In this document: one piece after another, positions 1 to 64,000 of the stretch
Position numbering within the stretch: position 1 is the first letter of the stretch
How the letters are laid out: each line of letters begins with the position of its first letter
DNA from: Candidatus Magasanikiibacteriota bacterium
GTDB taxonomy: Bacteria; Patescibacteriota; Patescibacteriia; Magasanikbacterales; GWA2-37-8
Direction of reading: 5' to 3'
Assembly: GCA_041665405.1 (NCBI GenBank)
Contig: JBAYIZ010000003.1
Location: 2,589 to 66,588, forward strand
Length of the DNA stretch: 64,000 nt
The notes under the pieces: generated by a model
Database searches by the model: none
Seen by the model: the letters and a program-made list of their open reading frames with translations, nothing else
Told to the model about the DNA's origin: nothing
Position numbers and translations under genes: made by a program

Positions 1-321
1 GACAACTTGAATAAAAGTGAAAAAGATTATCAGACCAAAGTAGATCAAGCCAAAGTGGAAGCCAACAAAATCATGGACAAAGCTGTGACATCTGCACAGG
101 TTGCTGCTGTAGAAACCAAAGAAAATGCCAAAAAAGAAATTGAGACTTTGGTAGTACAGGCTAGAAAGAGTATCAAAAACGAAAAAGAAACCATGAAAAC
201 CGAACTAAAAGAAGAAACTGCCAATTTTATTGTGTTAGCATTACAAAAAATATTGGTAGAAAAAATGGATTCTGCAAGTGACAAAAAAATGATTGAAGAA
301 GTTTTGGAAAAATTAAAATAG
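1..321 (+). CDS. atpF: F0F1 ATP synthase subunit b, C-terminal part (5' end outside window)
   Basis: Charged, Lys/Glu-rich helical C-terminus typical of subunit b. It sits immediately upstream of delta and alpha in a canonical atp operon. The ORF is open to the window start. Confidence 0.6.
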   Translation, partial: DNLNKSEKDYQTKVDQAKVEANKIMDKAVTSAQVAAVETKENAKKEIETLVVQARKSIKNEKETMKTELKEETANFIVLALQKILVEKMDSASDKKMIEEVLEKLK

Positions 322-324
322 TTT

Positions 325-711
325 ATGGCCAAGAATACGCCCAAACAATACGCGGTGGCGCTTTACGAAATCACAGAGAAATTATCAGGCGCCAAATTAA
401 GCGAAGCTCTCAAAGAGTTCGTGACTTTGGTAATTCGTGAACACAAAACCAAACAATTTGATAAAATAATCAAAGAATTTGAAAGTTACGCCAAAAAGAA
501 AGAAGGAATAGTAGAGATAGACATTGTGTCCGCTCGCGAATTAGATCAAAAACTTTTAAATAAAATCATGCACGTCTTTGGCAAAAATGTAGAAGCGGAA
601 GTAACGGTGGATGAAAGTATTTTAGGCGGTATCAAGATTAAAACAGAAGATAAAATATTAGACGGCAGTCTCAAAACCCAATTATTAAAACTAAAAGAAT
701 CAATAATCTAA
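325..711 (+). CDS. atpH: F0F1 ATP synthase subunit delta (OSCP), short form
   Basis: 128-aa ORF between subunit b and alpha. The position in the operon and the C-terminal ...[14 protein letters not shown]... pattern resemble delta/OSCP. Confidence 0.6.
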
Positions 712-716
712 AAAAT

Positions 717-2207
717 ATGTCCATAAATTCCATTGTCGAAGAACTGAAAAAAAATATTTCTGCTTTTGAAAAACAAGTAGAGGTAGAAGAAGTAGGTACT
801 GTACTTGAAGTAGGCGACGGCATCGCTCGTCTTTCTGGTTTGAGTAAATGTCAGGCCAACGAAATGTTGGAGTTCCCAGGTGGGACTTTTGGCGTGGCTT
901 TGAACTTGGAAGAAGAAACCGTCGGTGCGGTATTACTAGGTGAATTTAAACATATCAAAGAAGGGGACACTGTGAAGCGCACTGGCCGTATTTTGTCTGT
1001 ACCAGTGGGCGATCAGATGATCGGCCGTGTAGTGAATCCACTAGGTCAATTTATCGACGGTGGTGCCGAAACAAAAGCCAAACAATTTTATCCTATTGAA
1101 AAAATCGCTCCAGGTGTAATGAGTCGCCAACCAGTATCACAACCAGTACAAACTGGTATCAAAGCAATTGATGCCATGATTCCAATCGGTCGTGGTCAAC
1201 GCGAGTTAATCATCGGTGATCGACAAACTGGTAAAACTGCTATCGCAATCGATGCCATCATCAACCAAAAAGGACAAGACATGATCTGCGTATATGTAGC
1301 TATCGGTCAAAAAGAATCAAAGGTAGCTCGTATCGTGGCCAAACTCAAAGAATCCGGCGCAATGGATTATACTATCGTCGTAGTCGCTGGCGCTTCTGCT
1401 CCGGCCGCTCTTTCATACATTGCTCCATATTCTGGTGTTGCTATGGCTGAATACTTTATGGATCAAGGCAAAGATGTGTTGTGTGTATACGACGATCTTT
1501 CCAAACAAGCTTGGGCTTATCGTGAAATTTCACTCTTACTTCGCCGTCCACCAGGTCGTGAAGCTTATCCTGGTGATGTTTTCTATCTACATTCTCGTTT
1601 GCTTGAACGCGCTTGCCGCCGCAACAAAGAAGCCGGTGGTGGATCTATTACTGCTTTGCCAATTATTGAAACTCAGGCATCTGATGTGACTGCCTATATC
1701 CCAACCAATGTAATTTCTATTACCGATGGTCAGATTTTCTTGGAAACAGATTTATTCTTCCGAGGTATTCGCCCAGCTTTGAATGTAGGTATCTCTGTAT
1801 CTCGTGTAGGTGGTGCCGCTCAAACCAAACCAATGAAGAAAGTGGCCGGTAAATTAAAATTGGCTATGGCACAGTTTCGTGAACTTGAGGCCTTCTCCCA
1901 ATTTTCTTCCGATCTTGATCCAGAAACAAGAAAACAAATTGATTTGGGTCAACGCTTGGTAGAAGTTTTGAAACAACCTCAATTCAAACCAATGGCTGTG
2001 GCCAATCAGGTAGCTATTATATATGCTGTACAAAATGGTTTTGCCAATCATGTGGCCCCAAAAGAAATGGTCACTTGGGAAGGTAAGTTCCATGATTTCA
2101 TGAACAAATCCAAATCAGCTGTATTGGAAAAAATAACTGCTGGCACTTGGGATGAAACAGTTGAAACAGAATTAAAAGAAGCTATTACCGAATTCAACAA
2201 AATATAA
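717..2207 (+). CDS. atpA: F0F1 ATP synthase subunit alpha
   Basis: Walker A GDRQTGKT; the conserved alpha-subunit signature ...[13 protein letters not shown]...[16 protein letters not shown]... is present. Length is 496 aa. Confidence 0.95.
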
Positions 2208-2209
2208 GT

Positions 2210-3172
2210 ATGGGAGTAAATACCAAAGCAATTAAACGCCGAATCAAATCGGTCAGCAGTACCAAAAAAATCACGAAAGCGATGGAAATGGTAGCGGCTG
2301 CAAAAATGCGCAAGGCAGTAGACACTGCTTTGAAAACTCGCACCTACGCCAAATTGGCTTGGGATATTTTGGTTGATTTGAGCAAAACCCAAAAATCTGA
2401 AATTGCGTTATTGAAAACCAGACGCGTGAAAAAAGTGCTTTTGATTTTAATCACTTCCAATCGCGGATTGTGTGGTAGTTTCAATTCCAATATTATAAAA
2501 AAGACAGCCATTCAGATGAATAATCCAAAAAACCTAAGTCGCCAACGCATTGAAGGTAAAGACCTAGAAACCGAAGGACCCGTACTAGTAGATGTATTGG
2601 GACTAGGAAAAAAAGGCGCAGAATTTTCCAAAAAAATGGGCTACAATCTCATCGCCTCCTTTACCGATATCTCCGACACTCCAGGTTTGAAAGATATTTT
2701 ACCGATATGTAAAATGGCGATTGATGAATATGCCAACAAAAATTACGATAAAGTAGTCGTAGCTTATACCGATTTCAAATCCGCTATCAATCAAGTGCCA
2801 AAAATCAGACAGGTATTACCAATCTCCGAAATTGATTTGGAAAAAATGATGGGGGATATCGGAGAAGAGGATTTACAAAAAGAAAAGACCAAGATTGTAG
2901 CCGATACCAAAGTGGGAGATTATTTATTTGAACCAGGCAGAGACGAAGTGCTTGAAATCATTTTACCTCGTCTAGTAGAATCACAAGTTTTGCAAGCCGC
3001 ACTAGAATCCGCTGCTTCCGAACACAGCTCCCGAATGGTCGCGATGCGTAGTGCCTCTGATGCTGCTGTCGAAATGATTGATGAACTAAATTTAAATTTC
3101 AACAAAGCTCGTCAAGCTGGCATCACGCAAGAAATTGCGGAAATCGCCGGTGGCGCCGCCGCGTTGGAATAA
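2210..3172 (+). CDS. atpG: F0F1 ATP synthase subunit gamma
   Basis: N-terminal IKRRIKSVSSTKKITKAMEMVAAAKMRKA and C-terminal ...ARQAGITQEIAEI... are gamma-subunit hallmarks. It lies between alpha and beta. Confidence 0.9.
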   Translation: MGVNTKAIKRRIKSVSSTKKITKAMEMVAAAKMRKAVDTALKTRTYAKLAWDILVDLSKTQKSEIALLKTRRVKKVLLILITSNRGLCGSFNSNIIKKTAIQMNNPKNLSRQRIEGKDLETEGPVLVDVLGLGKKGAEFSKKMGYNLIASFTDISDTPGLKDILPICKMAIDEYANKNYDKVVVAYTDFKSAINQVPKIRQVLPISEIDLEKMMGDIGEEDLQKEKTKIVADTKVGDYLFEPGRDEVLEIILPRLVESQVLQAALESAASEHSSRMVAMRSASDAAVEMIDELNLNFNKARQAGITQEIAEIAGGAAALE

Positions 3173-3188
3173 ATATAAATTTTTATTA

Positions 3189-3587
3189 ATGAACAACAAT
3201 ATGACAAAAAAATTAGTTTGGTTCGTCGTCAATTCGCTTATCTCATATATATTATTAAACGCGATCATGGGCCTTATAATATTCAACCCTTTATCGTTAA
3301 TCTTAAAAAATATTTGGCAAATACAATTATTAATGTCTTTAATTGTGTTTGTGTCCCTTTTTGTGTCGCTTTTCTTTATAGTAAAAAGTTCAAAAGAATC
3401 ACCAGAGTTAAAAACAAAGGGCGTTCTATATACTTGTATTGCAGCTAGTATTTTACGTATTTCAGGATTAGCTGGAGCAAAGAATACCGCAGAAATTGCA
3501 GGAATGATAATTAGTATAGCTCTGTTTTATTTAGTGTACATATTAATTACAAAAAAAATTAAAACAACCGTCCAAGTTCAAAAATAA
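3189..3587 (+). CDS. small multi-pass membrane protein (hypothetical) inserted in the atp operon
   Basis: ATG at 3189 opens a ~133-aa ORF with 3-4 hydrophobic helices. It sits between atpG and atpD on the same strand. No recognisable family. Confidence 0.4.
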   Translation: MNNNMTKKLVWFVVNSLISYILLNAIMGLIIFNPLSLILKNIWQIQLLMSLIVFVSLFVSLFFIVKSSKESPELKTKGVLYTCIAASILRISGLAGAKNTAEIAGMIISIALFYLVYILITKKIKTTVQVQK

Positions 3588-3609
3588 TATTCAATCATGG
3601 TTCTAATGT

Positions 3610-5218
<1,609 letters not shown>

Positions 5219-5221
5219 ATT

Positions 5222-5653
5222 ATGCCTATTAAATTTAAAATCGTTACACCAGAAAAGGTCATTTACGAAAATGATCATATCGAACAGGTGACCGCTCCAA
5301 CCACGACCGGTGAGATTACGATTTTACCAAATCACACACCGCTGATCACTATCCTCAATCCGGGAGAACTGGTGTTCAAAGAAAAAGAAGAACTCCACCA
5401 CTTTGCCGTGGCCGGAGGATTTCTAGAAGTAAGAGAAAATAATGAGATTGTGATCCTAGCAGACAACGCCGAAAATGTAGATCAGATTGATATTGATCGC
5501 GCTCAACTAGCCAAAGAAAGAGCCATCGCGCAGATGTCTGAGATAAAGAATAGGGAAGATGTGGATTATGCTAGAATACAGGCGGTGATTGATAGAGAGA
5601 CCAATCGTATTCGGTTGGGGAATAAGTATAGAAGGTTGCCGAAAAGTGAATAA
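5222..5653 (+). CDS. atpC: F0F1 ATP synthase subunit epsilon
   Basis: 143 aa immediately after beta. The N-terminal beta-sandwich-like sequence (KIVTPEKVIYEN...ITILPNHTPLIT) is typical of epsilon. Confidence 0.85.
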   Translation: MPIKFKIVTPEKVIYENDHIEQVTAPTTTGEITILPNHTPLITILNPGELVFKEKEELHHFAVAGGFLEVRENNEIVILADNAENVDQIDIDRAQLAKERAIAQMSEIKNREDVDYARIQAVIDRETNRIRLGNKYRRLPKSE

Positions 5654-5661
5654 TGTATTTA

Positions 5662-5697
5662 AAAGCAATGGTTTTGGGCCATTGTTTTTTAAAGATA
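5662..5697 (+). terminator. rho-independent terminator after atpC
   Basis: CAATGGttttgggCCATTG followed by TTTTTT. Confidence 0.6.
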
Positions 5698-5731
5698 GAT
5701 TTACTCTTATTCTTTTGAATCACCAACAACT

Positions 5732-6316
5732 ATGTACAAAATTAACTTATCAAAAATTAAAGAAATAAAAATACTAAAAAACTTTAAAATTGGTTGGCAT
5801 AGCTTAAATTTTTTTGAAAGATCCCAAATAATTTTAATGATAATACTAAGTCTCTGCGCTAGTTTTATATCATTAAAACAAACAGACATAAACAATCGAC
5901 TGCTTCTATTAGAAGAAAAAAAGACAGAACCTATACTAAGTGTTGAAATAGGTGAATATAGCAAACCAACAACAAGCACGATACTTATAAATCCAATTTT
6001 ATACAACGCTGGATCTGTCCCTGTTAGTATAATAGGGACAGGATTTCATGTGTATGAAGAAAATACAATGAAAAATATATTTAGTCTCACTTATGGTCGA
6101 GGATTGGCGGGAGAAAAAATTGGACCAGGTAGTAGCAAATCTTTACCATATGAAATCACTGCTTCTAAAGAAATTTTTTCATTGTATAGATTCGACATTA
6201 TTTATAAAAATGAATCTAATAACAAAGAAAAGTGCGAAACTATTATTTTATCAAAAGGAGATAAAAACTTTTTTCAAATAAATAAAACAGTTGGTTGCCC
6301 TAAAAATATTAGATAG
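5732..6316 (+). CDS. hypothetical protein with N-terminal transmembrane/signal anchor
   Basis: 194-aa ORF in a very AT-rich segment. One N-terminal hydrophobic helix; no recognisable domain. Confidence 0.4.
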   Translation: MYKINLSKIKEIKILKNFKIGWHSLNFFERSQIILMIILSLCASFISLKQTDINNRLLLLEEKKTEPILSVEIGEYSKPTTSTILINPILYNAGSVPVSIIGTGFHVYEENTMKNIFSLTYGRGLAGEKIGPGSSKSLPYEITASKEIFSLYRFDIIYKNESNNKEKCETIILSKGDKNFFQINKTVGCPKNIR

Positions 6317-6394
6317 ATTAGTCTTGATGCATTTTATATAAAATATTGTTATTTTTTTTATAAAATGATATAATAAATAAGTAAAATATAAAAT

Positions 6395-6610
6395 ATGAGA
6401 TATAGGTTTGAAGAATTATTTCAAAAAAACCCAGATGGATCACTAACTCCCAAGAAAACAATACACATAAATGGGGTTACGTTTGGGTATGGTATTACAT
6501 TTCAAAGAGGAGTTGCTTTTGGAGGGATCGATTTTTTTAATTTTGAAAATAAAGATATTGAAGCAAACGAGATAGATGGGGTACTTAGTATCAAAGGATT
6601 TTACAATTAA
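6395..6610 (+). CDS. hypothetical small protein
   Basis: 71-aa ORF preceded by AT-rich promoter-like sequence. No family recognised. Confidence 0.25.
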   Translation: MRYRFEELFQKNPDGSLTPKKTIHINGVTFGYGITFQRGVAFGGIDFFNFENKDIEANEIDGVLSIKGFYN

Positions 6611-6613
6611 TTT

Positions 6614-6982
6614 ATGATTGAAAACCAACCAGATATAACACTAGAACAGGCCATAAGAAAAACAAAAGATGCTGGGATAACCTTAAACTTCGACAAAGGT
6701 CAAACAGTTGCTGGTGATCTTTTTCAACTTCAACAAGATATTAGAAAAACCAACTCCACCATTGAACATATTAAATGGGTTTTTGGTGCCATTTTAATAG
6801 GTTCTGTTTTTGCAACTATAGTTTTACTTGCAGATTATGCAAATTTTGCAAGTACTGCATATATACAATTTAATCAAACAATAGAAGAACAAAATAAAGA
6901 TCACGAAACAGTTGAATCTATTAAAACTGATATTGAATTTATCAAAAATAATTTAAATAGTTTAAATTCAGGAAAAAAATAA
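6614..6982 (+). CDS. hypothetical membrane-anchored protein
   Basis: 122-aa ORF with one central TM helix (WVFGAILIGSVFATIVLLA). It starts 4 nt after the previous ORF. Confidence 0.35.
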   Translation: MIENQPDITLEQAIRKTKDAGITLNFDKGQTVAGDLFQLQQDIRKTNSTIEHIKWVFGAILIGSVFATIVLLADYANFASTAYIQFNQTIEEQNKDHETVESIKTDIEFIKNNLNSLNSGKK

Positions 6983-7004
6983 CAAAAAAAGATCAATAAA
7001 AATT

Positions 7005-7667
7005 ATGAAACTCAAGGAGGTGCCGGCCGTGGATAGGCCTAGAGAAAAACTATCCAAATATGGTCCAGAAAAATTATCAAATAAGGAGTTGCTAGCGATT
7101 CTACTCGGTTCAGGAGTAAAAGGAACAAATGTAGTACAGCTGTCAAACAAAATACTCAAGAAGTTTAAAACAGAAAAACTTTCACAAGCTTCATTTGAAG
7201 ATTTAAAAAATACTTTTGGTTTGGGTCCAGCCAAAGCATGTTTGTTGGTTGCTTGTTTTGAACTCGGTCGTCGTTTTTTAAAAGACAAAAAACACAACTT
7301 AATATTATCTCCAAAGGATGTTTGGGAAAATCTCAAAGATATTCGCGATCACAAAAAAGAACATTTTGTGGTTTTTTATTTGGACACCAGAAACCAAGAG
7401 ATAAAAAGAGAAATAATATCCGTCGGCACACTCAATGCTAACCTCATACATCCACGCGAAGTATTTGAACCAGCCATCATGCACAGTGCAGCACAGCTAA
7501 TAGTAGCCCACAATCATCCATCGGGAAATCCAGAGCCATCGGAAGAAGATTTAGCCATAACAAAACGACTGGCAGAGGCGGGGAAAATACTTGGGATAGA
7601 TTTATTAGATCATATCATAATAGCCAAAGAAAGCTTTATCAGTTTGAACGACAGAGGCATTTTGTGA
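7005..7667 (+). CDS. radC: RadC-family JAB/MPN-domain protein (UPF0758)
   Basis: JAMM metalloprotease motif HNHPSGNPEPSEED plus the N-terminal helix-hairpin-helix-like region typical of RadC. A perfect palindrome ATCGCTTAtttAAGCGAT follows at ~7688. Confidence 0.85.
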   Translation: MKLKEVPAVDRPREKLSKYGPEKLSNKELLAILLGSGVKGTNVVQLSNKILKKFKTEKLSQASFEDLKNTFGLGPAKACLLVACFELGRRFLKDKKHNLILSPKDVWENLKDIRDHKKEHFVVFYLDTRNQEIKREIISVGTLNANLIHPREVFEPAIMHSAAQLIVAHNHPSGNPEPSEEDLAITKRLAEAGKILGIDLLDHIIIAKESFISLNDRGIL

Positions 7668-7753
7668 TAATATAATCGCTTATTTAAGCGATTATTTTGT
7701 TTTGACGAAAGCAAATAAAGAGAGTAAAATATAGGAACTAAATTTCTTAAACT

Positions 7754-9205
7754 ATGTTTGAACAATCATTCAAAAACATTGATAATATCCTCCATACAGA
7801 TTCTGGTTGTGGAACAGAACTGGATTATGTAGAACAAACCTCTTGGGTTCTTTTTTTGAAATACCTAGATGATTTGGAAGAGACCAAAAGAACTGAATCG
7901 GCACTGGCTGGGAAGAAATACGCCTATATTTTGTCTCCCGAATATCGTTGGGACGCATGGGCGTGTCCAAAAAATAGCGAAGGCAAATTAGACCATAACA
8001 AAGCACTGGATGGTGACGATCTCTGTGGTTTTGTAAACAACAAACTTTTTCCATATCTTAAAAAATTTAAAGCCGAAGAACCAAATACCATTGAATACAA
8101 AATCGGTGAAATTTTTTCTGAATTGAAAAATAAAATCTCTAGCGGATATAAATTGCGAGAAATATTGAACATCGTGGATTTAATGCACTTTCGTTTGTAT
8201 GAAGAAAAACACGAACTTTCACATCTCTACGAAGCCAAAATAAAGAACATGGGCAACGCCGGACGCAATGGTGGCGAATACTACACGCCACGCCCACTCA
8301 TCAAAACAATTGTGAAAGTAGTCGATCCAAAGATTGGAGACACTGTTTATGACGGTGCCTGTGGTAGCGCTGGATTTTTGGTTGAAGCGTATAAATATCT
8401 AACAGAAAATCAATCCAAACTATCATCAAGCCAGATGGCAACCTTGCAAAACAAAACTTTTTACGGCAAAGAAATAAAATCTCTCGCCTATATCATCGGT
8501 ATCATGAATATGATCCTGCATGGTATTGAAGCACCAAATATAAAACACACCAATACACTTGCAGAAAACATCAATGATATCCAAGAAAAAGATCGTTACT
8601 CCGTAATTCTGGCAAATCCGCCTTTTGGCGCTGGTATCGGCCGTGAAATTCAACAAAACTTTCCAATCAAAACTGGTGAGACCGCTTTTCTTTTTCTCCA
8701 GCATTTTATTAAAATTTTAAAAGCTAGAGGCCGAGCAGGTATTGTTATCAAAAATACTTTTCTTTCCAATACGGATAACGCATCGGTTTCATTGCGTAAA
8801 TTACTTTTAGAAAATTGCAATCTACACACAGTATTAGATTTGCCAGGTGGTGCTTTTCAGGGTGCGGGAGTAAAAACGGTAGTGTTATTTTTTGAGAAGG
8901 GTACATCTACAAAAAAAGTTTGGTTTTATCAGCTCAATCTTGAGCGCAATCTTGGAAAAGGCAACCCATTGAACGAAGCAGATTTGGCCGAGTTTGTGGA
9001 ACTACAAAAGACCACGGCGAACAGCGATAATTCATGGAGTGTGGATGTTAAAGATATTGATCAGACTACTTTTGATTTGTCAGTAAAAAACCCAAATAAA
9101 AATAATGAGGTGATTTTAAGAGAGCCAAAAGATATTTTAGTAGAGATGAAGGACTTGGATATAAAAATTCAGAGTAGTGTAATTAGTATAAAAAAACTTC
9201 TTTAA
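7754..9205 (+). CDS. hsdM: type I restriction-modification system DNA methyltransferase subunit M
   Basis: N6-adenine MTase motifs: ILANPPFGAG (motif IV NPPF) and the SAM-binding ...VYDGACGSAGFLVEA.... The N-terminal HsdM_N-like region is present. Gene is followed in the same operon by hsdS and hsdR. Confidence 0.92.
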   Translation: MFEQSFKNIDNILHTDSGCGTELDYVEQTSWVLFLKYLDDLEETKRTESALAGKKYAYILSPEYRWDAWACPKNSEGKLDHNKALDGDDLCGFVNNKLFPYLKKFKAEEPNTIEYKIGEIFSELKNKISSGYKLREILNIVDLMHFRLYEEKHELSHLYEAKIKNMGNAGRNGGEYYTPRPLIKTIVKVVDPKIGDTVYDGACGSAGFLVEAYKYLTENQSKLSSSQMATLQNKTFYGKEIKSLAYIIGIMNMILHGIEAPNIKHTNTLAENINDIQEKDRYSVILANPPFGAGIGREIQQNFPIKTGETAFLFLQHFIKILKARGRAGIVIKNTFLSNTDNASVSLRKLLLENCNLHTVLDLPGGAFQGAGVKTVVLFFEKGTSTKKVWFYQLNLERNLGKGNPLNEADLAEFVELQKTTANSDNSWSVDVKDIDQTTFDLSVKNPNKNNEVILREPKDILVEMKDLDIKIQSSVISIKKLL

Positions 9206-9208
9206 GAT

Positions 9209-10504
9209 ATGGATTTTTCAAAGTTCACTTTTAATAAAAAATACACTCGGTATGATAAGCAATTTGAGTTGTTTTTTGATTTTGATCTTAAGGAAATTAC
9301 CGGACACAATAGAAAAACTTTTGATTACGGACTGAGTTTGCGTTACTTTCTTGAAAATAATCCCGGAAAACAAATTTTTTTAACCTTAACACAAGTATCT
9401 GACTTTTGTGAAGAATCAAATAAGTTAATTATAAACTTAAAGTCATATCAGGATTTTTGTAAGAAAATTAGCCAAAATGGCAAAGATAAAACTCAAGCAT
9501 TTCTTGCTCAAAAGTTGAAACATTACTCGGAAAATGAAAAGAAAGAAATTATTGCTAGTTCAACTGGAGAAGAAATAATAGAAAGGACGAGAGACTTTAC
9601 AGAAGATCAAAAAAAAGAGCTCGTTAAAGCAAATGCTACTGAAACGAATATATTTGAGGCAATAAAGACTCTAAGTGTAGAATCTCAAAGTAAAATATTT
9701 GAATTTTTACGATCTCAAAAAGGTTTAGATGTCTCTGGGAAAATCATTGAAACAACTGAAGAAGTTCTAAATATTTTAAATGGCCTTGAAAATATTGAGC
9801 CTGAAATTCTAAAGACGATTTTAAACAAATTAGATGAAAAAGAAAAAATTAACACTATTCTTGAAACATTGTCCAGGATAGAACTGAAGCATCTATCTGC
9901 CGCTAATAAGCAAAAGATTTATCATGCAGAGCTTAACAATTTAAAGCAACTTTTAGAATTGGAGGAGAATGGAAGTATAGTCGAGACAATAAAAAATTAT
10001 GGAAATTTAAGTTCATATATAGCAGGACAGCCTGAAAAAATATTCCAAAATTGGATTGAAAGAAATTTGTGGGTTTTTGGGATTGAGTATATAAAAAAAC
10101 ACGATGGAAGAAAGGTGGCTTTATTTAGTGAAGGGGATATACTAATGGAGTCAATGGATGGATTTTTAGACTTAATAGAGATTAAAAGACCCAAATACGG
10201 AATTTTTCAATATGACACCAATCACAATAGCTATTATTCATCACCAGATTTATCAAAAGTCATTGGACAGTGCTTGCTTTACTTGCAAAAAATGGATGAT
10301 CAAAAACTTGTTTTAGAAAAAGAGCACAAAGTGAAAATACTACGACCTAGAATAAAAATTATTGCAGGAAGAACAAACGAATTTAAGGACGAGCAATTTG
10401 AAGCTCTACGAATGTTAAATTCTAACCTAAACCACATCCAAATTATATCCTACGATTATCTTTTGAGTTGTGGAAAAAAAATTATTTCTTTATATGAGAA
10501 TTAA
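9209..10504 (+). CDS. hypothetical protein with C-terminal PD-(D/E)xK (RecB-like, Shedu/DUF4263-like) nuclease domain
   Basis: Starts 3 nt after the hsdM stop. The C-terminal ~150 aa carry ...SEGDILMESMDGFLDLIEIKRP... (D...D-hIEIK = D/ExK) followed by GQCLLY (QxxxY), the RecB-family motif set. The N-terminal 270 aa are helical and Lys/Glu-rich. The DUF4263/Shedu assignment is from memory and not verified. Confidence 0.45.
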   Translation: MDFSKFTFNKKYTRYDKQFELFFDFDLKEITGHNRKTFDYGLSLRYFLENNPGKQIFLTLTQVSDFCEESNKLIINLKSYQDFCKKISQNGKDKTQAFLAQKLKHYSENEKKEIIASSTGEEIIERTRDFTEDQKKELVKANATETNIFEAIKTLSVESQSKIFEFLRSQKGLDVSGKIIETTEEVLNILNGLENIEPEILKTILNKLDEKEKINTILETLSRIELKHLSAANKQKIYHAELNNLKQLLELEENGSIVETIKNYGNLSSYIAGQPEKIFQNWIERNLWVFGIEYIKKHDGRKVALFSEGDILMESMDGFLDLIEIKRPKYGIFQYDTNHNSYYSSPDLSKVIGQCLLYLQKMDDQKLVLEKEHKVKILRPRIKIIAGRTNEFKDEQFEALRMLNSNLNHIQIISYDYLLSCGKKIISLYEN

Positions 10505-10536
10505 TTGGCAGATACAATTTTTTAAAAGGAAATTAT

Positions 10537-11403
10537 ATGAGTAGAATTTTTGATTTTAATAAACGTTTTGGAAAAACTGTTGACCCTGAAGAAGTAAAAC
10601 ATGATTTTGTAAATAAAATTACTCATTATCTTATCGAACCTCTGGATGAGAAGGCAGGTTTACGTTATGGAGAGTACAGTAATAGTACTGAAATATTTAA
10701 TTTTGTGGCGATGGAATTTAATCAAAACCCGACAAATATTATATATTTACACAACAGAAATCATTTCTATTCTGATGATATTTACCGTCCATCTTTTAAG
10801 ATTTTTTCTGATGGCGTTTTTGAAAAAACCCTTATATTAGTAGAAATTTTTTATGATTATCTTTCAACGCACAGCATCCCTGGCACGGGTGAAAAGCAGT
10901 GGTCAGAAAATATAAATAAAATTGTCGCGTATGCTCTTAACCAGCCAGTATCGCTTGGCATCTCGTGGCGTGATGGAAAATTTTATCCTGAAGGAGCCGA
11001 AGAATTTGATGAAAAACTTATTTCGGATGTATTAAAATGGCTTGAACAAAAACCAAAAATTCAGGCTTTATACAAAAATGCACTTGATCAGTATTCTCAA
11101 TCATTAAGTGATAATATTAAGCGTAAAGATGTTATGAGTAATGCTTTTCAAGCTGTAGAACAACTTACCCAAGAATATCTGAAAAGCCCCAAACCGTCAT
11201 TTGATAATAATTTTAATTCATTAGTTGATAAACTTGTTATTGATAAAGAATGGAAAAAAATATTTAATTCTTACAAAGAATTAAGTAAAGAATTTGGGCG
11301 ACATGCAGGTAGTGGAGACAGCTTTATTCCTACACAAGAAGATACTGAAGCATTTTTATATTTGTCTGGTTTGATAATGAGATTAATACTTGAAAAAGTA
11401 TGA
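10537..11403 (+). CDS. hypothetical protein (no recognisable domain), embedded in the hsd operon
   Basis: 288-aa ORF with a good RBS (AAAGGA) 7 nt upstream. Its stop overlaps the hsdS start (ATGA), which implies translational coupling. Confidence 0.5.
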   Translation: MSRIFDFNKRFGKTVDPEEVKHDFVNKITHYLIEPLDEKAGLRYGEYSNSTEIFNFVAMEFNQNPTNIIYLHNRNHFYSDDIYRPSFKIFSDGVFEKTLILVEIFYDYLSTHSIPGTGEKQWSENINKIVAYALNQPVSLGISWRDGKFYPEGAEEFDEKLISDVLKWLEQKPKIQALYKNALDQYSQSLSDNIKRKDVMSNAFQAVEQLTQEYLKSPKPSFDNNFNSLVDKLVIDKEWKKIFNSYKELSKEFGRHAGSGDSFIPTQEDTEAFLYLSGLIMRLILEKV

Positions 11404-12620
11404 AAAATAATTGGCCAACAAAAAAACTTGGCGAAGTATGTGAATTTTTGAATGGATTATGGACTGGCAAAGAACCACCTTATATCAAAGTTGGTGTGAT
11501 TAGAAATACTAATTTTACAAAAGATGGGACACTAGACGATTCTAATATTGCTTACCTAAATGTTGAAAAAAAACAATTTGAAAAAAGAAAATTAATTTGC
11601 GGTGATGTCATCCTTGAAAAATCTGGCGGTGGACCAAAGCAACCTGTTGGGCGAGTTATAATATTTAATAAGGACAAAGGCAGTTTTTCATTTAGCAATT
11701 TTACTTCGGTAATAAGAATAAAGGATCCTAAAGAATTGAATTTTAATTTTCTCCATCGGTTTTTATTTTTTTCTTATATTTCAGGCATCACCGAAAAAAT
11801 GCAAAGTCATTCAACGGGAATTAGAAATCTTGATTCGAAATTATATAAAAATATCGATATACCTCTTCCATCACTCCATGAACAACACCACATCGTAAAA
11901 ATTTTAGATGAGGTTTTTGCGAAGGTGGCGAAGGCGAAAGAAGATGTTGAAAAAAATTTACAAAATTCCAAAGCACTTTTTGAATCATATTTACAGAGTG
12001 TTTTTACTAATCCAAGAAAGGATTGGGATGAGAAAAAATTAGGAGAAGTTTGCAATTTTGTAAGAGGACCATTTGGGGGGAGCTTAAGAAAAAGTATTTT
12101 TAAAAAAGAGGGTTACGTAGTTTATGAACAACAACATGCCATATATAATCAATTTTCAAAGGTAAGATATTTTATTGACGAAAATAAATTTAATGAAATG
12201 AAAAGATTTGAATTAAGGTCAGGTGATTTGATTATGAGTTGCTCTGGAACTATGGGTAAAATAGCAATTGCACCAGTGGGCATTAAAAAAGGAATTATTA
12301 ATCAAGCGTTATTAAAACTTAGTCCAAACAAAGATTTGATCAATGTGTTTTTGAAAAACTGGATGGAGAGCGCTGTTTTTCAAAATGATCTTAAAAAATA
12401 CACTAAAGGAGCTGCTATAAAAAATGTAGTATCCGTAAAGATTTTGAAAGGAATTAAAATATACATACCAAAATTGGCGGAACAAAAATTAATAATTTCC
12501 AAACTCGACGCCCTTTCCGCCGAGACCAAAAAACTAGAAGCAATTTATAATCAAAAATTAGCAAATTTAGAAGAATTAAAAAAGTCCGTATTAAAAAAGG
12601 CATTCGCAGGGGAGTTGTAA
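11400..12620 (+). CDS. hsdS: type I restriction-modification system specificity subunit S
   Basis: Two target-recognition-domain halves separated by conserved helical repeats (...LPSLHEQHHIVKILDEVF... and ...IPKLAEQKLIISKLDALS...), the classic HsdS architecture. Confidence 0.88.
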   Translation: MKNNWPTKKLGEVCEFLNGLWTGKEPPYIKVGVIRNTNFTKDGTLDDSNIAYLNVEKKQFEKRKLICGDVILEKSGGGPKQPVGRVIIFNKDKGSFSFSNFTSVIRIKDPKELNFNFLHRFLFFSYISGITEKMQSHSTGIRNLDSKLYKNIDIPLPSLHEQHHIVKILDEVFAKVAKAKEDVEKNLQNSKALFESYLQSVFTNPRKDWDEKKLGEVCNFVRGPFGGSLRKSIFKKEGYVVYEQQHAIYNQFSKVRYFIDENKFNEMKRFELRSGDLIMSCSGTMGKIAIAPVGIKKGIINQALLKLSPNKDLINVFLKNWMESAVFQNDLKKYTKGAAIKNVVSVKILKGIKIYIPKLAEQKLIISKLDALSAETKKLEAIYNQKLANLEELKKSVLKKAFAGEL

Positions 12621-12648
12621 TAAACAGCATATTTGATATAATACGACT

Positions 12649-13668
12649 ATGAAGTTTACTCGCACAAAAAAGGTGTTATTTACGAACAATAAAGGCGGAG
12701 TTGGCAAAACCACGCTGGCTTTTAATTGTGCCATGTCCTTTGCCAAACAAGGGTATAAAACTGTATTGGTTGATCTTGATCCTCAATGCAATCTTTCCCG
12801 ATTATCTTTAGGCGACAATCGATATGAAAAGACACTATTTTCATCACAGGAAAAAGATATTTATGATGTGTTGAAAGGCGTGATAGAGGGTGGGTCAGAT
12901 ATTGATTTAGGTGTGCCGTTTATTCCTGTATCCAACAGCAACAATAATCTTTTTTTAATGAAAGGTAGTGTTAATCTTTCGCTGTATGAAAATATATTAG
13001 TTACGGCCTACGGACAAGCCGCCGCTGGCCAGCAACTTGGCTATTTTCAAACTAGTGCGATTGATAGGTTCCTTCGAGAAAGAGGATTAAATGACGAGGT
13101 GGATATTTTTGTAATAGATACATCTCCTAGCTTGTCGCTACTCAATCAAATTATTTTCCTTGGTTCAGATTATTTTGTTGTTCCTATGATGCCCGATGCT
13201 TTTAGCGTGCAAGGTATTGAAAATCTTGGTAGCATATTTGAAAAATGGAAACAAAATTGGAAAGTAACCGGCAAAGCTCTTTCTGGTAATACAGAAAGTA
13301 AATTTGTGCTTTCAGGTGATGGTCTTTTTATTGGGTATATTGTGAATTCATATAATGTATATGGCAAACAGCCAATAAAAGATCACCGCCATTGGATTGA
13401 AGAAATTCCGGCTAAAGTTAAAAAATATCTTTCAGAAAAACATGGACGAAATGGGCTGGTTGAAAAAAGTTGGAAAAATCCGCTGGCTGAAATTCAGGAT
13501 TATGGTAGAATTCCTGCAAAGTGTCAAGAAATTGGGGTAGCGATATTTGATCTTGACCCAGCGTTGATTGATGAAATTCATCTTGGAACTATAGAAAACA
13601 TTGAAAAGTCAAAAGAGGAATTTGGAATATTGACGCAAAATATTTTAAAAATATTAATTGATTATTAA
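12649..13668 (+). CDS. ParA/MinD-family P-loop ATPase (deviant Walker A)
   Basis: KGGVGKTT deviant Walker A, DLDPQCN (A' motif), hhhhDTSPS Walker B. 339 aa with a ~90-aa C-terminal extension. Located between hsdS and hsdR. Confidence 0.75.
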   Translation: MKFTRTKKVLFTNNKGGVGKTTLAFNCAMSFAKQGYKTVLVDLDPQCNLSRLSLGDNRYEKTLFSSQEKDIYDVLKGVIEGGSDIDLGVPFIPVSNSNNNLFLMKGSVNLSLYENILVTAYGQAAAGQQLGYFQTSAIDRFLRERGLNDEVDIFVIDTSPSLSLLNQIIFLGSDYFVVPMMPDAFSVQGIENLGSIFEKWKQNWKVTGKALSGNTESKFVLSGDGLFIGYIVNSYNVYGKQPIKDHRHWIEEIPAKVKKYLSEKHGRNGLVEKSWKNPLAEIQDYGRIPAKCQEIGVAIFDLDPALIDEIHLGTIENIEKSKEEFGILTQNILKILIDY

Positions 13669-13715
13669 AAATAGACCGTTAGCCCTTAAGTTTTTATGGA
13701 GTTAGCGGTTTTTTA

Positions 13716-16070
13716 ATGTATATGCTTAACGAATCAGAAACACGAGCCGAATATATTGACCCGAAACTTAAAGCGAGTGGTTGGGGTGAAGTGGAGGGAT
13801 CCAAAGTCCTGCGTGAATTTCGTATTACCGACGGTAAAATTCAAGCTGGAGGAATGCGCGGTAAACCGGAAATTGCGGATTATATTTTGGTATATAAAAA
13901 TCGCAAAATTGGGGTGATTGAAGCTAAGGCGGAAAATTTAGCGGCGTCTGAGGGTGTAGGACAAGCCAAAGCGTACGCGCAAAAATTACAGATTGATTTT
14001 ACCTATGCCACCAACGGCAAAGATATTTATGAAATTTCCATGAAAAACGGACAAGAAGGAAATGTTGTAGATTTTCCAACTCCGGATGAATTGTGGGACA
14101 AAACTTTTTCTGACCAACCAGCCACAAACGAAGAATGGAAAGAAAAATTTGATGCGGTTTCGTCTGAAGGTGAAAAAGGTAAACGATATTATCAAGAGCT
14201 GGCTATCAACAATGCACTGGATGCGGTGGCACAAGAAAAGACACGAATACTAATAACTATGGCCACGGGGACAGGTAAGACTGCGGTGGCGGCTCAAATC
14301 GCTTGGAAACTATTTCAGACCCGCTGGAATTTAAAGAGAGATGGATCTCGCAGACCACGAATATTGTTTTTGGCGGATAGAAATATTTTGGCTGACCAAG
14401 CATTTGGAAATGATTTTTCAATTTTTCCAACCGATGCTATGGTGCGTATCAATCCTTTGGATATTCGAAAAAAGGGTGGTGTGCCAATGAGTGGTAGTGT
14501 TTATTTTACAATTTTTCAAACTTTTATGAGTGGAGCGGAAGGTGCTCCTTATTTTGGAGAATATCCACCAGATTTTTTTGATTTTATTATCATTGATGAG
14601 TGTCATCGTGGCGGTGCTAATGATGAAGGTAATTGGCGTGGTATTTTGGAATATTTTTCTCCTGCAGTCCAACTTGGTTTGACTGCGACACCAAAGCGAC
14701 AAGATAATGTGGATACATATAAATATTTTGGTGAACCAGTTTATGTTTATTCACTCAAAGAGGGTGTGAATGATGGCTTTTTGACTCCATTTAAAGTTAA
14801 ACGAGTCAAAACTACTCTTGATGATTATATTTACACTTCAGATGATCAAATTGTTGAAGGTGAAGTGGAAGAAGGAAAAATATATACTGAACCGGATTTT
14901 AATAAAATAATTGAGATCAAGGCCAGAGAGGCAAAAAGAGTGAGAGTGGTATTAGATGAAATAAATCAAAATGAAAAGACAATAATATTTTGCGCGACCC
15001 AGGACCACGCGGCGGCCGTGCGTGATTTGGTAAATCAAATGAAAGATAATAAGGATCCGAATTATTGTGTGAGAGTGACTGCCAATGACGGATTTCGTGG
15101 TGAACAATTTTTGCGTGAATTTCAAGATAATGAAAAAACTATACCGACTATTTTGACCACTTCACAAAAACTTTCTACTGGCGTAGACGCGCGCAATATT
15201 CGCAATATTGTTTTGATGAGACCGGTAAATTCAATGATTGAATTTAAACAAATTATCGGTCGTGGTACTCGACTTTTTGATGGTAAAGAATATTTTACGA
15301 TTTATGATTTTGTGGATGCGTACCATCACTTTGCCGATCCTGAATGGGATGGGGAACCAGCAAGTGAAACAACAGAAGATCAACCAACGGTTAAATATGA
15401 AACCACGAACAAGGATTTTGGCGGATCTATTTTGCGAGAAAAACCGACTGAAAAATATAAAAAATTAAAAATAAAATTACGTGATGGAAAAGAACGAGAA
15501 ATACAGCATATGATTTCAACTTCTTTTTGGAGTGCTGACGGCAAACCAGTTTCTGTTCAAGAATTTATGGACAATATGTTTGGTACCATGCCAGAATTTT
15601 TTAAGAGCGAAGAAGAACTCCGGAAAATTTGGTCAAACCCAACCACACGAAAAGTATTTTTAGAAAAAATTGCTGAGGCTGGTTATGGAAAAGACGAACT
15701 GGAAACATTACAAAAATTGATTGACGCTGAACAGAGTGATTTGTTTGATGTGCTTGCCTATGTATCCTTTGCTAGCAAGCCAATTAGCAGAACGGAGAGG
15801 GTTGACACTACTAAAAAAATTATTTTAAAAGGATTGGATGAAAAACAAACAGAATTTTTGCAATTTGTTTTAAATAAATATATTGATAATGGAGTAGAAG
15901 AGCTAGACGAAGAAAAATTGCCACAATTATTGAATTTAAAATATTACGCTATTGCAAATGCTGAACAGGAACTAGGCGATGTGTTTAAGATTAGAAATTT
16001 ATTTATTGATTTTCAAAAAGGTCTCTACAGTAATAAAATAAAAAATAATATTACTATTCAAAAAAATTAA
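13716..16070 (+). CDS. hsdR: type I restriction enzyme endonuclease/helicase subunit R (EcoEI-like, short form)
   Basis: N-terminal HSDR_N-like MLNESETRAEYIDPKLKASGWG. SF2 helicase motifs MATGTGKT (I), DECHRG (II), LGLTATP (III). The C-terminal region resembles the EcoEI_R_C domain. Confidence 0.88.
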   Translation: MYMLNESETRAEYIDPKLKASGWGEVEGSKVLREFRITDGKIQAGGMRGKPEIADYILVYKNRKIGVIEAKAENLAASEGVGQAKAYAQKLQIDFTYATNGKDIYEISMKNGQEGNVVDFPTPDELWDKTFSDQPATNEEWKEKFDAVSSEGEKGKRYYQELAINNALDAVAQEKTRILITMATGTGKTAVAAQIAWKLFQTRWNLKRDGSRRPRILFLADRNILADQAFGNDFSIFPTDAMVRINPLDIRKKGGVPMSGSVYFTIFQTFMSGAEGAPYFGEYPPDFFDFIIIDECHRGGANDEGNWRGILEYFSPAVQLGLTATPKRQDNVDTYKYFGEPVYVYSLKEGVNDGFLTPFKVKRVKTTLDDYIYTSDDQIVEGEVEEGKIYTEPDFNKIIEIKAREAKRVRVVLDEINQNEKTIIFCATQDHAAAVRDLVNQMKDNKDPNYCVRVTANDGFRGEQFLREFQDNEKTIPTILTTSQKLSTGVDARNIRNIVLMRPVNSMIEFKQIIGRGTRLFDGKEYFTIYDFVDAYHHFADPEWDGEPASETTEDQPTVKYETTNKDFGGSILREKPTEKYKKLKIKLRDGKEREIQHMISTSFWSADGKPVSVQEFMDNMFGTMPEFFKSEEELRKIWSNPTTRKVFLEKIAEAGYGKDELETLQKLIDAEQSDLFDVLAYVSFASKPISRTERVDTTKKIILKGLDEKQTEFLQFVLNKYIDNGVEELDEEKLPQLLNLKYYAIANAEQELGDVFKIRNLFIDFQKGLYSNKIKNNITIQKN

Positions 16071-16074
16071 TAAT

Positions 16075-16980
16075 ATGCCATTATTTAAAAATACCGATTC
16101 GAAACTATCCATAATAAAAGAAAGGCCGATTGATTTAGAGAGGGATATTCAACATCTCACTGAAATTAATTTAGAAAATGTTTTTAACCTAGAATTTGTT
16201 AGTTCTGAATTTTCTTTACACAATTTCAGACTTGACACACTAGCTTTTGACAAGGAGACAGGTTCTTTTGTAATAATAGAATTTAAAAGAGATAGAAGCT
16301 TCAGTGTTATTGATCAAGGGTATGCCTATTTATCTTTAATGTTAAACAACAAGTCAGATTTTATTTTGGAATACAATGAAAAAACAAAAAAGAATTTAAG
16401 ACGTGATGATGTTGACTGGTCACAGTCCAGAGTAATGTTTGTAGCAAATTCATTTACTTCATATCAAATGAATGCAATAAATTTTAAAGATCTACCCATT
16501 GAATTGTGGGAAGTTAAAGTTTATGAAAACAATGTAATATTATTTAATCAACTCTTATCACAAGACTCTACTGAATCAATAAAAACTATCACAAAAAACA
16601 AAGCTATCGATTCAGTGAGTAACGAAGTAAAAGTCTATACATTAGAAGACCATTTGAATGTGAACGATAAAATAAAAGAATTATTTTATGCGCTAAGAGA
16701 AAAAATACTAGCGCTTAGTGATACAATCGAAGAAAGACCTAAAAAAATGTACGTTGCATACAGAGTTAGAAATACATTTGCGTATGTTCATATACAACAA
16801 TCGCAAATCAAGATCCACTTAACTATTGATATGAAAAAACTGGTTGATCCAAAGGGTTTTGTTAGGGATGTAAATAATATTGGCCATTTTGGTGGTGGTG
16901 ATTTAGAGGTGATTTTAGACAAAATGGAAAATCTAAATTATGTTTTTGATTTAATTGAACAATCTTATAAAGCATTATAA
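16075..16980 (+). CDS. predicted PD-(D/E)xK (RecB-like) nuclease-domain protein
   Basis: Starts 4 nt after the hsdR stop. The N-terminus carries ...LDTLAFDKETGSFVIIEFKRD... (D..D..hIEFK) and DQGYAYL (QxxxY). The C-terminal ~130 aa are an unassigned domain. Confidence 0.4.
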   Translation: MPLFKNTDSKLSIIKERPIDLERDIQHLTEINLENVFNLEFVSSEFSLHNFRLDTLAFDKETGSFVIIEFKRDRSFSVIDQGYAYLSLMLNNKSDFILEYNEKTKKNLRRDDVDWSQSRVMFVANSFTSYQMNAINFKDLPIELWEVKVYENNVILFNQLLSQDSTESIKTITKNKAIDSVSNEVKVYTLEDHLNVNDKIKELFYALREKILALSDTIEERPKKMYVAYRVRNTFAYVHIQQSQIKIHLTIDMKKLVDPKGFVRDVNNIGHFGGGDLEVILDKMENLNYVFDLIEQSYKAL

Positions 16981-17034
16981 ATCAAAAAACATACAAATCA
17001 TTACAATTAGTGAACATCATAATAAAACATACTT

Positions 17035-17391
17035 ATGATAAAACTTACCCCAGAAGAGAAAAAAATTATAATAGACAAAGGGACAGAACCACCTTTTATC
17101 GGAGAATACGTCAATAACAAAGAAACCGGTGTTTATATCTGCCGACAGTGCGAAGCCCCACTATATAATTCCAAAGACAAATTTGAGTCTAATTGTGGTT
17201 GGCCGTCATTTGATGATGAGATACCTGGATCAGTAAATAAAACTTTGGACGCTGACGGTGTGCGAACGGAAATAACTTGTGCCAATTGTGGAGGTCATCT
17301 GGGGCACTTGTTCATTGGTGAAAAATTAACAGAAAAAAATAAAAGGTATTGTGTAAATTCGATATCAATGAAATTCATACCTGGAAAATGA
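17035..17391 (+). CDS. msrB: peptide-methionine (R)-S-oxide reductase
   Basis: Two CxxC zinc knuckles ([18 protein letters not shown]), CGWPSF and the catalytic RYCVNS motif. Confidence 0.9.
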
Positions 17392-17423
17392 AGTGCAGAT
17401 TGAGGTGAAAGTAAAATAAATAT

Positions 17424-17765
17424 ATGCGCGTTTGGGATATACATCCAAAACACCTATGCCGAAAACATTTGCTTGCAGAACATCGTGAACTTCATGGGCT
17501 TTGGAATATTTTAACTATACACAAAGGAAAGGGTGGGTATTCACGGCATCCGGAAACACTTCGCTGGGTGGGAAAACAAAAAGCTCTCTATGATAGACAC
17601 GAGGCGCTGGTAAAAGAGTTTTTGGTTCGCGGATATAAACACCACACACCGCTTGATAAACGTTTAGCCAAAGGTTCAGGCAGCCAGAGTGTATTTATAA
17701 ACACTATGCGTGAGCAAAAAGTTATTTTAAAACAAAAACCGTGCGAATGTTTGCTGCATGGATGA
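17424..17765 (+). CDS. pyrimidine dimer DNA glycosylase (T4 endonuclease V/DenV-like, Pyr_excise family)
   Basis: N-terminal MRVWDIHPKHLCRKHLLAEHRELHG aligns with T4 endoV [28 protein letters not shown] (catalytic N-terminus plus the E-R-E-L core). Size is 113 aa. Confidence 0.7.
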   Translation: MRVWDIHPKHLCRKHLLAEHRELHGLWNILTIHKGKGGYSRHPETLRWVGKQKALYDRHEALVKEFLVRGYKHHTPLDKRLAKGSGSQSVFINTMREQKVILKQKPCECLLHG

Positions 17766-17823
17766 TGACATTTGTACCTGTATTTAATATGTTCACTTTA
17801 TCCACACACAATGTTTGATTTTT

Positions 17824-17846
17824 ATACACTAATAGTGTATACTAAA
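17824..17846 (+). promoter_or_regulatory. palindromic operator ATACACTA-a-TAGTGTAT overlapping a GTATACTAA motif, immediately upstream of the HTH-Panacea gene
   Basis: Read directly: 8-bp perfect arms ending 6 nt before the ATG at 17852. Confidence 0.55.
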
Positions 17847-17851
17847 CACAT

Positions 17852-18526
17852 ATGAATAAAAACTACCAAACCGCCATAAAACAACTACGATTAGAAAAAA
17901 ATATATCGCAATCTGACATTGCGCAAAAGATGGGTATTTCGCGCACCTCATATATTTCTTTTGAACAAGGTAAGCGCGACATCAGTCTATCCGAAGCGGG
18001 TGTTTTGGCCGATATATTTGGCATCTCCTTGGAAGATCTCAAAAATGGCGTAACACCGAATAATGAAAAATACAAACAAATGATTTTGGCTTTTTTGCGT
18101 TTGGATACCAAGATCACAAAGACCAAACTTGCTAAATTATTGTATTTTGCCGATTTTGGGTGGTTTTATTCTCACCTTGAAAGTATGAGCGGCATGTCAT
18201 ACCGTAAAATGGCGTATGGTCCAGTTTCAGATGCTTATTTTAGGATAGTTGACGATTTGTTTGACAACGGTCAAATTGATATTGAGCAAACCAAAGATGG
18301 GGCAATGTTAGTTTCTCAGACGCGCAGTGGCGCAAAAATTGATTTATCTGCTCTCAATACTGAAGAAAAAAAGTTAATATCCACTATTGAAAAAAAATGG
18401 AAAGGCAAAAAAACTTCTGAGATAGTTGATTTTACCCACAAGCAATTTCCATATTTATATGCTCAAGACAACGAAATTGTGTCATATGGTTTGTTTACCC
18501 AAGAAAATCCTGACGAAATTTTCTAA
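17852..18526 (+). CDS. XRE-family HTH fused to a Panacea (DUF4065/SocA-like) domain protein; putative antitoxin/regulator
   Basis: N-terminal HTH (QSDIAQKMGISRTSYISFEQGKRDISLSEAGVLADIFGISLEDL). The C-terminal KTKLAKLLYFADFGWFYSHLESMSGMSYRKMAYGPV matches the DUF4065 core (KLqKLLYfad...GPV). A palindromic operator lies immediately upstream. Confidence 0.7.
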   Translation: MNKNYQTAIKQLRLEKNISQSDIAQKMGISRTSYISFEQGKRDISLSEAGVLADIFGISLEDLKNGVTPNNEKYKQMILAFLRLDTKITKTKLAKLLYFADFGWFYSHLESMSGMSYRKMAYGPVSDAYFRIVDDLFDNGQIDIEQTKDGAMLVSQTRSGAKIDLSALNTEEKKLISTIEKKWKGKKTSEIVDFTHKQFPYLYAQDNEIVSYGLFTQENPDEIF

Positions 18527-18584
18527 TTATGATATACAAAAATGATAAGATATATTTTATATAATAATTTTAATTTAATTATAT

Positions 18585-19538
18585 ATGGAGGGGAAAAACA
18601 ATCAAATTATCATATACAATACTAAGGACGGCAAGACCAAGATTGAAGTTAAGCTAAATGACGAAACTGTATGGCTCACCCAGGCGCAAATGGCTGATTT
18701 GTTTCAGAAGAGCCAATCTACAATAAATGAACATATCCAAAATGTTTATGATGAGGGTGAATTGGAAAAAGAGCTAACCTTGCGTAAATTCGGAAATTCC
18801 GAAAATAGCATAGCTAAGCCAACCAACATTTATAATCTGGATGTGATCATCTCCGTTGGCTATCGTGTTAATTCCCTTCGAGGCACCCAATTCCGCATTT
18901 GGGCAACACAAAAATTGAAAGAATACATTATAAAAGGTTTTGTATTGGACGATGAGCGATTAGAAAGCGGACAGGTAGCCAAACCATACTTTCAGGAATT
19001 AGAAGAACGCATTCGCAAGATTCGCACTTCTGAAGCAAATTTCTATCAAAAGGTAAAAGATGTTTTTGCTTTAAGCGCGGATTACAATCCGAAGGCAGAT
19101 TATGCTCAGAAATTTTTCGCAGTAGTACAAAATAAATTTCACTTTGCTATTACCGGATTAACCGCAGCCGAAATTGTTAGCAGTCGCATAGACAGTGCCA
19201 AAGAAAATTTAGGGCTGACAAATTGGAAGGGTGAAATTATTACTCGTGATCAAGCGGAAGTCGCAAAAAATTATTTACAAGAACTAGAATTAAAAAGATT
19301 AAATTTACTGGTGGAACAATTTCTTTCTTTTGCTGAATTACAAAGTGTGGAACAGCGCGTCATGTATATGAATGATTGGATTATGAAACTGGATGGATTT
19401 TTGGTTTTGAATGATAAAGAAATTTTGGAAAATTCTGGCAGTGTGTCGCGCCATGACATGGAACAAAAGGTGCGCGAGGAATTAAAGAGATATAATCAGA
19501 AGGTTTTGGAAAATAAAAAACCCAATCAATTAGATTAG
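18585..19538 (+). CDS. RhuM-family protein (Virulence_RhuM, PF13310-like)
   Basis: N-terminus IIIYNTKDGKTKIEVKLNDETVWLTQAQMADLFQKSQSTINEHIQNVYDEGEL is the highly conserved RhuM-family opening. It lies 58 bp downstream of the Panacea gene on the same strand. Confidence 0.7.
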   Translation: MEGKNNQIIIYNTKDGKTKIEVKLNDETVWLTQAQMADLFQKSQSTINEHIQNVYDEGELEKELTLRKFGNSENSIAKPTNIYNLDVIISVGYRVNSLRGTQFRIWATQKLKEYIIKGFVLDDERLESGQVAKPYFQELEERIRKIRTSEANFYQKVKDVFALSADYNPKADYAQKFFAVVQNKFHFAITGLTAAEIVSSRIDSAKENLGLTNWKGEIITRDQAEVAKNYLQELELKRLNLLVEQFLSFAELQSVEQRVMYMNDWIMKLDGFLVLNDKEILENSGSVSRHDMEQKVREELKRYNQKVLENKKPNQLD

Positions 19539-19821
19539 GCATTTTATTGAAGTAGTGTCTTAGAAAATGGTTATCTGCGGCTTAAGTTCCAGGTACCCTG
19601 GAGGAACACCACGGCACTCTCTAAGTTATTATTACTAACTTCACTTATAATATAGACAATAAAGTGATCATTGTCAATATTTATCCACAGACTATGTCAA
19701 CTAACCGGAATTTCCGGATAACTGAATTAACTAAAATTTTACCTTAAAATATAGCTTGTTATATTCCATAATTATAAGAATATTTTGGCTAATATATAAC
19801 TAATAAAGCCACTCTAACAAT

Positions 19822-19860
19822 TAGTATACTCATGAGGTATACTAATTACAAGTATACTAA
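19822..19860 (+). promoter_or_regulatory. three direct copies of (A/G)GTATACTAATTA, each containing the GTATAC palindrome, immediately upstream of the DUF2779 gene
   Basis: ttAGTATACTcatgagGTATACTAATTAcaaGTATACTAATTatg read directly. TAGTATACTA is a perfect 10-bp palindrome. Confidence 0.55.
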
Positions 19861-19862
19861 TT

Positions 19863-21347
19863 ATGCACATCACCAAAACCGACTACCTCGAATACACCTT
19901 CTGCAAAAAGAACCTCTGGCTCAAAAAACACAAACCAGAGCTTTTTGATGGTGTCGAATTATCGGAATTTGAAAAGAAAATAATCGAAGAGGGGAACATG
20001 GCCGATGAATCAGCCCGCCATTTGTTTCCTGGTGGTGTGTTGGTAGATAGTTTTGGAGAGGATGCCGTGCATGACACCGCCCAATACCTGGAGAAAAAAA
20101 CAGCGGTGATATTTCAAGCGACCTTTGCGCAAGATGTTTTTTATATTCGCGCGGATATTTTGGTTTATGATCAATCCCAAGATGGCTATGAGCTGTATGA
20201 GGTGAAGGCCAGCAATGATGTCAAAAGAAAAGAGCCACATCATTATATCAACGACCTAGCTTTTCAAAAAAGTGTGATTGAAAAAAGTGGTTTGAAAATT
20301 ATTAAAACTGGCGTGATTCATTTGAACAGTGAATACCAAAGAGCGGGGGAAATTGATTATGAAAAATTATTTGTGATAGTGGATCTCAGTGATGAAGTGT
20401 TGGCCTCGCAAGAAAAAGTGCAAGCCCAGATGGAGGATATTAAAAAATATTTAAACATGCCGGAAGAAAAAGGGTGTGAATGTTTGTATCGCGGAAGAAA
20501 TGCTCAATGTACTACCTTTGCTTATTCCAACCCAGAGGTGCCAGAATATTCGGTGCATGATATCAATCGGATTGGGGCGAGTAAAAAAATACTTAATGAT
20601 TGGATAGATAGAGGGATATATGCGATTGAAGATATAGACAATCCACAGGTGCTCACTGGGGCCAAGAAGGCGCAATATGATGCGTGCTCGCTAGGCAAAC
20701 CGATGATTGATGAGGTGGCGATAAAAGAGGCGCTGGACAAATTGGTTTGGCCTTTGTATTTTTTTGATTATGAAGGATTTGTAAGTGCGATTCCGATGTT
20801 TGATGGTTTTGGGGCGTATGAACAAATTCCTTTTCAATATTCTCTGCATATTATGCAAGCGGATGGGAGTATAGAACATAGGGAATTTTTGATTACCGAT
20901 CCCAAAGGAGATCTCACCCGACCGCTGGTGGAACGGATGAAACAGGATATTGATCCGCGCGGGACGGTGATCGCGTGGTATAGCACTTATGAAAAACAAC
21001 GCAATTTGAAATTGGCACAGTTGCATCCGGACTATGCGAAATTTTTGGAGGAAATAAATGAGGGGATGTTTGATCTGATGACTATTTTTTCGGAAAATCT
21101 TTATGTGGATTCGGCTTTCAAGGGGAGCGCGAGTATCAAAAGGGTGTTGCCGGTGATTGTGCCGGAGCTAAGTTATAAAAATTTAAATATTTCCAAAGGG
21201 GATCAGGCGAGTGAGCGGTGGGAGCGGATGATTGGCAGTGATACGCCGGCGGAGGAGAAGAGACAGATTGAGAAGGATTTGTTGGAGTATTGTAAGATGG
21301 ATACTTGGGCGATGGTGAGGATATGGGAGAGGTTGAGGAAAATATAA
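19863..21347 (+). CDS. DUF2779-family protein with Cas4/RecB-like PD-(D/E)xK nuclease N-terminal domain
   Basis: N-terminal ITKTDYLEYTFCKKNLWLKKHKPELF matches the DUF2779 opening (lSKS.f..g.qC.k.lWl). ...ADILVYDQSQDGYELYEVK... carries a D...ELYEVK (ExK) motif. Three GTATACT repeats lie upstream. Confidence 0.55.
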   Translation: MHITKTDYLEYTFCKKNLWLKKHKPELFDGVELSEFEKKIIEEGNMADESARHLFPGGVLVDSFGEDAVHDTAQYLEKKTAVIFQATFAQDVFYIRADILVYDQSQDGYELYEVKASNDVKRKEPHHYINDLAFQKSVIEKSGLKIIKTGVIHLNSEYQRAGEIDYEKLFVIVDLSDEVLASQEKVQAQMEDIKKYLNMPEEKGCECLYRGRNAQCTTFAYSNPEVPEYSVHDINRIGASKKILNDWIDRGIYAIEDIDNPQVLTGAKKAQYDACSLGKPMIDEVAIKEALDKLVWPLYFFDYEGFVSAIPMFDGFGAYEQIPFQYSLHIMQADGSIEHREFLITDPKGDLTRPLVERMKQDIDPRGTVIAWYSTYEKQRNLKLAQLHPDYAKFLEEINEGMFDLMTIFSENLYVDSAFKGSASIKRVLPVIVPELSYKNLNISKGDQASERWERMIGSDTPAEEKRQIEKDLLEYCKMDTWAMVRIWERLRKI

Positions 21348-21413
21348 AATAATAATTTTAAACCCATCTAATTCGATGGGTTTAAAAAGGGGCCGAATTC
21401 GACCCCTTTAAAA

Positions 21414-21450
21414 CCGACCATTGAGTCGGTTTTTTATTTTTGGTATAATA
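21414..21450 (+). promoter_or_regulatory. repeated terminator-hairpin + extended -10 promoter module, copy 1 (CCGACcattgaGTCGG-T6-ATTTTTGGTATAATA)
   Basis: Read directly. Two further hairpins (AAACCCATCtaattcGATGGGTTT; AGGGGCCgaattcGACCCCTTT) precede it after the DUF2779 gene. Confidence 0.6.
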
Positions 21451-21471
21451 TCCATTATTAAATATTTAATT

Positions 21472-22074
21472 ATGAACAAGGGGGAAATAAATATATTTTT
21501 AAAATACTTTGAAGATAAAAAACAAAGGACTATTGTAATAGTTGATTATGGGAATGTTGAAAAATGGAAACATTCACTAAGTTGGGATGTGGGTATTAGA
21601 GAATTAGCAAATTTAATAAAAAATTTTTCCGGCAAAGAATTTTTACGAAGATTTTATTATGGTGCGGATTATGGTAAAGAAGAAAAATCTAAAATATTAA
21701 CCTACTGGTCTAAAAAAGTTTTAGAAACCGCACACTTCAACAGATTCGATGTCCAACATAAAAGAGTAAAATATATACACGACCAAAACAACAAACATGG
21801 GTTTGCTAAAAAGTGTGATTTGGATGTCGAAATGGCGGTTGATTTAATTAAAGAAAGAGATAATTACGATACTATAATTATATTTTCTGGCGATGGTGAT
21901 TTAATGTACGCTATACGATATTTGGTAGAAAAATATAAAAAAAGATGTTATGTTTTTGGTGCACGCGACCATATTGGAAGAGAAGTATATGATGCAAAAA
22001 CTGATTGTTGCGTAACAGAAGTATTATATGTCGAAGATTTTGAATATCGCCTAAGCTCAACTAGATTTAAATAA
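21472..22074 (+). CDS. NYN-domain (LabA-like) predicted ribonuclease
   Basis: IVIVDYGNVEKW (VDgeN-like N-terminal acidic motif) and IIIFSGDGDLMYAIRYL...YVFGA (SGDGDf motif) are typical of PF01936. Start is taken at the ATG for MNKGEINIF; the upstream TTG is part of a repeated promoter module. Confidence 0.6.
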   Translation: MNKGEINIFLKYFEDKKQRTIVIVDYGNVEKWKHSLSWDVGIRELANLIKNFSGKEFLRRFYYGADYGKEEKSKILTYWSKKVLETAHFNRFDVQHKRVKYIHDQNNKHGFAKKCDLDVEMAVDLIKERDNYDTIIIFSGDGDLMYAIRYLVEKYKKRCYVFGARDHIGREVYDAKTDCCVTEVLYVEDFEYRLSSTRFK

Positions 22075-22240
22075 TAAGATACCAAAAATCAGAAACCCGC
22101 CTTTAGGGCGGGGATTCGATCAAAATACGGTAAGCCTATGGATTGCTCCACAACTTACATAGATATAATACATAATTTTGACTAATTCGTCAAGTTATCC
22201 ACAGGGAATAATATATTAGAAAATATTCATATATTAAAAT

Positions 22241-22278
22241 CGGCTATTGAGCCGGTTTTTTATTTTTGGTATAATACT
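22241..22278 (+). promoter_or_regulatory. repeated hairpin + extended -10 module, copy 2 (CGGCTattgAGCCGG-T6-ATTTTTGGTATAATA), upstream of tspO
   Basis: Read directly. The T-run and the TGGTATAAT are identical to copy 1. Confidence 0.6.
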
Positions 22279-22299
22279 TACATATTTAAAAAAATAATT

Positions 22300-22776
22300 A
22301 TGAAAATAAATAACCCATCCAAACTTATCGTCGCCATTATCGTTTCCGAACTTGCCGGCATCATCGGTTCGGTGTTCACAACTCCATCCATTGCCGGCTG
22401 GTACTCAGAAATTGTAAAACCAACTCTAAATCCGCCCGCATGGGTCTTTGGACCAGTTTGGACAACATTGTTTGCTCTCATGGGTATTTCGGCATTCTTG
22501 ATTTGGAAGAAAGGGCTGAATCGCAAGGATGTTAAAATAGCTCTCGGTATATTTTTTGGTCAACTTATTTTAAACACGCTTTGGTCAATTATTTTTTTCG
22601 GTCTACACAGTCCAGGTGGTGCGTTGATTGAGATTATTTTCCTCTGGCTTGCCATTCTTGCCACGATTATCTTTTTTGCAAAAATCTCCAAACCGGCTGC
22701 TTGGCTTCTTTTGCCGTATATTCTTTGGGTAAGTTTTGCGATGTATTTAAATTACGCTATTTGGGTATTGAATTAA
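22300..22776 (+). CDS. tspO: TspO/MBR family tryptophan-rich sensory protein
   Basis: Five TM helices with the conserved W-rich pattern ...GWYSEIVKPTLNPPAWVFGPVWTTLFALMGISAFLIW.... Size is 158 aa. Confidence 0.85.
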   Translation: MKINNPSKLIVAIIVSELAGIIGSVFTTPSIAGWYSEIVKPTLNPPAWVFGPVWTTLFALMGISAFLIWKKGLNRKDVKIALGIFFGQLILNTLWSIIFFGLHSPGGALIEIIFLWLAILATIIFFAKISKPAAWLLLPYILWVSFAMYLNYAIWVLN

Positions 22777-22807
22777 AATCGGAGCTTAATACGAATTATT
22801 TAAATTT

Positions 22808-23413
22808 ATGAAAACAAGAATCTGTATATTTGGAGCAAGTACAACCTGGGGTATGCGAGATAACGAAGGTGGTGGATGGGTTGGGCGACTACGAAAATAT
22901 TTTGAAACTAATAATTATGATACTCGGGTTTATAATTTGGGTATTCCTGGGGATACTACTACTGACCTACTAAAAAGATTTGAAGTTGAATGCGAAGCTA
23001 GAAAACCTGATGTGATAATTTTTGGAATAGGAGCAAATGATGCATGCTATATTAATACTGAAAAAAACATGATGACCTCATTGAGACAATTTAACAAAAA
23101 TTTTTCAAAGCTAATTAAAAAAGCAAAAAAGATTACAAATAAAATCATATTGGTAGGGCTAACAAAAGTGGAAGAAATCAAATCTATGCCCATTCTCTTA
23201 AACAAGCAAAAATTTTGTTCAAATGCAAATATAATTAAATATGATTTGGCTATAAATGAAGCAGGCAAAATACATAGCGTGCCATTCATATCTTTGATTG
23301 ATTTATTAACTCCAAAGGATTTGAGCGATGATGGTCGTCATCCAAATTCAAAAGGGCATGAAAAAATGTTTTTGAAAATAAAGGATTATTTACTGGTTAA
23401 TAAAATTGTATAA
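22808..23413 (+). CDS. SGNH/GDSL-family hydrolase (lipase/acylesterase-like)
   Basis: Block I ICIFGASTTWG (catalytic Ser), block III GIGANDA, block V DDGRHPN (Asp/His). Confidence 0.75.
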   Translation: MKTRICIFGASTTWGMRDNEGGGWVGRLRKYFETNNYDTRVYNLGIPGDTTTDLLKRFEVECEARKPDVIIFGIGANDACYINTEKNMMTSLRQFNKNFSKLIKKAKKITNKIILVGLTKVEEIKSMPILLNKQKFCSNANIIKYDLAINEAGKIHSVPFISLIDLLTPKDLSDDGRHPNSKGHEKMFLKIKDYLLVNKIV

Positions 23414-23477
23414 AAAAAGAGTTTGAAAACAAACAAAAAACACGCCAAAATTATTAGCGTGTTTTATTTATTCTTCA

Positions 23478-23538
23478 AGATCGCTCTCGTTTTTATCACA
23501 AATATATTATGATAAAAACGAGTTGGAGCGATCTTGAG
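23478..23538. repeat. long inverted repeat (~25-bp arms) forming a strong hairpin at the low-GC/high-GC junction
   Basis: TCAAGATCGCTCtCGTTTTTATCA...TGATAAAAACGAGttgGAGCGATCTTGA read directly. It lies directly 3' of the minus-strand cupin gene. Confidence 0.7.
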
Positions 23539-23570
23539 ACCGAACCTTCCCGTCCTCGATGAGGGTCGGC

Positions 23571-23936
23571 CTACAGATGGGTGGCCGGGAAGTTCTTCTG
23601 GTCCTCGAAGGTGACGGGCATGTAGCCCACCAAGATCATACCAGCCGAACAGGCGAGAACATGCTCCTCGCCAGGCTCGAACATGAACATGGTCGGAGCC
23701 ATGATGACATGGTCCCACACGCCTCCGTTCTCGGTCCACGTGCGCACCCTGCAGCGCCCCTTGACCAGGAAGAACCCCTCGACATGGGCATGCGAGTGGT
23801 TGCCCAACCTCACGCCTTTGGACTTGGTGATGAGTACCTTGCTCTCCACCGGCTTGGGGAAATAAGGTGGCGGACGAAAAGCCGTCAAATCCCGCCGGGA
23901 ATCACTGTGGCTGTCCGCCACGAGAAAAATCTGCAT
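23571..23936 (-). CDS. cupin-fold WxcM/FdtA-like (sugar 3,4-ketoisomerase-like) domain protein encoded on a ~60% GC segment
   Basis: 121 aa. ...LGNHSHAHVEGFFLVKGRCRV... parallels FdtA RGFHAHKKLEQVLVCLNGSCRV. The downstream ...PGEEHVLACSAGMILVGYMPVTFED parallels ...WHEM..FS.D.V.MVLAS.YYDE. GC content of 23540-23940 is far above the surrounding ~30%. The plus-frame ORF 23559..24692 is an antisense artefact of GC-rich DNA. Confidence 0.5.
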   Translation of the reverse strand: MQIFLVADSHSDSRRDLTAFRPPPYFPKPVESKVLITKSKGVRLGNHSHAHVEGFFLVKGRCRVRTWTENGGVWDHVIMAPTMFMFEPGEEHVLACSAGMILVGYMPVTFEDQKNFPATHL

Positions 23937-24028
23937 GATTTAGTTTGTCCTCCCATCTTTGGTCGCATGATTGCGACTATTCTTTTTATCAAAAAACTGG
24001 GTTTCTGTCAAGAATACGAAATAATCAA

Positions 24029-24066
24029 CCGACCATTGAGTCGGTTTTTTATTTTTGGTATAATAT
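24029..24066 (+). promoter_or_regulatory. repeated hairpin + extended -10 module, copy 3, upstream of the DUF3800 gene
   Basis: CCGACCATTGAGTCGGTTTTTTATTTTTGGTATAATA, identical to copy 1 over 36 nt. Confidence 0.6.
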
Positions 24067-24071
24067 ACCTT

Positions 24072-24692
24072 ATGAATATATATTTAGACGAATCATACAA
24101 TTTACAAAAATCTAAAGGTAAAATGTTTATTAGTATCAATGGTTTTTCTGTTCTAAATGCCGAACGGTTGAGAAAACGCTGGAAACATATTCGACAACCA
24201 TATACAAAACACAAGCGTCGTATTCATGCAACAGATCCTTTCTTTGAAGGTTTGCGAAGTAAAAGTATTCCACTACTAAAGGCAAATGATATAATGATAA
24301 TATCTGTATTTCAAATTGTACAGGAAATTCCTTACGATTATTTTGATAATAATAAAATGAATTTTGAAGTTGTTTATGCTGAATTACTAAAACAACTATT
24401 AAAAGAACTTTCGCTTAACGAATACAAACAAACTAAAATTATAATCGACTCTCGCAAACACAAAGGGGGGATTGCTGGAGCAACCAATTTTCAACAAGAA
24501 ATTAATAATTTTTTGAAAAATAAATTTCCAGGTACTGTATGTTCATTTTTACCTACACCTTCATATTTAGATGTACTTGTTGAATTGGCTGATTTCGTTT
24601 CTAATACTTTTTATAAAAACTACCAAAAAGGAGATGACACTATATTTAAACAGCTCGGATATCGACTTATACAAATAAAAAACCCGCTATAA
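24072..24692 (+). CDS. DUF3800-family protein
   Basis: Starts MNIYLDESYNL..., matching the DUF3800 N-terminal IYIDESG-type motif. The ATG sits 7 nt after a repeated TGGTATAATA promoter module. 206 aa. Confidence 0.5.
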   Translation: MNIYLDESYNLQKSKGKMFISINGFSVLNAERLRKRWKHIRQPYTKHKRRIHATDPFFEGLRSKSIPLLKANDIMIISVFQIVQEIPYDYFDNNKMNFEVVYAELLKQLLKELSLNEYKQTKIIIDSRKHKGGIAGATNFQQEINNFLKNKFPGTVCSFLPTPSYLDVLVELADFVSNTFYKNYQKGDDTIFKQLGYRLIQIKNPL

Positions 24693-24855
24693 AAGCGGAT
24701 TTAGTAAGAGCCTTTTGGGAGTGTCTCTGCTTCATCGGGATGTTCTTGATGAGAACGCCCTCCACAAAGCTTTACCCTAAGGACTTATCTTCTGAAGATA
24801 TTATCACACAAAAAGGTTGTTTTGTCAATGTGTGTGGATAACTAACATGCAATAA

Positions 24856-24890
24856 AATCGGCTATTGAGCCGGTTTTTTTTATCTGCTAT
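24856..24890 (+). promoter_or_regulatory. repeated hairpin + -10 module, copy 4 (CGGCTATTGAGCCGG-T8-ATCTGCTATACT), upstream of the Cys-rich peptide
   Basis: Hairpin identical to copy 2; the -10 is diverged to TATACT. Confidence 0.5.
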
Positions 24891-24898
24891 ACTATGGA

Positions 24899-25039
24899 TA
24901 TATGGCTAAATGTGTAAATTGCGGGAAACCGCTAGAACACGAGGACGACAGCTGTTTGTGCAATACCAGCGTTTGTCCAACTTGCTGTGACTGCCATAAA
25001 GAATGTGGTTGTAATTGCAAGGAACGCACCGAAAAGTAA
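24899..25039 (+). CDS. small cysteine-rich peptide (46 aa, 11 Cys; zinc-ribbon/metallothionein-like)
   Basis: Read directly as MAKCVNCGKPLEHEDDSCLCNNTSVCPTCCDCHKECGCNCKERTEK. Below the ORF-track size cut-off. It lies immediately downstream of the fourth copy of the hairpin/-10 module. Confidence 0.45.
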   Translation, partial: YMAKCVNCGKPLEHEDDSCLCNTSVCPTCCDCHKECGCNCKERTEK

Positions 25040-25089
25040 GTTAAAATAAAAATTGCCCAGAAGAGTCGTAATCCACTCTAAATTTTGTT

Positions 25090-27999
25090 ATGGCCAAACT
25101 AAATGAAAATCAATTGAAAGCGGTCGAATACAATGACGGTCCGCTTTTGATTATTGCAGGAGCTGGTACTGGTAAAACCACCGTGATTACCAAAAAAATT
25201 TCTCATCTCATCACTCACAAACTCGCCAAAACGCAAGAAATTTTGGCCGTGACCTTTACCGAAAAAGCTACCAAAGAAATGGAAGACCGTGTGACTGATT
25301 TATTATCTACCGGCGGATTTGATGTTTTTATTACTACCTTTCACGGACTGGCTCAACGCATTTTGGAAAGTCATGCACTAGATATTGGATTGCCAAATAA
25401 TTTTAAACTTCTCAACGAAACTGAAGTTTGGCTTTTGATTCGAAAAAATTTGGATAAATTTGAATTGGATTATTACCGACCACTGGGCAACCCAACCAAA
25501 TTTATTCATGCCATGATAAAACATTTTCAAAAATGCAAAGATGAATTGATTGCACCGGAAAATTATTTGGAATATGCGGAGAGCTTGGATACAGATTTGG
25601 CCGATGAAGAAAAAGCTTTGGAAATAAAAAGAATAAAAGAATTAGCCAAAGCATACAAACTCTACAACCAATTATTGTTAGACAACGACACCATGGATTT
25701 TGCCGACCTGATGTTTTATGCGGTGAAATTATTGCGCGAACGGCCAAACATTTTGAAATTTTATCATCAAAAATTTAAATATATTTTGGTGGACGAATTT
25801 CAAGATACCAATTGGTCTCAATATGAATTGATAAAATTACTGACCAAAAACGAAGAGGTGAAATTGACAGTAGTGGGGGATGATGACCAAAGTATTTACA
25901 AATTCCGCGGCGCCTCTATTTCCAATATTTTGCAATTCAAAACTGATTTTCCCAAGTGCCAAGAAGTGGTGTTGGCCGAAAATTATCGTTCGGGACAAAA
26001 GATTTTGGATTTGGCGTACAATTTTATTCAACTCAACAATCCGGATCGTCTAGAAGACAGATTAAAAATAAATAAAAAATTAATTTGCAAAAAAGATTTC
26101 ACGGGTGAATTTGATTTGATTTACGCGCAAGACGAAAGTGAAGAAGCACATTTGTTGGTAGAGAAAATTAAAACGCTCAAGCAAACCCACGAATGCAACT
26201 GGTCCGATTTTGCAATTTTGTGCCGTGCCAAAAGTTATGCCCAACAATTTATTCCATATTTAGAACAAGCGGGGATACCATATATATTTCAAGCGACCAG
26301 CGGATTGTTTCGCCAAAAAGCCATTCTAGATAGTATGGCCTATTTGCGTTTGTGCGATAACTACCATGAATCTAGCGCGGTATATAGACTATTGAGTACA
26401 CCCGTCTTTGGGCTAGACCACAATGATATTTCCAAAATATTATTGTTTGCTCGTGAACATACGCTGTCCTATTTTGAAGTGTTGAACAATATTGAAAAAG
26501 AACATTTGAAAATATCCGCAGATGGGACAGAGAAAGCAAAAAAATTATTATCGGTAATAAACAAAGGGGCAGAACTGGCTCATACCAATCCAGTTGGCAA
26601 AGTATTGTACAATTTTTGGGAGGCTTCGGGATATTTGAAATTATTGAGCGACAATCCAGAAAAATATCAAGCGAACATTTTTAATTTGCAATCTTTATTT
26701 TCCAAAATAGAAGATTTTCAAAACAGCAATATTGATACCACGGTTCACGCCTGGCTAAATTATTTTGATTTTATTTTGGAATCCGGTGACGATGGCGAAG
26801 ATATGCAGATAGATAGTAGCGAAGATGCGGTGCAAATTTTGAGTATTCACAAATCCAAAGGTTTAGAATTTGATTTCGTGTTTGTGCCAAATCTAGTGGA
26901 CCAAAGATTTCCAACTATTGGGCGACATACCGACATTGATCTACCCGATGCTCTCGTACGCGAAGGTGCACTGCCTAGTGGTGATGTCCATCTCCAGGAA
27001 GAAAGACGACTGATGTATGTCGCTATCACTCGTGCCAAAAAAGGAATATTTTTTACTGCCGCCAAAGATTACGGTGGCGCGCGCGAGAAAAAATTATCCA
27101 AATTTATTTTTGAAATGGAAGAGACGAACAAGACACCATTAAGTCGCGAGTCAGTGTCCACGCACAAAAATATTGCTTTCAAAACTGCCCAACAAAATGA
27201 TGAGCGTCCTGCTCTGAATTTGCCATTGCCTACAGAATTTTCTTTCTCCCAACTTCAAGCGTATGATAAATGTCCTTGGCAATATCGCTATCAGTTTATT
27301 TTGAAGATTCCGACTTTTGGAAAAGGTGTATTTGTGTTTGGCAAAACTATGCACAGCACTTTGCAAAAATTTTATCAGCAAGTGATGGAATTAAATCCAG
27401 ACCATAAAAATAATTTAGATACAAAAATAAAAGTGCCGACCAAAGATGAGCTCTACGATTTTTATCAATCTTCATGGCAAGACACTTGGTATTATTCTCC
27501 CGAACAAAAAAAGGAATACCGTGAGATGGGTATGAAAATTTTGGAGACATTTTATGCGCAAGGAGAAAAAGAAGGATGGACTGTGCCAGTCACTTTGGAA
27601 TCTAGTTTCAAATTTCGACTTGGCGATCATGTGATAAAAGGCACGGTAGATCGTATTGATAGAATGCCAGACGGCAAAATCGCCATTATCGATTACAAGA
27701 CCGGCAAACCAAAAGATAAATTAAAAAAAGAAGACAAACGCCAATTATTGATCTACCAAATTGCTAGTGAAAGTGCTTTAGAATTGCGAGATTTGGGAGA
27801 AGTGGGGGAGTTGAGATATTATTTTTTAAACGATAACACCGCAATCGGATTCAAAGGTACAGACAAAGAAATCGAAAAGGAAAAAGAATATACTATCAAT
27901 TCCATCGCTGAAATAAAAAAACAAAATTTCACTCCCAATCCGAGTGAGCACAATTGTCAGCATTGTGATTTTAAAGATATTTGTGATTTTCGTGTATGA
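25090..27999 (+). CDS. UvrD/PcrA-family SF1 helicase fused to a C-terminal Cas4/RecB-like PD-(D/E)xK nuclease with Fe-S cysteines (AddA-like)
   Basis: Helicase motifs LLIIAGAGTGKT (I), VDEFQDTN (II), ...VGDDDQSIYKFRGA (III), ILSIHKSKGLEFD (V), MYVAITRAK (VI). The C-terminus carries ...CPWQYRYQFILKIP..., GTVDRIDRM...IIDYKTGK (D..ExK) and a terminal CQHCDFKDICDF cysteine cluster. Confidence 0.85.
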   Translation: MAKLNENQLKAVEYNDGPLLIIAGAGTGKTTVITKKISHLITHKLAKTQEILAVTFTEKATKEMEDRVTDLLSTGGFDVFITTFHGLAQRILESHALDIGLPNNFKLLNETEVWLLIRKNLDKFELDYYRPLGNPTKFIHAMIKHFQKCKDELIAPENYLEYAESLDTDLADEEKALEIKRIKELAKAYKLYNQLLLDNDTMDFADLMFYAVKLLRERPNILKFYHQKFKYILVDEFQDTNWSQYELIKLLTKNEEVKLTVVGDDDQSIYKFRGASISNILQFKTDFPKCQEVVLAENYRSGQKILDLAYNFIQLNNPDRLEDRLKINKKLICKKDFTGEFDLIYAQDESEEAHLLVEKIKTLKQTHECNWSDFAILCRAKSYAQQFIPYLEQAGIPYIFQATSGLFRQKAILDSMAYLRLCDNYHESSAVYRLLSTPVFGLDHNDISKILLFAREHTLSYFEVLNNIEKEHLKISADGTEKAKKLLSVINKGAELAHTNPVGKVLYNFWEASGYLKLLSDNPEKYQANIFNLQSLFSKIEDFQNSNIDTTVHAWLNYFDFILESGDDGEDMQIDSSEDAVQILSIHKSKGLEFDFVFVPNLVDQRFPTIGRHTDIDLPDALVREGALPSGDVHLQEERRLMYVAITRAKKGIFFTAAKDYGGAREKKLSKFIFEMEETNKTPLSRESVSTHKNIAFKTAQQNDERPALNLPLPTEFSFSQLQAYDKCPWQYRYQFILKIPTFGKGVFVFGKTMHSTLQKFYQQVMELNPDHKNNLDTKIKVPTKDELYDFYQSSWQDTWYYSPEQKKEYREMGMKILETFYAQGEKEGWTVPVTLESSFKFRLGDHVIKGTVDRIDRMPDGKIAIIDYKTGKPKDKLKKEDKRQLLIYQIASESALELRDLGEVGELRYYFLNDNTAIGFKGTDKEIEKEKEYTINSIAEIKKQNFTPNPSEHNCQHCDFKDICDFRV

Positions 28000-28289
28000 T
28001 GAAATCAATGGGAGAAATTTTATTATCCAAAGGTAGAAAATCGCCATTCATGCAAGGCGTACTTTCTGCTGCCGCCGTGGACATGGCCAATATTTTTATC
28101 GAAGATTATTGGGGAGAAGAAGGCAAAAAACTAGCCAAAGCGATGTACGTGAAGAACGGAAATCTGGTGATAGCCTGTCTAAGCTCTATCATGGCTCAAG
28201 AAATTCGCATGCGAGAAGCAGATCTCATCAGTAAGGTAAATTCCAAGTGTGGCAGTTCGATGGTTCGAAACGTCCGTTATTTGTCCTAA
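27996..28289 (+). CDS. small DUF721/DciA-like protein (tentative)
   Basis: 97 aa; the pattern ...VKNGNLVIACLSSIMAQEIRMREADLISKVN... resembles DUF721. Weak assignment. Confidence 0.3.
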   Translation: MMKSMGEILLSKGRKSPFMQGVLSAAAVDMANIFIEDYWGEEGKKLAKAMYVKNGNLVIACLSSIMAQEIRMREADLISKVNSKCGSSMVRNVRYLS

Positions 28290-28346
28290 ATTAGCCAAAT
28301 TTAGTGACTTGTCAAACAGCTTTTTTTGGTGTAATCTTAATAGACT

Positions 28347-28745
28347 ATGACACTCAAACAATATCTACTACTTATGGCTACCGGCACCATTATGTGTTGG
28401 GTGGCTTGGGTATTTATTCTATTCAACGTTTCACCAGAGCAAGCTGGTTGGATCGGATTCATATTTTTTTATACTAGTTTATTTTTGGGAACGGTTGGAA
28501 CTTTCTCAGTAATCGGTTTACTTTTGAAAAAACAAAAATCTAGCACCGATGACATTATTTTTCGTCAGGTAAAAAGAACATTCAAACAGGGGATATTATT
28601 TGGCATTTTTATTATCTTATCCCTGATACTTTTACAATTTAATTTATTATTTTGGTGGAACGCCGTTTTGTTGGCTTTGCTTTATATAGTTCTGGAGGGA
28701 GCGATAGTGTCCGGACGAAAATACAATAATCGTGATTATGTTTGA
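28347..28745 (+). CDS. hypothetical integral membrane protein
   Basis: 132 aa with four hydrophobic helices, directly upstream of mreB. Confidence 0.4.
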   Translation: MTLKQYLLLMATGTIMCWVAWVFILFNVSPEQAGWIGFIFFYTSLFLGTVGTFSVIGLLLKKQKSSTDDIIFRQVKRTFKQGILFGIFIILSLILLQFNLLFWWNAVLLALLYIVLEGAIVSGRKYNNRDYV

Positions 28746-29784
28746 TTCATTTTTTGATAGATTCAGAAAAGATTTGGGGATTGACTTGGGAACAGCCAAT
28801 ACTTTGATTTATGTAAAAAATCGCGGCATTGTTATCAATGAACCAAGTGTAGTGGCTATCAATACTCGTACTGAACAGATTCTGGCCGTGGGCAACCAGG
28901 CCAAAGAAATGGTGGGCAAAACTCCTCCTCATATTATTACTCCACGCCCATTGATGGGTGGCATCATCTCCGATTTTGAAGTAACTGAAAAAATGTTGCG
29001 CTATTTTTTGGACAAAATAAATGAAGATGAAAAAAATTTTTTATCTCGTCCTAGGGTAGTAATCGGCGTACCGCTAGAAATTACTGAAGTAGAAAGAAAA
29101 GCCGTGTCTGACGCCGCAACCAACGCTGGTGCCAAAGAAGTGTGGGTAGTAGAGGAACCGATGGCCGCTGCGATTGGCGCTCGTATGCCGGTGCGCGAAC
29201 CGGTTGGTAACTTGATTGTAGAAATCGGTGGTGGAACTTCTGAGATAGCTTTGATCTCTCTAAGTGGTGTAGTGAATTGGAAATCTATCAAAATTGCTGG
29301 CGATGAATTAAATCGCAACATCGTCCAATATGCTCGTGATGAATTCAATTTACTATTGGGTGAACGCCAAGCGGAAGATATAAAAATAAAAATTGGTTCA
29401 GCAATGGAATTGCCAGAGATGTTACAATATCCGATGCGTGGTCGCGATTTGTTGAGTGGTTTACCAAAAGAAATCATGATCAATGATTCTCAAGTACGTG
29501 AAGCGATAATCAAATCATTGCGATCCATCGTGGACAATGTCAAAGCTACTCTCGAAACTTCTCCTCCAGAATTAGTTGCCGATATCCACGAACGTGGTAT
29601 TTTGATTTCTGGCGGCGGCGCACTATTGCGCGGCATCGACAGACTCATTGCTAGAGCCGCAGAAATTCCAGTTCGCATTGCCGATGATCCACTCACTTCA
29701 GTAGTACGTGGCAACGGTATGTTGCTAGACGACATGGAATTACTAAAAGAAGTGGCTATCTTCTCTCCACTTCATAGACGATAA
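28732..29784 (+). CDS. mreB: rod shape-determining protein MreB
   Basis: Actin-fold phosphate-1 motif DLGTANTLIYV, ...VVIGVP..., ...IVEIGGGTSEIALISL.... 350 aa. Confidence 0.95.
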   Translation: MIMFDSFFDRFRKDLGIDLGTANTLIYVKNRGIVINEPSVVAINTRTEQILAVGNQAKEMVGKTPPHIITPRPLMGGIISDFEVTEKMLRYFLDKINEDEKNFLSRPRVVIGVPLEITEVERKAVSDAATNAGAKEVWVVEEPMAAAIGARMPVREPVGNLIVEIGGGTSEIALISLSGVVNWKSIKIAGDELNRNIVQYARDEFNLLLGERQAEDIKIKIGSAMELPEMLQYPMRGRDLLSGLPKEIMINDSQVREAIIKSLRSIVDNVKATLETSPPELVADIHERGILISGGGALLRGIDRLIARAAEIPVRIADDPLTSVVRGNGMLLDDMELLKEVAIFSPLHRR

Positions 29785-29787
29785 ATT

Positions 29788-30555
29788 ATGCAATATTACT
29801 CGTTCAAAAAAACCTATATCATGGTCATGGGCATATTTTTTTTAATAATCATATTGCATTTTTTAGGTGCTTTAAATTTTATTGAAAATAAATTAAGAAA
29901 TACTATTGTCATAGCTTTAAAACCAATTACACAAAAAATCCAAGGCAACATCAACACTGAAATTTGTACCAACGAAATTGCCTCATCTACACAAGACCAA
30001 TTTATAATAAAAAATAAAGTTCTCGAACAAGAAAATCTTGAATTAAAAAATCAACTAAATTTTAAAAACCGCAGTATTACAAAAATTATTACCGCCGAAA
30101 TTATTGCCAAGAATTTAGACACTACCAATCAGGCGATTGTTTTGAACAGGGGATCAGTAGACGGAATTAAAATTGACCAGCCAGTTATTTATGGTGATGG
30201 AATATTGATAGGCAAAATTATTCAAGTCGAAGAAAATATTTCATTCGCTAGAGTGCTCAGTGACAATCAAAGTAAAATTGCGGGTACGATTTTAAATGCC
30301 GATCACAGTCTGGGAATAATCGAAGGCGGATTTGGGCTAAGTATCAAAATGAATTTTATTCCGCGTAACGAAAACATCATTACCGGCGACCAAATTATTA
30401 CTTCCGGATTAGAAATGAATATGCCACGCGGTTTGATTATTGGTAAGGTAGCCGCTATCGAAAATGAATCATATCAACCATTTCAACAGGCAATTATTAC
30501 TCCAGCTATAAACTACGAAAAAATAACTTTCGTTGGCATACTGTCAAATCAATAA
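29788..30555 (+). CDS. mreC: rod shape-determining protein MreC
   Basis: N-terminal TM helix, coiled-coil (NKVLEQENLELKNQL), and a C-terminal beta-rich domain with ...DQPVIYGDGILIGKI.... Position after mreB. Confidence 0.8.
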   Translation: MQYYSFKKTYIMVMGIFFLIIILHFLGALNFIENKLRNTIVIALKPITQKIQGNINTEICTNEIASSTQDQFIIKNKVLEQENLELKNQLNFKNRSITKIITAEIIAKNLDTTNQAIVLNRGSVDGIKIDQPVIYGDGILIGKIIQVEENISFARVLSDNQSKIAGTILNADHSLGIIEGGFGLSIKMNFIPRNENIITGDQIITSGLEMNMPRGLIIGKVAAIENESYQPFQQAIITPAINYEKITFVGILSNQ

Positions 30556-31105
30556 TATGCAAATTAAAAATATAATTAATAAAATCTTGGTTTTTTTGTT
30601 TGCTAATGTATTGATACTACTACATTTATCTTGGCGTATTATATTTCATCAGCCAGTCAGTCTTTTTAATATTATCATGGCGGTTTTTCTTTGGTTGATA
30701 GTTTTAAATCCGCGACAACTATACATGTCCATAGTGCTATATACCTTGATAGTTTGCGAGCTGTTTTATACATCGCCGTTTGGAGTTGAAAGCTTTGCCC
30801 AAATATTTGCGCTATTATTGACCAACTGGTTATTATTAAATGTTTTTACCAATCGATCATTAGTGATTGTATTTTTTACTAGTTTAATAACCATGATAGT
30901 TTATAGAATAATATTTGTCATATTGCTTTATTTAAATTCCGTAATTCAAAATAGCACTACTTCGATTTCATCACAATATTTTAGTATTTTCCTAAATGAG
31001 GCATTGATTACCGCCATCACTCTATCGCTAATATATTTGGTATCTTCTTTATTTGTAAAACGTTTGCGTCCTGAATATATTCTAGAAACTTCACGAATGC
31101 TATGA
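30533..31105 (+). CDS. mreD: rod shape-determining protein MreD-like membrane protein
   Basis: 190-aa polytopic membrane protein between mreC and PBP2. Confidence 0.55.
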   Translation: MAYCQINNMQIKNIINKILVFLFANVLILLHLSWRIIFHQPVSLFNIIMAVFLWLIVLNPRQLYMSIVLYTLIVCELFYTSPFGVESFAQIFALLLTNWLLLNVFTNRSLVIVFFTSLITMIVYRIIFVILLYLNSVIQNSTTSISSQYFSIFLNEALITAITLSLIYLVSSLFVKRLRPEYILETSRML

Positions 31106-33081
31106 GTAATGATTTATTTGAAATTCAATCCGACAATCGTGAATGGCAAAAACTGGACGGGAAGTTCAAACATGATTGGGTTGAAGAAAATCTACATTTG
31201 GAAAAACCGTCTTCCAAACATACTACTACGATTGGAACACGCAAATATTTAGGAAAAAGTATTTTAAACAAACGTTTATTATTGTTTGTAATAATTTTAT
31301 TTCTAGCATTTGCAACAATACTTTGTAGAAGTTTTTATGCGCAGATTATAAGGGGAGATTACTACCGTGATCTCGCCGAAAGCAATCGTATCCGCATTCG
31401 TCCAATAGTTGCTGAGCGAGGAATTATTTTCGATCGGTTTGGCAAACAACTAGTACAAAACGTGCCAAATTTTTCTTTATCAATTGTTCCTCAGGATCTT
31501 CCACCAGATAAAAATAAAAGACAAGAAGTAATTTTTAAACTTGCATCCGTCTCTGGATTGACCGAAGAATATATTCAGGGACTACTTTTAAAATATAAAA
31601 ATTATAGCTACGAGTCTTTAGTGTTGAAAGACAATTTGGATTATGACACTTCACTAAAAATTTATATCGAAAGTACTCAAATGCCAGGTGTGTTGATTGA
31701 AGGTGGCACCAAACGAAATTATATTTATTCTAGTGATCAAAGTAACGTCAGTAGTACACTATCACTATCTCATGTCCTAGGATATTTGGGAAAATTGAAT
31801 GACCAAGAATTGACGGATAATCATGCGAAAGGTTATTTGGTGTCGGATAATATCGGTAAATCAGGGATCGAAAAAATTTACGAAACAGATTTGCGTGGCA
31901 CATACGGACGAAAAAAAATCGAAGTAAATGCCTCTGGTAGAGAGCAAGTGGCTGTGGCTCAAGAACCACCAACTCCTGGAAAAAATTTTTGGCTCACTAT
32001 TGATTTGGACGCACAAAACAAACTGGAACAACTGATAAAAAACTTTATTGCTACCAAAGGTGAACATAGAATTTCTGCGATTGCTATGGATCCTAGAAAT
32101 GGAGAAATCCTTGCCCTAGTGAGTTGGCCAAGTTTCGATAATAATCTTTTTTCTAATGGTATTTCACAAACAGATTACCAAATATATATAGACAATCCGA
32201 ATAATCCATTGTTCAACAGAGCGATCAGTGGAAATATTCCCTCTGGCTCTATTGTGAAACCGATAATTGCGGCGGCGGCATTGGAAGAAAATATCATCGA
32301 CGAAAAGAAATCATTTTTAAGTAACGGTGGTTTACAAGTAGGAAAGTGGTATTTTAAAGATTGGCAAGCGGGTGGTCACGGTATGACCAACGTTACCAAA
32401 GCACTAGCTTGGTCAGTAAATACTTTCTTTTATTATATTGGTGGTGGCTACGGCAACTTTACTGGGTTAGGTGTTAATAAAATGTTGGAATACATGCACA
32501 AGTTTAATTTGGCCAAAAAAACTGGCATTGATTTACCAAGTGAATCATCTGGATTTTTGCCGAGCAAAGAATGGAAGGAAACTACCAAGGGCGAACCGTG
32601 GTATGTCGGTGACACATATAATCTCTCTATCGGACAAGGTGATTTATTGGTCACTCCACTTCAGGCGGCCGTGTGGACTGCCGCGTTTGCCAACGGAGGG
32701 ACTATTGTTAAACCTCACATTGCAATGCAATTATCATTCAAAGATTCTGCTATGGAAAAATTTTATTTTACACCTAATAGTACAAACGTAGTTTCGAGTA
32801 AAACTATAAACATAGTACGCCAAGGCATGCGCGATTGTGTATTACTAGGCAGTTGCAAACTTTTACAAACCTTACCATTTACCTCAGCGGGCAAGACTGG
32901 AACGGCTCAATGGAACAGTTCCAAACCAGAACATGCTTGGTTTACTGCTTTTGCCCCCTATGAAAACCCACAGGTGGTCATTACTGTCCTAATAGAAGAG
33001 GGTGGACAGGGTTCTACTGTCAGTATGCCAATTGCCCGTGATTTCCTGAGCTGGTGGGGAAAACATTATTTGACACATTAA
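31102..33081 (+). CDS. mrdA: penicillin-binding protein 2 (peptidoglycan D,D-transpeptidase)
   Basis: N-terminal TM anchor and dimerisation domain. Transpeptidase motifs SGSIVKP (SxxK), SVN (SxN) and AGKTGTAQ (KTG). Lies in the mreBCD operon. Confidence 0.88.
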   Translation: MSNDLFEIQSDNREWQKLDGKFKHDWVEENLHLEKPSSKHTTTIGTRKYLGKSILNKRLLLFVIILFLAFATILCRSFYAQIIRGDYYRDLAESNRIRIRPIVAERGIIFDRFGKQLVQNVPNFSLSIVPQDLPPDKNKRQEVIFKLASVSGLTEEYIQGLLLKYKNYSYESLVLKDNLDYDTSLKIYIESTQMPGVLIEGGTKRNYIYSSDQSNVSSTLSLSHVLGYLGKLNDQELTDNHAKGYLVSDNIGKSGIEKIYETDLRGTYGRKKIEVNASGREQVAVAQEPPTPGKNFWLTIDLDAQNKLEQLIKNFIATKGEHRISAIAMDPRNGEILALVSWPSFDNNLFSNGISQTDYQIYIDNPNNPLFNRAISGNIPSGSIVKPIIAAAALEENIIDEKKSFLSNGGLQVGKWYFKDWQAGGHGMTNVTKALAWSVNTFFYYIGGGYGNFTGLGVNKMLEYMHKFNLAKKTGIDLPSESSGFLPSKEWKETTKGEPWYVGDTYNLSIGQGDLLVTPLQAAVWTAAFANGGTIVKPHIAMQLSFKDSAMEKFYFTPNSTNVVSSKTINIVRQGMRDCVLLGSCKLLQTLPFTSAGKTGTAQWNSSKPEHAWFTAFAPYENPQVVITVLIEEGGQGSTVSMPIARDFLSWWGKHYLTH

Positions 33082-33139
33082 TAATAAGTCTGTATCATAA
33101 TAGATACAAACTCCTTCCGAGTTTATTTTATTTTTCTAT

Positions 33140-33601
33140 ATGCAAAATGTACAATATTTGACCGAGGCCAGTTTAAAAAATTTAAAAACTGAACTGAAAA
33201 CACTCGAAGACAAAACTATTCCTGATATCGCCAAACGCATTGATGAGGCCAAACAACAAGGTGATCTTTCTGAAAATGCTGAGTACCACCAAGCCCGTGA
33301 AGATATGTCTTGGGCACAGGGGCGAGTAAAGGAATTAGAACACCTATTACAAAACTCTGAAATATTCCAAAAGAGTGTGGGTACTGATTCTGTTAGTATG
33401 GGAAGTACAGTGACAGTGAAAGTAAATGGCAAAATCAAAGAATATACTGTCGTTGGCCCTCAAGAAATCGACCCTCTCAAAGGCTTCATTTCGAACGAAT
33501 CTCCGCTAGGGCAAGCCTTTTTAAAACGCGAAGTCAAAGACAAAGTTGAGGTAATAACCCCAGCCGGAAAACAAGTCTACGAGATCATCTCTATCAAATA
33601 G
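33140..33601 (+). CDS. greA: transcription elongation factor GreA
   Basis: N-terminal coiled-coil (LTEASLKNLKTELKTLEDK...GDLSENAEYHQARED) and a C-terminal FKBP-like domain (GSTVTVKV...). 153 aa. Followed by a terminator hairpin at 33611-33637. Confidence 0.9.
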   Translation: MQNVQYLTEASLKNLKTELKTLEDKTIPDIAKRIDEAKQQGDLSENAEYHQAREDMSWAQGRVKELEHLLQNSEIFQKSVGTDSVSMGSTVTVKVNGKIKEYTVVGPQEIDPLKGFISNESPLGQAFLKREVKDKVEVITPAGKQVYEIISIK

Positions 33602-33610
33602 TACTACAAC

Positions 33611-33637
33611 CCCAGATATAAACTGGGGTTTTTTGAC
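33611..33637 (+). terminator. rho-independent terminator after greA
   Basis: AACCCCAGatataaaCTGGGGTT followed by TTTTT. Confidence 0.7.
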
Positions 33638-33684
33638 TTTTCAGGTAAAAAGTGCTACAATCAACCAGTTATATCACTATTTTT

Positions 33685-35145
33685 ATGACCGAAGAAATAA
33701 ATGAGTACGAAACCCGTTTGGGACGTCTAAAAACAATCAAGGAAAGTGGCATTGAGCCATATCCAGCCAAGAGTGAAAAGGGTATCCCTTTGGCTACTGC
33801 CAAAACTATGGCTGTAGATGAACCTATCCAAACTAGCGGTCGTCTGATCGCTATCCGTGATATGGGAAAGCTCTGTTTTTCTCACCTCAAGGACGCTTCT
33901 GGAAGAATGCAACTGGCTATTTCTGAGAAGGAACTAGGAAAAGAAAAATACAAATTTTTTGTTAAAAACTTTGATTTGGGAGATTTTATTTCGGTCGAAG
34001 GAAATATTTTTGTTACTCATGCTGGTGAAACATCTATTTTGGTTAAGAATTATACTCTGCTTTCCAAAGCACTGTTGCCATTGCCAGAAAAGTTTCATGG
34101 CCTTAGTGATATAGAACAACGCTACCGCAAACGTTATTTGGATTTATTGTCTAATGAAGATTCAATGGCCATCGCGAAAATCCGCAGTAACGTGGTAAGA
34201 GAAATCCGTAATTATTTTGATGGACTGGGTTTTTTTGAAGTTGAGACTCCGGTTTTACAAACATTATATGGCGGTGCCTTGGCCAAACCTTTTGTTACTC
34301 ATCACAACGCCTTAGATATTGATTTATTTTTGCGCATTGCACCAGAATTATATTTGAAAAGATTGATTGTGGGTGGATTTGAAAAAGTATATGAGATTGC
34401 CAAATGTTTCCGTAACGAAGGTATAGACAACAACCACAATCCAGAGTTTACTCAGATCGAATTTTATTGGGCTTATGCAGATTATACGAAGCTCATGGAT
34501 TTGATGGAAGATTTATTGCCACGATTGATTAAAGCCGCTGGCAAAGAACTCAAACTCAACATTGGTGGCCAAGAAATTGATTTTACCGGTCCATATCCAC
34601 GCGTTTCTATGCGTGACTTGATAAAACAATACGCCAAAATTGACATTGAAGATTATCCAGATGATGAATCCATGTATAAGAAAGCGATTGAACTGAAAGT
34701 AGAGGATGTCAAACCAGGTACTGGACGCGGAAAATTGATTGATGAAATTTATAAAGTATACGCTCGACCAAACATTACCAATCCGATTTTCATGATTGAT
34801 CACCCAGTGGAATTATCTCCATTGGCAAAAAAGAAAACTTCTGACCCGCGCTATGTCGAGAGATTCCAATTGTTATGTGTTGGTGGAAACGAATTGTGTA
34901 ATGCTTTTTCTGAGTTAAATGATCCACTCGACCAAGAAGAACGTTTCAAAGAACAAGCACGTTTGGAGGCGGCTGGCGATGAGGAAAGTATGCCATATGA
35001 TGATGACTTCATTACTGCATTAAAACACGGTATGCCGCCAACTGGTGGGCTTGGGATGGGTATTGATCGTTTGATAAAACTGCTCGTGGATACAGACAAT
35101 CTCAAAGAAGTAATTCTGTTTCCAACCATGCGACCAGAAAAATAA
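33685..35145 (+). CDS. lysS: lysine--tRNA ligase (class II)
   Basis: Class II motifs: motif 2 ...FRNEGIDNNHNPEFTQIEFYWAY..., motif 3 ...GGLGMGIDRLIKLL.... N-terminal OB fold. Start taken at the internal ATG (MTEEINEY). Confidence 0.93.
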   Translation: MTEEINEYETRLGRLKTIKESGIEPYPAKSEKGIPLATAKTMAVDEPIQTSGRLIAIRDMGKLCFSHLKDASGRMQLAISEKELGKEKYKFFVKNFDLGDFISVEGNIFVTHAGETSILVKNYTLLSKALLPLPEKFHGLSDIEQRYRKRYLDLLSNEDSMAIAKIRSNVVREIRNYFDGLGFFEVETPVLQTLYGGALAKPFVTHHNALDIDLFLRIAPELYLKRLIVGGFEKVYEIAKCFRNEGIDNNHNPEFTQIEFYWAYADYTKLMDLMEDLLPRLIKAAGKELKLNIGGQEIDFTGPYPRVSMRDLIKQYAKIDIEDYPDDESMYKKAIELKVEDVKPGTGRGKLIDEIYKVYARPNITNPIFMIDHPVELSPLAKKKTSDPRYVERFQLLCVGGNELCNAFSELNDPLDQEERFKEQARLEAAGDEESMPYDDDFITALKHGMPPTGGLGMGIDRLIKLLVDTDNLKEVILFPTMRPEK

Positions 35146-35147
35146 GT

Positions 35148-35543
35148 ATGTCAAAAGTAATGGTATTTGGAACATTTGATATTCTTCATCCGGGACATCT
35201 ATACTTTCTAACGCAAGCCAAGAAATCCGGAAGTTTTTTAACAGTGTTAATCGCTCGTGATCAGACGGTTCTCGAAGTAAAAGGAAAACTGCCTCAACAT
35301 GACGAGGCTACTAGATTCAAAAATATTTCTGACCTGAAAATCGCTGACAGGGTTGTGCTAGGAAATCTAGATGATAAATATCAAATTATAAAGGATGAAA
35401 AACCAGATATTATTGCGCTGGGATATGACCAACGCGCTTTTACTGATAAGCTGGCCGACATATTGGACAAGAAAGTAAAAATAATAAAAATAAAACCATT
35501 CAAAGAGGATATTTATAAAAGTTCAAAATTGCGGAACAAATAA
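35148..35543 (+). CDS. cytidylyl/adenylyltransferase-like (HxGH nucleotidyltransferase) family protein
   Basis: FGTFDILHPGHLYFL carries the (T/H)xGH motif of the TagD/RibL/NadD-like superfamily. 131 aa. Confidence 0.6.
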   Translation: MSKVMVFGTFDILHPGHLYFLTQAKKSGSFLTVLIARDQTVLEVKGKLPQHDEATRFKNISDLKIADRVVLGNLDDKYQIIKDEKPDIIALGYDQRAFTDKLADILDKKVKIIKIKPFKEDIYKSSKLRNK

Positions 35544-35549
35544 TAAGTT

Positions 35550-36569
35550 ATGCAAAAAGTTTTGATTGCTACAACTAATCCAGGAAAATTTGGCGAAATC
35601 GTTAGCTATTTTAGCGATTTGAGTTTTAAATTTGTGAATTTGAAAGATGTTGGATTGGATAAGGTTGAAGCAGAAGAACCATTTGATACAACTTGGGAAA
35701 ACGCCTTGAATAAGGCAAAATTCTACGCCAAAAAAAGCGGACTACTGACTGTGGCTGAAGATACTGCATTTTATGTTAATCATCTTAAAGGAATGCCGGG
35801 CATTAAAGCCAAACGATTTGCCCTGACTCCTGAGGCGCGCAATGAAAAAATTCTCAAACTACTAAAAGGTATACCAACCTCAAAACGTGACGCCTATTTT
35901 GAAACACATGCTTGCGTATACCATCCAGATACTGACGTCTTTGCAGTTTTTCCAGGTAGAGTAGATGGTTTAATTTCAGAAAAAAGTATTTGCGATTTCA
36001 GAAAAGGAATGAACTATGATTGTGTTTTTTATTACCCACCATTAAAAAAGAATTTTTCTGAACTTACAATTGCTGAGAAAAATATTGTCAGTCACCGAGG
36101 ATTGGCAATATCAAAAGTTAGATTCTATTTTGCCAAACAATTCTCTTTCAGACAAATGATTGTGCCGGCGGCCATTATTATAAAAGATAAAAAACTTTTT
36201 TTTACTAAACGACGCGATATTCGCAAAGATTTTAACAACAAATGGGAATTTCCTGGCGGGGGAGTAGATAGGGGAGAATCCATTATAAACTGCTTAAAAC
36301 GCGAGGTAAAAGAAGAAACAGGCTTTGACATTGAACCTGTTGAATTATTACCAGAGATAATGACTCGTGTAGAAAATAAATTCAACTACCAAGTGTTCTT
36401 ACCAATATATATTTGTAAAATCACATCGGGAAAGATCAATATTGCTGATAATGAAACCGCCGATTATGGCTGGTTCACTTTGCAGGAATCCTTGAAACTA
36501 GATTTTTTACCATTGAACAAAGAAATTATTCAACAACATAAAAACATTTTGAAAAAATATTTAGAATAA
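35550..36569 (+). CDS. fusion of non-canonical purine NTP pyrophosphatase (RdgB/HAM1) and Nudix hydrolase
   Basis: N-terminal HAM1 motifs KVLIATTNPGKFGEI, ...WENALNKA..., ...EDTAFYVNHLKGMPGIKAKRF. The C-terminal Nudix box reads GGGVDRGESIINCLKREVKEETGF. Confidence 0.75.
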   Translation: MQKVLIATTNPGKFGEIVSYFSDLSFKFVNLKDVGLDKVEAEEPFDTTWENALNKAKFYAKKSGLLTVAEDTAFYVNHLKGMPGIKAKRFALTPEARNEKILKLLKGIPTSKRDAYFETHACVYHPDTDVFAVFPGRVDGLISEKSICDFRKGMNYDCVFYYPPLKKNFSELTIAEKNIVSHRGLAISKVRFYFAKQFSFRQMIVPAAIIIKDKKLFFTKRRDIRKDFNNKWEFPGGGVDRGESIINCLKREVKEETGFDIEPVELLPEIMTRVENKFNYQVFLPIYICKITSGKINIADNETADYGWFTLQESLKLDFLPLNKEIIQQHKNILKKYLE

Positions 36570-36573
36570 ACAT

Positions 36574-37809
36574 ATGTTAGATATAAAATTTATTCGAGAA
36601 AACATCAAACTAGTAAAACAAAATTGCATCAATCGAAAAGTCAAAATCGATTTTGATAAGTTGTTGCAAACAGATGAACAGCGCCGTACTCTGCTAAAAA
36701 AAGTAGAAGAATTGCGCGCTACTCGAAATCAAAAATCAAAAGGCAAACCTACCGAAGAAGAAATCGCTCAGATGCGTTCAGTCGGTGATAGTATCAAGGA
36801 AATTGAATCTGAATTAGAAACTGTCGAGCTTGAATACAAAAATTATCTGATGGCAATTCCGAATCTAACACATCCAGATAGCCCAGTAGGTGACGAAAAG
36901 GATTACAAAGTTGTCTTTCAAAGTAAAAAACCTTTTAAATTAAACTTTACTCCAAAGGATCATGAAGAATTATTGATTCAAAAAGACCTAATAGATTTTG
37001 AGCGGGGGACAAAGGTGTCCGGGGCAAAATTCTATTTTACAAAAAATAATCTAGTGCGATTAAACCAAGCGTTGATAAATTATGGAATAGACGTGGTCAC
37101 CAAACACGGATTTACTCTGATGGAAACTCCGGATTTGGCCAAAAATGAAATACTCACAGGCGTTGGATTCAATCCACGAGGAAATGAAACACAAATATAT
37201 TCCATCGAAAATACTGACCTTAGTCTTATTGGAACGGCCGAAATTACTATGGGAGGATATCACGCCGATGAGGTATTGGATCTAAATGAAGGTCAAAAGA
37301 AATACCTAGCAATTTCCCATTGTTTCCGTACTGAGGCAGGGGCCTATGGACGCACCAACAAAGGATTGTACCGTGTTCATCAGTTCACCAAGTTAGAAAT
37401 GTTTATTTATTGCAAACCGGAAGAAAGTGAAAAGTTACATCAAGAAGTTTTGGACATTGAAAAGGAAATCATCGAAGGACTGGGATTGAATTACCGAGTG
37501 ATAGACATTCCTTCTGGAGATTTGGGTGGCCCAGCTTATCGCAAATACGATCTTGAAGCCTGGATGACAATGAATGATGGCTTTGGAGAAATTACCAGCT
37601 GTAGCAACTGTACCGATTATCAATCACGCCGATTAAACATTAAATACCGCAAAGACAATGGTGAAACCGAGCTGGTGCACACGCTCAATGGTACCGCCGT
37701 CGTGCTCAGTCGTTTCCCCATAGCGATTGTAGAACAATATCAACAAGCGGATGGATCGATTTTAATTCCTAAAGTACTGCAACCTTATTGCGGCTTTGAA
37801 AGACTATAA
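36574..37809 (+). CDS. serS: serine--tRNA ligase
   Basis: N-terminal coiled-coil arm. Class II motifs ...HCFRTEAGAYGRTNKGLYRVHQFTKLE... and ...LNGTAVVLSRFPIAIVEQYQ.... Confidence 0.92.
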   Translation: MLDIKFIRENIKLVKQNCINRKVKIDFDKLLQTDEQRRTLLKKVEELRATRNQKSKGKPTEEEIAQMRSVGDSIKEIESELETVELEYKNYLMAIPNLTHPDSPVGDEKDYKVVFQSKKPFKLNFTPKDHEELLIQKDLIDFERGTKVSGAKFYFTKNNLVRLNQALINYGIDVVTKHGFTLMETPDLAKNEILTGVGFNPRGNETQIYSIENTDLSLIGTAEITMGGYHADEVLDLNEGQKKYLAISHCFRTEAGAYGRTNKGLYRVHQFTKLEMFIYCKPEESEKLHQEVLDIEKEIIEGLGLNYRVIDIPSGDLGGPAYRKYDLEAWMTMNDGFGEITSCSNCTDYQSRRLNIKYRKDNGETELVHTLNGTAVVLSRFPIAIVEQYQQADGSILIPKVLQPYCGFERL

Positions 37810-37815
37810 TTATTT

Positions 37816-39627
37816 ATGCAGAAAATCAGAAATATTGCCATCATCGCTCACGTTGATCACGGAAAAACAACATTGGTAGATGCTCTATTGCACCAGGCAA
37901 AAACAAAATTTAGTAAAGACACCATCGACCAGATTTGTGTTATGGATAGTAACGACCTTGAAAAAGAACGCGGCATTACTATTTTTTCCAAAAACGCTTC
38001 CGTGCGTTGGGGTGATCATAAAGTAAATATTATTGATACTCCAGGACATGCCGACTTCGGCGGAGAAGTGGAGCGCGTTTTGACTATGGCCGACGGCTGT
38101 TTACTTTTGGTTGATGCCAAGGAAGGTCCGATGCCGCAAACTCGTTTCGTACTCAAAAAAGCATTGGAGATGAAGCTGAAGGTAATCGTAGTAATAAATA
38201 AAATTGACAAACCAGATGCTCGTTGTGCTTACGCACTCGATAAAACTTTTGATTTGTTTTTGGAATTGGGTGCTGATGATGAAACTGCCAGCTTCCCAGT
38301 TATCTACGCTAGTGCCAAACAAGGTTTAGCAGGATTAGAACCAGACCTGAGTAAAATGACTGACGTCAGTCCATTATTTGATACTGTTTTAAGTTATATT
38401 CCAGAACCAAGTGGAGACGCTGAGAAACCATTACAGATGCTTATTACCACATTATCTGCCGATAACTATAAAGGGCGTATTGCTACTGGAAAATTATTGA
38501 ACGGCCGTATGAAAGCCAACCAAGAAGTGGCACGCATTCGTCGTGATGGTACTATTTCGAAACATCGGATTGTCGCTTTGATGACATTTGAAGGATTGGA
38601 CCGTTGTACTACAGAAGATGCTGAGGCAGGGGACATTGTCGCCATTGCCGGTATTACGGATGGTATGATCGGAGAAACTATTGCAGATCCAATCAATCCA
38701 ATCGCCTTACCGATTTTAAAAATTGAAGAACCAACTGTAAAGATGACCTTCATGGTCAATGATTCTCCATTTGCTGGGAAAGAAGGTCAGTTTACCACTT
38801 CTCGTCAAATCAATGAAAGACTTTTCAAAGAACTGGAAACTGACATGGCGTTGAGGATTGTAAATGGTGATAATAATGATTGGATCGTGTCTGGAAGAGG
38901 GGAATTGCATTTGGCTATTTTGATCGAACGTTTACGTCGTGAAGGTTATGAGATTCAAGTGTCTCGCCCACAAGTAATCGTAAAGGAAATCGATGGACAA
39001 AAAATGGTACCTTTTGAAACTGTTTATATCGAAGCACCAGAATTTGCTTCTGGATCAGTGATTCAAAAACTTGGCTCCCGCCATGGTTTGATGCAACATA
39101 TGAATGTGGAAAATGGTATCATCTTTGCTGAGTTCTTGATTCCAACTCGTGGTTTGTTTGGATATCGTACTGAATTTTTGACCGACACCAAAGGCTCCGG
39201 CATTATCAACACTATCTTCAATGGCTATTATCCAGATCCAGGAAATTGGAACGAACGCGATCAGGGATCTCTGGTGGCTCACGAAACTGGTATTACCAAT
39301 CTATATGGATTGTTAAACGCTCAAGAGAGAGGCTCATTGTTCTTAGGACCAGCAATTAATGTTTATTCCGGACAAGTTGTTGGTCAACATGCCCGCACTG
39401 GTGATCTGCGAGTAAACGTATGTAAAACCAAAGCCTTATCGAATATGCGTTCCAAGGGTGATGGCGTATCCGAACATTTCAATACTCCAAAAATCATGGA
39501 CTTGGAAGATGCCTTGGAATATATTGGTGATGATGAATTGGTAGAAATTACTCCAAAAACTATCCGCCTACGCAAAAAAATATTAAGCGAAAGTGAAGCT
39601 CGTAAAAAATTGTTGGGTATAAAATAA
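37816..39627 (+). CDS. typA: translational GTPase TypA/BipA
   Basis: G1 [11 protein letters not shown]3 DTPGHADF, G4 NKID. Domain order and the C-terminal region are typical of BipA. 603 aa. Confidence 0.93.
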
Positions 39628-39628
39628 T

Positions 39629-40741
39629 ATGCTTACGCAAATCGTGATCAATAAGAAAGCGATTGAACATAATCTGAAACAATTCAAAAAACTGATAGGC
39701 AAAGACACTCTACTGATGCCAGTAGTGAAGTCGAATGCCTACGGACACGGAATGATTGAGGTTGCAAAAATTTGTGACCTCAATTCTTTTGTTGACCGCA
39801 TTTGTGTGGTGAACCTAGATGAGGCGATTAGTCTTATCAATCATGGCATCAAAAAACCAATAATGATTTTAAGTTTCTACGAATTGGATGCGACCAAAAT
39901 TAAAATAGCAATAAAACGTGGGGTAATTTTTCCGGTATATTTATTAGATCAAATCCACTTTTTAAACAAAATATCCAAATCGATTGGGGAGAAGGTTAAA
40001 GTTCATTTAAAAATAGACACTGGTGCTACTAGAATTGGAGTGATGCCAAAAGAGGCCTTTGAGTTCGTTCAAAGTATAATCTATTTGAAAAATTTACAAT
40101 TAGAAGGAATTTGGAGTCATTTTGCTTCCAGTGAAGATGATTTTGAATATACAAAAAAACAACAAGGTGTGTTCAATAAGGTAGTAGACGAACTGGAGAA
40201 AAACGATATTTATATCCCTATCAAGCACCTTGCCTGCTCGGCCGCTACAATTTTTCATAAAAATTCCCATTACAGTGCCATTCGATTGGGTCTAAGTTTG
40301 TATGGTTTATATCCCAATGAAAAAAGTAAAAAAAATATTAAACTAAAACCTGTATTATCTTTGAATACAAAAGTTATTCAAGTAAAAAATATTGAACCAA
40401 ATACCAAAATCGGGTATGGGGGTACTTATAAAACAAAGAAAAAAACAAAAATCGCTATCTTACCAGTGGGCTATTGGGATGGTCTAGATCGAAAGCTGTC
40501 CAACGTTGGTCATGTGTTGATAAAGGGAGTTAGATGTCCAATACGTGGCCGAATTTGCATGAATTTAATGATGGTTGATGCCTCTAGCGTGAAAAAGGTA
40601 GTGGTAGGCGATAGTGTGACTATCATAGGCAAACAGGGAAAGCGCGTGATTACTATTGATGAATTATCCAAACAAATTGGTACTATAAATTATGAAGTAG
40701 TGGACAGAATTAATCCGCTAATTCCTCGACAAGTTGTCTAA
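39629..40741 (+). CDS. alr: alanine racemase
   Basis: PLP-lysine motif VVKSNAYGHG and the C-terminal ...RICMNLMMVD... beta domain. 370 aa. Confidence 0.88.
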   Translation: MLTQIVINKKAIEHNLKQFKKLIGKDTLLMPVVKSNAYGHGMIEVAKICDLNSFVDRICVVNLDEAISLINHGIKKPIMILSFYELDATKIKIAIKRGVIFPVYLLDQIHFLNKISKSIGEKVKVHLKIDTGATRIGVMPKEAFEFVQSIIYLKNLQLEGIWSHFASSEDDFEYTKKQQGVFNKVVDELEKNDIYIPIKHLACSAATIFHKNSHYSAIRLGLSLYGLYPNEKSKKNIKLKPVLSLNTKVIQVKNIEPNTKIGYGGTYKTKKKTKIAILPVGYWDGLDRKLSNVGHVLIKGVRCPIRGRICMNLMMVDASSVKKVVVGDSVTIIGKQGKRVITIDELSKQIGTINYEVVDRINPLIPRQVV

Positions 40742-40743
40742 TT

Positions 40744-41715
40744 ATGCAATATTTTCATTCCAACAAAAATTTTAACCAATACAAACCACACCAATCTTTT
40801 TGGCAGAAATTAAGATCTAAACGCCAAAAGAAACAGGCGGCGAGTAATTTTACCCAATCTACCTTAAAAAATCCCTATAAGAAAGAAGCACCTATTTCAA
40901 AAAACAAAACTAAGCTAGTTTTGGTATTTTTCTTTGTTCTTATTATTAGTTGGCTTGTCTTAATTTTGACACTGCCATATTTTAAGATATGTAAAATTAT
41001 CGTGATTGGTAATAAGATTACCAAGGCAGTTGAAGTGGAGAACTATGTTCGACAGAATAATTTTTCAATTAATAATTATTTCTTGTTTCCAGACAAATCT
41101 ACCGCAGATAAGATTAAAGAGGTGTTTTTGTATGAGAACACACAGATAAAAAAGATTTTTCCAGATACTATTGAGATAACCGTGACCGAAAAACCAGCCA
41201 GTGTAATTTATGATGATGGTGCTAACTACTATCTATTAGATGCAGATGGCAAGATTATCAAACAACTGATTGAATTTGCTAATTTACCTATTGTTATACC
41301 AATTTCTACATCCACAAGCTCTACAACGCCAAATAACGACCTTGTTGGCGCTACTACCACTATAAAAGTAACAACTAATGTTTACAAACAAATTCAGGGT
41401 GCTTATGGAAATTTTCCGATTATTTTGAATGACAAATTTTATTCAGAAAAAAATCTAATTTCAACAAGGATTATTACTACAGCCAACGAATGGTCAAAAC
41501 GTCTAAGAGAGCAAGGAATAGGGGAGGTACAGTATTTCAAGACTGGGGATACTGATTTCAACCTAAAAGTGTATTTAAAACAACCTTGGCATATACTGAT
41601 CAATACCGAATTGGATTCACAGATTCAAATGCAAAATTTAAAAACAATTTTATCCAACAACAAACCGACAGAGTATATCGATTTGCGATTTGGTGAACGT
41701 GTGTACTGGAAATAA
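40744..41715 (+). CDS. FtsQ/DivIB-like cell-division protein (tentative; single TM plus POTRA-like region)
   Basis: Basic N-terminus, one TM helix (LVLVFFFVLIISWLVLILTL), then ...ICKIIVIGNKITKAVEVENYV... resembling a POTRA domain. Confidence 0.35.
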   Translation: MQYFHSNKNFNQYKPHQSFWQKLRSKRQKKQAASNFTQSTLKNPYKKEAPISKNKTKLVLVFFFVLIISWLVLILTLPYFKICKIIVIGNKITKAVEVENYVRQNNFSINNYFLFPDKSTADKIKEVFLYENTQIKKIFPDTIEITVTEKPASVIYDDGANYYLLDADGKIIKQLIEFANLPIVIPISTSTSSTTPNNDLVGATTTIKVTTNVYKQIQGAYGNFPIILNDKFYSEKNLISTRIITTANEWSKRLREQGIGEVQYFKTGDTDFNLKVYLKQPWHILINTELDSQIQMQNLKTILSNNKPTEYIDLRFGERVYWK

Positions 41716-41870
41716 ATTTCAAATGAACTTCGATAGAGGAGTGGTGTAAAAACCATGTGGATAAGTAGTCTTTACTATTTATTAGCTTTGTTATAGTATT
41801 GAGTATAATAACTCTTACACTCATAACTATATAAGCCTTTTGGGCTTAAATATGATATAATGAATACCAT

Positions 41871-42824
41871 ATGACTATAAACACCATCTCTCTACCTTAT
41901 CTTGATGATTTTATTTTAAATCTCAAAGCAAATAATTTCTCCGAAGAAACTGCTTATAATTATGAACGTGATTTAAAAACTTTTGAATCATTTTTATCTA
42001 ATGATATTAAAAAACCATTTGAACAGATAAACAAAACGGATATTTTGCGTTTTAAAGCATATCTAAGTTCATCAGATCGTAAAACCGCTGAAGACCACAA
42101 GCCAGAAAAGAAACTGAATAGTTATTCGATAAACCGAATACTCTCTGCCCTACGCTCATATTTGAAGTTTATGGAAGAAATGGACCACACTCCACCTGTG
42201 TCCACTAGCGCCATAAAACTATTAAAAAACGAAAAAAAACATGCTCGAGTACCAGAATTTGAGGTATTGATAAAACTAATTGAATCTCCTACCGTTTATG
42301 AAAAAGATATTCAAATAGCATTAAGAAATCGAGCTATGCTGGAGACACTGTTTGCAACTGGCATGCGTATTTCCGAATTATTATCATTAAAAGTTGAACA
42401 AATTGACCAAACAGGCAAAATATATGTGATGGGTAAAGGAAAAAAACAACGTTTTGTATATCTCACTCCCCGTGCATTACAACATTTAAAAAATTATCTT
42501 GCCAAACGCGCATGCGTTTCTGATATGTTGTTTGTCCCCTATCGTGGAAAAAATAATAATGAAAAAAACAAAAAACTATCAGCAAATTATTTACAATATA
42601 AAATAAAACAATATAGACAATATTTGGATATCAATCTACCTATTAGTGCCCACACCTTACGCCACGGTTTTGCCACATTTTTGGCCGAAAAAGGTGCTAA
42701 TCCGGCCGCAATTCAAATTCTATTAGGACACGAATCCCTAGACACAACCACCAGATATGTACATGCTTCAGACCGATACGCAGAAAAAACTCACCACGAT
42801 TTTCATCCCCTATTCGATAAATAA
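41871..42824 (+). CDS. xerC: tyrosine site-specific recombinase (XerC/XerD-like)
   Basis: Catalytic region ...HTLRHGFATFLAEKGANPAAIQILLGHESLDTTTRYVH (R..H.R.Y box) and an N-terminal SAM-like core-binding domain. Followed by a terminator hairpin at 42833-42853. Confidence 0.85.
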   Translation: MTINTISLPYLDDFILNLKANNFSEETAYNYERDLKTFESFLSNDIKKPFEQINKTDILRFKAYLSSSDRKTAEDHKPEKKLNSYSINRILSALRSYLKFMEEMDHTPPVSTSAIKLLKNEKKHARVPEFEVLIKLIESPTVYEKDIQIALRNRAMLETLFATGMRISELLSLKVEQIDQTGKIYVMGKGKKQRFVYLTPRALQHLKNYLAKRACVSDMLFVPYRGKNNNEKNKKLSANYLQYKIKQYRQYLDINLPISAHTLRHGFATFLAEKGANPAAIQILLGHESLDTTTRYVHASDRYAEKTHHDFHPLFDK

Positions 42825-42832
42825 AACAAAAA

Positions 42833-42853
42833 AACCACCGCAAGGTGGTTTTA
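42833..42853. terminator. bidirectional terminator between the convergent xer and PRTase genes
   Basis: AAACCACCgcaaGGTGGTTTT. Confidence 0.65.
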
Positions 42854-42869
42854 AAAATTATTATTATAT

Positions 42870-43763
42870 TTATGTCTTTGATTTCAAACTTAAAAATGCA
42901 CGTCTGACTTCGTCAAAATGCGCCTTTAATTTTTGTTTTAATAATTCCCCTTCTGAATTATTAGAGATTGAACTCAAAGTACTGTCTTCATATTTATCCA
43001 AATCACTCATAGCATTATCATCGAGCTCTTCATACTGACCAATTTTATTTAATATATGAATTAGAGTATCAACCTCTCCATTGTGCTCGATATTTTTTCG
43101 TGCGACAATCGCGTTATCATACTTCTCAACAACATCTTTTTTAGGATGATATTGTAAAACAAAACCAAGGCCAAGAGGTTCAGGTTTGATACTACTTCTG
43201 CGTACATAAGGATGTAAAACTTCTTTACTTCTAGAAATTTCTGAAGCCATATCACTATTAATGTAGCCTAAAATTACTTTTCCAATATTAGGAAATGCAC
43301 TGGTCAACTGTTCCTGTGCATTTTTTAAAGTATTACCTGTAGAGATTAATTCATCAACTACTAAAACTACCTTACCATCAAAAACATCTTTGGATAAATC
43401 GTATGTTATTTTTGTTCGTCGTACTCTCTCAGACATCTCTTCGGTTTTAAGCTTACGATGACTTTTGCCAGCTATAAACCTTATTTCTGGCGGTTTAATA
43501 CCGGGATAAACCCTTTTCCATAATGATTTTATAAATAAAGCCAAGGGCCTTGAACTGATATCTAATATCACCAATGTATCAACCTTATTTTCATAAATAC
43601 TAACTACAAAATCAATCCCCTGTTCAATATAATTTTTCCTATTTTCCGGTAAAAACAATCCATCATCATTATAATTTTCAAAATATGATGAATAATCTTG
43701 TTTATTTTTCATCAACAACTCAGGAAATTCGTCTGATTTAAAATAGCTTGGCTCACGTCTCAT
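42870..43763 (-). CDS. phosphoribosyltransferase-domain protein
   Basis: Type I PRTase PRPP-binding motif VVLVVDELISTGNT in the central region. N- and C-terminal extensions of unknown function. Confidence 0.5.
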   Translation of the reverse strand: MRREPSYFKSDEFPELLMKNKQDYSSYFENYNDDGLFLPENRKNYIEQGIDFVVSIYENKVDTLVILDISSRPLALFIKSLWKRVYPGIKPPEIRFIAGKSHRKLKTEEMSERVRRTKITYDLSKDVFDGKVVLVVDELISTGNTLKNAQEQLTSAFPNIGKVILGYINSDMASEISRSKEVLHPYVRRSSIKPEPLGLGFVLQYHPKKDVVEKYDNAIVARKNIEHNGEVDTLIHILNKIGQYEELDDNAMSDLDKYEDSTLSSISNNSEGELLKQKLKAHFDEVRRAFLSLKSKT

Positions 43764-43771
43764 AATAAATT

Positions 43772-44749
43772 TTACTTAGCAACTTCAATAATCAAATCCA
43801 GCATCTTACTAAATGGTATCCCCGCTTTCCCGGCCGCCTCTGGGAACAAACTGGTTGCGGTCATCCCAGGAATAGTATTTGTTTCAATCACATACACTTT
43901 TTTATCGTCACCATAAAAGAAATCCGTGCGACTCATACCACGACAGCTCAAGGCCAAATGCGCCTTCACGGCATAATCTTGCATCTGTTTATTTATTTCC
44001 TCAGGAAAATCTGCCGGACACACATGTTTTGAACCACCAGCGGCGTATTTTGATTTATAATCATAAAATTTTCCCAGTTGCGGTAAAATATGAGTTGGGG
44101 GTAATGCAAAAGCCTCACCTTTTTTCTCCAAAATTCCACAGGTGGCCTCTTGCCCTTTGATAAACCGTTGGGCCATCAACCAAGGATATTTTTTAATCGT
44201 TTTATTTATCGCTTTTATCAAATCGTCTTCAGTTTTAATTATCGAAACACCTACGGCCGAACCTTGATCAACCGGTTTTACCACACACGGATATCCAACC
44301 TGATCATTAATCGCTTTCAAAATATCTTTTTTAAATTTTTTCCAATATTTGGCAGTAATATCAATAAACTCTGGATGTGGTATTTTCCAAACATGGTACA
44401 TCAAACCAGCATATACTTTATTCATACACAAAGCACTGCTCAAAGTATTTGGTCCTGTATATTTAATTCCCAAAGTCTCAAACATACCTTGCACAGAGCC
44501 GTCTTCACCTGGTGATCCGTGCAAAGCAACAAAAATAACATCAAAAGATTTACGATCCTTATTTACGAAATCTACCGCTCGTTTATTTTTGCCAACAACA
44601 ATAAATTTACTATCCTTGGTCATTTCAATCAAAGTTGGTAAATATTTTGAACGGTCAAGATTATCAAAAACCGCCTGACCAGTAATCAACGAAATCTCTC
44701 GTTCAGACGATGTACCTCCGTACAAAACTCCAATCTTCAACTTAGACAT
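43772..44749 (-). CDS. ddl: D-alanine--D-alanine ligase
   Basis: ATP-grasp fold with ...IFVALHGSPGEDGSVQGM... and the C-terminal ...VYVIETNTIPGMTATSLFP.... 325 aa. Confidence 0.92.
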   Translation of the reverse strand: MSKLKIGVLYGGTSSEREISLITGQAVFDNLDRSKYLPTLIEMTKDSKFIVVGKNKRAVDFVNKDRKSFDVIFVALHGSPGEDGSVQGMFETLGIKYTGPNTLSSALCMNKVYAGLMYHVWKIPHPEFIDITAKYWKKFKKDILKAINDQVGYPCVVKPVDQGSAVGVSIIKTEDDLIKAINKTIKKYPWLMAQRFIKGQEATCGILEKKGEAFALPPTHILPQLGKFYDYKSKYAAGGSKHVCPADFPEEINKQMQDYAVKAHLALSCRGMSRTDFFYGDDKKVYVIETNTIPGMTATSLFPEAAGKAGIPFSKMLDLIIEVAK

Positions 44750-44765
44750 AATAAATTAAATTATA

Positions 44766-45989
44766 TTAAGGTAAATAATTTTCTGCATTAACTGGTATAC
44801 CATTCAAGCGTACCTCAAAATGCAAATGGGCACCAGTTACAAACGGACCAGACCCTACCATTCCAGGTGTACCACCAGAATATCCGATAATATCCCCCTT
44901 TGTTACAAATTGATCTTCGGTAACAGTAATACGACTCAAATGACCATAAAGGGTGGACAGATTACCATTGTGAATCAGTAAAATATAACTATAGCAACTA
45001 GCCACGGTACAGCGTTTGGCACGTCCTATATAGCCCGAATTTGAGGCCACAATAGGCGAACCCTGTGGAGAGCGAATATCAGTACCACTATGTTCAAAAA
45101 CTCGTCTAAATGGGTAATCTGGATCATGGAAAGCTGAGGTAACATAACGTCCACTCACCGGCCACACGAAATCGCCCGGTTTGGCTGGAATATTTTTAAA
45201 CCGATCCTGATCGGCCAGTTTTTTCCTCACTTGATCTTCATATGAACGCACTTCATTTTCTACTAATTTATATTGCTGACGCAAACTATCAAGCAATGTT
45301 CTATATTTCAATTCAGAAGATTGAGTTTGAACCAACAGCGTTTGTTTGGTACCCATACTTTCATTCAAATCTTTCTTTTTATTTTCCAGTTGCACCAACA
45401 ACTCGTCATATGTTTTTCGACGTTCTTCTGCTTGGGCCTTTTTCTTATCCAAATCTTCTTTGATCAACCTCACTTGTTTTACTGTACGTCCCAAGTCTGT
45501 ATACACATCTTCTAGATACTTAGCTTGATTATAAAATTCGGCAAAATTGTCATTGGTCAACATTATCTCCAAAAAGTTCTTTTGATCATTAGCGTGCAGA
45601 TCTTGAATTATTTTTGATATAATTTTTTTCTGTTTATCCATGGTTTCTTGTTTTTGCGCAATTGAAATACTCAGGGCTTCAATTTCTAATTCTGTTTTAT
45701 CAAGCTTCGCTGATGTCAAGCTAACATCCGCCTCCGCCTGGGCGATACGATTTTCCAAAATACTCATCTGATTTTTCAGAGACACGGCTTCAGTACGTTT
45801 TTGAGCAATATTGTTATTATACTTCGCAATCGTATCTTCCAACTCTTTAATCTTATCTTTGCGAGTTTCAATCTGTTTGTTGAGTTGATCAATCTCAGCG
45901 GTAGTATCATCAGCCGACACAAAAAGCCGGGTTGTAAAAGCCACCCCGATTATAAACAATATCACTAAAAATTTTGATATTTTAGTCAT
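44766..45989 (-). CDS. peptidase M23 family murein endopeptidase with N-terminal coiled-coil (EnvC-like)
   Basis: Signal/TM at the N-terminus and a long coiled-coil. C-terminal M23 motifs HSGTDIRSPQGSPIVASNSGYI and GAHLHFEV. Confidence 0.85.
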   Translation of the reverse strand: MTKISKFLVILFIIGVAFTTRLFVSADDTTAEIDQLNKQIETRKDKIKELEDTIAKYNNNIAQKRTEAVSLKNQMSILENRIAQAEADVSLTSAKLDKTELEIEALSISIAQKQETMDKQKKIISKIIQDLHANDQKNFLEIMLTNDNFAEFYNQAKYLEDVYTDLGRTVKQVRLIKEDLDKKKAQAEERRKTYDELLVQLENKKKDLNESMGTKQTLLVQTQSSELKYRTLLDSLRQQYKLVENEVRSYEDQVRKKLADQDRFKNIPAKPGDFVWPVSGRYVTSAFHDPDYPFRRVFEHSGTDIRSPQGSPIVASNSGYIGRAKRCTVASCYSYILLIHNGNLSTLYGHLSRITVTEDQFVTKGDIIGYSGGTPGMVGSGPFVTGAHLHFEVRLNGIPVNAENYLP

Positions 45990-46066
45990 GATGAAATTAT
46001 ACCATATATATAAAAAAAATTGAACAACGAGTGTTCAATTTTTAGAATTCTATCTGAGATGTAATC

Positions 46067-47545
46067 TTACAATAACTTTTCTATGGCTAATTTTATTCTA
46101 CGCAAGGATTCGTCCTTGCCCAAAACAGAAGCGATTTCAAACGGTCCGGGAGAATTTTGCTGGCCAGACAAAGATACCCGCAAAGGCCAAAGTACACTAC
46201 CATTCTGGAAATTGTTATTTTTGACCCACTCCCCTACTACTAATTGTAAAATATCCTTATTCCACTGTTGAACACTAACTGTATTCAATTCTTCAGCTAA
46301 TCTTGGCAAAATTTCTTTCACTTCAGATTCATTACTTTTTTTCCAAATCAAAATATCACCAGTATATTCAGGTAAAACAAACACAAAACCAAGCGCTTCG
46401 GGTAATTGTGCTAGAGTACTCACACGCTCTTTTTCCAGAGACAATACCATACTTATCCAGGCGCGATCTACATTATACTTTACCAATCCTGCCTTTACCA
46501 ACCACGGCAGTGACAATTCAACCATTTTATCACCACTCAAATTTCGTATATATTGTTGATTAAACCAGTCTAGTTTTTCCAAATTAAATACAGCCCCAGA
46601 CTTATTTATTTTTTCGATTTGAAAATCTTTTATCAATTCATCCATTGAATACATTTCTTTTTCACCACCTGGATTCCAACCTAGAAAGGCCACAAAATTT
46701 ATCATGGCTTCTGGCAAGTATCCTTTTTGAATATAATCCTCTACCGCTACGTCGCCCTGACGTTTACTCATCTTGGTTTTGTCCGTATTGAGCAATAACG
46801 GCAGATGAGCGAGCTGTGGTACATCCCAACCAAAATATTTGTACAACTGAATATGTTTTGGAGTGCTACTAATCCATTCATCGCCACGTACAACGTGGGT
46901 AATTTCCATGAAATGATCATCTATCACTACTGCAAAATGATAGGTAGGAAAACCATCGGTTTTAATAATAACTTGGTCATCAATCAATTCATTTTTAAAT
47001 ACCACCTCACCCCTTATCAAATCATTAAATACAGTTTCACCTTCTTTTGGCATTTTCATACGCAATACGTGCGCCTCACCTTTGCTTACTCGCTCTTGAG
47101 CTTCTGCAGGACTCAAACCACGACAAAGTCCATCATAACCGGATGCCAATTTATTTGCGTTTTGATAATTTCTCAAATCTTCCAATCTCTGCGCTGTGCA
47201 AAAACAATGATAGGCGTGGCCCTTCTCTAAAAGTTCTTTGGCATATTTTCCGTACAACTCCAATCGATTTGACTGCATATAAGGACCCTTATCCCCTTTT
47301 TCACGAATCACTCCATTCTCATCCATCACTACACCTTCGTCTGTTTCTATCCCTGCCCATTTTAATGAACGCAAAATATTCTCTAACCCACCTTCAACAA
47401 ATCTTTTTCTATCAGTATCCTCAATACGTAACAAAAATTTGCCGTTGTTTTGTTTGGCAATTAGATAACAATATAGAGCGGTTCTCAAACCACCAACATG
47501 CAACATTCCAGTAGGGCTTGGGGCATAACGTGTACGTAGTATCAT
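46067..47545 (-). CDS. gltX: glutamate--tRNA ligase
   Basis: Class I HIGH region RYAPSPTGMLHVGGLRTALY and KMSKR motif (KTKMSKRQG). 492 aa. Confidence 0.93.
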   Translation of the reverse strand: MILRTRYAPSPTGMLHVGGLRTALYCYLIAKQNNGKFLLRIEDTDRKRFVEGGLENILRSLKWAGIETDEGVVMDENGVIREKGDKGPYMQSNRLELYGKYAKELLEKGHAYHCFCTAQRLEDLRNYQNANKLASGYDGLCRGLSPAEAQERVSKGEAHVLRMKMPKEGETVFNDLIRGEVVFKNELIDDQVIIKTDGFPTYHFAVVIDDHFMEITHVVRGDEWISSTPKHIQLYKYFGWDVPQLAHLPLLLNTDKTKMSKRQGDVAVEDYIQKGYLPEAMINFVAFLGWNPGGEKEMYSMDELIKDFQIEKINKSGAVFNLEKLDWFNQQYIRNLSGDKMVELSLPWLVKAGLVKYNVDRAWISMVLSLEKERVSTLAQLPEALGFVFVLPEYTGDILIWKKSNESEVKEILPRLAEELNTVSVQQWNKDILQLVVGEWVKNNNFQNGSVLWPLRVSLSGQQNSPGPFEIASVLGKDESLRRIKLAIEKLL

Positions 47546-47549
47546 AAGT

Positions 47550-48311
47550 CTATTTTTTAAACAAATTACTAACTATTAGAGCCAAAAATACAACTGTAGC
47601 CTTGAAAATACGTTTGATACGGCTTGGCTGAACAATCAAACGATAAACCCATTCTAAACCAATTTTACGCATAAAACAAGGGGCTCTTTTCACAGTGCCA
47701 GAGAGATAATCAAATGTTCCTCCCACTCCCATAGCAATCTTCACAGAAGGAAAATTCTTGATATTTTCATAAATCCACTTCTCCTGTTTGTTGTGCCCAA
47801 ACGCCACCAATAATATGTCCGGTGCCGTCACTATGATTTCATGTATAGCCTGATCATTCATTTCTGGTTCTGGTACTATTGTCTGCTTGTCTTCAACCAA
47901 TAAAGAATTAATTTGTGGACCAGGATGAAACCCAGCTATTCTTAATTTAGGAAATTGTTTTTTCAAATTATCAACCGTTTTTTTCAATATTTCTCTAGAT
48001 TCTGAACCAACCAAAAATATACTTTTATTTTCTGTCTGAGCCATTTCACACAACCGAAACACGAAATCCACTCCGGTAATCCGTTTTATTTTCCCCAGAC
48101 TCACCAAACTAATACCAAAACCATCACATAAATTCAAATCACCAAAATTTAAAACTGTTTTGAAATATTCATCCGATTGCGCGTCCACCAACATTTCCGG
48201 ATTGGGAGTAAAAATAAAATTTTGTTTTCCGTTATACAAAAATTCGCGCGCTTTACCAACCGCTTCATCCATAGTCAAATTGTCTATCTTCACTCCCAAA
48301 ACTGATGTCAT
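47550..48311 (-). CDS. tagA: WecB/TagA/CpsF-family glycosyltransferase
   Basis: ...VLGVKIDNLTMDEAV...FTPNPEML... is the family's N-terminal signature. Start trimmed to the internal Met so it does not overlap the upstream ABC gene. Confidence 0.75.
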   Translation of the reverse strand: MTSVLGVKIDNLTMDEAVGKAREFLYNGKQNFIFTPNPEMLVDAQSDEYFKTVLNFGDLNLCDGFGISLVSLGKIKRITGVDFVFRLCEMAQTENKSIFLVGSESREILKKTVDNLKKQFPKLRIAGFHPGPQINSLLVEDKQTIVPEPEMNDQAIHEIIVTAPDILLVAFGHNKQEKWIYENIKNFPSVKIAMGVGGTFDYLSGTVKRAPCFMRKIGLEWVYRLIVQPSRIKRIFKATVVFLALIVSNLFKK

Positions 48312-48324
48312 AACAATTAATAAT

Positions 48325-50094
48325 TTACTTGATAAACCCACCCGCCTGCAAATCCCACAATTTTTTATATAAACCACCTTTTTTCTTTGATAACTTTTCA
48401 TGATTACCGATCTCAGAGATTTTTCCTTTATCTAAAACTACTATTCGATCTGCGCTCATAATAGTGGACAAACGATGGGCTACTACCACAACCGTTTTAT
48501 CTTTCATCAATTTTTCCAACGCATCTTGAATCAAATGTTCAGACTCTGAATCCAAACTAGAAGTTGCCTCATCCAATAACAAGATTGGAGCATTTTTTAA
48601 TATTGCTCGTGCAATCGCCACTCTCTGTCTTTCACCGCCAGACAACTTTAACCCTCTTTCTCCAACAAAAGTATCATATCCTTTTGGAAGTTGAGAAATA
48701 AATTTATCACAGTGCGCCGCTTTGGCCGCTGCAAAAATTTCATCATCAGTAGCATCAAATTTTCCATATCGTATATTTTCTCTCAAACTACGATGAAATA
48801 AAATTGGGTCTTGTGGTACCAACGAAATATTTGACCACAAACTTTCTTGTTTTACTTTAGCAATATTTTGATTATCAATCAAAATTTTACCACTAGTCAC
48901 ATCGTGCATGCGCAAAAGTAATTTGATAATAGTAGATTTACCAGCACCAGAAGGTCCAATCAACGCCACTCTCTCTCCAGGTTTTATAGTCAGTTCAAAA
49001 TTATTCAAAACTTCTCTAGTCTTATGATAATTGAAAGAAACTTCCTCAAACCGAATTTCTCCACTTGTTATTAACAAATCCTTGGCCTTTGGAATATCAA
49101 TAATCTCCAATGGCGTTAACAACATTTCAGTCATTTCAGAAGCCTCAGATAAATCCGAATAAACATGATTAATAATACGACCAAAATTCCAAATATTTAA
49201 AATTACTGAAATCACATATGCCTGAATCATCATAAAATCTCCAACCGAGAAAAGTCCTTTTTGCCATAACAAAATACCAATATACATCAATCCAACTTCT
49301 AAAATTAGTGACAAAAAACCTTGAGCTGTGTCAAAATAACTAGATAATTTCCATGAAAAATACTGCAAATTCGTGAATTTGTTTACCGTCTCAAAAAAAC
49401 TTTTCTTTTCTGTCTGATAACCGGTAAATAATTTTACATTCGCATTGTTGGTAATAGTATCAGCCAACAAACCACTAACAGCTGAATCAGCCTCACTGCG
49501 TGCTACATCAAATTTCAATTTATATCGTATAAATATGTAATTTACCAAACTGTAAATTAAAATCCACACCAATAAGGCTAAACCGAGATAAAAATTACGA
49601 TAAAACAACACCCCTACTATAATACTGATTTCAATAATCATCCCGGAAATGTTGAAAATAATTCTATCCGAAATCATTTCAAATGAACGAACAAACCGTC
49701 CCACTCGTTTTACTAATGAACCAACAAAATTATTATTGAAATAAGAGAATGAACGCAGGTGCAGATTCGCAAATGCATAGTTATATAAATCAGCCATGGT
49801 CTTGGATTGAAAATATGATCCACCAAAAGTAACAAATCTATATCCAATAAATTGGACAAAACGAATAAACAGAATTATAAACAACACTAAAAAAAGCTGT
49901 TTGGAAATACTGGCAATATCACCTTTCTCAGCCAACAAATCAATAAATCTTTTTAAATACAAGGGCGCAATTGTACTACCCGCTGAAGATATAAGAATAC
50001 CAAACAAAACCAAAAAAAATGTCACCTTATAATTCATCAGAAAGTGCCAATATATTTTAAGCGTATCTTTAATATATGAATTGTTTTTTTTCAT
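48325..50094 (-). CDS. ABC exporter, fused permease/ATP-binding protein (MsbA-like)
   Basis: Six-TM domain followed by an NBD with Walker A GPSGAGKST, ABC signature LSGGERQR and Walker B ILLLDEATS. Confidence 0.9.
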   Translation of the reverse strand: MKKNNSYIKDTLKIYWHFLMNYKVTFFLVLFGILISSAGSTIAPLYLKRFIDLLAEKGDIASISKQLFLVLFIILFIRFVQFIGYRFVTFGGSYFQSKTMADLYNYAFANLHLRSFSYFNNNFVGSLVKRVGRFVRSFEMISDRIIFNISGMIIEISIIVGVLFYRNFYLGLALLVWILIYSLVNYIFIRYKLKFDVARSEADSAVSGLLADTITNNANVKLFTGYQTEKKSFFETVNKFTNLQYFSWKLSSYFDTAQGFLSLILEVGLMYIGILLWQKGLFSVGDFMMIQAYVISVILNIWNFGRIINHVYSDLSEASEMTEMLLTPLEIIDIPKAKDLLITSGEIRFEEVSFNYHKTREVLNNFELTIKPGERVALIGPSGAGKSTIIKLLLRMHDVTSGKILIDNQNIAKVKQESLWSNISLVPQDPILFHRSLRENIRYGKFDATDDEIFAAAKAAHCDKFISQLPKGYDTFVGERGLKLSGGERQRVAIARAILKNAPILLLDEATSSLDSESEHLIQDALEKLMKDKTVVVVAHRLSTIMSADRIVVLDKGKISEIGNHEKLSKKKGGLYKKLWDLQAGGFIK

Positions 50095-50100
50095 CTTATA

Positions 50101-51147
50101 TTATTTAATCTTATCAAATGCCTCCCAAGCGGTATTTTTTATAAAGGCCAATGACCCCCATGGTGAATACTCCCCTACCAATTCCATAAATCCATTACCG
50201 GATACGGAATGAGTACCCACTTTCCCCTCTATCTTTGTCGCACCCTCCCAGTAATTTATTGCATTGAAACCAACTTCTTGATCAGACAAAATTGCTTTCA
50301 CTGTCAGATCAATATTTTCCTCAGGAATTTTTATTTTCCAATCTAAGAAGTATGAGTTACCAGACCGACGACTTTTCCACTTCCTTTTTTCTGCCTTAAT
50401 TTCAATTTTATCGGTATATTTTTGTTTCCCATCTGGATAAATCAACGTAGTATGATAAACACTTTTTACACCAGAGATATATTCAAAACACATCAAATCC
50501 AGACCACTGTCGAGCTGAATACTAAACCAATTCCAACGGTCCTGATTGTAGGTAGTGTCAGCCCATTGATGATCCATCCATGCCTTGCCAGTGACCTGAT
50601 ACAATTTGTCCTTGAACTTCAACGTGCCTTGGGCTGTCAAATCAGTCAATGAATAGTAGTAGGTACTTTTATCGTGTAATTTTAGATAGCCCTTACCGCC
50701 CTCTAATAGTGGCGGTTTGTTGTAAACTAAATTCAAATTCAACGCTTCAGTTTTTAAATTATACTTAAATAACGCGTACTCCTCCAACAAATAATTCACA
50801 TAACCGCCAAACAAAATTGGTTTTGATTCAACTAAAAAATTTATGTTTAATAATTCCTTGGTGAAACTATCACGAGAAATAATACAGTAGGGCGCTACAA
50901 AAGTCTCCTTTTCACCAGTATCTAGATTTGAAATAATAGAGTGAAAGAAGTAAACCGTCTTTACCGGTAGACGACTAAGTAATGGTAGTTTAGATCTTTT
51001 ATTGTCTACCTTGAACAAACAATTCATAAACGAAAACCGCTCTCCTTTTTGTCCGTTTAAAAAACCATTCACATACCACCACTCGACAATATTTTTGTGA
51101 GCTAGTTCATCTTTGGGAAATTGGACTGTACCTGTAAATTTGAGCAT
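50101..51147 (-). CDS. AttH/CrtC-like (hydroxyneurosporene synthase-like, lipocalin-type) protein
   Basis: N-terminal ...HKNIVEWWYVNGFLNGQKGERFSFMNCLF... matches the AttH/CrtC opening (...EWWY.TG.L.....R.GFQ.TFF). Adjacent to an ABC exporter, as in attFGH loci. Confidence 0.5.
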   Translation of the reverse strand: MLKFTGTVQFPKDELAHKNIVEWWYVNGFLNGQKGERFSFMNCLFKVDNKRSKLPLLSRLPVKTVYFFHSIISNLDTGEKETFVAPYCIISRDSFTKELLNINFLVESKPILFGGYVNYLLEEYALFKYNLKTEALNLNLVYNKPPLLEGGKGYLKLHDKSTYYYSLTDLTAQGTLKFKDKLYQVTGKAWMDHQWADTTYNQDRWNWFSIQLDSGLDLMCFEYISGVKSVYHTTLIYPDGKQKYTDKIEIKAEKRKWKSRRSGNSYFLDWKIKIPEENIDLTVKAILSDQEVGFNAINYWEGATKIEGKVGTHSVSGNGFMELVGEYSPWGSLAFIKNTAWEAFDKIK

Positions 51148-51284
51148 AATATATTTTTTTTAGCTTGCAATTATTATACCAAAAAAAGATGCTTTTGGCG
51201 AGTTAAAACAATAATAAACGAATCTAGAATAGAAAACAAGTGTAAAAAAACAATCTTGACAGTTTATATCAATGTGTTATTATA

Positions 51285-51311
51285 TTATCACTCTCTACCG
51301 CAGAGTGCTAA
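51285..51311 (+). promoter_or_regulatory. CIRCE-like HrcA operator (TTATCACTC-N9-GAGTGCTAA) in the clpB leader, preceded by a sigma70-like promoter (TTGACA at 51256)
   Basis: Read directly: ttatcactc tctaccgca gagtgctaa versus consensus TTAGCACTC-N9-GAGTGCTAA (1 mismatch). TTGACA lies at 51256-51261, about 16-17 nt upstream of a TATTAT -10 hexamer. Confidence 0.6.
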
Positions 51312-51328
51312 ACATAAATATTTCTTCT

Positions 51329-53962
51329 ATGACTCCTCAAAATTTTACCAACAAATCACAAGAACTAATCCAAAAAGCGGCTCAAATTGCCACCCAAAAC
51401 GGTCAACCGCAGGTGGAACCCCCTCACCTATTTTTCGCGATGCTCGAGGATGAAGAAGGCATAGCCGCCTCAGTTATAATGAAGATAGGTGCCAAGTTGA
51501 TCACTCTTCGTGCTCAAGCCCAACTTCTTATAGATCAACTTCCAAAACAAACTAGTACATCCCCTGGCTTTACAGGTCAAATTATGCTTGGCCAAGCCAT
51601 GATGCACATTTTCCAAACAGCTGGTAACGAGGCTCAAAAAATGGGAGATGAATATATTAGTGTTGAACACATTTTTTTAGCATTGATGGTTTCTCGCAAC
51701 CCTATTAGTGATACTTTACAAAAAGAAGGTGTCTCTTACGATATTGCTCTCAAGGCATTGGCCGAAATCCGTGGTACTCAAAAAGTGGATTCTCCTGAAC
51801 CAGAAGCTAAATACAACGCTTTGGAAAAGTACGGTAAAAATTTAACTGACCTAGCGCGCAAAGAAAAGATTGATCCAGTGATTGGACGTGACGACGAGAT
51901 TCGTCGTGTTATGCAAATTTTAACTCGTCGTACCAAAAATAACCCTGTATTGATTGGCGAACCGGGTACTGGTAAAACTGCGGTGGTAGAAGGCTTGGCT
52001 CAACGCATAGTCAATGGCGACGTTCCAGAATCACTCAAAGATAAAGAAATTTTTGCCTTAGACATTGGGTCACTTTTGGCAGGTACAAAATTTCGTGGTG
52101 AATTTGAAGAACGCCTAAAAGCAGTGCTAAAAGAAATTGATGCTTCGGCTGGGAAATTTATTTTATTTATTGATGAGCTCCATACTATTGTAGGAGCTGG
52201 TGCTTCCGAGGGTTCGATGGATGCCTCCAACATGTTAAAACCAATGTTAGCGCGTGGTGAATTACATGCCGTTGGAGCTACTACATTGAAAGAATATCAA
52301 AAATATATTGAAAAAGATGCGGCCTTGGAACGCCGTTTTCAGCCGGTGATGGTCAAAGAACCTTCATTAGATGACGCCATCGCCATCTTGCGTGGTATCA
52401 AAGACAAATACGAAGTGCATCACGGTGTACGCATTACAGACGCCGCTATTATTGCATCAGTAAAATTATCAGACCGCTATCTGACCGATCGATTTTTGCC
52501 AGACAAAGCTATCGACCTCATGGATGAAGCCGCTAGTGCTTTGCGTTTGGAAATAAATTCAATGCCGGAAGAATTGGATAAAATGAAACGTCAGATGATC
52601 AAATTTGAAATTGAAAAACGTGCTTTAAAAAAAGAGACTGATCTTGAATCAAAAGAACGATTAGCAAAACTTGAAAAAGATTTGGCCGAATTAAAAGAAC
52701 AAAGTGGTGAACTAGAAGCCAAATGGAATAATGAAAAAGAAATCATTACCAAAATTCATTCCAAGAAAAAAGAAATCGACACTCTAAAACAACAAGCCGA
52801 AATCGAAGAGCGCCGTGGCGACTTACAAAAGGTGGCCGAAATTCGTTATGGTCGCATTCCAAATTTGGAGGGTGAAATAAAAAATGACGAACGTAAACTG
52901 GCCGATATCCAAAAAACTCATGGCATTCTAAAAGAAGAAGTTACCGACCAAGACATCGCTACTATTGTGGCTCGTTGGACTGGCATCCCAGTTTCCAAAA
53001 TGTTGCAAGGTGAAAGTGAGAGATTGACCAAAATGGAAGAAGTGTTGAGTCGACGAGTGGTTGGACAAGATGAAGCTATAAAAGCCGTTTCTAATGCAAT
53101 CCGACGCTCTCGAGCCGGCATTGCTGAGCCCAACCGCCCTATTGGATCATTCATATTTTTGGGTCCTACCGGTGTTGGTAAGACTGAATTAGCCAAAGCC
53201 TTAGCAGAATTTATGTTTGATACCGATGAAGCGCTAGTGCGTATTGATATGAGCGAATACACGGAGAAACACAGTACCTCAAAAATGCTAGGCTCCCCTC
53301 CTGGATATGTTGGTTATGAAGAAGGCGGACAACTTACCGAGATTATTCGTCGCCGTCCATATGCGGTATTACTGTTTGATGAAATTGAAAAAGCTCATCC
53401 AGATGTTTTTAATATTTTATTGCAAATTTTGGATGAAGGTCATGTGAAAGATGCCAAAGGACGTTTGGTAAACTTCAAAAATACTGTTATTATCTTGACC
53501 AGTAATATCGGCAGTCAGATGATTTTGAATCTCAACAAACATGGTGAATTTGGCTTTGATTCTGGATCCACAAAAACTGTGAAGACCAAGGAAAAAAGCA
53601 TGCGAGAAAAAATTATGGGTACTCTACACGAACATTTCAAACCAGAATTTTTGAATCGCTTGGATGAAATTATTATTTTCCATTCATTAAACGAAAAACA
53701 AGTCGCGCAAATTGTAGAATTACAACTTGAAAAGATACAAACCCGTCTACAGGAAAAGAAAATTATTCTAGATATTGACCCATCTGTAAAGAAACATATC
53801 GCCTCGGTCGGCTATGAACCCACCTATGGTGCAAGACCTATCAAAAGAGTAATTCAAAATGAAATACTAGACGAATTATCTCTACATATAATCGACGGAA
53901 AAATAAAGGATGGACAAACGGTCAAAGTTCAAATGGATAAAGGCAAAATCACCTTTAAATAA
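51329..53962 (+). CDS. clpB: ATP-dependent chaperone ClpB
   Basis: Two AAA+ modules ([16 protein letters not shown]), a long middle coiled-coil, and the ClpB N-domain. Start taken at MTPQNF; the upstream in-frame ATG would overlap the CIRCE element. Confidence 0.95.
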
Positions 53963-53967
53963 GTACT

Positions 53968-54002
53968 TTTAACCTCTCACAGAAAATGGGAGGTTTTTTG
54001 TT
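53968..54002 (+). terminator. rho-independent terminator after clpB
   Basis: CCTCTCACagaaaatGGGAGG followed by TTTTTTG. Confidence 0.7.
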
Positions 54003-54055
54003 GTTCACATAATTAATATGTGATATAATGTACTCATTCTAAAGCATTATAAGTT

Positions 54056-56266
54056 ATGAAAAATAAACTGACTATTTTGTTGTTATTGGGCCTATTTTTA
54101 TGGCCAACCCTATCTTTGGCACAAGCCGAATTCAACCCTCATTTTATTATTTCAGACAATGAGATGTTTGACTATCAAGGTTGGATGATTTCTGATATTC
54201 AAAAATTTTTGGATGATCGCAGTAGCTTTTTGGCCAAATACCAAACCGAAGATATTAATGGCTACATGCGAACTGCGGCTGGTATTATTTTTGATGCTTC
54301 ACAATCTTATCAGGTCAATCCAAAATATTTATTAGTAACTCTACAAAAAGAACAGAGTTTAATAACTGATGACGCCCCCGCTCAAAAACAACTAGACTGG
54401 GCAACAGGGTATGCAGTTTGTGACAGTTGCGACCGTGCCGATCCAAAAGTCGCCAAACACAAAGGTTTTGCCAAACAAGTAGATGATGCCGCTGGTATTA
54501 TGCGTTGGTATTATGATAACAAAGACATTAACTCTATTATCAAAAAGAAGGATTCTCTTTTATCTATCGACAACACTCCAGTGACACCGCAAAGTTGGGC
54601 GACCGCCTTCCTATATACATATACTCCCCATTTGCATGGCAACCAAAATTTTTGGCGCATTTGGCAGACTTGGTTTAGTCAAAACTACCCCAATGGAACA
54701 TTGGTTAAAGTTAGCAATTCTACTTCTACTGATGTTTGGCTGATTCAAGATGGGAAAAAACGCAAATTCGAAAGTATAGCCGTGTTGATTTCTCGTGCCG
54801 ACCCAAAAATGGTAGTAACTGTACCAGAATCTGAACTTACAAACTATGAAGCCGGTCCAGATATTTCTTTACCAAATTATTCTATTTTAAAAACTGAAGA
54901 AAATAAATATTATTTATTGGACTACGACATGCTACGCCCGTTTGAATCAGAAGCCACCGTGCGCCAAATCGGTTATTACCCCGATGAAACTGTCGAAGTG
55001 TCAACAGCTGATCTGTCTGGCTACTCTATCGGTCCTCTAATCACTGTTTCCTCGACTGCACCGGCTGGGGTGATATACCAAATTACTGATCTAGATAATA
55101 AATTATATTTTTTAAAGGATAATAATTTTTATCCTATTATTGATAAGAACCTTTTAGCCGCTAACTATAAAAATATACCGATTGAAAAACATAAGAAAAA
55201 AGAATTGTCAAAATATCCGATTGTTTATGCGACACCAATTATTAAAGATGGGTTGTTGTTGAAGGATAAAGATTATGCGCAAGTATATGTTATCGAACAA
55301 GGGAAAAAACGCCTACTGGCTGACTCAGATACTTTTAATGCGATGGGGTATAAAAAGCAAAATATTATTAATGTAGGTTTCCAAACATTAATGATGTTGC
55401 CTGATGGTGAAAAAATATTTTTAAACTCAAATTTGATAAATTCCAAAGACAAATTTCTGGGTGATTCAGAAATGTTGGTAAAAGATTTATACAATTCAAA
55501 ATTACCTGCTTATTTGGTTGCAGAATATCCAAGCGGACGAATAGTTACTGGCAAAGATATTGACACCAAACGTCCAATGGCCTCCCTAACCAAATTGATC
55601 ACTGCCCTATCTGTGATAAATCAAAAGTATAAACCAGATGCTGTGATTACTTATAGTAGCAAAAAATATGGCGTTGAAGGTGGCAATTTGGCCATCAAGG
55701 ACGGAGAAAAAATTAAAGGCAAAGACGCTTTTTATGCTATGTTGGTGGGGTCAGCCAATAATACTTCTCGCATGCTAGCCCAGAATGTTGGTCTAGATGA
55801 AAAAAGTTTTATTGAACAGATGAATATTGATCTTGATACTTGGGGGATGGACAACACGCAGGCGGCTGATGTTACTGGTCTTGATGAAAATAATGTTTCA
55901 ACTCCACGCGATCTTTTAAAAATTTTTATCAAGGCGTTTAAAAACGAAACGATAAAAACTGCTATTGGGCAAACTTCATATACTTTTAAGGAAGTGTTGA
56001 ACAAAGATAAAATTAGCACTCACACCATAAAAAATTCCAATAAGCTGGTGGAAAAAGCTGGCAAAAACTATACCATCCAAGCCAGCAAAACCGGTTATAC
56101 AGTAGAAGCGGGGTCAAACTTAATTATGTTATTTAAAAACAACAAAGACAAAAAACAATATGTAATTATTACTATGGGAAATCCAGATTATATCAACCGC
56201 TTTGTCGAACCAAACAAAGTGGCTGAATGGATCGCATCTCCAAAAACAATACTTGCTACTCCTTAA
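54056..56266 (+). CDS. secreted protein with C-terminal D-alanyl-D-alanine carboxypeptidase (peptidase S11/PBP5-like) domain and a large N-terminal extension
   Basis: Signal peptide LTILLLLGLFLWPTLSLAQA. The C-terminal ~250 aa carry ASLTKL (SxxK), GSANN (SxN) and SKTGYT (KTG). Confidence 0.7.
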   Translation: MKNKLTILLLLGLFLWPTLSLAQAEFNPHFIISDNEMFDYQGWMISDIQKFLDDRSSFLAKYQTEDINGYMRTAAGIIFDASQSYQVNPKYLLVTLQKEQSLITDDAPAQKQLDWATGYAVCDSCDRADPKVAKHKGFAKQVDDAAGIMRWYYDNKDINSIIKKKDSLLSIDNTPVTPQSWATAFLYTYTPHLHGNQNFWRIWQTWFSQNYPNGTLVKVSNSTSTDVWLIQDGKKRKFESIAVLISRADPKMVVTVPESELTNYEAGPDISLPNYSILKTEENKYYLLDYDMLRPFESEATVRQIGYYPDETVEVSTADLSGYSIGPLITVSSTAPAGVIYQITDLDNKLYFLKDNNFYPIIDKNLLAANYKNIPIEKHKKKELSKYPIVYATPIIKDGLLLKDKDYAQVYVIEQGKKRLLADSDTFNAMGYKKQNIINVGFQTLMMLPDGEKIFLNSNLINSKDKFLGDSEMLVKDLYNSKLPAYLVAEYPSGRIVTGKDIDTKRPMASLTKLITALSVINQKYKPDAVITYSSKKYGVEGGNLAIKDGEKIKGKDAFYAMLVGSANNTSRMLAQNVGLDEKSFIEQMNIDLDTWGMDNTQAADVTGLDENNVSTPRDLLKIFIKAFKNETIKTAIGQTSYTFKEVLNKDKISTHTIKNSNKLVEKAGKNYTIQASKTGYTVEAGSNLIMLFKNNKDKKQYVIITMGNPDYINRFVEPNKVAEWIASPKTILATP

Positions 56267-56283
56267 TTTATTAACTAAACCAT

Positions 56284-57075
56284 ATGTCGCTAGTTTTCGC
56301 GGCAATCACTCCACACCCTCCATTATTAATTCCTAGTATTGGAAAAGATATAATAAAAAAATTGGATAAAACAAAAACTGCGATGGAAAAAATGGAAGAG
56401 GAATTATATTTATCCAAACCAGATATTATAATTATTATTTCCGCACATGGTAGTTATTTTTCTGATGCTTTTACTATCAACGTCAGCCCTGAATATCATA
56501 CAGATTTAAAAGAATTTGGCGACATAACTACGAAGTTAAACTTTAAGGGTGAAATGAATCTATCTTCGGAAATTCGAGAAAGAACTAAGGAACAAAAAAT
56601 TTCTACCACCATGATTACTGAACCAACTTTGGATCATGGTAGTGCAGTACCACTTTTTTATCTCTCTCAACATTTACCTGATGTCAAAATAATTCAAATG
56701 GGTTTTTGCGATTTGGATTGGAAAACACATTTAGATTTTGGCTATCTAATAAAAGAAAAAATTCTTGATACTAACAAACGTGTAGCTGTAATCGCTTCTG
56801 GAGATTTATCGCACGCTCTTACCACCGACTCTCCAGCCGGATTCAACCCAGCAGGTATAAAATTTGATATAAAAATTCAAGAGCTGCTAGCAAATAAAAA
56901 TATTGCTGGAATGTTACAACTAGAACCAAATCTGGTGAAAGAAGCCTCCGAATGTGGTTTCCGAACATTTTTGATCCTTATGGGAGTATTGCAAGATATA
57001 AATTATACTTACCGCCAACATTCCTACGAAGCACCATTTGGGGTTGGATATTTAACAGCCAACTTCATTATCTAA
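56284..57075 (+). CDS. class III extradiol dioxygenase (LigB)/MEMO1-like family protein (tentative)
   Basis: The IIIISAHGSYF segment resembles the LigB-family V-SAHW motif, and the N-terminal AAITPHPPLLIP is typical of this fold. 263 aa. Confidence 0.4.
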   Translation: MSLVFAAITPHPPLLIPSIGKDIIKKLDKTKTAMEKMEEELYLSKPDIIIIISAHGSYFSDAFTINVSPEYHTDLKEFGDITTKLNFKGEMNLSSEIRERTKEQKISTTMITEPTLDHGSAVPLFYLSQHLPDVKIIQMGFCDLDWKTHLDFGYLIKEKILDTNKRVAVIASGDLSHALTTDSPAGFNPAGIKFDIKIQELLANKNIAGMLQLEPNLVKEASECGFRTFLILMGVLQDINYTYRQHSYEAPFGVGYLTANFII

Positions 57076-57081
57076 TTAGTT

Positions 57082-58935
57082 ATGATTGCTAAAGTTGCAC
57101 CGATTCGCCGCATGCCAAAAAAAATATCTGAATTGGATTATTTGGTACCACCTCAATTTCATAAATCCATCACAGTTGGTCAATTGGTAAATATCCCCTT
57201 TCGCAATCGCCTAATATACGGAATGATTACGGAATTTAAGGAAAATGAAACTGAGGAAGCTCGCGGAAAATTAAAGTCAATTGAAAATATTGTTTGGGAA
57301 AATTCCGCTCTCACCCTAAAACAGTTGAGTTTTGTTATTGAAATTAGTGAATTTTATAACACTCCACTTGGGTTTGTATTACAAAGTTGTTTACCTCCAT
57401 TAAAGAAAACTAAAATAAAGAAAATCCAAATACAAAATGCCGACCTCATGAAACCGGCCGTTCGAAAAAAACCGGAAATAAAATTGTATTGCAATAAAAA
57501 TGGAAGAAATAAACTTTTGGAAAAGTTGATTTCCTCTACTGGACAAACATTGATTTTGGTTCCTGAAACAAGCGCAATTTCAGAAATTCTTTTACCACCA
57601 GAAACTCATCCGACAATTATCAATGCCGAGTTATCGGAAAAAGAAATTTTTGATTTGTGGTTCAAAATTCGTTCCGAAGAAATCAAGATTGTAATAGGTA
57701 CAAGACGAGCGCTATTTATGCCGTGGAGCAATCTACAAACCATCATCGTGGATGATGAAGCCAATCCCAATCATAAAAGCTGGGATATGGCTCCACGCAT
57801 TCAAACACGCGAAGCCGCAATGATGCTCGCTCATGCACATGGTGCTCAATGTTTTCTGACTACCCATACGCCGAGTGTAGAAAGTTGGTACTTTGCTCAA
57901 CACAATGTATATAATAACCACGAAGAAGTTTCCGCTCTTGATCCAAAAGTTGAAATCATCGACATGCAAGAAGAACGTCGTGGACGTAATTATGGATTTT
58001 TGAGTCTCGATTTGGAGGACGCGATAAAACAGGATGGTCCTGGAGATATATTTTTGTTTTTAAACCGTAAAGGAAGTAGCGCTTATGTCGGCTGTCGTGA
58101 TTGTGGATATGTAGCCAAATGTTCCCAATGCTCTCGAGGTTTGGTTTATCATGAAAACACTTCCACGCTTGATTGCCATTTTTGCAATTTGAAAATTAAA
58201 ATGTATTTGGTTTGTCCCAAATGTCATGGTGCCAATATGATAATGTACGGGGTGGGCACACAATCTTTGGAAAAAGAATTACTCAAATCAAATCATTTAA
58301 ACAAAAAAATCATTCGAATTGATAGCGACACTGTTTCTATTTATGACAAAAGTTTTTCAGGTGATAAAATAATTATCGGCACCCAAATCGCTTGGGATAA
58401 AATTGATTGGAGTAAAATAAAGATGATGTCTTTTATTGACGCAGACAGTTCCTTATTTATTCCGGAATATAAGATGGCTGAAAACTTGTGGGGGCAATTA
58501 CGCGACGCTCAATATCATTTGGATCCGGAAGCACGCCTATTAATTCAAACAGGGCATGCCGATCATCATATTTTTTCGAGTTTAATGCATCCACAAAGTT
58601 TTTATGATAAAGAGTTACAAGAACGTAAATTATTCGGTTATCCGCCCTTTAGTTACCTAGTACGCCTATATAATGGTGAGAAGACCCTAGAACAGTCCAA
58701 AATAGCCGCTAACAACCTGTTTCTTCACCTCCAGAGCTTGACTAAAGACCGTCATGATATTACAATATCCAATCCGTTGCCGTTTTCACCCAGTTATACC
58801 AAAGGACTGCATTGGCACGGAATTGTAGTCAAAATCAGTTTTGAAAAATATAAACAACTTACCAAATTTTTGGCTGAAAATATACCAGAAAATTGGAAAT
58901 TCGACCCTAATCCAAATAATCTTTTATCTTTTTAA
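57082..58935 (+). CDS. priA: primosomal protein N' (PriA)-like protein with degenerate helicase motifs
   Basis: PriA zinc-binding cysteine cluster CRDCGYVAKCSQCSRGLVYHENTSTLDCHFCN...CPKCHG. The N-terminal 3'-binding-like region is present. The expected Walker A GxTGSGKT is replaced by ISSTGQTLILVPE, and DEEH by DDEAN. Confidence 0.7.
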   Translation: MIAKVAPIRRMPKKISELDYLVPPQFHKSITVGQLVNIPFRNRLIYGMITEFKENETEEARGKLKSIENIVWENSALTLKQLSFVIEISEFYNTPLGFVLQSCLPPLKKTKIKKIQIQNADLMKPAVRKKPEIKLYCNKNGRNKLLEKLISSTGQTLILVPETSAISEILLPPETHPTIINAELSEKEIFDLWFKIRSEEIKIVIGTRRALFMPWSNLQTIIVDDEANPNHKSWDMAPRIQTREAAMMLAHAHGAQCFLTTHTPSVESWYFAQHNVYNNHEEVSALDPKVEIIDMQEERRGRNYGFLSLDLEDAIKQDGPGDIFLFLNRKGSSAYVGCRDCGYVAKCSQCSRGLVYHENTSTLDCHFCNLKIKMYLVCPKCHGANMIMYGVGTQSLEKELLKSNHLNKKIIRIDSDTVSIYDKSFSGDKIIIGTQIAWDKIDWSKIKMMSFIDADSSLFIPEYKMAENLWGQLRDAQYHLDPEARLLIQTGHADHHIFSSLMHPQSFYDKELQERKLFGYPPFSYLVRLYNGEKTLEQSKIAANNLFLHLQSLTKDRHDITISNPLPFSPSYTKGLHWHGIVVKISFEKYKQLTKFLAENIPENWKFDPNPNNLLSF

Positions 58936-58936
58936 T

Positions 58937-59437
58937 ATGTTGTTAGAAGTCACTTTAGAACCAAATCCAATATTACACAAAAAAGGTCGCGAACTTACCG
59001 TGGCTGAATTGAGTACTCCAGAAATGAAAAAATTGATTAAGGACATGGCAGAAACAATGTATAAGAAAGATGGCGTGGGTATCGCCGCCCCTCAGGTTAA
59101 TAAATCTCTACAACTTTGTGTAATAGCAAAAAAGTTTTCTCCACTTGATAAAGATAATGATTTAGTCCTTGTTAATCCAACCTGGAAAAAGATTGCCATT
59201 TCAAAAGCATGGGATTCCGAAGGTTGTTTGTCTGTACCGGAAGTTTATGGAGAAGTTAAACGTTATACCAAAATTAAGGTTCAGGCTTTAAATCAATTCG
59301 GAGAAAAAATTGAATTTACAGCCCTAGATTATCCGGCTCGCATCATTCAGCATGAAATAGACCACCTCAATGGTACACTGTTTATTGAAAAGGCAAGGAA
59401 ATTACAAAAAATAAAATTATCCGAACAAGAATTGTAA
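58937..59437 (+). CDS. def: peptide deformylase
   Basis: Motifs GVGIAAPQV, EGCLSVP and QHEIDHLNG. Start taken at MLLEVTLEPNP; the upstream in-frame ATG overlaps priA. Confidence 0.92.
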   Translation: MLLEVTLEPNPILHKKGRELTVAELSTPEMKKLIKDMAETMYKKDGVGIAAPQVNKSLQLCVIAKKFSPLDKDNDLVLVNPTWKKIAISKAWDSEGCLSVPEVYGEVKRYTKIKVQALNQFGEKIEFTALDYPARIIQHEIDHLNGTLFIEKARKLQKIKLSEQEL

Positions 59438-59439
59438 TT

Positions 59440-60339
59440 ATGATTTCTGCTGTCTATTTTGGAACACACCATTTTTCTGCACATATTTTGGAATCTCTAA
59501 TAAAGAGTGGTATTTTTGATATCAAATTAGTAATTACTCAACCAGATCGCCCAGTGGGTAGAAAAAAAGAAATTCAAGCTTCTCCGGTAAAAGCGATAGC
59601 CCAAAAATATAATTTAAAAATTGAACAACCAGAAACTTTAAAAGGTTATGCTCTTTCTGAAAGTGCCGACTTCAATATTACATGCCAATATGGATTGATT
59701 ATTCCCAAAGCCATTTTAGAGACAGCAAAACATGCTTCTATAAATGTCCACACCTCACTACTACCGAAATATCGTGGCGCCTCCCCTATCCAATCTGCAT
59801 TAATCAATGGAGAAAAAGAAACTGGAATAACGATAATGATGATGGACGAAAAAATGGATCATGGTGATATTTTGAGACAAGAAAGAGTTAATATCGACTC
59901 AAACGATACTTATGCAGAATTAAATGAAAAATTGCTAGCTATTGCCCCACAGTTATTAATACAAACTGTTTCCGATTATGTGGAGGGAAAAATCACACCA
60001 CAGATTCAAAATCACGATGAGGCTACCTTTTGTAAAGAGTTCACTCGTGAAGATGGCAAGATAGATTGGAATAAAACTGGTGAACAAATTTATAATCTAT
60101 ATCGTGGTTTAACTCCTTGGCCAGGTATCTGGGCTGAATACGACGGAAAACGTCTGAAACTGTTGGAAATAAAACCAACCAGTGTACACGTTGAACAAGG
60201 AAAAATCACACCTCAACAAGACAAACTGTTGGCTGGTTGTGGTCAAAACACTGCTATTGAAATCATAAAAATTCAATTAGAAGGAAAAAATTCAATGAAC
60301 GCCAAAGAGTTTATCAACGGTTTTAAAAATATTTTATAG
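59440..60339 (+). CDS. fmt: methionyl-tRNA formyltransferase
   Basis: Formyltransferase N-domain with ...NVHTSLLPKYRGASPIQSALINGE... and the C-terminal fmt beta-barrel domain. It follows def as in the canonical def-fmt pair. Confidence 0.92.
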   Translation: MISAVYFGTHHFSAHILESLIKSGIFDIKLVITQPDRPVGRKKEIQASPVKAIAQKYNLKIEQPETLKGYALSESADFNITCQYGLIIPKAILETAKHASINVHTSLLPKYRGASPIQSALINGEKETGITIMMMDEKMDHGDILRQERVNIDSNDTYAELNEKLLAIAPQLLIQTVSDYVEGKITPQIQNHDEATFCKEFTREDGKIDWNKTGEQIYNLYRGLTPWPGIWAEYDGKRLKLLEIKPTSVHVEQGKITPQQDKLLAGCGQNTAIEIIKIQLEGKNSMNAKEFINGFKNIL

Positions 60340-60357
60340 TTATTAAATTTCAAAACA

Positions 60358-61776
60358 ATGAACTCCAAAAATACAATTATTAAATTTATTATCTTGTATT
60401 TTGCAGTTCGCTTGTTTTCCTTTTTTTTTAGTCCGATTACTCCTTTGCTTCCCCAAAGTCCCATCAACACTATTATTTCTGTGTTAATTTTTGCATTAGC
60501 TATTTATTGGTTATTAAAAAAAGACGAACGAGGCTGGTACATTATTGCTGGTGAAATAATATTAGGCGGATCTGGCGGATATCTAAGATTGGATTTTGTT
60601 TCTTTGCGCACCGTACTATTAATGACTTCTGTCACAATATTTTTCATTCAAAAAATAGTTACCGAAAAAATTACTTTCTTTAAACAATATCAAGCGGAAT
60701 TCATCATAATATTAGTTTTGATTAGTGCGGTTGGATTGGCGGCAATCCGTGGTTTATATATGGGTCATAGTCACTCGGCCATATATTCTGACTTTATACC
60801 ATATTTATTCTTATTGTATTATTTTCCTCTTCGTGAAATGTGGCTGTCAGACCGTTTTCGTGAATTAGGAAAAAGCGCAATTTTAGCCGCAATTTTTGGC
60901 AATGTATTAATGATTTTGTTTACTCAGATTGGTTTATCCTCTGGATTAATTGTCTTGCAGGACAGTTATTATCATTGGTATCGCGATGTGGCACTGGGAA
61001 AAATTACTGACTTAGGCTTCAACTTCTATCGCCTCGTTTTAAATGAACACCTCTTATTAATACCGATAGCGATATACTTTATCGGTGACATAATAAAAAA
61101 CAAAATTACACAAATCAATTTATCTGTTGTTGCTTGCTTATTGTTCATTTTGGCAAACAACCTAACACGTGCCTACATATTGGCCCTGGCGATAGGCACG
61201 TTGTTTCTATATTCAAAAAATAAATGGAAAAGATGGTTGGCGATTTCATGCACTATAGGTGTATTATTTATTTTAATTTTTGTTTCTACCCACATTTTGG
61301 CCAGTCGCGGAAAAAGTTTAGGTCTAGAAATATTTGGCTTGCGATTACAAAGTATCGTTAGCCCACAAATTGAGAACAGCTCCTTAAGCCGATTGTTATT
61401 GTTACCAAAAATATTTGAAAAAATAAAACTCCATCCAATTCTAGGCACTGGTCTAGGTGATACAGTCACAGTTTTTAGTCCGGTTTTTAAAACATATATT
61501 ACCACCACTCATTTTGACTGGGGGTATTATGAAATAAACGCTGAAATGGGATTATTTGGTACGCTTAGCTGGATTGGTCTGGTATTATTTACGCTATATT
61601 ATATTACTAAGACCAAAGAAGGATATAACAAAAATATTTTTAAAGCAATAATTGTCGCTATTCTCATTATCAACATTACTAGCCCGGCACTATTTCATGT
61701 ATTTGGAATTTTGTTGATAATTTTTATTTTATCTCCGATCGGAATTATCAATCATCATGAAATAGAAAAAAAATAG
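60358..61776 (+). CDS. polytopic membrane protein, O-antigen ligase/Wzy polymerase-like
   Basis: 472 aa with ~10-12 TM helices and a large periplasmic loop. Next to glycosyltransferase genes. Confidence 0.4.
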   Translation: MNSKNTIIKFIILYFAVRLFSFFFSPITPLLPQSPINTIISVLIFALAIYWLLKKDERGWYIIAGEIILGGSGGYLRLDFVSLRTVLLMTSVTIFFIQKIVTEKITFFKQYQAEFIIILVLISAVGLAAIRGLYMGHSHSAIYSDFIPYLFLLYYFPLREMWLSDRFRELGKSAILAAIFGNVLMILFTQIGLSSGLIVLQDSYYHWYRDVALGKITDLGFNFYRLVLNEHLLLIPIAIYFIGDIIKNKITQINLSVVACLLFILANNLTRAYILALAIGTLFLYSKNKWKRWLAISCTIGVLFILIFVSTHILASRGKSLGLEIFGLRLQSIVSPQIENSSLSRLLLLPKIFEKIKLHPILGTGLGDTVTVFSPVFKTYITTTHFDWGYYEINAEMGLFGTLSWIGLVLFTLYYITKTKEGYNKNIFKAIIVAILIINITSPALFHVFGILLIIFILSPIGIINHHEIEKK

Positions 61777-61781
61777 AGACT

Positions 61782-61812
61782 TTTTAATTTATAAAACACG
61801 GTATTATATAAT
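61782..61812. terminator. perfect palindromic bidirectional terminator between convergent genes
   Basis: AAAACACGGTATTATATAATACCGTGTTTT is a perfect inverted repeat, flanked by A/T runs on both sides. Confidence 0.7.
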
Positions 61813-62523
61813 ACCGTGTTTTATAAATATTATTTGTTTGGATTTTTCGTAATCTTCTACTTTCTTTATTTTCCAGGGCAAACGGTAAAACCAGCTCGGT
61901 ATCCAACTGCTTATCCCCTTTCTTCCTCGTACAATCTTTTTGTATAAAACCTGTGGGACAAACACACCGGTTTTATTTTGTTTTAACATTGTCAACCACA
62001 AATCCCAATCTTGAAAACGTTTTAACGACTCGTCGAATGGTACAAAATCTCTGGCACGGATCAAAGAAGTAACGTCAATATAATTTAATTTTTTTAAGAG
62101 AGCTGAATCGAAAATATGACTCTTCATTTTTTTCCATCCGAATCTGAACTGACTATAAGCATAACTCGCCTGCTGGTTATCATCTAGCGCCTTTTTCATC
62201 GTTTCTATCATCCCTGAATAACAGACTGTATCAGCATCTACAAATATAACGTATTCTCCATGTGCTTCCCTGAAACCTCGATTACGCGCAGTGGGTGCAC
62301 CGGAATTTATCTGATCAATCACCAATGGATTTAAAGCTTTAATATCAGGATATTTTTGCAAAATATATTCTAATGATGCTTGAAAATTATCCGTACTACC
62401 ATCATTAACTATAATCAACTCAAGGGGGAAAATTTTATCCTGTATAGATATCGTTTTCAAACATACTTCAAGTGTATGAGCATGATTGTAAACTGGGATT
62501 ATTATACTAACTAAATTTTTCAT
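61804..62523 (-). CDS. family 2 glycosyltransferase
   Basis: IIIPVYN...DGSTDN... and DXD-like VDADT motifs. Confidence 0.8.
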   Translation of the reverse strand: MKNLVSIIIPVYNHAHTLEVCLKTISIQDKIFPLELIIVNDGSTDNFQASLEYILQKYPDIKALNPLVIDQINSGAPTARNRGFREAHGEYVIFVDADTVCYSGMIETMKKALDDNQQASYAYSQFRFGWKKMKSHIFDSALLKKLNYIDVTSLIRARDFVPFDESLKRFQDWDLWLTMLKQNKTGVFVPQVLYKKIVRGRKGISSWIPSWFYRLPWKIKKVEDYEKSKQIIFIKHGII

Positions 62524-63638
62524 AATAATTTTGACACCTCATTTTCCCAACGAAAATAATTCACTACACGTTCTTTGGCTGTTAGCCCCATTTTTTTTGC
62601 AAACAGTTGGTCACTCAAAATTTTTACAACGGCTGGAATAACACTCTGATCTTGATACACATCAACCACTATCCCTGTCTGACCGTCTAATACCGCTTCC
62701 TCGACCCCACCCGCTCTTCCAGCGACAACTGGCAAACCGCAGGCAGCAGCTTCCAAAAATACTGTCCCCCACCCTTCCTCATGATTTTCATCTTTATGAG
62801 TCAACAATACAAACAAATCTGCAAGATGATAATATTTATATAATTCTACTGGATCCACATTACCTAAAAACCGTACCACATTCTGTAATGAACTTTTTTG
62901 AACCATCTGAAATAACTCTTTATTTTTTGGTCCATCACCAATTACCAACCAAACTAGATTTGGTACTTTTTTTAATATTTCTGGCAACATCCGCACCATG
63001 TGAGGAAAACCTTTTCCTTCTACCATTCGCGCAACCGTAATAATAACTTTTTTTCCTCCTAGAGCCAAACGAGATCTTAATAATGAAATTTCTAATTCAT
63101 TTATCGGGGTGTTAAAAAATATATCACCTGGACAAGGATAAACCACTTGCACAATTTTTAGATTTTCAGCTACAGTTAATAATTTGTTTTTTAAAAACTC
63201 ACTATTTACTACAATACTCTTGGCTTCCTTGCACAGTTTAATAAATTTTTTACGCTTACTTTTATTAGCCAAAGCGACCGCAATATCTGTGCCATGTAGA
63301 AACAAAGTGTATGGAATTTTTTTAAACTTCTTTATAAGAAATGCCACATATCCAACTGGCAAAACATGATTGACATAGATCATTTCTATTTTTTCCTGAT
63401 TCACTAAGGTAACAACTTGAAAAAATAAACGCAACCATTTCGGCCAAATAAAACCCCAATATGGATTCAAACGATAAGTTTTCCATGAGTTTTTAACATC
63501 GAATTCCGCCTGTTTTTTGTATTTTGGCGCATAAACTACAATATCCTGTGGGGGCAAATGAGCGGCCAGATTATAAGTGTAGGTGGCGATACCCCCTATT
63601 TGCGGTGGATATTCTAATGTAATAATTAATGTTTTCAT
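62520..63638 (-). CDS. family 1 (GT4) glycosyltransferase
   Basis: C-terminal ...EGWGTVFLEAAACGLPVVAG... (E-x7-E motif region) of GT-B retaining glycosyltransferases. Confidence 0.85.
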   Translation of the reverse strand: MKTLIITLEYPPQIGGIATYTYNLAAHLPPQDIVVYAPKYKKQAEFDVKNSWKTYRLNPYWGFIWPKWLRLFFQVVTLVNQEKIEMIYVNHVLPVGYVAFLIKKFKKIPYTLFLHGTDIAVALANKSKRKKFIKLCKEAKSIVVNSEFLKNKLLTVAENLKIVQVVYPCPGDIFFNTPINELEISLLRSRLALGGKKVIITVARMVEGKGFPHMVRMLPEILKKVPNLVWLVIGDGPKNKELFQMVQKSSLQNVVRFLGNVDPVELYKYYHLADLFVLLTHKDENHEEGWGTVFLEAAACGLPVVAGRAGGVEEAVLDGQTGIVVDVYQDQSVIPAVVKILSDQLFAKKMGLTAKERVVNYFRWENEVSKLL

Positions 63639-64000
63639 ACTACTTTTCTAGAATCAATAATTTTATTATAAAATTTCAAAAGCATAATTTTATCAATACC
63701 ACCAAAGATAAACAAAAGTAACCCATACAACACAGCACAAATTGGAATAATAATTAAAAAACTAATTTTGGTCGACAAATAAAATGCCAAACTAGCCATC
63801 AGAATTGCCGGCCAAAAAGTTTGATTAAAATATTTAAACAAAACTCTCAAATCTATAGAAACCAGATGACGACAAAACCAAAAACCACCCACGCTCAAAA
63901 TAATATTGCTCAACAAGGCTGCAAAAGCCGCTCCCATGATACCAATCCTTGGCAACAAAATCAGGTTCATGATGATATTTATAAACAACGCAAAGCCCAG
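63635..64000 (-). CDS. polysaccharide biosynthesis membrane protein (Wzx/MATE-like flippase), C-terminal portion; gene continues past the window end
   Basis: Multi-TM hydrophobic C-terminus. The ORF is open at the window boundary. Context is an envelope polysaccharide cluster. Confidence 0.4.
   Translation of the reverse strand: MGFALFINIIMNLILLPRIGIMGAAFAALLSNIILSVGGFWFCRHLVSIDLRVLFKYFNQTFWPAILMASLAFYLSTKISFLIIIPICAVLYGLLLFIFGGIDKIMLLKFYNKIIDSRKVV

Follow-up and report, generated by a model that had tools for sequence, protein, structure and literature searches.

The seven-gene locus analysed here raises the question of whether its restriction-modification (R-M) genes and the genes interleaved with them form one new defence system, or whether a type I R-M operon is hosting unrelated genes. 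The locus lies in a window of 64,000 nucleotides from Candidatus Magasanikbacteria (CPR), and the operon is chromosomal. The sequence-only reading had described seven same-strand genes at positions 7754-16980, spaced -4 to 47 nt apart, and regarded the combination as an undescribed architecture. The ORF listing reproduces all seven genes. From hsdM to PDC-S18 in order, the intergenic gaps are 3, 32, -4, 28, 47, and 4 nt; both the 3 nt between the hsdM stop codon and the next start and the overlap of the X stop codon with the hsdS start (4 nt) were as described.

The upstream edge of the operon is marked by a terminator-like hairpin 3' of RadC (7672..7695, + strand), a consensus match in which a T run comes after a stem of 10 pairs. 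Promoter-like sites were found 5' of hsdM and 5' of the ParA-like gene. The former (TTGACG-17-TAAAAT, 7702..7730, + strand), 23 nt 5' of hsdM, is weak evidence, because the regional count of promoter-like sites is not above the shuffled expectation. No intrinsic terminators were predicted in any intergenic gap of the seven-gene operon. The view that the genes are almost certainly co-transcribed needs qualification in one respect: the ParA-like gene keeps its own family-conserved promoter. The cargo genes and hsdS are AT-rich (GC 0.29-0.31); the GC of hsdM, the ParA-like gene, and hsdR is 0.36-0.37, matching the window (0.36). A recently integrated mobile element was considered and rejected: the flanking repeats are only AT-rich chance matches, and there is no tRNA and no integrase.

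Type I enzymes methylate a bipartite target as HsdM2-HsdS; together with HsdR, unmodified DNA is translocated and cut. Subunit complementation is the criterion defining the type I families. The hsdM (7754-9205, + strand, 483 aa), hsdS (11400-12620, + strand, 406 aa), and hsdR (13716-16070, + strand, 784 aa) genes had all been recognised from the sequence, and the domain assignments agree. HsdM matches Pfam N6_Mtase (4.7e-64) and HsdM_N, and PADLOC MTase_I over its full length (5e-157). HsdS matches Pfam Methylase_S (7.7e-33) in two stretches, corresponding to two target-recognition domains, and has the family-typical C-terminus KKAFAGEL. This N6-adenine methyltransferase and two-domain HsdS are encoded alongside an HsdR, as in type I systems. 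HsdR matches the NCBIfam EcoAI/FtnUII equivalog NF046051 over its full length (residues 4-772), with a score of 822 bits (cut-off 550). It has the family IB layout, in which a PD-(D/E)xK nuclease at the N-terminus is combined with an SF2 motor and an EcoEI_R_C tail, and contains the motifs D55, E69-x-K71, TGTGKT184, DECH294, and QIIGRGTR512. By sequence, the core is an intact EcoAI-family (type IB) R-M operon, apparently functional. It differs from EcoAI in its order hsdM-hsdS-hsdR with interrupting genes. The MADS system was rejected as the identity of the locus; with the MAD2, MAD5, and MAD8 equivalog models, scores were far under the cut-offs (MAD2, 83 vs 720; MAD5, 59 vs 400).

Gene 2 (9209-10504, + strand, 431 aa) had been read as a protein with a C-terminal PD-(D/E)xK/QxxxY nuclease, and this domain corresponds to SduA_C (Shedu, DUF4263). 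The match reaches 1e-18 in Pfam (68.5 bits vs a cut-off of 27) and 2.8e-40 with PADLOC SduA, and the motif residues D317/D321, E324-x-K326, and Q354..Y358 are present. No model matches the N-terminal 270 residues, and the N-terminal region is also variable among Shedu proteins. By homology, gene 2 is sduA, a predicted Shedu defence nuclease inserted between hsdM and hsdS, with a GC of 0.297 vs 0.36 for the window. Shedu is a single-gene defence system, and no conserved partner was found here either. The difference is that this copy sits among the hsd genes of a CPR operon. A two-gene system of Shedu and X was rejected: SduA was absent by tblastn from every related locus (90 or more), and the neighbour X was found without SduA (L090, L092-L099). 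Shedu and PDC-S18 were also rejected as paralogues, with no similarity between them.

Gene 3, here called X (10537-11403, + strand, 288 aa), had been described as lacking a recognisable domain. This is true of Pfam, where it has no hit, and Abi_C (PF14355) and DUF4145 do not reach the gathering threshold; however, the predicted structure model (pLDDT 87) shows a C-terminal HEPN fold of four up-down helices. It is preceded by an N-terminal helical domain of ~190 residues that is specific to the X family. In the family alignment, H256 is invariant, with R/K255 directly before it, and the motif E-F-G-[R/K]-H-x-G is conserved. The canonical Rx4-6H motif was not found in this alignment, which has no conserved arginine 4-6 residues upstream of H256. 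Faint family matches were seen to DUF4145 (E 0.19-0.25 in 3/38 members) and to Abi_C in one member (P0053). There was no match to X in a viral fold library, and PDB sequence searches with X and with PDC-S18 matched neither. X was compared with HEPN abortive-infection and toxin proteins (AbiV, the AbiA HEPN domain, HEPN/MNT toxins, RnlA/LsoA, and Csm6). Unlike them, X has no Rx4-6H, no adjacent antitoxin-like gene, and no Pfam match, and it has its own N-terminal helical domain. The predicted fold suggests that X is probably an abortive-infection-type RNase, albeit without the canonical motif.

Gene 7 (16075-16980, + strand, 301 aa, GC 0.288) had been called a second RecB-like nuclease 4 nt after hsdR. 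The spacing is correct, and a PD-(D/E)xK-like N-terminal motif can be read by eye (D54, E69-x-K71, Q81..Y85). The HMMs, however, identify only DUF5655 in the C-terminal half (Pfam, 1.5e-14) and PADLOC PDC-S18 (PDLC04945, 1.2e-118) over the full length (residues 1-298 of 1-301/302). Gene 7 belongs to PDC-S18, a candidate phage-defence family, with a nuclease-like N-terminus. No structural difference from this family was seen, and the gene borders a type I operon, the kind of setting from which PDC candidates derive. None of the related loci (90 or more) has PDC-S18, and a literature search on it found nothing specific.

The cargo of type I R-M operons is known to include PrrC and the Campylobacter rlo genes. 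The PADLOC PDC candidates come from a set of genes nested within type I R-M, BREX or DISARM operons ('guilt-by-embedding'; Payne et al. 2024, bioRxiv 10.1101/2024.01.29.577857), and TgvAB, on VPI-2 of Vibrio cholerae, is an embedded system validated by experiment (PMC11411939). Such operons resemble the present locus: foreign defence genes lie between same-strand hsd genes, and the cargo varies among related operons and acts, here presumably, independently of restriction. The matching slots of related CPR operons likewise carry DUF4145, Fic, HATPase_c_3, AAA_14/DUF4143, HEPN, and AAA_21+RloB genes, and also AAA_13, SLFN_AlbA_2, DUF3800, AAA_15/21, and transposases. The present operon differs in lying on a CPR chromosome, in holding three cargo genes in two slots, and in that its hsdS-hsdR slot contains a ParA-like gene that is ultra-conserved and carries a promoter of its own. 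The locus is an instance of the published embedded-defence-gene architecture rather than a seven-part system of a new kind. The claim of novelty was not sustained, since Shedu and PDC-S18 are known PADLOC-DB families and the embedding is already published. The HMM searches that the sequence-only reading had proposed gave, with these two families, the kind of hit it had named beforehand as counting against it, and in the neighbourhood comparison, also proposed there, no linkage among the four extra genes is conserved. The interleaving itself is real: four foreign genes lie in a complete, apparently functional operon. A ParA-type ATPase in an hsd operon is also unusual, as had been suspected. 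No description was found in the literature, and the accessible portions of the embedded-defence reports compared do not mention a nested ParA-like gene.

The ParA-like gene (12649-13668, + strand, 339 aa) encodes a ParA/MinD-type ATPase, as had been claimed. It matches Pfam AAA_31 (2.2e-29, 103 bits vs a cut-off of 27) and CbiA (59 bits vs 25), with a KGGxxK[ST] signature in the P-loop domain, the deviant Walker A KGGVGKT at residue 15, and a DPQCN motif. It does not belong to a ParABS system, as no ParB-type neighbour was found in the window or across a census of 80 loci; the score with NF041546 ParA_partition was 61.8 bits vs 180. No PADLOC model matches past the P-loop, and no close relatives were found in IMG/VR. 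The protein is 81-94% identical across CPR phyla and 82-92% identical to its best 120 homologues there, which places it with the most conserved proteins observed in these CPR lineages. The dN/dS is ~0.03, with dS saturated (>1.4 even at 94% amino-acid identity). The GC is host-like (0.358), and the GC3 of the family tracks flank GC (r=0.72). Recent horizontal spread was rejected as the cause of the high identity, because dS is saturated and GC3 follows flank GC. The family has three subfamilies, which cut across taxonomy. Its promoter here (TTGTAA-16-TGaTATAAT, 12615..12642, + strand) was identified by consensus match and family conservation. The last Leu codon of hsdS together with its stop codon forms the -35, and 6 nt separate the end of the -10 from the ATG, a leaderless arrangement. 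The same -10 position was found in 63/78 family loci, vs a background of 2.8 per position. The model of the C-terminal half is too poor, because the alignment is shallow (pLDDT <50 for most of residues 164-318).

In the CPR census, the ParA-like gene lies mostly among housekeeping genes, and even orthologues that are 91-94% identical differ in their surroundings. Apart from Fic, no neighbours recur except HsdS on the upstream side and HsdR on the downstream side. An intact hsdS-ParA-hsdR order was found in 5/80 loci (L030, L033, L038, L039, L051), and hsd relics adjoin the gene in 7-8 further ones (including L017, L043, L059, L081-L083, and L086). The nesting is spread over several phyla and is seen in each of the three ParA subfamilies. 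When ParA neighbours were compared with distant controls in a PADLOC census, the family-level counts supported the hsd signal and leave general defence enrichment unquantified. Among the five closest HsdR homologues sampled (80-84% identity), all five operons lack the ParA-like gene. HsdM is 82-90% identical to that of ParA-less CPR operons, and the HsdM and HsdR of the window are nearer those operons than other ParA-containing ones. The idea that this hsd family requires the ParA-like protein as a subunit was rejected, since the operons of all five lack it.

Distant full-length homologues (26-31% identity) occupy defence hotspots of prophages and plasmids; plasmid homologues align over nearly the full length (30% identity over residues 6-302, 1e-38). 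In Burkholderia glumae the homologue overlaps a HEPN gene, in Vibrio ponticus it overlaps a SIR2 gene, and in Xanthomonas it follows a NYN gene; these plasmids have separate parAB or parFG. The B. glumae HEPN partner was considered as a relative of X and is unrelated. In the P22-like phages ST160 and SE1 the homologue is directly downstream of the repressor, as it is in a lambdoid prophage present in 109/5426 E. coli genomes. The rexAB and sieB genes also occupy the cI-N region. BstA is encoded downstream of the prophage repressor, and the cI-N region has been described as a mosaic-diversity hotspot (PMC8585504). The closest comparison is with orphan DPQCN ParA/MinD ATPases of ~340-360 aa, known by sequence (the uncharacterised PDB 3pg5, and prophage and plasmid proteins). 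They share the deviant Walker A, near-full-length similarity (26-31%), the lack of ParB, and association with conflict loci. The CPR proteins, in contrast, are encoded on chromosomes, keep 81-94% identity between phyla, and mostly stand alone among housekeeping genes. The hotspot placement of the distant homologues seems to fit a conflict-related role better than a housekeeping role. Literature searches on ParA-like ATPases linked to defence or to R-M in CPR gave nothing specific.

Taken together, sequence comparison suggests that the locus is probably a type IB operon doubling as a small defence island, with three independent cargo modules and the ParA-like gene as a separate resident. The order hsdM-hsdS-hsdR would leave variable slots that other CPR lineages fill with different genes. 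The sduA, X, and PDC-S18 genes, AT-rich and without conserved linkage to one another, would most likely be read from the hsdM promoter, and their products might provide extra, mechanistically separate layers rather than subunits of one machine. It is extremely improbable that, as the sequence-only reading would have it in its strongest form, all seven products make up one integrated multi-protein defence system: the tight spacing on one strand without predicted internal terminators fits such a system, but the gene set is repeated at no other locus, X occurs alone elsewhere, and the cargo is unlike the core in composition. This reading is already contradicted, because there is no co-occurrence. 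The ParA-like gene is under extreme purifying selection and would be ancient, neither needed by R-M nor dependent on it. In CPR it would have come to lie between hsdS and hsdR more than once, or have stayed there for a very long time, and it persists where hsd genes decay; its promoter probably also drives hsdR. An independent resident gene does not explain its precise placement between hsdS and hsdR.

Two other readings address this placement. The ParA-like ATPase could be a conflict or defence component, a nucleotide switch that senses or regulates with HsdR or X as effector, so that the operon would be R-M with a built-in regulator. We consider this unlikely, but it accounts for hsdS and hsdR as the sole recurrent CPR neighbours, for the start of hsdR 3-47 nt after the ParA-like gene in most embedded loci, for the HEPN, SIR2, and NYN neighbours on plasmids that already have partition genes, and for the BstA-like position in phages and prophages. 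However, in ~85% of the CPR loci neither hsd nor another effector lies close by, a quarter of the genes downstream of the ParA-like gene are on the opposite strand, and the closest hsd operons, the PADLOC models, and the unrelated B. glumae HEPN partner do not favour it. Such low dN/dS and high identity are also untypical for defence genes, and homology of 26-31% does not fix function. Alternatively, R-M might wrap an indispensable, highly expressed ParA-like gene, so that a single deletion kills the cell, while hsdR gains an internal promoter and the operon an addiction-like stabilisation. The extreme purifying selection, the persistence of the gene where hsd is reduced to relics, and the conserved, strong-looking promoter toward hsdR with no terminator between are consistent with such anchoring. 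Yet the relics show that hsd is lost piecemeal, and anchoring is therefore weak. Most close hsd operons manage without the ParA-like gene, its essentiality is only presumed, and no known mechanism repeatedly places a resident gene between hsdS and hsdR; this reading is quite improbable. A more general proposal, speculative and doubtful, is that the 340-aa DPQCN ParA-like ATPases might be an unrecognised conflict-component family, placed in prophages and plasmids at hotspots of defence or of lysogenic expression and pairing with SIR2, HEPN or NYN effectors. Its CPR branch would be tied to type IB restriction, either as an HsdR ATP switch or as the indispensable gene that R-M wraps around. If the ParA-hsd link is functional, a ParA/MinD-type switch would join the defence toolkit, or selfish R-M operons would have a new self-stabilising route.

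Small CPR genomes are often called poor in defence systems. The locus as a whole is a further case of type I R-M hosting defence genes, and extends this rule to CPR. The X family, which has no Pfam model, comprises ~820 clusters at 50% identity. Its members are solitary in defence or mobile-element regions, often without hsd, and this recurrence in defence contexts makes X a cheap candidate for phage-challenge testing.

The seven genes all lie on the + strand, at 7754-9205 (hsdM), 9209-10504 (sduA), 10537-11403 (X), 11400-12620 (hsdS), 12649-13668 (ParA-like ATPase), 13716-16070 (hsdR), and 16075-16980 (PDC-S18). The ORF listing matched exactly the positions given by the sequence-only reading. 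By these coordinates the intergenic gaps are 3, 32, -4, 28, 47, and 4 nt, and a consensus scan found no terminator in any of them. The same scan located a hairpin (7672-7695, + strand) and a promoter-like site (7702-7730, + strand) just 5' of hsdM, and another promoter-like site (12615-12642, + strand) just 5' of the ParA-like gene. Promoter-like sites are no more frequent in the region than chance would give, so it is only by position that these two have weight. The operon has chromosomal flanks: ATP synthase beta and epsilon subunits and RadC precede it, and MsrB and a pyrimidine-dimer glycosylase follow it. As for marks of a mobile element, the surroundings of the operon showed no tRNA, no integrase, and no flanking repeats of significance.

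Type I enzymes methylate DNA as M2S complexes; the R2M2S complexes translocate and cleave at a distance. Along its whole length, the HsdR matched the EcoAI/FtnUII equivalog curated by NCBI (822 bits, cut-off 550), and it keeps both the nuclease motif (D55, E69-x-K71) and the helicase motifs (TGTGKT, DECH, and QIIGRGTR). The HsdM and HsdS have standard domains and full-length PADLOC matches. By these features, the hsd core is apparently intact and of type IB.

The sequence-only reading had regarded the seven-gene combination as an architecture not described before. The HMM searches did not bear this out: gene 2 was assigned to Shedu, and gene 7 to the PADLOC family PDC-S18. Gene 2 scored 68.5 bits against the Pfam SduA_C model (cut-off 27) and 2.8e-40 against the PADLOC SduA model. 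The catalytic residues D...ExK and QxxxY are all present, which identifies it at the sequence level as Shedu. Gene 7 matched the PDC-S18 model from end to end (1.2e-118). According to Payne et al. (bioRxiv 10.1101/2024.01.29.577857), the PDC candidates go back to genes that lie within type I R-M, BREX, and DISARM operons; thus gene 7, as judged by its profile match, is a member of a catalogued candidate family. Its earlier description as a nuclease holds in part: a nuclease-like motif (D54, E69-x-K71, Q81..Y85) can be read by eye, whereas Pfam gave DUF5655 alone, in the C-terminal half.

The 288-aa protein X had been described as without a recognisable domain. This is right for Pfam, where no family matched, but not for the fold, since the predicted structure model shows a HEPN fold. 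From this we infer an RNase activity for X. The X family has an invariant E-F-G-[R/K]-H-x-G motif, and the canonical Rx4-6H motif is absent from its alignment. When 1.84 billion representatives were searched with a profile, 820 clusters matched at E<=1e-3, most of them full-length proteins 260-290 aa long. The X of the window is 100% identical to a protein from a Candidatus Magasanikbacteria MAG (132-kb contig; taxon names here are those of the deposited MAG records).

Among the related loci, the four extra genes showed no conserved linkage to each other, a point on which the claim of a new architecture had depended. SduA and PDC-S18 were in 0 of the related loci examined, and X was variably placed. 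In hsd settings, X was found directly after hsdM (L092), before hsdS-ParA (L093), and after AAA_21 and RloB genes (L090). It was also found outside hsd operons: in variable regions (L094/L095), with a serine recombinase and type III R-M genes as neighbours (L098), in a housekeeping setting (L096), and preceded by a TIR gene along with a large methyltransferase-helicase pair (L114). In related hsd operons of the candidate phyla radiation (CPR), the same slots contain DUF4145, Fic, a 680-aa HATPase_c_3 protein, AAA_14/DUF4143, HEPN, AAA_13, SLFN_AlbA_2, DUF3800, AAA_15/21, and transposases. The GC content is 0.29-0.31 for SduA, X, hsdS, and PDC-S18, and 0.36-0.37 for hsdM, ParA, hsdR, and the window overall. 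The locus conforms to what has been published on R-M operons as hosts of independent defence genes; TgvAB is an experimentally tested embedded example (PMC11411939).

Some loci with X have further features. In L094 (561-3813) and L095 (7618-10870), which have the identical X protein (P0015), two proteins of 599 aa and 191 aa, shared by both loci and without a Pfam match, precede X; these three tightly spaced genes could be a module in that lineage. A Hypoth_Ymh gene is also nearby. The hsd operon of L090 (13071-17221) contains X and lacks the ParA-like gene; its hsdS-hsdR slot is occupied by two small ORFs and by a duplicate fragment of the hsdS 3' end, which shares 94% identity with that of the window. 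This operon may be decaying, because its hsdR is apparently split into two ORFs.

The Walker A motif of the ParA-like protein is of the deviant type (KGGVGKT), and its Pfam domains are ParA-type. No ParB partner was found for it, and it is below every partition equivalog score. Many CPR phyla are represented among its best 120 database matches, which share 82-92% identity with it. Synonymous sites are saturated with even the closest orthologue (dS 1.46 at 94% amino-acid identity); the dN/dS is about 0.03, and GC3 tracks the GC of the flanks (r=0.72). The high identity is therefore due to strong constraint over long residence, not to recent spread. In 63 of 78 loci, the 70 nt upstream (window 12579-12648; L005 and L009-L088) contain an extended -10 element that keeps a constant distance of 6 nt to the ATG. 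Its TANNNT hexamer starts 11-13 nt 5' of the ATG (background 2.8 per position), in 47 loci at exactly -12, and 45 of the 63 also have a TGn extension. This conserved position implies a putative family-wide promoter whose transcript would be leaderless. The -35 element of the window, TTGTAA, consists of the final sense codon of hsdS and the stop codon. Other genes of the window (such as that at 17852) also have a -10-like hexamer near the ATG and no Shine-Dalgarno sequence.

The loci with the ParA-like gene were sampled by short exact peptide patterns, and their counts are not a measure of prevalence. Most of the 80 genome loci have the gene among unrelated housekeeping genes. Recurrence was limited to HsdS on its upstream side, HsdR on its downstream side, and a Fic gene in three loci. 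An intact hsdM...hsdS-ParA-hsdR order of the same family occurs in five loci of differently named lineages (L030, L033, L038, L039, and L051), and L093 has X-hsdS-ParA. Seven or eight more loci (L017, L043, L059, L081-L083, L086, and probably L088) contain hsd relics, either an hsdS 3'-end fragment of about 30 codons just 5' of ParA or, just 3' of it, an hsdR with an internal deletion. The embedded or relic loci are spread over all three ParA-like sequence subfamilies, and the hsdS-ParA-hsdR arrangement is far too specific to be due to chance. All five of the closest placeable HsdR homologues (80-84% identity) are in operons without the ParA-like gene, and the HsdM and HsdR of the window share 81-90% identity with these ParA-less operons versus 68-77% with other ParA-containing ones. 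These comparisons argue that neither the R-M system nor the ATPase needs the other, and that the nesting is scattered on both trees.

Outside CPR, homologues with 26-31% identity cover about 86-99% of the ParA-like protein. Those on plasmids (L107, L110, and L112) lie on plasmids with their own parAB or parFG; they overlap a HEPN gene in Burkholderia glumae and a SIR2 gene in Vibrio ponticus, follow an NYN gene in Xanthomonas, and otherwise stand alone near Abi genes. Other homologues lie directly 3' of the repressor in the P22-like phages ST160 (Salmonella; L116, gp22) and SE1 and in a lambdoid prophage of 109/5426 E. coli genomes (such as IHE3034; L118, ECOK1_RS02690), and also at the att end of Pf1 (L117). 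The cI-N region is a hotspot of mosaic diversity, with the defence gene BstA located 3' of the repressor (PMC8585504). The distant relatives are without a PADLOC model and may represent an unrecognised family of conflict-associated ATPases.

Taken together, the type IB operon would be a scaffold in which three defence genes are embedded independently: Shedu, already known; PDC-S18, a catalogued candidate; and X, from a new HEPN-fold family. The ParA-like gene would most likely be autonomous and strongly constrained, nested in the hsdS-hsdR slot, with its transcription probably feeding into hsdR. We consider this combined reading reasonably probable. A strong version of the sequence-only reading, with all seven products as a single system, is contradicted, since the gene set does not co-occur in the related loci examined. 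In the chief alternative, the ATPase would belong to a conflict system and be coupled to HsdR or another effector. The positions of its distant homologues at prophage repressors, or by SIR2, HEPN, and NYN genes on plasmids, speak for this role, which we consider rather unlikely; if true, it would be the interesting outcome.

Several minor features were observed around the operon. A RadC-like JAB-domain gene lies directly 5' of hsdM in both the window (7005-7667) and L030 (4688-5341), with 60% identity, and is a second recurrent neighbour of the ParA-containing operons. Beyond the two downstream repair genes, a defence-type region extends over 17852-21347, encoding an HTH and SocA/Panacea antitoxin-like protein (17852-18526), RhuM (18585-19538), and a DUF2779 protein (19863-21347). 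In 7 related loci, the ParA-like gene also has RhuM genes or fragments in its vicinity. Between the RhuM and DUF2779 genes, the Rfam DUF3800-V RNA motif (RF02964) was found at 19548-19643 on the - strand (70 bits, gathering score 37). A DUF3800 gene is absent from the window; the related locus L100 has one embedded between hsdM and hsdS. Further downstream, the cumulative GC skew reaches its maximum near 42 kb (about 41000-43000), where the skew also reverses its sign and the gene orientation changes from + to -; this may mark a replication-related strand switch.

Follow-up and report, generated by a model that had tools for sequence, protein, structure and literature searches.

Two adjacent genes on the forward strand, lodged between hsdM and hsdS of a type I R-M operon, raise the question of whether they form a single defence system or have come together independently. 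The initial annotation of this locus favoured a self-contained two-gene effector/sensor module, in which a Shedu-like nuclease (ORF A, positions 9209-10504, 431 aa) would be paired with a protein of no recognisable family (ORF B, 10537-11403, 288 aa). Here, we examine both genes and their relatives, together with the operon that surrounds them in the window, by which we mean the whole 64,000-nt stretch of DNA that was analysed. Both open reading frames lie on the plus strand at exactly these coordinates.

Results

The host operon

The operon encodes an intact type I R-M system, with hsdM, hsdS and hsdR all of full length and on one strand (+). The methyltransferase gene hsdM (7754..9205; Pfam N6_Mtase, 4.7e-64, plus HsdM_N; PADLOC MTase_I, 5e-157) stops at 9205, and ORF A follows after a gap of 3 nt. 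The specificity subunit gene hsdS (11400..12620) is full length with two TRDs, matching Pfam Methylase_S in 2 stretches (7.7e-33) and PADLOC Specificity_I (1e-46), and hsdR (13716..16070; Pfam ResIII, 2e-35; PADLOC REase_I, 1.8e-140) encodes the restriction/translocase subunit with an EcoEI_R_C C-terminus (1.8e-26). Downstream of hsdR, after 4 nt, starts a PDC-S18 family gene with a DUF5655 C-terminus (16075..16980, +; PADLOC PDC-S18, 1.2e-118; Pfam DUF5655, 1.5e-14), which is a further defence-candidate passenger. In our scan, promoter-like sites inside the operon stayed at background (49 vs 39±7), as did terminator-like sites (4 vs 5.5).

Embedded between hsdS and hsdR is a gene for a ParA/SIMIBI-like ATPase (12649..13668, +; Pfam AAA_31, 2.2e-29, and CbiA, 4.5e-16), which is missing from the sister operons. 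HEPN-ParA operons are known for the MAE_18760 family (Anantharaman et al. 2013, PMC3710099). A link between this ATPase and ORF B was considered and rejected, because a ParA homologue is absent from every other ORF-B locus (0 found).

The Shedu gene

Judged by its sequence, ORF A is a bona fide, standard single-protein Shedu/SduA nuclease, and the initial annotation was correct in calling it a Shedu/DUF4263 enzyme. Residues 275-419 match Pfam SduA_C (PF14082) at an E-value of 1e-18 and 68.5 bits (cutoff 27), covering positions 3-159 of the 159 in the profile, and ten SduA models of PADLOC match the protein, the best at 2.8e-40. PDB sequence searches with ORF A, as a single sequence or as a profile, gave no match to the solved Shedu chains, so Shedu membership rests on Pfam and PADLOC.

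From N- to C-terminus, the protein has a region specific to its clade (residues ~1-175), a linker and a PD-(D/E)xK nuclease domain of DUF4263 (~271-431; nt 10019-10504). The Lys/Glu-rich character described earlier for the N-terminal region is real and moderate, with K+E at 27% over residues 91-270 vs 17% elsewhere. The motifs D321-LIEIK326 and Q354-CLLY358, also picked out earlier, are present, and D310, D317, D321, E324, K326, Q354 and Y358 are invariant among 32 relatives. We assign E276, D310, E324-x-K326 and Q354, again invariant in the 32 homologues, to PD-(D/E)xK motifs I-IV; this assignment rests on spacing that mirrors the B. cereus protein, with no structural superposition behind it, the distances being 14 from D310 to E324 and 30 from E324 to Q354, compared with 15 from D249 to E264 and 31 from E264 to Q295 in B. 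cereus Shedu (Gu et al., 10.1101/2023.08.10.552793).

Shedu (SduA, DUF4263/PF14082) is a single-protein anti-phage nuclease (Gu et al., 10.1101/2023.08.10.552793; Loeff et al., 10.1101/2023.08.10.552762), and 602 of 5,499 Shedu genes are nested in R-M operons (Gu et al., 10.1101/2023.08.10.552793). A Shedu gene inside an R-M operon is an already documented arrangement and ordinary for the field.

The ORF-B family

ORF B is a real conserved gene. An AAGGA Shine-Dalgarno sequence lies 7 nt upstream of its ATG, and its stop codon meets the hsdS start as GTATGA, which bears out the strong RBS and the coupling to hsdS by an ATGA overlap reported in the initial annotation. The statement there that ORF B has no recognisable family holds for Pfam, NCBIfam and PHROG. 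The gene belongs to a large unannotated family, which forms about 800 clusters at the 50% identity level and has no Pfam or NCBIfam model, and Pfam gave no credible match for any of 36 plus 80 relatives (116 in total). The family was not found among IMG/VR viral contigs. A precomputed PF14355 (Abi_C) flag on a distant homologue (P0053) was not reproduced and was set aside.

PADLOC, through PDC-S32, is the sole model library that recognises ORF B. PDC-S32 models match 34 of 36 and 57 of 80 relatives, with a best E-value of 3.9e-19. The match to the ORF B of the window covers profile positions 74-197 of 237 at 20.5 bits and an E-value of 9.8e-5; since it is partial and low-scoring, ORF B is better regarded as a distant sister than as a clear member of PDC-S32.

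The possibility, also raised in the initial annotation, that ORF B is an N-terminal HsdS fragment or a pseudogene was rejected: the protein has no Methylase_S match, it belongs to a conserved family whose relatives are full-length proteins of 260-290 aa under conservation, and, in contrast to a TRD, its predicted fold consists of helices and a hairpin.

ORF B begins with a helical domain (residues 1-153) that carries a conserved GKFYPxG beta-hairpin. The C-terminal domain (residues 155-288; nt 10999-11403) is predicted to form an up-and-down bundle of four helices in which an insert separates helices 2 and 3, that is, a HEPN fold. In HEPN proteins, helix 3 ends with an Rx4-6H motif, and helix 2 bears an acidic residue that is frequently part of Ex3[KR] (PMC3710099). 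At the Rx4-6H position, ending the penultimate helix, ORF B has R255 and H256 as an adjacent dyad (EFGRH; codons at 11299..11304, +); with no His 4-6 residues past R255, the canonical motif is absent. E208 lies on helix 2, where the family consensus is E-x-L-A-K, and the helix-2 motif reads E208-x3-Q212 in the window vs Ex3R in close relatives. Conservation is 90% or higher at R255, H256, E208, E271, Y275 and R282 across 80 diverse family members of ~25% identity. The acidic helix 2, the helix 2-3 insert and the R-H dyad that ends helix 3 give a geometry that fits the HEPN description, and variant HEPN motifs occur in AbiV and AF0298-type families (PMC3710099). From the predicted structure, the C-terminal domain is a HEPN-like fold with an unusual adjacent R-H dyad. 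A Foldseek search of the PDB with the full ORF B model yielded nothing significant (best E-value 0.86), only 2hsb reaching a probability of 0.90, and the ORF B profiles matched PDB sequences only spuriously, through helical proteins such as FtsY and GGA3. Alignment of the ORF B profile with a Ymh HEPN protein by hhalign indicated no relationship (probability 0.4%).

Gene neighbourhoods

Shedu was found in none of 13 distinct loci with ORF-B homologues, a small sample mostly from CPR metagenome bins; sampling reached 16 contexts in a family of 822 clusters. Conversely, none of 60 further metagenomic Shedu loci held an ORF-B-family gene in a search with a broad HMM at E <= 1e-3; the broad family alignment (A2) proved too divergent for use in scanning the loci. 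The nearest Shedu operons (79-85% identity) have the order hsdM-Shedu-hsdS-hsdR without ORF B, and a Shedu with 55% identity to ORF A and the same N-terminal region is solitary. Conserved neighbours of Shedu relatives were lacking, one gene standing alone (L014) and the 60 metagenome loci having no common partner gene. Since the pair never co-occurs elsewhere, which was the refutation test of the initial annotation itself, the two-gene module fails; the comparative data on gene content can effectively be taken as having refuted it already. These comparisons show that Shedu and ORF B were gained in separate events, neither needing the other.

Other hsd operons that lack Shedu hold ORF-B homologues (L003, L017, L020, L021, L022), which also occur in mobile or defence islands (L005, L087, L088) and alone amid housekeeping genes (L007, L008, L009, L086). 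With the window included, 6 of 14 ORF-B loci (~43%) belong to hsd operons, where ORF B often overlaps hsdM or hsdS by 4 nt, and in 8 of the 13 homologue loci no hsd gene lies within about 8 kb. The cargo of the slot differs from locus to locus: AbiL, ORF B and a PDC-S42-like gene in L020, ORF B and a Ymh-HEPN gene in L017, and Shedu with a 220-aa RNDFTH-motif protein in L027. The hsdM-hsdS junction is a swap-in/swap-out slot for defence cargo, taking Shedu, AbiL, Ymh-HEPN, ORF-B-family and PDC-type genes.

At the boundary of Shedu and ORF B, what may be the remnant of a former hsdS start (MRINWQ...; 10494..10544, +) runs across the Shedu stop codon. The genuine hsdS of the sister operons L026 and L013 (MKTNWQTKKLG) begins exactly at this position, and L027 has a clearer hsdS-start vestige that is followed by different cargo. 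The vestige in the window is weak, with 9 of 13 nt similar past the stop codon. It is possible that this remnant marks the insertion point of the ORF B cargo, in which case the insertion of ORF B would be secondary.

Discussion

The most probable explanation of our findings is that this type I R-M operon has a cargo hotspot, in which two single-gene defence passengers settled independently of each other. The co-directional, tightly packed hsdM-hsdS-hsdR operon would act as a landing pad for such passengers, which here would number four: Shedu, ORF B, the ParA-like ATPase and the PDC-S18 gene. An ancestral arrangement hsdM-Shedu-hsdS would apparently have received ORF B a few codons inside hsdS, and both Shedu and ORF B would rely for expression on the hsd promoter and on translational coupling. 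From what is known of characterised SduA proteins, we expect ORF A to form an auto-inhibited oligomer in which the N-terminal region detects an infection cue, for example free DNA ends, and the PD-(D/E)xK domain would then nick or cut DNA. ORF B would most likely be a regulated, metal-independent RNase-type abortive-infection effector with its N-terminal domain as the sensor or regulator. We put forward with more hesitation, as a possible if doubtful extension, that ORF B represents an undescribed, widespread family of HEPN-derived single-gene immune effectors with an adjacent R-H catalytic dyad, which in hsd operons may be a PrrC-like back-up that fires upon neutralisation of the type I R-M system.

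Other explanations give ORF B a different role. It might be a PrrC-like guard, bound and held inactive by HsdM/HsdS (or HsdR) until the R-M enzyme is disabled by an anti-restriction protein of a phage and ORF B is set free to cleave RNA as a second line of defence, a scheme that we consider rather unlikely. The 6 of 14 loci in type I hsd operons represent a large enrichment, and translational coupling ties the gene to hsdM in L003 and L017 and, in the window, to hsdS. Placement in hsd operons this often might stem from a genuine functional link with type I R-M and not from hitch-hiking. The predicted HEPN fold and the precedent of PrrC/EcoprrI are consistent with such a guard; at least 16 HEPN clades are tied to R-M operons, and R-M-linked HEPN proteins have been proposed to act in this way (PMC3710099). 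However, ORF B does not have the ABC-ATPase regulatory domain of PrrC, and the 8 of 13 homologue loci without hsd genes nearby indicate that the family does not depend on R-M. The other option raised in the initial annotation, a modifier of the R-M complex, may apply to ORF B, but here too the 8 of 13 loci that lack hsd genes in the vicinity have to be set against it. Nor does it seem likely that ORF B, as a HEPN-like or other helical protein, lacks catalytic activity and works, for example, as a nucleotide- or ligand-binding regulator, an adaptor or an antitoxin-like factor, perhaps outside defence altogether. Six residues conserved at 90% or more among proteins of ~25% identity form an active-site-like pattern at the HEPN catalytic position, and the gene recurs among defence cargo in a family related to PDC-S32; these observations argue against inactivity. 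For it speak the missing canonical Rx4-6H motif, the several homologues amid housekeeping genes, the want of a significant match in Foldseek and profile searches, and the existence of HEPN domains without the motif that are known as substrate-binding modules (PMC3710099).

A dedicated Shedu-ORF B module of sensor and effector is highly improbable. In its favour, the two genes are neighbours on one strand, 32 nt apart, and ORF B has a good RBS; in L027, Shedu is followed by an unrelated small protein with an Rx4H-like motif, which by analogy could hint at a recurrent Shedu-HEPN pairing. Against these features stand the 0 of 13 and 0 of 60 counts, the nearest Shedu orthologues without ORF B, the experimental evidence in the literature that Shedu is a single-gene system, and the vestigial hsdS start, which points to a secondary insertion.

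The reading of two independent passengers removes a false lead, since the locus holds no new two-gene Shedu system, and offers a clean comparative CPR example of the hsdM-hsdS junction as a defence-cargo slot. The item worth follow-up is the ORF-B family, which is large and unannotated and has a predicted HEPN-like fold with an unusual R-H dyad. Should RNase activity or a defence function be confirmed for ORF B, the Abi-type repertoire would gain a new HEPN variant, and the PDC-S32-like candidates of PADLOC a mechanism.

Comparison with known systems

ORF A resembles known Shedu proteins in its C-terminal DUF4263 PD-(D/E)xK domain with all motif residues and in its variable N-terminal region. 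Its relatives show single-gene autonomy, and its position inside a type I R-M operon matches known cases. It differs in that its ~175 N-terminal residues are limited to a small clade, mostly CPR, and belong to no Pfam family.

PDC-S32 is a single-gene candidate, as is ORF B. The PDCs of PADLOC are families embedded in BREX, DISARM or type I R-M systems ("guilt-by-embedding"; Payne et al., 10.1101/2024.01.29.577857). Our literature search found no published function for PDC-S32, and the name is missing from those parts of the Payne et al. supplements that were accessible.

PrrC/EcoprrI has a HEPN-type effector nested in hsd genes, as ORF B would be, and this makes a back-up logic plausible. In contrast to PrrC, ORF B has no ABC-ATPase, and its family often occurs without any hsd genes. 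ORF B also departs from the PrrC/RloC layout of an N-terminal ABC-ATPase and a C-terminal HEPN domain, as it gives no ATPase/P-loop match and its N-terminal domain is helical.

With the HEPN Abi-type proteins (AbiJ, AbiV, AbiA-CTD, Ymh, ApeA and others; PMC3710099), ORF B shares a length of ~280 aa and the combination of an N-terminal domain with a predicted C-terminal HEPN fold, whereas it has the adjacent R-H dyad in place of Rx4-6H and no profile similarity to described HEPN families. R-M-linked HEPN proteins are like ORF B in the helix-2 acid, the insert between helices 2 and 3, and the basic residue and His that end helix 3, and the ORF-B family is also like them in its frequent embedding within R-M operons.

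Results

[quoted passage not shown] From 7754 to 16980 every gene lies on the + strand in tight packing: hsdM (7754-9205) is followed after 3 nt by ORF A (9209-10504, 431 aa) and, 32 nt further on, by ORF B (10537-11403, 288 aa), which shares a 4-nt ATGA overlap with hsdS (11400-12620). A 28-nt gap leads on to a ParA-like ATPase gene (12649-13668), a 47-nt gap to hsdR (13716-16070), and a 4-nt gap to a 301-aa gene (16075-16980), the last of the packed run. GC content is lower in passenger genes (29.7% in ORF A, 31.1% in ORF B and 28.8% in the 301-aa gene) than in the backbone genes hsdM and hsdR (36.8%). Scans of the operon for consensus promoters and terminators stayed at background level, so a single transcription unit across it is plausible.

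ORF A is a Shedu (SduA) nuclease gene with intact catalytic motifs. Residues 275-419 align with Pfam SduA_C (DUF4263) from end to end (E 1e-18; 68.5 bits, cutoff 27), and ten PADLOC SduA models match as well (best E 2.8e-40). Among 32 aligned homologues, E276, D310, D317, D321, E324, K326, Q354 and Y358 are invariant, and the spacing (D310-E324, 14; E324-Q354, 30) mirrors motifs II, III and IV of Bacillus cereus Shedu, that is, D249, E264/K266 and Q295 (Gu et al., bioRxiv 10.1101/2023.08.10.552793). Because sequence searches of solved structures gave no match, the family assignment rests on HMM libraries. Typical relatives are ~335 aa long and align only with residues ~175-431; residues 1 to ~175 are common to a small clade. 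The initial annotation held as an observation, in its ORFs, in the junction sequences around ORF A and ORF B and in its Shedu call. The identification itself is ordinary. Shedu nesting in R-M systems is already known, since Gu et al. (bioRxiv 10.1101/2023.08.10.552793) count 602 of 5,499 Shedu genes within such systems, type I included.

ORF B is a real, conserved and independently distributed protein without annotation. It matched no family in Pfam, NCBIfam or PHROG. A word-indexed search returned 53 homologues (27-100% identity). When 1.84 billion representatives were searched with a profile, 822 clusters passed E <= 1e-3 and 568 passed E <= 1e-10; almost all have 260-290 aa and align over their whole length. 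Sampled members are named "hypothetical protein" throughout, and a Pfam scan of 116 members yielded 0 credible matches. The only library recognizing the family is PADLOC, through the phage-defence candidate (PDC) family PDC-S32. Its match to ORF B itself is weak and partial (E 9.8e-5), but among 36 close relatives 34 match, and among 80 diverse relatives 57 (best E 3.9e-19). PDCs are candidates, in the description of Payne et al. (bioRxiv 10.1101/2024.01.29.577857) families that lie within BREX, DISARM or type I R-M systems; we looked for a literature description of PDC-S32 and found none.

The initial annotation had proposed that ORF A and ORF B form a two-gene defence module, which our comparisons do not support. 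A Shedu gene occurs at 0 of 13 distinct ORF B homologue loci, and an ORF B-family ORF at 0 of 60 metagenomic Shedu loci (flanks up to 6 kb; HMM of 80 diverse members, E <= 1e-3); the two passengers are genetically independent. Among the homologue loci (L-numbers), ORF B relatives are solitary amid housekeeping genes (L007/L018, L008/L016, L009/L019), adjoin unknown genes (L001/L002), lie within an island that carries a resolvase and type III R-M genes (L005/L006), stand without hsd genes (L023, L024, L025) or sit within type I hsd operons (L003/L004, L017, L020, L021, L022). Of the more distant members, one is solitary (L086) and two occupy variable or defence-like regions, with P4 cII, a HigB-like gene and M78 (L087) or PycTM, M78 and Mrr_cat (L088). 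The nearest Shedu orthologues (79-85% identity) reside in hsd operons that are nearly identical to this one: compared with the window proteins, HsdM scores ~840-930 bits and full-length HsdR ~1350 bits. Their gene order is hsdM-Shedu-hsdS-hsdR or hsdM-99 aa-Shedu-hsdS, and both ORF B and ParA are absent from them. A Nitrospirae Shedu homologue (55% identity) that shares the N-terminal region of ORF A stands alone.

Comparison of these operons shows a cargo slot at the junction of hsdM and hsdS, filled in mix-and-match fashion across CPR hsd operons. In the Gracilibacteria locus L020 (HsdM 817 bits, HsdR 1346 bits against the window proteins) the order is hsdM-AbiLi/AbiLii-ORF B homologue-PDC-S42-like-hsdS-two small ORFs-hsdR; in L017 it is hsdR-hsdM-ORF B homologue-Ymh HEPN protein, with hsdS beyond; and in L027 it is hsdM-99 aa-Shedu (84%)-220 aa-140 aa-hsdS-hsdR-231 aa-PDC-S57. 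The mixed cargo spans L020:6191-9835 and L017:4208-5801. The L027 220-aa protein (L027:5514-6176, +), directly behind Shedu and ahead of the 140-aa ORF, carries an RNDFTH (Rx4H-type) motif and has no family in Pfam or PADLOC; this protein may represent another HEPN-like passenger, unrelated to ORF B, at the equivalent position. DNA homology among the Shedu operons extends past the Shedu stop codon by a few codons, into the sequence that in L026 and L013 is the genuine hsdS start (MKTNWQTKKLG). L027 retains a clear vestige of it ahead of its own cargo (L027:5453-5500; MRTKWQTKK, 16/17 nt beyond the stop codon). In the window, a short ORF ahead of ORF B and overlapping the Shedu stop codon (10494-10544, +; MRINWQIQ...) is a weaker vestige (9/13 nt). 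Such vestiges look like scars of cargo insertion into hsdS; this fits secondary insertion into an ancestral hsdM-Shedu-hsdS operon, weakly so for the window itself. In L003 (3089-9582) and L004 the order is hsdR-GHKL/DUF4325 protein-hsdM-ORF B homologue (4-nt overlap)-DUF8370-DUF4357; since no hsdS is detectable nearby, either this type I system is degenerate or its specificity gene lies elsewhere.

Other genes in and around the operon were also noted. The ParA/SIMIBI-type ATPase embedded between hsdS and hsdR (+; Pfam AAA_31, 2e-29; PHROG ParA-like, 2e-38) occurs in none of the sister hsd operons and in none of the ORF B loci examined; it may be a defence passenger or what is left of the partition system of a mobile element. 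The 301-aa gene matches PADLOC PDC-S18 end to end (E 1e-118), with a DUF5655 C-terminus, and is a further candidate defence passenger. Downstream lie an HTH and SocA/Panacea antitoxin-like protein (17852-18526, +), a RhuM-family protein (18585-19538, +; E 3e-95) and a DUF2779 protein (19863-21347, +). Because RhuM proteins are reported beside R-M/PrrC loci (PMC3710099), the defence island may extend to ~21.3 kb. Directly upstream of hsdM is a RadC-like JAB protein gene (7005-7667, +), and between the ATP synthase operon (end ~5653) and RadC are three small ORFs without any family (5732-6982; GC 28-29%).

The AlphaFold2 model of ORF B (36 sequences) is confident (pLDDT 84.4) and comprises an N-terminal helical domain (residues 1-135), a very conserved beta-hairpin (142-151; W-x-D-G-K-F-Y-P-E-G) and a C-terminal helical domain (157-287). 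Because Foldseek E-values against the PDB were all non-significant, with only 2hsb standing out (probability 0.90; TM 0.70 normalised to the target), a HEPN-like fold for the C-terminal domain is a good but not iron-clad call. In HEPN proteins, helix 2 bears an acidic residue, often as Ex3[KR], an insert separates helices 2 and 3, and the catalytic motif closes helix 3 where the loop to helix 4 begins (Anantharaman et al. 2013, PMC3710099). The conserved ORF B residues map as this description predicts: E208 (at least 90% conserved; family consensus ExLAK, Ex3Q in the window protein) lies on helix 195-215, helix 222-233 is the insert, and R255 and H256, each at least 90% conserved, close helix 237-253/255 ahead of the loop to helix 267-287.

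Discussion

Based on these findings, we suggest that both passengers would be expressed from the hsd transcript. For the Shedu mechanism we draw on published work. In one model, SduA works as a single protein that uses its N-terminal domains to clamp free ends of DNA and to bring the PD/ExK domain into position to nick (Loeff et al., 10.1101/2023.08.10.552762); an alternative model is an auto-inhibited tetramer switched on by conformational change (Gu et al., bioRxiv 10.1101/2023.08.10.552793). The Shedu protein would act as an autonomous DNA-targeting nuclease. We speculate that Shedu and the R-M enzyme could act in synergy, as type I restriction produces linear DNA ends and E. coli SduA takes such ends as its cue. 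ORF B would be a regulated effector, either a HEPN-type RNase or an abortive-infection protein, in which the N-terminal domain would do the sensing.

It is also possible that ORF B and the Hsd complex stand in a guard relationship like that of PrrC. The enrichment of its family in hsd operons and its translational coupling support such a link, but hsd neighbours are missing at most homologue loci and, unlike PrrC, ORF B has no ATPase domain. ORF B is worth simple follow-up as a defence candidate.

ORF B is not a categorically new system. It has R and H adjacent, whereas the superfamily is defined by Rx4-6H, whose canonical form ORF B lacks; variant active sites are documented in AbiV and AF0298-type families (PMC3710099). 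Since the residue map fits, the spacing is non-canonical and such variants exist, ORF B most likely works like a HEPN Abi-type RNase and is not filed in any named HEPN family. We place it, as a new member or as a distant variant, in the known class of HEPN-like defence candidates embedded in R-M systems.

Follow-up and report, generated by a model that had tools for sequence, protein, structure and literature searches.

A panA gene in front of a rhuM gene in a Patescibacteria defence island: toxin-antitoxin pair or cassette replacement?

In the 64-kb stretch of Patescibacteria DNA analysed here, referred to as the window, a gene encoding an HTH-Panacea protein, panA, is followed on the same strand by rhuM, a gene of the RhuM family. 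An earlier note on this DNA had interpreted the arrangement as a toxin-antitoxin or abortive-infection pair, with RhuM as the partner of the Panacea protein. If true, such a pair would have given the RhuM family a mechanistic handle, but the evidence presented below does not support it. This raises the question of how the two genes became neighbours and whether anything other than their proximity connects them.

The two genes and their setting

The panA gene (17852-18526, plus strand) is intact and encodes a protein of 224 aa, in which an XRE-type HTH (Pfam HTH_3, residues 9-63, E 1.5e-13) is fused to a SocA_Panacea (DUF4065) domain (PF13274, residues 93-198, E 6.6e-13). With 50 bits compared to a gathering cut-off of 25.7, the latter places the protein in the PanA family, so that the domain fusion as well as the assignment to an antitoxin-type family proposed in the earlier note hold. 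The HTH additionally matches the PADLOC 'Control_protein' models (E 1.5e-10), while the NCBIfam SocA match is weak (E 0.0032, 17 bits compared to an equivalog cut-off of 190). In the Patescibacteria, 1728 homologues were found, most of them exactly 224 aa long, with the Panacea half more conserved than the HTH. An identical protein is annotated in a MAG of Candidatus Magasanikbacteria, which places the window in the Patescibacteria (CPR). The architecture of an N-terminal HTH followed by a Panacea domain is shared with known PanAT systems, for which 343 PanAs with an HTH were reported (PMC8832971). The SocA_Panacea domain is also common to PanA and SocA of the Caulobacter SocAB system, the founding Panacea antitoxin; different from that system, no SocB-like gene is present at the window locus. 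SocA works as a ClpXP adaptor.

The downstream gene rhuM (18585-19538, plus strand) encodes a candidate single-gene antiphage protein of 317 aa. Its membership in the RhuM family, already recognised in the earlier note, is given by full-length matches to Pfam Virulence_RhuM (PF13310, E 2.8e-95, 318.8 bits compared to a cut-off of 33.7) and to the PADLOC model of PDC-S05 (PDLC04853, E 7.8e-128, residues 1-310, 424 bits). Fic/Doc toxins are recognised by a Fic domain or the motif HxFx(D/E)GNGRxxR; in the RhuM protein, Pfam detected no such domain, fused or otherwise. Comparison with the PDB yielded no sequence match and, with a poor AF2 model (pLDDT 52), no significant fold match.

Both genes are located at the end of a defence island that, according to the annotation of the window, is centred on a type I restriction-modification (R-M) system. 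The island comprises genes encoding RadC (7005-7667), HsdM (7754-9205), a Shedu SduA_C-domain protein (9209-10504), HsdS (11400-12620), a ParA-like ATPase (12649-13668), HsdR (13716-16070), and a DUF5655/PDC-S18 protein (16075-16980), with MsrB and a pyrimidine-dimer glycosylase encoded between the latter and panA. Behind rhuM, a DUF2779/Cas4-like protein (19863-21347) is encoded, and beyond it an NYN-domain and a DUF3800 protein. The rhuM gene is thus situated 2.5 kb downstream of hsdR and outside the R-M operon. The same panA-rhuM arrangement occurs in three other samples, which due to their DNA identity of 99.95-100% represent the same strain and are not independent evidence.

Neighbours of panA and rhuM in relatives

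For Panacea relatives, 80 genomic loci were fetched, 61 of which are evaluable orthologous loci of other Patescibacteria. In none of these 61 loci is a RhuM gene adjacent to the Panacea gene, and among all 80 a RhuM gene occurs within 6 kb in only three, never adjacent. From the opposite side, 83 non-redundant RhuM loci were collected, 60 of which were evaluable, their upstream sequence extending over 750 nt or more; in none of the 60 does a Panacea gene immediately precede the RhuM gene. The survey of the gene pair proposed in the earlier note therefore revealed no enrichment, which by that note's own standard argues against the pair, and the role of RhuM as toxic or abortive-infection partner of the Panacea protein finds no backing from either side. 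Among the loci surveyed, a single RhuM locus (L099) has a Panacea-like gene nearby. A distance of 1.4 kb and a further gene separate this Panacea-like gene from rhuM downstream, and it possesses a 118-aa partner ORF of its own, which by eye is similar to the partner at locus L064 and to RelE. We regard this locus as a case of co-residence in an island and rejected it as a panA-rhuM pair.

Among the best 120 matches listed, RhuM relatives are 74-90% identical to the window protein. The closest one (P0122, 90%) is encoded in an operon of the order hsdM-rhuM-DUF4917-hsdS-hsdR, which directly follows RadC and a ribosomal-protein cluster; judged from this gene content, the site is a hotspot of the kind seen at the window locus. 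Of the next two relatives, one is a stand-alone gene behind dnaK, and the other has a Pyr_excise gene downstream of it. Upstream of 49 RhuM genes, the neighbours vary from locus to locus and include N6_Mtase, Methylase_S, AAA_21, and CRISPR-associated genes, among others. Relatives residing in hsdM-hsdS-hsdR operons were observed, and the pattern agrees with the description of PDC-S05 as a single-gene unit of defence islands that often occurs inside type I R-M operons. The window rhuM shares with its relatives the location in a defence island near a type I R-M system, but differs in being situated behind an orphan antitoxin gene instead of within the R-M operon. For one PDC-S05 gene, expression of this gene alone was reported to reduce plating of T7 and T5 approximately 1000-fold and that of T4 approximately 10-fold in E. 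coli B (bioRxiv 10.1101/2024.09.26.614923). Considering the family contexts elsewhere and this single-gene test of one preprint, the window RhuM would be a self-sufficient defence-island protein that acts independently of any antitoxin.

The place taken by rhuM in the window is occupied by a different gene in the relatives of panA. A same-strand ORF of approximately 128-133 aa, here termed panT, is located directly downstream of the Panacea gene in 58 of the 61 evaluable loci, starting either 2-3 nt past the stop of the Panacea gene or in an overlap of 4-14 nt with it. The ORF is complete in 56 of these loci and broken up in L002 and L004, and L041, L053, and L055 are the only loci without it; decay of this gene is thus known elsewhere in the family. 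The same panA-panT pair was retrieved for three further relatives by exact-protein look-up (85% and 81% identity). With 2057 members, all of them unnamed, the panT family is comparable in size to the PanA family. Neither Pfam nor NCBIfam nor a PDB profile search returned a match for the product of about 128 aa at the sequence level. An AF2 model built from 24 homologues reached a mean pLDDT of 89.5, and its top PDB matches in Foldseek are almost exclusively RelE, HigB2, YoeB, and YafQ toxins (best match 1wmi_A, E 8.6e-4, probability 1.0; target-normalised TM up to 0.69; identity 10-17%). The PanT of the orthologues is therefore predicted to adopt the alpha/beta fold of the RelE/ParE superfamily.

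The canonical system in the relatives would thus consist of an HTH-PanA antitoxin and a PanT toxin with a predicted RelE fold, a combination that the published description of PanAT systems already covers (PMC8832971). The orthologous loci share with these systems the bicistronic operon of antitoxin followed by toxin with a short gap or overlap, and the known PanT classes include toxins of the mRNA-interferase type (PMC8832971, PMC10440598). Different from the described systems, the RelE-fold partner of about 128 aa matches no Pfam or NCBIfam model. HigBA and RelBE are resembled in the predicted fold of PanT, which is similar to RelE, HigB2, and YoeB, in the XRE-type HTH of PanA, which is also found in HigA, and in a putative palindromic operator within the promoter. 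Differences are given by the Panacea domain, which stands in PanA in place of the neutralising region of HigA or RelB, and by the likeness of PanT, which at 10-17% identity is confined to the predicted fold.

These observations bear on the reading that panA and rhuM form a genuine toxin-antitoxin or abortive-infection pair, in which a RhuM toxin would be neutralised by the Panacea domain following a fresh partner swap of a PanAT system. For Panacea antitoxins, dozens of unrelated toxin domains have been described as partners (Kurata et al. 2022, PMC8832971), RhuM has been proposed as a toxin domain on contextual grounds (Anantharaman et al. 2013, PMC3710099), and the order in the window is antitoxin followed by putative toxin on the same strand, behind a promoter with a putative operator. 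However, not only is the adjacency unconserved from both sides, but this PanA subfamily also has a different cognate partner, a predicted RelE-fold protein, whose first four codons are still present in the window. The gap of 58 nt, correctly given in the earlier note, contains a dead ORF and contrasts with the 2-3 nt or the overlap of 4-14 nt in the cognate pairs; together with a presumed toxin of 317 aa, this is not the geometry of a type II pair, and recurrence in unrelated genomes, expected of such a pair, was not observed, all other occurrences being of the same strain. Furthermore, RhuM genes are widespread without an antitoxin-like neighbour, and one of them is active on its own in E. 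coli. In the literature searched, no link between Panacea/DUF4065 and RhuM was found, and the main text and parts of the supplements of two Panacea/NetFlax surveys (PMC8832971, PMC10440598) contain no mention of RhuM, which, as far as these parts go, is consistent with a pairing that is not a recurring system. We consider a neutralising pair very unlikely. As a side note, the sole 'rhum' string in these parts of the two surveys lies inside the name 'Arthrobacter_humicola'.

Replacement of panT by a rhuM cassette

Directly downstream of panA, the window retains a remnant of panT (18529-18564, plus strand). Its codons 1-4 (ATG ATA TAC AAA, encoding MIYK; 18529-18540) are homologous to panT of the relatives, whereas the following seven codons are unrelated and end with a stop at 18562-18564, resulting in a dead ORF of 11 codons. 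No other copy of panT was detected in the 64-kb window by tblastn or by a profile HMM of the partner; a copy elsewhere in the genome may exist. With the toxin reduced to four codons, the two-gene module that defines PanAT systems is absent from the window.

The boundaries of the event that removed panT can be mapped. DNA homology between the window and the three relatives L001, L171, and L172 (92%, 85%, and 81% amino acid identity, respectively) stops at the same base, 18540. In case of L172, positions 5053-5689 correspond to 17904-18540 of the window and positions 7161-7309 to 19542-19689; homology thus resumes at 19542, 3 nt past the rhuM stop, and continues through a DUF3800-V RNA. The replacement cassette (18541-19541, plus strand) accordingly comprises 1001 nt, made up of an AT-rich leader of 44 nt, the ORF encoding RhuM, and a further 3 nt, in the place of 1471 nt in L172 that hold the remainder of panT, a DUF498 gene, and a DUF3800 gene.

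The DUF3800-V RNA (19548-19643, minus strand) is oriented convergently with rhuM and marks the right edge of the replacement. It is matched over its full length (1-96) by Rfam RF02964 (70.2 bits compared to a gathering cut-off of 37.4, E 1.1e-14), and it is accompanied by a promoter-like site (TTGACA-17-TATATT, 19677-19649) and a terminator-like hairpin (19540-19520), the latter overlapping the rhuM stop. In L172 and L053, this RNA is convergent to a DUF3800 gene. The event is a clean cassette replacement, flanked by the two elements that it orphaned, panA to the left and the DUF3800-V RNA to the right.

Our preferred explanation, which we hold to be probable, is that the window contains the orphan PanA of a canonical panAT system next to a self-standing RhuM defence gene inserted by this replacement. 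It is supported by the presence of panT in 58 of the 61 loci, the identical breakpoint at 18540 in comparison to three relatives, and the resumption of homology at 19542 in L172. Further support comes from the closest RhuM relative, which is located in an hsdM-hsdS operon near RadC, with RadC, HsdM, HsdS, and HsdR present at 7005-16070 of the window as well. The mapped replacement event explains the adjacency, and the pair most likely arose by chance, through the shuffling of cassettes within the island, rather than being a toxin-antitoxin system.

The course of events according to this explanation would be the following. The ancestral locus would have been a canonical Patescibacteria panAT module in an island centred on a type I R-M system near radC, in which an HTH-Panacea antitoxin repressed its own promoter. 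Its toxin of about 128 aa, with the predicted RelE/HigB-like fold, would presumably have been a translation-dependent mRNA interferase translationally coupled to panA. Recombination would then have exchanged the region from codon 5 of panT through the end of the DUF3800 gene for the RhuM cassette of 1 kb.

Promoter, dyad, and fate of the orphan panA

Upstream of panA, a sigma-70-type promoter was predicted (17815-17843, plus strand), composed of a -35 box TTGATT (17815-17820), a spacer of 17 nt, and a -10 box TATACT (17838-17843). Due to the distance of only 8 nt between the -10 box and the ATG, the panA mRNA probably is leaderless or nearly so. A perfect dyad, TATACACTA-a-TAGTGTATA (17823-17841, centre 17832), a putative operator of PanA, fills the spacer and extends 4 nt into the -10 box. 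The palindrome described in the earlier note does exist, but its arms measure 9 bp instead of 8 bp, and its distance to the start codon is 10 nt (11 nt if arms of 8 bp are counted) instead of 6 nt. Its proposed function as an operator fits the placement, since a dyad between the -35 and -10 boxes of a conserved promoter is as expected for autoregulation.

In an alignment of 85 nt, the same promoter layout was found upstream of 39 orthologous genes. The conserved order is ATGTCAA, TTATCaACAC, ATGTTTGAC (which holds the -35 box), TTTTTACACA, and TATACT approximately 8-10 nt before the ATG. The left half of the dyad, TTACAC, directly follows the -35 box and is conserved in at least 70% of the orthologous promoters, although promoter function alone would not call for such a box. 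At this promoter position, L028, L036, L050, and L054 likewise carry perfect dyads of 6-9 bp. The mere existence of the palindrome carries little weight: when perfect inverted repeats were counted whose arms measure 9 bp or more and whose loops do not exceed 3 nt, the 64-kb window gave eight entries, compared to 2.5 +/- 1.7 in first-order Markov simulations, and thus one such palindrome in 64 kb is unremarkable. By our estimate, the chance of such a palindrome in a given promoter region of about 80 nt is about 0.3%. The dyad is meaningful due to its place inside a promoter that is conserved across orthologues. Given this placement across spacer and -10 box, in a promoter whose layout recurs at 39 orthologous genes, the dyad plausibly serves as an autoregulatory operator, and autorepression by the HTH of PanA via this putative operator can reasonably be inferred. 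No meaningful second copy of the dyad was found near rhuM or elsewhere in the window when up to three mismatches were allowed. The motif GTATACTAA was considered as a general regulatory motif of such cassettes and rejected, as it is absent beside panA in lineages other than L001.

A terminator scan revealed no terminator-like site between panA and rhuM. Read-through from the panA promoter into rhuM is therefore probable, and both genes probably are co-transcribed. According to the preferred explanation of an orphan PanA next to a self-standing RhuM, this read-through would be a passive result of the replacement and not a sign of a co-evolved pair, and PanA probably still binds and represses via the dyad, judged from the position and conservation of the latter.

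The orphan panA shows no indication of decay. The window protein retains all of the invariant columns of the family alignment (85/85), dN/dS between the window and L001 amounts to 0.047 with dS near 1, and only three private, conservative substitutions were found in the window lineage, compared to two in L001, which has retained its partner, when five outgroups were used. Relaxed selection was looked for and not found, which disfavours the interpretation of panA as a decaying pseudogene. Either the loss of panT is recent or PanA is still useful. Together with the lack of a terminator in front of rhuM, this finding weighs against the orphan reading.

The selection acting on panA is the main reason why two of the alternatives keep some weight, namely the neutralising pair discussed above and a regulatory capture. 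In the latter case, PanA would have been retained to repress rhuM via the dyad, and the Panacea domain would act as a sensor that relieves repression on infection; RhuM defence would thereby become inducible without neutralisation at the protein level, similar to control by C proteins or other HTH proteins. An intact panA under purifying selection despite the loss of its toxin, a dyad overlapping the -10 box, and only 58 nt without a terminator between the genes are in agreement with such a capture, as are the resemblance of the HTH to the PADLOC 'Control_protein' models and a sensory role of the Panacea domain, which is favoured for multidomain PanAs (Ernits et al. 2023, PMC10440598). The locus indeed resembles those of R-M C proteins and HTH control proteins, in that an XRE HTH gene comes first, a dyad covers its own promoter, and a defence gene follows, and by this analogy it may now work like an HTH-controlled defence gene. 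Different from C proteins, PanA carries an extra Panacea domain, derives from the antitoxin of a toxin-antitoxin system, and is found in an arrangement that is not conserved. Against a capture, the arrangement is known from one strain only, and such a regulator is directly upstream of RhuM in none of the 60 evaluable loci, the neighbours being heterogeneous. Moreover, the purifying selection on panA cannot be assigned to the time after the replacement. A weak promoter-like site at 18529-18556 could drive rhuM alone; as an internal rhuM promoter it was rejected, since such sites occur at background frequency in this AT-rich DNA (14 found compared to 10.2 expected). On balance, a regulatory capture appears unlikely.

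A related and rather improbable scenario is a panAT system in the course of swapping partners, in which PanA would have been kept to gate RhuM, either via the dyad and the Panacea domain as infection sensor or by direct binding. If true, the locus would be a snapshot of the 'hyperpromiscuous' Panacea domain gaining a new effector, and PanA would be the first known regulator for RhuM.

With an orphan PanA and a self-standing RhuM as the preferred explanation, the locus represents a cleanly delimited replacement of one cassette by another, through which an orphan antitoxin arose in a Patescibacteria defence island, and it illustrates that gene adjacency in defence islands is not to be equated with partnership unless its conservation has been tested. 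An intact and selected orphan panA in front of rhuM offers a cheap test case for the recruitment of antitoxins as regulators of defence genes. Beyond this locus, the approximately 2000 partners of HTH-Panacea antitoxins in the Patescibacteria, which are predicted to share the RelE fold and lack a Pfam or NCBIfam model, are a candidate for a new PanT class.

Partner genes of HTH-Panacea loci

Directly 3' of HTH-Panacea genes in Patescibacteria, proteins of ~128 aa belonging to a family of about 2000 members are encoded. Such a partner gene was found at 58 loci in total, i.e., L001 (1448-1834), the closest relative, and 57 others, among them L003 (6678-7064) and L172 (5678-6064). No sequence matches of this family were obtained in Pfam, NCBIfam or PDB; structure modelling confidently predicts a RelE/HigB2-like fold, and the conserved motifs of the family include CKTEFK, SGNRCI, and LLVYxKxD. 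The ~128-aa partners are a candidate for an uncatalogued class of PanT toxins.

Three orthologous panA genes (encoding the HTH-Panacea protein) lack the RelE-like partner, one of which is located in L041. The next gene after this panA, in convergent orientation, is situated on the minus strand (6685-7566) and encodes a product with the Fic motif HPFxDGNGRxGR, read by eye in the translation. L041 is a further case of an orphan PanA adjoining a putative defence or toxin gene.

Additional features of the window

In the type I restriction-modification operon, the hsdM, hsdS, and hsdR genes are interleaved with two others, which encode a Shedu SduA_C-domain protein (9209-10504) and a ParA-like AAA_31 ATPase (12649-13668), respectively, and a DUF5655/PDC-S18 gene is located directly 3' of hsdR. 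In an inverted-repeat scan, the longest palindrome of the window by a wide margin was the perfect 42-nt sequence ATTTATAAAACACGGTATTATATAATACCGTGTTTTATAAAT (61787-61828; 21-bp arms, no loop). It is situated between convergent ORFs ending at 61776 (plus strand) and 61804 (minus strand), and may represent a bidirectional terminator.

The region 23500-23800 has a GC content of 57%, compared to 36% for the whole window; on both flanks, at a distance of a few hundred bases, the value is 28-29%. This patch overlaps the N-terminal 170 codons of an annotated 377-aa DUF3800 ORF, whose DUF3800 domain begins only at residue 173, and is overlapped by a 121-aa ORF on the minus strand (23571-23936). It may be foreign DNA, or the start of the DUF3800 ORF may have been misannotated.

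Repeated motif, DUF3800-V RNA and cassette order

The 9-mer GTATACTAA occurs in four copies in the window versus 0.33 expected, a number reached in none of 100 shuffles. Three copies lie within the 40 nt immediately 5' of the DUF2779 start codon (19821-19860), two of them arranged as TTAGTATAC-N7-GTATACTAA; the fourth (17837-17845) is located inside the putative panA operator and -10 box. Beside panA in other lineages, the 9-mer was not found except in L001. The copies could constitute a site for a common regulator or merely stacked -10-like boxes.

A full-length DUF3800-V RNA (Rfam RF02964; 70 bits, gathering score 37.4), a class with no known function (PMC5737381), is located on the minus strand at 19548-19643, preceded by a near-consensus promoter-like site (TTGACA-17-TATATT, 19677-19649) and followed by a terminator-like hairpin (19540-19520) which overlaps the rhuM stop codon. 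In the relatives L172 and L053 this RNA is convergent to a DUF3800 gene; in the window its neighbour is the RhuM-family gene rhuM, and the nearest DUF3800 gene lies 4 kb away (23559-24692).

Short intergenic segments and gene fragments are common to L001 (1-700) and the window (19701-19862, 21209-21417, and 24052-24803), and occur in L001 in the order DUF2779 3' end, hairpin, DUF3800 fragments, 80-nt segment, panA-panT (panT being the partner gene), and pre-NYN spacer. Since the order of these segments differs between both loci, the sequence comparison points to repeated shuffling of cassettes between common flanking sequences in this island.

Follow-up and report, generated by a model that had tools for sequence, protein, structure and literature searches.

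Introduction

Integron attC sites are 57–141 nt long, carry R''/L''-L'/R' boxes, and need the IntI integrase together with an attI site. A promoter with an extended −10 can be active even if it lacks a −35 element. To our knowledge, almost nothing is known experimentally about the transcription signals of CPR/Patescibacteria.

Putative mobile promoters (Matus-Garcia, Nijveen & van Passel 2012; PMC3575422) are highly similar upstream sequences found in front of unrelated genes of one genome with no transposase, which have been read as promoter duplication or capture; by definition, they are at least 80% identical across 50 nt or more in the region from −150 to −50 relative to the start codon (PMC3575422). 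Correia elements, ERIC, and REP/REPIN are short palindromic intergenic repeats able to terminate or start transcription (PMC3575422). These families have tens to hundreds of genome-wide copies, TIRs or inverted pairs, target duplications, or a RAYT transposase.

Here, we analyzed a stretch of 64,000 nucleotides (the window) from a Candidatus Magasanikbacteria (Patescibacteria/CPR) contig, in which a variable island separates the atp operon from a Cys-rich-peptide/helicase/dciA/mreBCD operon. Four near-identical signals of ~40 bases occur in it. The repeat is real and built from ordinary parts; elements and phenomenon are of known kinds, and the finding is ordinary in kind. In very small genomes, the unit shows a stop and a start signal compressed into 40 bases, and it provides a ready-made, testable terminator-promoter part for CPR/Patescibacteria.

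Results and discussion

Anatomy of the repeated unit

The copies, the genes served by them, and the island have the following positions in the window:

21410–21449, + strand: copy 1, stem type A; hairpin 21410–21433 (AAAACCGAC-CATTGA-GTCGGTTTT); −35 TTGAGT 21421–21426; T-run 21430–21435; −10 TGGTATAAT 21441–21449; NYN ATG 21472
22236–22275, + strand: copy 2, stem type B; hairpin 22236–22259 (AAAATCGGCT-ATTG-AGCCGGTTTT); −35 TTGAGC 22247–22252; −10 TATAAT 22270–22275; TspO ATG 22300
24027–24064, + strand: copy 3, stem type A; hairpin 24027–24046; −35 TTGAGT 24036–24041; −10 TATAAT 24059–24064; DUF3800 ATG 24072
24854–24893, + strand: copy 4, stem type B; hairpin 24854–24877; T8; −35 TTGAGC 24865–24870; −10 TGCTATACT 24885–24893; Cys-rich ATG 24902
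21472–22074, + strand: NYN (LabA/DUF88-like) gene, served by copy 1
22300–23413, + strand: TspO gene (22300–22776) and GDSL hydrolase gene (22808–23413), served by copy 2
24072–24692, + strand: DUF3800 gene, served by copy 3
24902–28289, + strand: start of the conserved core operon with the Cys-rich 45-aa gene, UvrD/PD-(D/E)XK helicase-nuclease, and DciA, served by copy 4
5654–24853, no strand assigned: variable cargo/defence island of ~19 kb, from atpC (ending at 5653) to copy 4

Besides RadC, type I RM, Shedu-like, ParA-like, MsrB, pyrimidine-dimer glycosylase, HTH-SocA, and RhuM genes, the island contains DUF3800-V RNA, DUF2779, NYN, TspO, GDSL, a GC-rich cupin-like gene, and DUF3800. NYN, TspO, DUF3800, and the Cys-rich peptide each fall into a separate Pfam family.

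As originally predicted, the four copies of hairpin, T6–8, and TG-extended −10 all lie on the + strand within 3.5 kb, at 21412, 22238, 24027, and 24856. The unit has the look of an intrinsic terminator with a TG-extended −10 promoter downstream: stem, T-tract, and TG-extended −10 are directly visible, and computed scans call every copy both terminator-like and promoter-like, in line with the anatomy proposed before. Judged from these features, the copies would terminate and initiate transcription and would act as insulators.

The stems comprise 7–10 pairs, 4 of them G-C, and are directly followed on their 3′ side by T6 (copies 1–3) or T8 (copy 4). Each of the four hairpins folds at −8.5 to −11.2 kcal/mol, and stem free energies of −8.5 to −11.5 kcal/mol match those of the atpC, greA, and GDSL terminators of the same genome. 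Copies 1, 2, and 4, the copy in the relative L110 (end of the atp operon), and the upstream copy in the relative L089 are located at the end of a co-directional transcription unit, while the upstream neighbor of copy 3 reads leftward. Since no rightward transcription comes in at copy 3, the hairpin probably came with the copy and is needless there. The cupin-like gene has its leftward promoter (TTGACA, 24010–24005) next to copy 3, in divergent orientation.

Among eight variants of the unit, the loop and −35 bases ATTGAG are invariant, and the maintenance of the stem can be read off directly, the seven core pairs being paired in 8/8. One pair changes from A-U to G-C in three of the eight, and two pairs change from C-G to U-G. 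The covariation signal is weak, as it rests on one truly compensatory pair among close relatives, and 14 of 500 shuffles reach the observed score. Because the G-U changes weaken the minus-strand hairpin (from −11.2 to −7.1 and from −7.2 to −4.1 kcal/mol), the constraint on the stem appears to act on the + strand RNA. The sequence of the unit is apparently under dual constraint, by the RNA hairpin and by the −35 and spacer.

For the promoter half, absence of a −35 element had been proposed. This does not hold: a −35-like TTGAGT or TTGAGC (TTGAGY), which agrees with TTGACA at 4/6 positions, lies within the loop and 3′ arm of the hairpin at a spacing of exactly 17 nt ahead of the −10, in the four copies as well as in L110, and its position there means that the terminator T-tract doubles as promoter spacer. 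In every copy, TG at −15/−14 precedes the TAnnnT hexamer of the −10. Given the TG-extended −10, which reads TGGTATAAT in three copies and TGCTATACT in one, the −35 may contribute little. In the promoter scan, the copies had 10/12 or 9/12 hexamer matches, the TG, and a spacer of 17 nt.

The distance from the −10 end to the ATG is 22 nt for NYN, 24 nt for TspO, 7 nt for DUF3800, and 8 nt for the Cys-rich gene; a range of 7–25 nt had been given earlier. As the DUF3800 ATG follows the −10 of copy 3 after 7 nt, a leaderless mRNA is predicted. The distance of 7–8 nt is kept at the Cys-peptide and DUF3800 genes of relatives (65–83% helicase identity), even where the hairpin is missing. TTG-initiated ORFs (LSRFFIFGII) had been regarded as artefacts, and they are indeed read-through of the module; the NYN homologues, with 200–206 aa, fit an ATG at 21472.

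Copy number and specificity

The four copies form the top repeat family of the 64-kb window in a repeat search, with spacings of 826, 1789, and 829 nt. Identity spans 40–45 nt at about −60 to −8 from the start codon; over 50 nt, the other copies are 94%, 74%, and 68% identical to copy 1. Copies 1 and 3 had been reported to be identical over 36 nt; the identity was found, yet its length is 40 nt. Between copies 2 and 4, the identity covers the 26-nt half with hairpin and T-run. The degenerate 21-mer CGRCYATTGAGYCGGTTTTTT with up to 3 mismatches matches the window exactly four times, at 21415, 22241, 24030, and 24859, and had no match in 100 shuffles (expected chance matches, 0).

A covariance model made from the eight variants was used to search the window and 9.6 kb of extra contig. 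It recovered only the four copies, with 66–75 bits compared to 17.5 bits for the next best window match. No fifth copy occurred in these 73.6 kb of the 132-kb source contig; the four are direct repeats in one island, and the other roughly 70 kb are free of them. As had been supposed, this is, within the 73.6 kb covered, a specific repeat in a variable island and not a ubiquitous consensus.

The 826/829-nt spacing was also considered as a sign of duplicated homologous cassettes, which was rejected: NYN and DUF3800 are dissimilar (BLASTP; hhalign probability 0.7%), and the intervals are composed differently.

Comparison with known systems

The unit resembles an intrinsic terminator abutting or overlapping the next sigma-70 promoter, with a G+C stem-loop and U-tract, at the end of a transcription unit for copies 1, 2, and 4, and TTGnnn-17-TGnTATAAT directly downstream. 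Unlike in an ordinary abutting arrangement, the two signals interpenetrate here, with the −35 in the hairpin and the U-tract as spacer, and occur in four near-identical copies. A literature search for published overlapping terminator/promoter cases gave nothing usable.

With mobile promoters the unit shares the near-identical sequence upstream of non-paralogous genes and the lack of a transposase, whereas identity is shorter and closer to the start codon than in their definition and the copies are clustered within 3.5 kb. From Correia elements, ERIC, and REP/REPIN it differs in having four direct copies in one island without the distinguishing features of those families; REP/REPIN, MITE, and transposon readings were rejected, as there are only these four direct copies in 3.5 kb and no transposase domain in the island ORFs tested. 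Like attC, the unit is a structured palindrome that recurs between same-strand cassettes of about 0.8–1.8 kb and varies in sequence while pairing is kept. Unlike attC, it has a hairpin of 20–24 nt, carries its own promoter, and is accompanied by no integrase among the island ORFs tested; with this hairpin length and no tyrosine recombinase among these ORFs, identity with attC was rejected.

Several database searches returned lookalikes. In unrelated promoters with the same −35/T-rich spacer/extended −10 pattern, a hairpin abuts the T-run in only 6/50. A hairpin-only pattern had 36 matches in viral contigs, all of them simple terminators from high-GC proteobacterial phages that lack a downstream promoter; as these are unrelated, the hairpin alone is not diagnostic. 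The strict pattern with free 3′ arm had no match in the viral contigs, and BLAST of copy 1 against phage and plasmid collections gave nothing relevant. None of four matches of the 22-mer GGTTTTTTATTTTTGGTATAAT in 185,579 species genomes is homologous; the one in Saccharibacteria (L037) is a pilin-gene terminator and promoter and represents convergence. The degenerate promoter pattern found mostly generic strong promoters in metagenomes, homologous matches being limited to L052, L066, L068, L100, and L089. Rfam matches over the copies (tsr26, RNAI, STnc50) were far below gathering scores and driven by hairpin and T-run.

Native site and local copying

The search of related genomes suggested with the original prediction did find the unit, namely upstream of the Cys-peptide gene in L110, L052, L066, L068, L100, and L089. 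The island is absent from L110 (same sample, ERZ27249449; helicase 83% identical), where a single unit directly separates the atpC stop from the Cys-peptide gene, as the sole terminator-like and the sole + strand promoter-like site of this gap. Copy 4 is the orthologous copy, kept at the Cys-rich gene in relatives. The native site of the unit is the atp-operon/helicase-operon boundary, and island contents differ in L052, L089, L111, and L112; going by these relatives, the boundary is a proven insertion hotspot.

Copy 2 is a mosaic, with a 5′ half like copy 4 and a 3′ half like copies 1 and 3, the partner switch lying inside the T-run. Copies 1 and 3 flank a 2615-bp block that separates DUF2779 from DUF3800, which are adjacent in L052. 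Independently of the window, L089 has two copies flanking cargo genes, and identity there breaks right after ATTTCTG, inside the unit. The mosaic copy 2 and the duplicated copy in a second genome point to local recombination or promoter reuse.

On balance, we favor as probable that the four copies are paralogues of one compact terminator and sigma-70-type promoter signal, which was copied locally from the atp/helicase boundary and not brought in with the cargo. The 7–10-bp hairpin with T6–8 would stop rightward transcription, and the same bases would build the next promoter, with the −35 TTGAGY running from the hairpin loop into the start of the 3′ arm, the T-tract as most of the 17-nt spacer, and then the TG-extended −10. 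If transcription began about 7 nt after the −10, the mRNAs from copies 3 and 4 would be leaderless, and those from copies 1 and 2 would have short leaders lacking a Shine-Dalgarno sequence. The native copy would mark where the atp operon gives way to the Cys-peptide/helicase/dciA/mreBCD operon, a hotspot at which the 19-kb island was presumably inserted; within the lineage, local recombination may then have placed copies of the signal at three more cassette boundaries, through either gene conversion or crossing-over between island variants, which amounts to promoter reuse. Such local copying in a hypervariable island would be a clean small example of promoter reuse wiring new genes into expression.

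Alternative explanations

The unit could also be an att-like recombination site, at whose hairpin/T-run cargo blocks were inserted by a recombinase in trans or by Campbell-type homologous crossover with circular intermediates, leaving a duplicated copy at both junctions, with terminator or promoter activity incidental or secondary. Direct repeats flanking cargo blocks in two genomes (copies 1/3 and 2/4 in the window, and those in L089) would also fit a site-specific mechanism, as would the breakpoints inside the unit and its location at an insertion hotspot. However, the 19 island ORFs tested yielded no domain of an integrase, transposase, or other recombinase, the DUF3800 cassette has its edge about 25 nt away from copy 4, L111 and L112 have islands with a right boundary that lacks the hairpin, and the hairpin is far shorter than attC. 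Homologous recombination of the ordinary kind between similar promoters accounts for the mosaics just as well, and we regard the att-like site as unlikely.

A bolder version, which we consider rather doubtful, would make the fused unit a docking sequence for capture, shuffling, and immediate expression of cargo blocks at the atp/helicase hotspot of Magasanikbacteria, as part of a CPR cassette system that is poor in recombinases and guided by homology or structure; every insertion would restore a terminator on the upstream side and a promoter on the downstream side. In a related reading, which is just as doubtful, a terminator release site inside the next promoter could couple operons by RNA-polymerase recycling (PMC6978380, PMC10372574). 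If true, the recombination reading would provide a route to the assembly of CPR defence islands without dedicated integrases.

According to the original prediction, a portable −35-less promoter and insulator traveled with each cargo gene, recording one-by-one acquisition. Four unrelated genes, standing in a variable island, do have a copy at their 5′ end, and extended −10 promoters can function without a −35. But TTGAGY is present at canonical spacing, and one copy belongs to the conserved core operon and not to cargo. NYN homologues (73–79% identity) in four other CPR contigs have unrelated upstream regions without the unit while keeping their conserved downstream sRNA, so the unit was not imported with the cargo; likewise, the promoter at this position of the DUF3800 orthologue in L052 lacks the hairpin. 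With the native site at the atp/helicase boundary, this reading is largely refuted and very unlikely.

A palindrome of 14–16 bp centered on the −35, common to four promoters, is in the classical position of an operator, and a dimeric regulator binding there might co-regulate the four genes. We consider this highly improbable, since half-sites vary (CCGAC, TCGGC, CCGGC, CTGAC) while pairing stays, and strand-asymmetric G-U pairs are meaningless for a double-stranded DNA operator; moreover, L089 has a hairpin/T-run without any −10 that acts as gene-end hairpin, and in L110 the unit is the sole atp-operon terminator.

Convergence of strong promoters in an AT-rich genome, or chance, is hardly credible: the −35/T-rich spacer/TGnTATAAT pattern is common in unrelated AT-rich metagenome contigs and the Saccharibacteria contig shares the 22-mer GGTTTTTTATTTTTGGTATAAT exactly, though behind a different hairpin, but the 40-nt (1/3) and 26-nt (2/4) identities include non-consensus hairpin arms at a chance expectation of 0 and more than 40 bits separate true copies from everything else in the covariance search, so that this reading is refuted for the hairpin half and holds only for the T-rich spacer and −10 half.

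A further terminator/promoter boundary

Apart from the four copies, the terminator/promoter architecture occurs in the 64 kb at one other operon boundary only, at 33609. This greA boundary is a second conserved terminator-promoter example in the same lineage (L110, 18528; L111, 18504).

Four copies of a probable terminator-promoter unit

The repeat noticed in the original prediction is real and specific. Most likely, it represents a predicted fusion of an intrinsic terminator with a full extended -10 promoter, which would be native to the boundary between atp and helicase genes and copied three times within the island, the variable cargo and defence stretch preceding copy 4. The elements and the phenomenon are both of known kinds. 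The four copies were confirmed by pattern matching and repeat analysis (downstream genes identified via Pfam):

21412, + strand: copy 1, stem type A (AACCGAC/GTCGGTT), -10 end 22 nt before the ATG of an NYN gene
22238, + strand: copy 2, stem type B (AATCGGC(T)/(A)GCCGGTT), 24 nt before the ATG of TspO, followed by a GDSL hydrolase gene
24027, + strand: copy 3, stem type A, 7 nt before the ATG of a DUF3800 gene
24856, + strand: copy 4, stem type B, 8 nt before the ATG of a 45-aa Cys-rich ORF

Within 21200-25200, each copy consists of a short hairpin, a run of six to eight T, and TGGTATAAT, instead of which copy 4 carries TGCTATACT. These copies form the top repeat family in the window, and a degenerate hairpin/T-run 21-mer with up to three mismatches matched these four copies alone; shuffling the sequence 100 times gave no match. 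A stretch of 40 nt is the same in copies 1 and 3, and copies 2 and 4 have the 26-nt hairpin/T-run half in common. The T-tracts of copies 1, 2 and 4 lie at 21430-21435, 22256-22261 and 24874-24881, and the -10 boxes of copies 1-4 end at 21449, 22275, 24064 and 24893; transcription would be predicted to start about 7 nt further on, for copies 3 and 4 at or beside the A of the ATG. As originally proposed, the TTG-initiated ORF extensions (…LSRFFIFGII…) are translated unit sequence.

The same prediction assumed a promoter with no -35 element. A promoter scan, in contrast, detected in all four copies, each with the TG present, a TTGAGT or TTGAGC hexamer upstream of the -10 and separated from it by exactly 17 nt. 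Of this -35-like hexamer, TTGA falls in the hairpin loop and the remaining two bases open the 3′ arm. Due to its position within the hairpin at 17 nt, the unit can be read as a complete sigma-70-type promoter interleaved with a terminator-like hairpin, in which the T-tract would have a second role as promoter spacer. The predicted folding energies of the hairpins (-8.5 to -11.2 kcal/mol) fall in the range of this genome's terminators at atpC, greA, GDSL and the small RNAs.

Structural constraint and specificity

For comparison of structure and sequence constraint, eight distinct variants were used (four from the window, and one, two and one from the related contigs L052, L089 and L110, respectively). 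ATTGAG is unchanged in all eight, and none of the seven core stem pairs is broken in any variant, with an A-U to G-C switch at one pair in three sequences and a C-G to U-G change at two pairs. The U-G changes are tolerated only in + strand RNA; on the opposite strand, the B and A′ hairpins reach just -7.1 and -4.1 kcal/mol. This strand-limited tolerance speaks for a hairpin formed in rightward RNA, as in a terminator, rather than for an operator bound by a protein. Covariation statistics were weak, with one compensatory pair and the observed score reached in 14 of 500 shuffles.

A generic promoter consensus, considered as an alternative in the original prediction, does not account for the unit as a whole. 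With a covariance model built from the eight variants, known copies scored 66-75 bits, and no other match above 17.5 bits was found in the window and 9.6 kb of additional source contig. A structural scan of the 64 kb for hairpin, T-run and TGnTAnnnT returned the four copies, one operon boundary (33609) and one spurious coding match. The promoter half alone is generic: TTGA-N5-T6-WTWTYTG-S-TATAMT matched dozens of unrelated strong promoters in AT-rich metagenome contigs, and the identical 22-mer was found in a Saccharibacteria contig, behind another hairpin where a pilin-like gene ends. Only six of 50 promoters of this pattern had a hairpin abutting the T-run, two of them true homologues. The hairpin alone matched plain terminators of unrelated phages; nothing similar to the unit was found in phage and plasmid collections. 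Readings as REP, MITE or attC were rejected because their defining features are absent from the unit, and sub-threshold Rfam matches across the copies were discarded as hairpin artefacts.

A second putative terminator-promoter fusion, also conserved, is located at the greA/aminoacyl-tRNA-synthetase boundary (33609-33651; L110 18528; related contig L111 18504). Here, TTTT-TTGACT-17-TGnTAnAAT comes after a hairpin ACCCCAG…CTGGGGT, and the end of the U-tract runs straight into the -35; stem and loop lengths vary among relatives.

Genomic setting and native copy

The 132-kb source contig belongs to Candidatus Magasanikbacteria, and the locus is organized as follows:

5653: end of the atp operon (atpC)
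5653 to copy 4, ~19 kb: island with RadC, type I RM, Shedu-like, ParA-like, MsrB, pyrimidine-dimer glycosylase, HTH-SocA, RhuM, Rfam DUF3800-V RNA, DUF2779, NYN, TspO, GDSL, a 54%-GC cupin-like gene (minus strand) and DUF3800
24902 onwards: conserved operon of Cys-rich peptide, UvrD/PD-(D/E)XK helicase, DciA, MreB, MreC and PBP2

In L052, L089, L111 and L112, the same locus carries cargo different from that of the window. In L110, a relative from the same sample (ENA ERZ27249449), the island is absent, and AAACCGGCCATTGAGCCGGTTTTTTTAATCTGGTATAAT directly follows the atpC stop ahead of the Cys-peptide gene, being the sole terminator-like and the sole + strand promoter-like site of this interval. 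The unit also precedes the Cys-peptide gene in L052, L066, L068, L089 and L100, and L111 and L112 retain the -10 and its 8-nt spacing to the ATG without the hairpin. Because the unit precedes this gene in relatives, copy 4 was taken as the orthologous core-genome copy and copies 1-3 as extra.

The Cys-rich peptide (24902-25039) comprises 45 aa with 12 cysteines (MAKCVNCGKPLEHEDDSCLCNTSVCPTCCDCHKECGCNCKERTEK), had no match in Pfam and is encoded directly upstream of the helicase gene, an arrangement conserved in L052, L089, L110, L111 and L112. The -10 box is fixed at 8 nt before its ATG, and a leaderless mRNA is therefore predicted.

In island-bearing genomes, the atpC terminator hairpin (5664-5690; L112 6625-6655) is CAATGG…CCATTG plus T6, located where island-free L110 has its CCGGC-CATTGA-GCCGG unit; both share GCCATTG. 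Also, the ATP synthase genes for gamma and beta are 660 nt apart (3173-3832), which is unusual within an atp operon. ORF calling with a 90-aa minimum gave nothing in this gap; the corresponding position of L110 has an ORF of 109 aa.

Origin of the additional copies

Of the original interpretation, the terminator-plus-promoter reading and the island context stand, while the missing -35 and the arrival of the unit with each cargo gene do not. Regions upstream of NYN homologues (73-79% identity) in four other CPR contigs are unrelated to the unit. In L052 and L100, the DUF3800 orthologue directly follows DUF2779, and its promoter (TTGAAC-17-TGATATAAT) aligns base for base with copy 3 from ATTGA on, without the hairpin arms. 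DUF2779 and DUF3800, adjacent in L052, are held apart in the window by a 2615-bp block (NYN, TspO, GDSL, cupin) bounded by the identical 40-mers of copies 1 and 3. Copy 2 is a mosaic of the hairpin half of copy 4 and the promoter half of copies 1 and 3. Independently of the window, two copies surround a block of Fic, a 228-aa ORF, MsrA and glycosylase in L089; the upstream one has only hairpin, T-run and ATTTCTG, with the -10 missing, and Fic has its own promoter.

From these sequences, we infer that copies 1-3 would have arisen by recombination between similar sequences, via gene conversion or unequal crossover of island variants, a pattern that would fit promoter reuse as in a study of putative mobile promoters (PMC3575422). 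At copy 3 there is no rightward transcript to terminate, since the upstream gene is leftward and GDSL has its own terminator; its hairpin was probably brought along with the copied unit.

The mosaic copy 2 and the copies flanking blocks in the window and L089 would also be compatible with the unit acting like an att site in recombination. A dedicated recombination system is, however, argued against by the lack of any recombinase domain among the 19 island ORFs tested, by a distance of about 25 nt between copy 4 and the edge of the DUF3800 cassette, and by the presence of islands in L111 and L112, where the hairpin is missing. The near-equal spacing of 826 and 829 nt between copies is best taken as coincidence; homologous cassettes were rejected as its source, as NYN and DUF3800 are not homologous and the two intervals differ in composition.

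Predicted small RNA genes and a DnaA-box-like motif

RNA genes predicted in the island:

19548-19643, minus strand: Rfam DUF3800-V RNA (70.2 bits; gathering score 37.4)
22085-22203, minus strand: NYN-associated RNA gene
24675-24841, minus strand: DUF3800-adjacent RNA gene, ~120 nt

The DUF3800-V RNA, with an 11/12 promoter at 19677-19649 and a terminator at 19540-19520, is convergent with RhuM and 4.4 kb away from the DUF3800 gene. For RNAs associated with DUF3800, no function is known (PMC5737381).

In every genome examined, NYN is followed on the opposite strand by a convergent, conserved gene for a small RNA (L113 1000-1135, L114 3612-3735, L115 2110-2233, L116 1276-1402 in other CPR contigs). 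This gene is laid out as a TGTGGATAA box and a TTGACx -35, then, after a spacer of 17-18 nt, a TGnTATnnT -10, and finally an RNA of roughly 68 nt. Two stems are seen in the RNA, P1 (GUAGG/CCUAC) and P2 (UGUGGA-GNRA-UCCAUA), the latter with a U-A pair replaced compensatorily by C-G. The RNA also includes CGUAUUUUGAUCGAA, which is single-stranded and invariant, and shares its terminator with NYN. Absent from Rfam 15, it is a candidate for a new NYN-associated RNA widespread in CPR.

The DUF3800-adjacent gene, also convergent (L052 4010-4185; L100 994-1169), has its own TTGACA-17-TG-extended -10 promoter and terminator. Its body is ~97% conserved, its promoter spacer unconserved, and a GUUCU/AGAAC hairpin in the window becomes GCUCC/GGAGC in L052. 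It matched none of the Rfam DUF3800-I to -XI models. The DUF3800 ORF of L100 is truncated (101 aa).

The DnaA-box-like perfect 9-mer TTATCCACA occurs at 17798, 19681, 22195, 24833 and 41756, five occurrences where 0.8 would be expected; none of 100 shuffles reached five. Four of these boxes lie in the island, each immediately 5′ of a -35, at the promoters of HTH-SocA, DUF3800-V RNA, NYN-associated RNA and DUF3800-adjacent RNA, two of which share TTATCCACACACA. The box is kept in all NYN-RNA loci of other CPR genomes and is possibly a binding site for a regulator (DnaA or another factor).

Other features

The segment 23466-23940 has 54% GC within a genome of ~36% GC and looks like a recent foreign acquisition. 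It encodes the 121-aa cupin-like ORF (minus strand), with only a faint Ectoine_synth match and a nested inverted repeat of about 75 nt (23470-23542) at its 3′ end. Beside GC-rich island ORFs of L052 (10513-10620), L111 (9190-9290) and L112 (9620-9700), a conserved ~90-nt element was found with the layout …CCAACCCCTGGCTAYAATC-hairpin-GAAGGGGATCYACTTTGTTGCTTA…, the hairpin being replaced compensatorily (cgtgcatgcacg vs. cccgacttagtcggg); the window lacks this element, and Rfam gave no match to it. At ~41700-42900, the cumulative GC skew peaks (~42 kb) and gene orientation changes from + to -, with the TTATCCACA box at 41756 in this region, which may represent a replication terminus or an origin-related switch.
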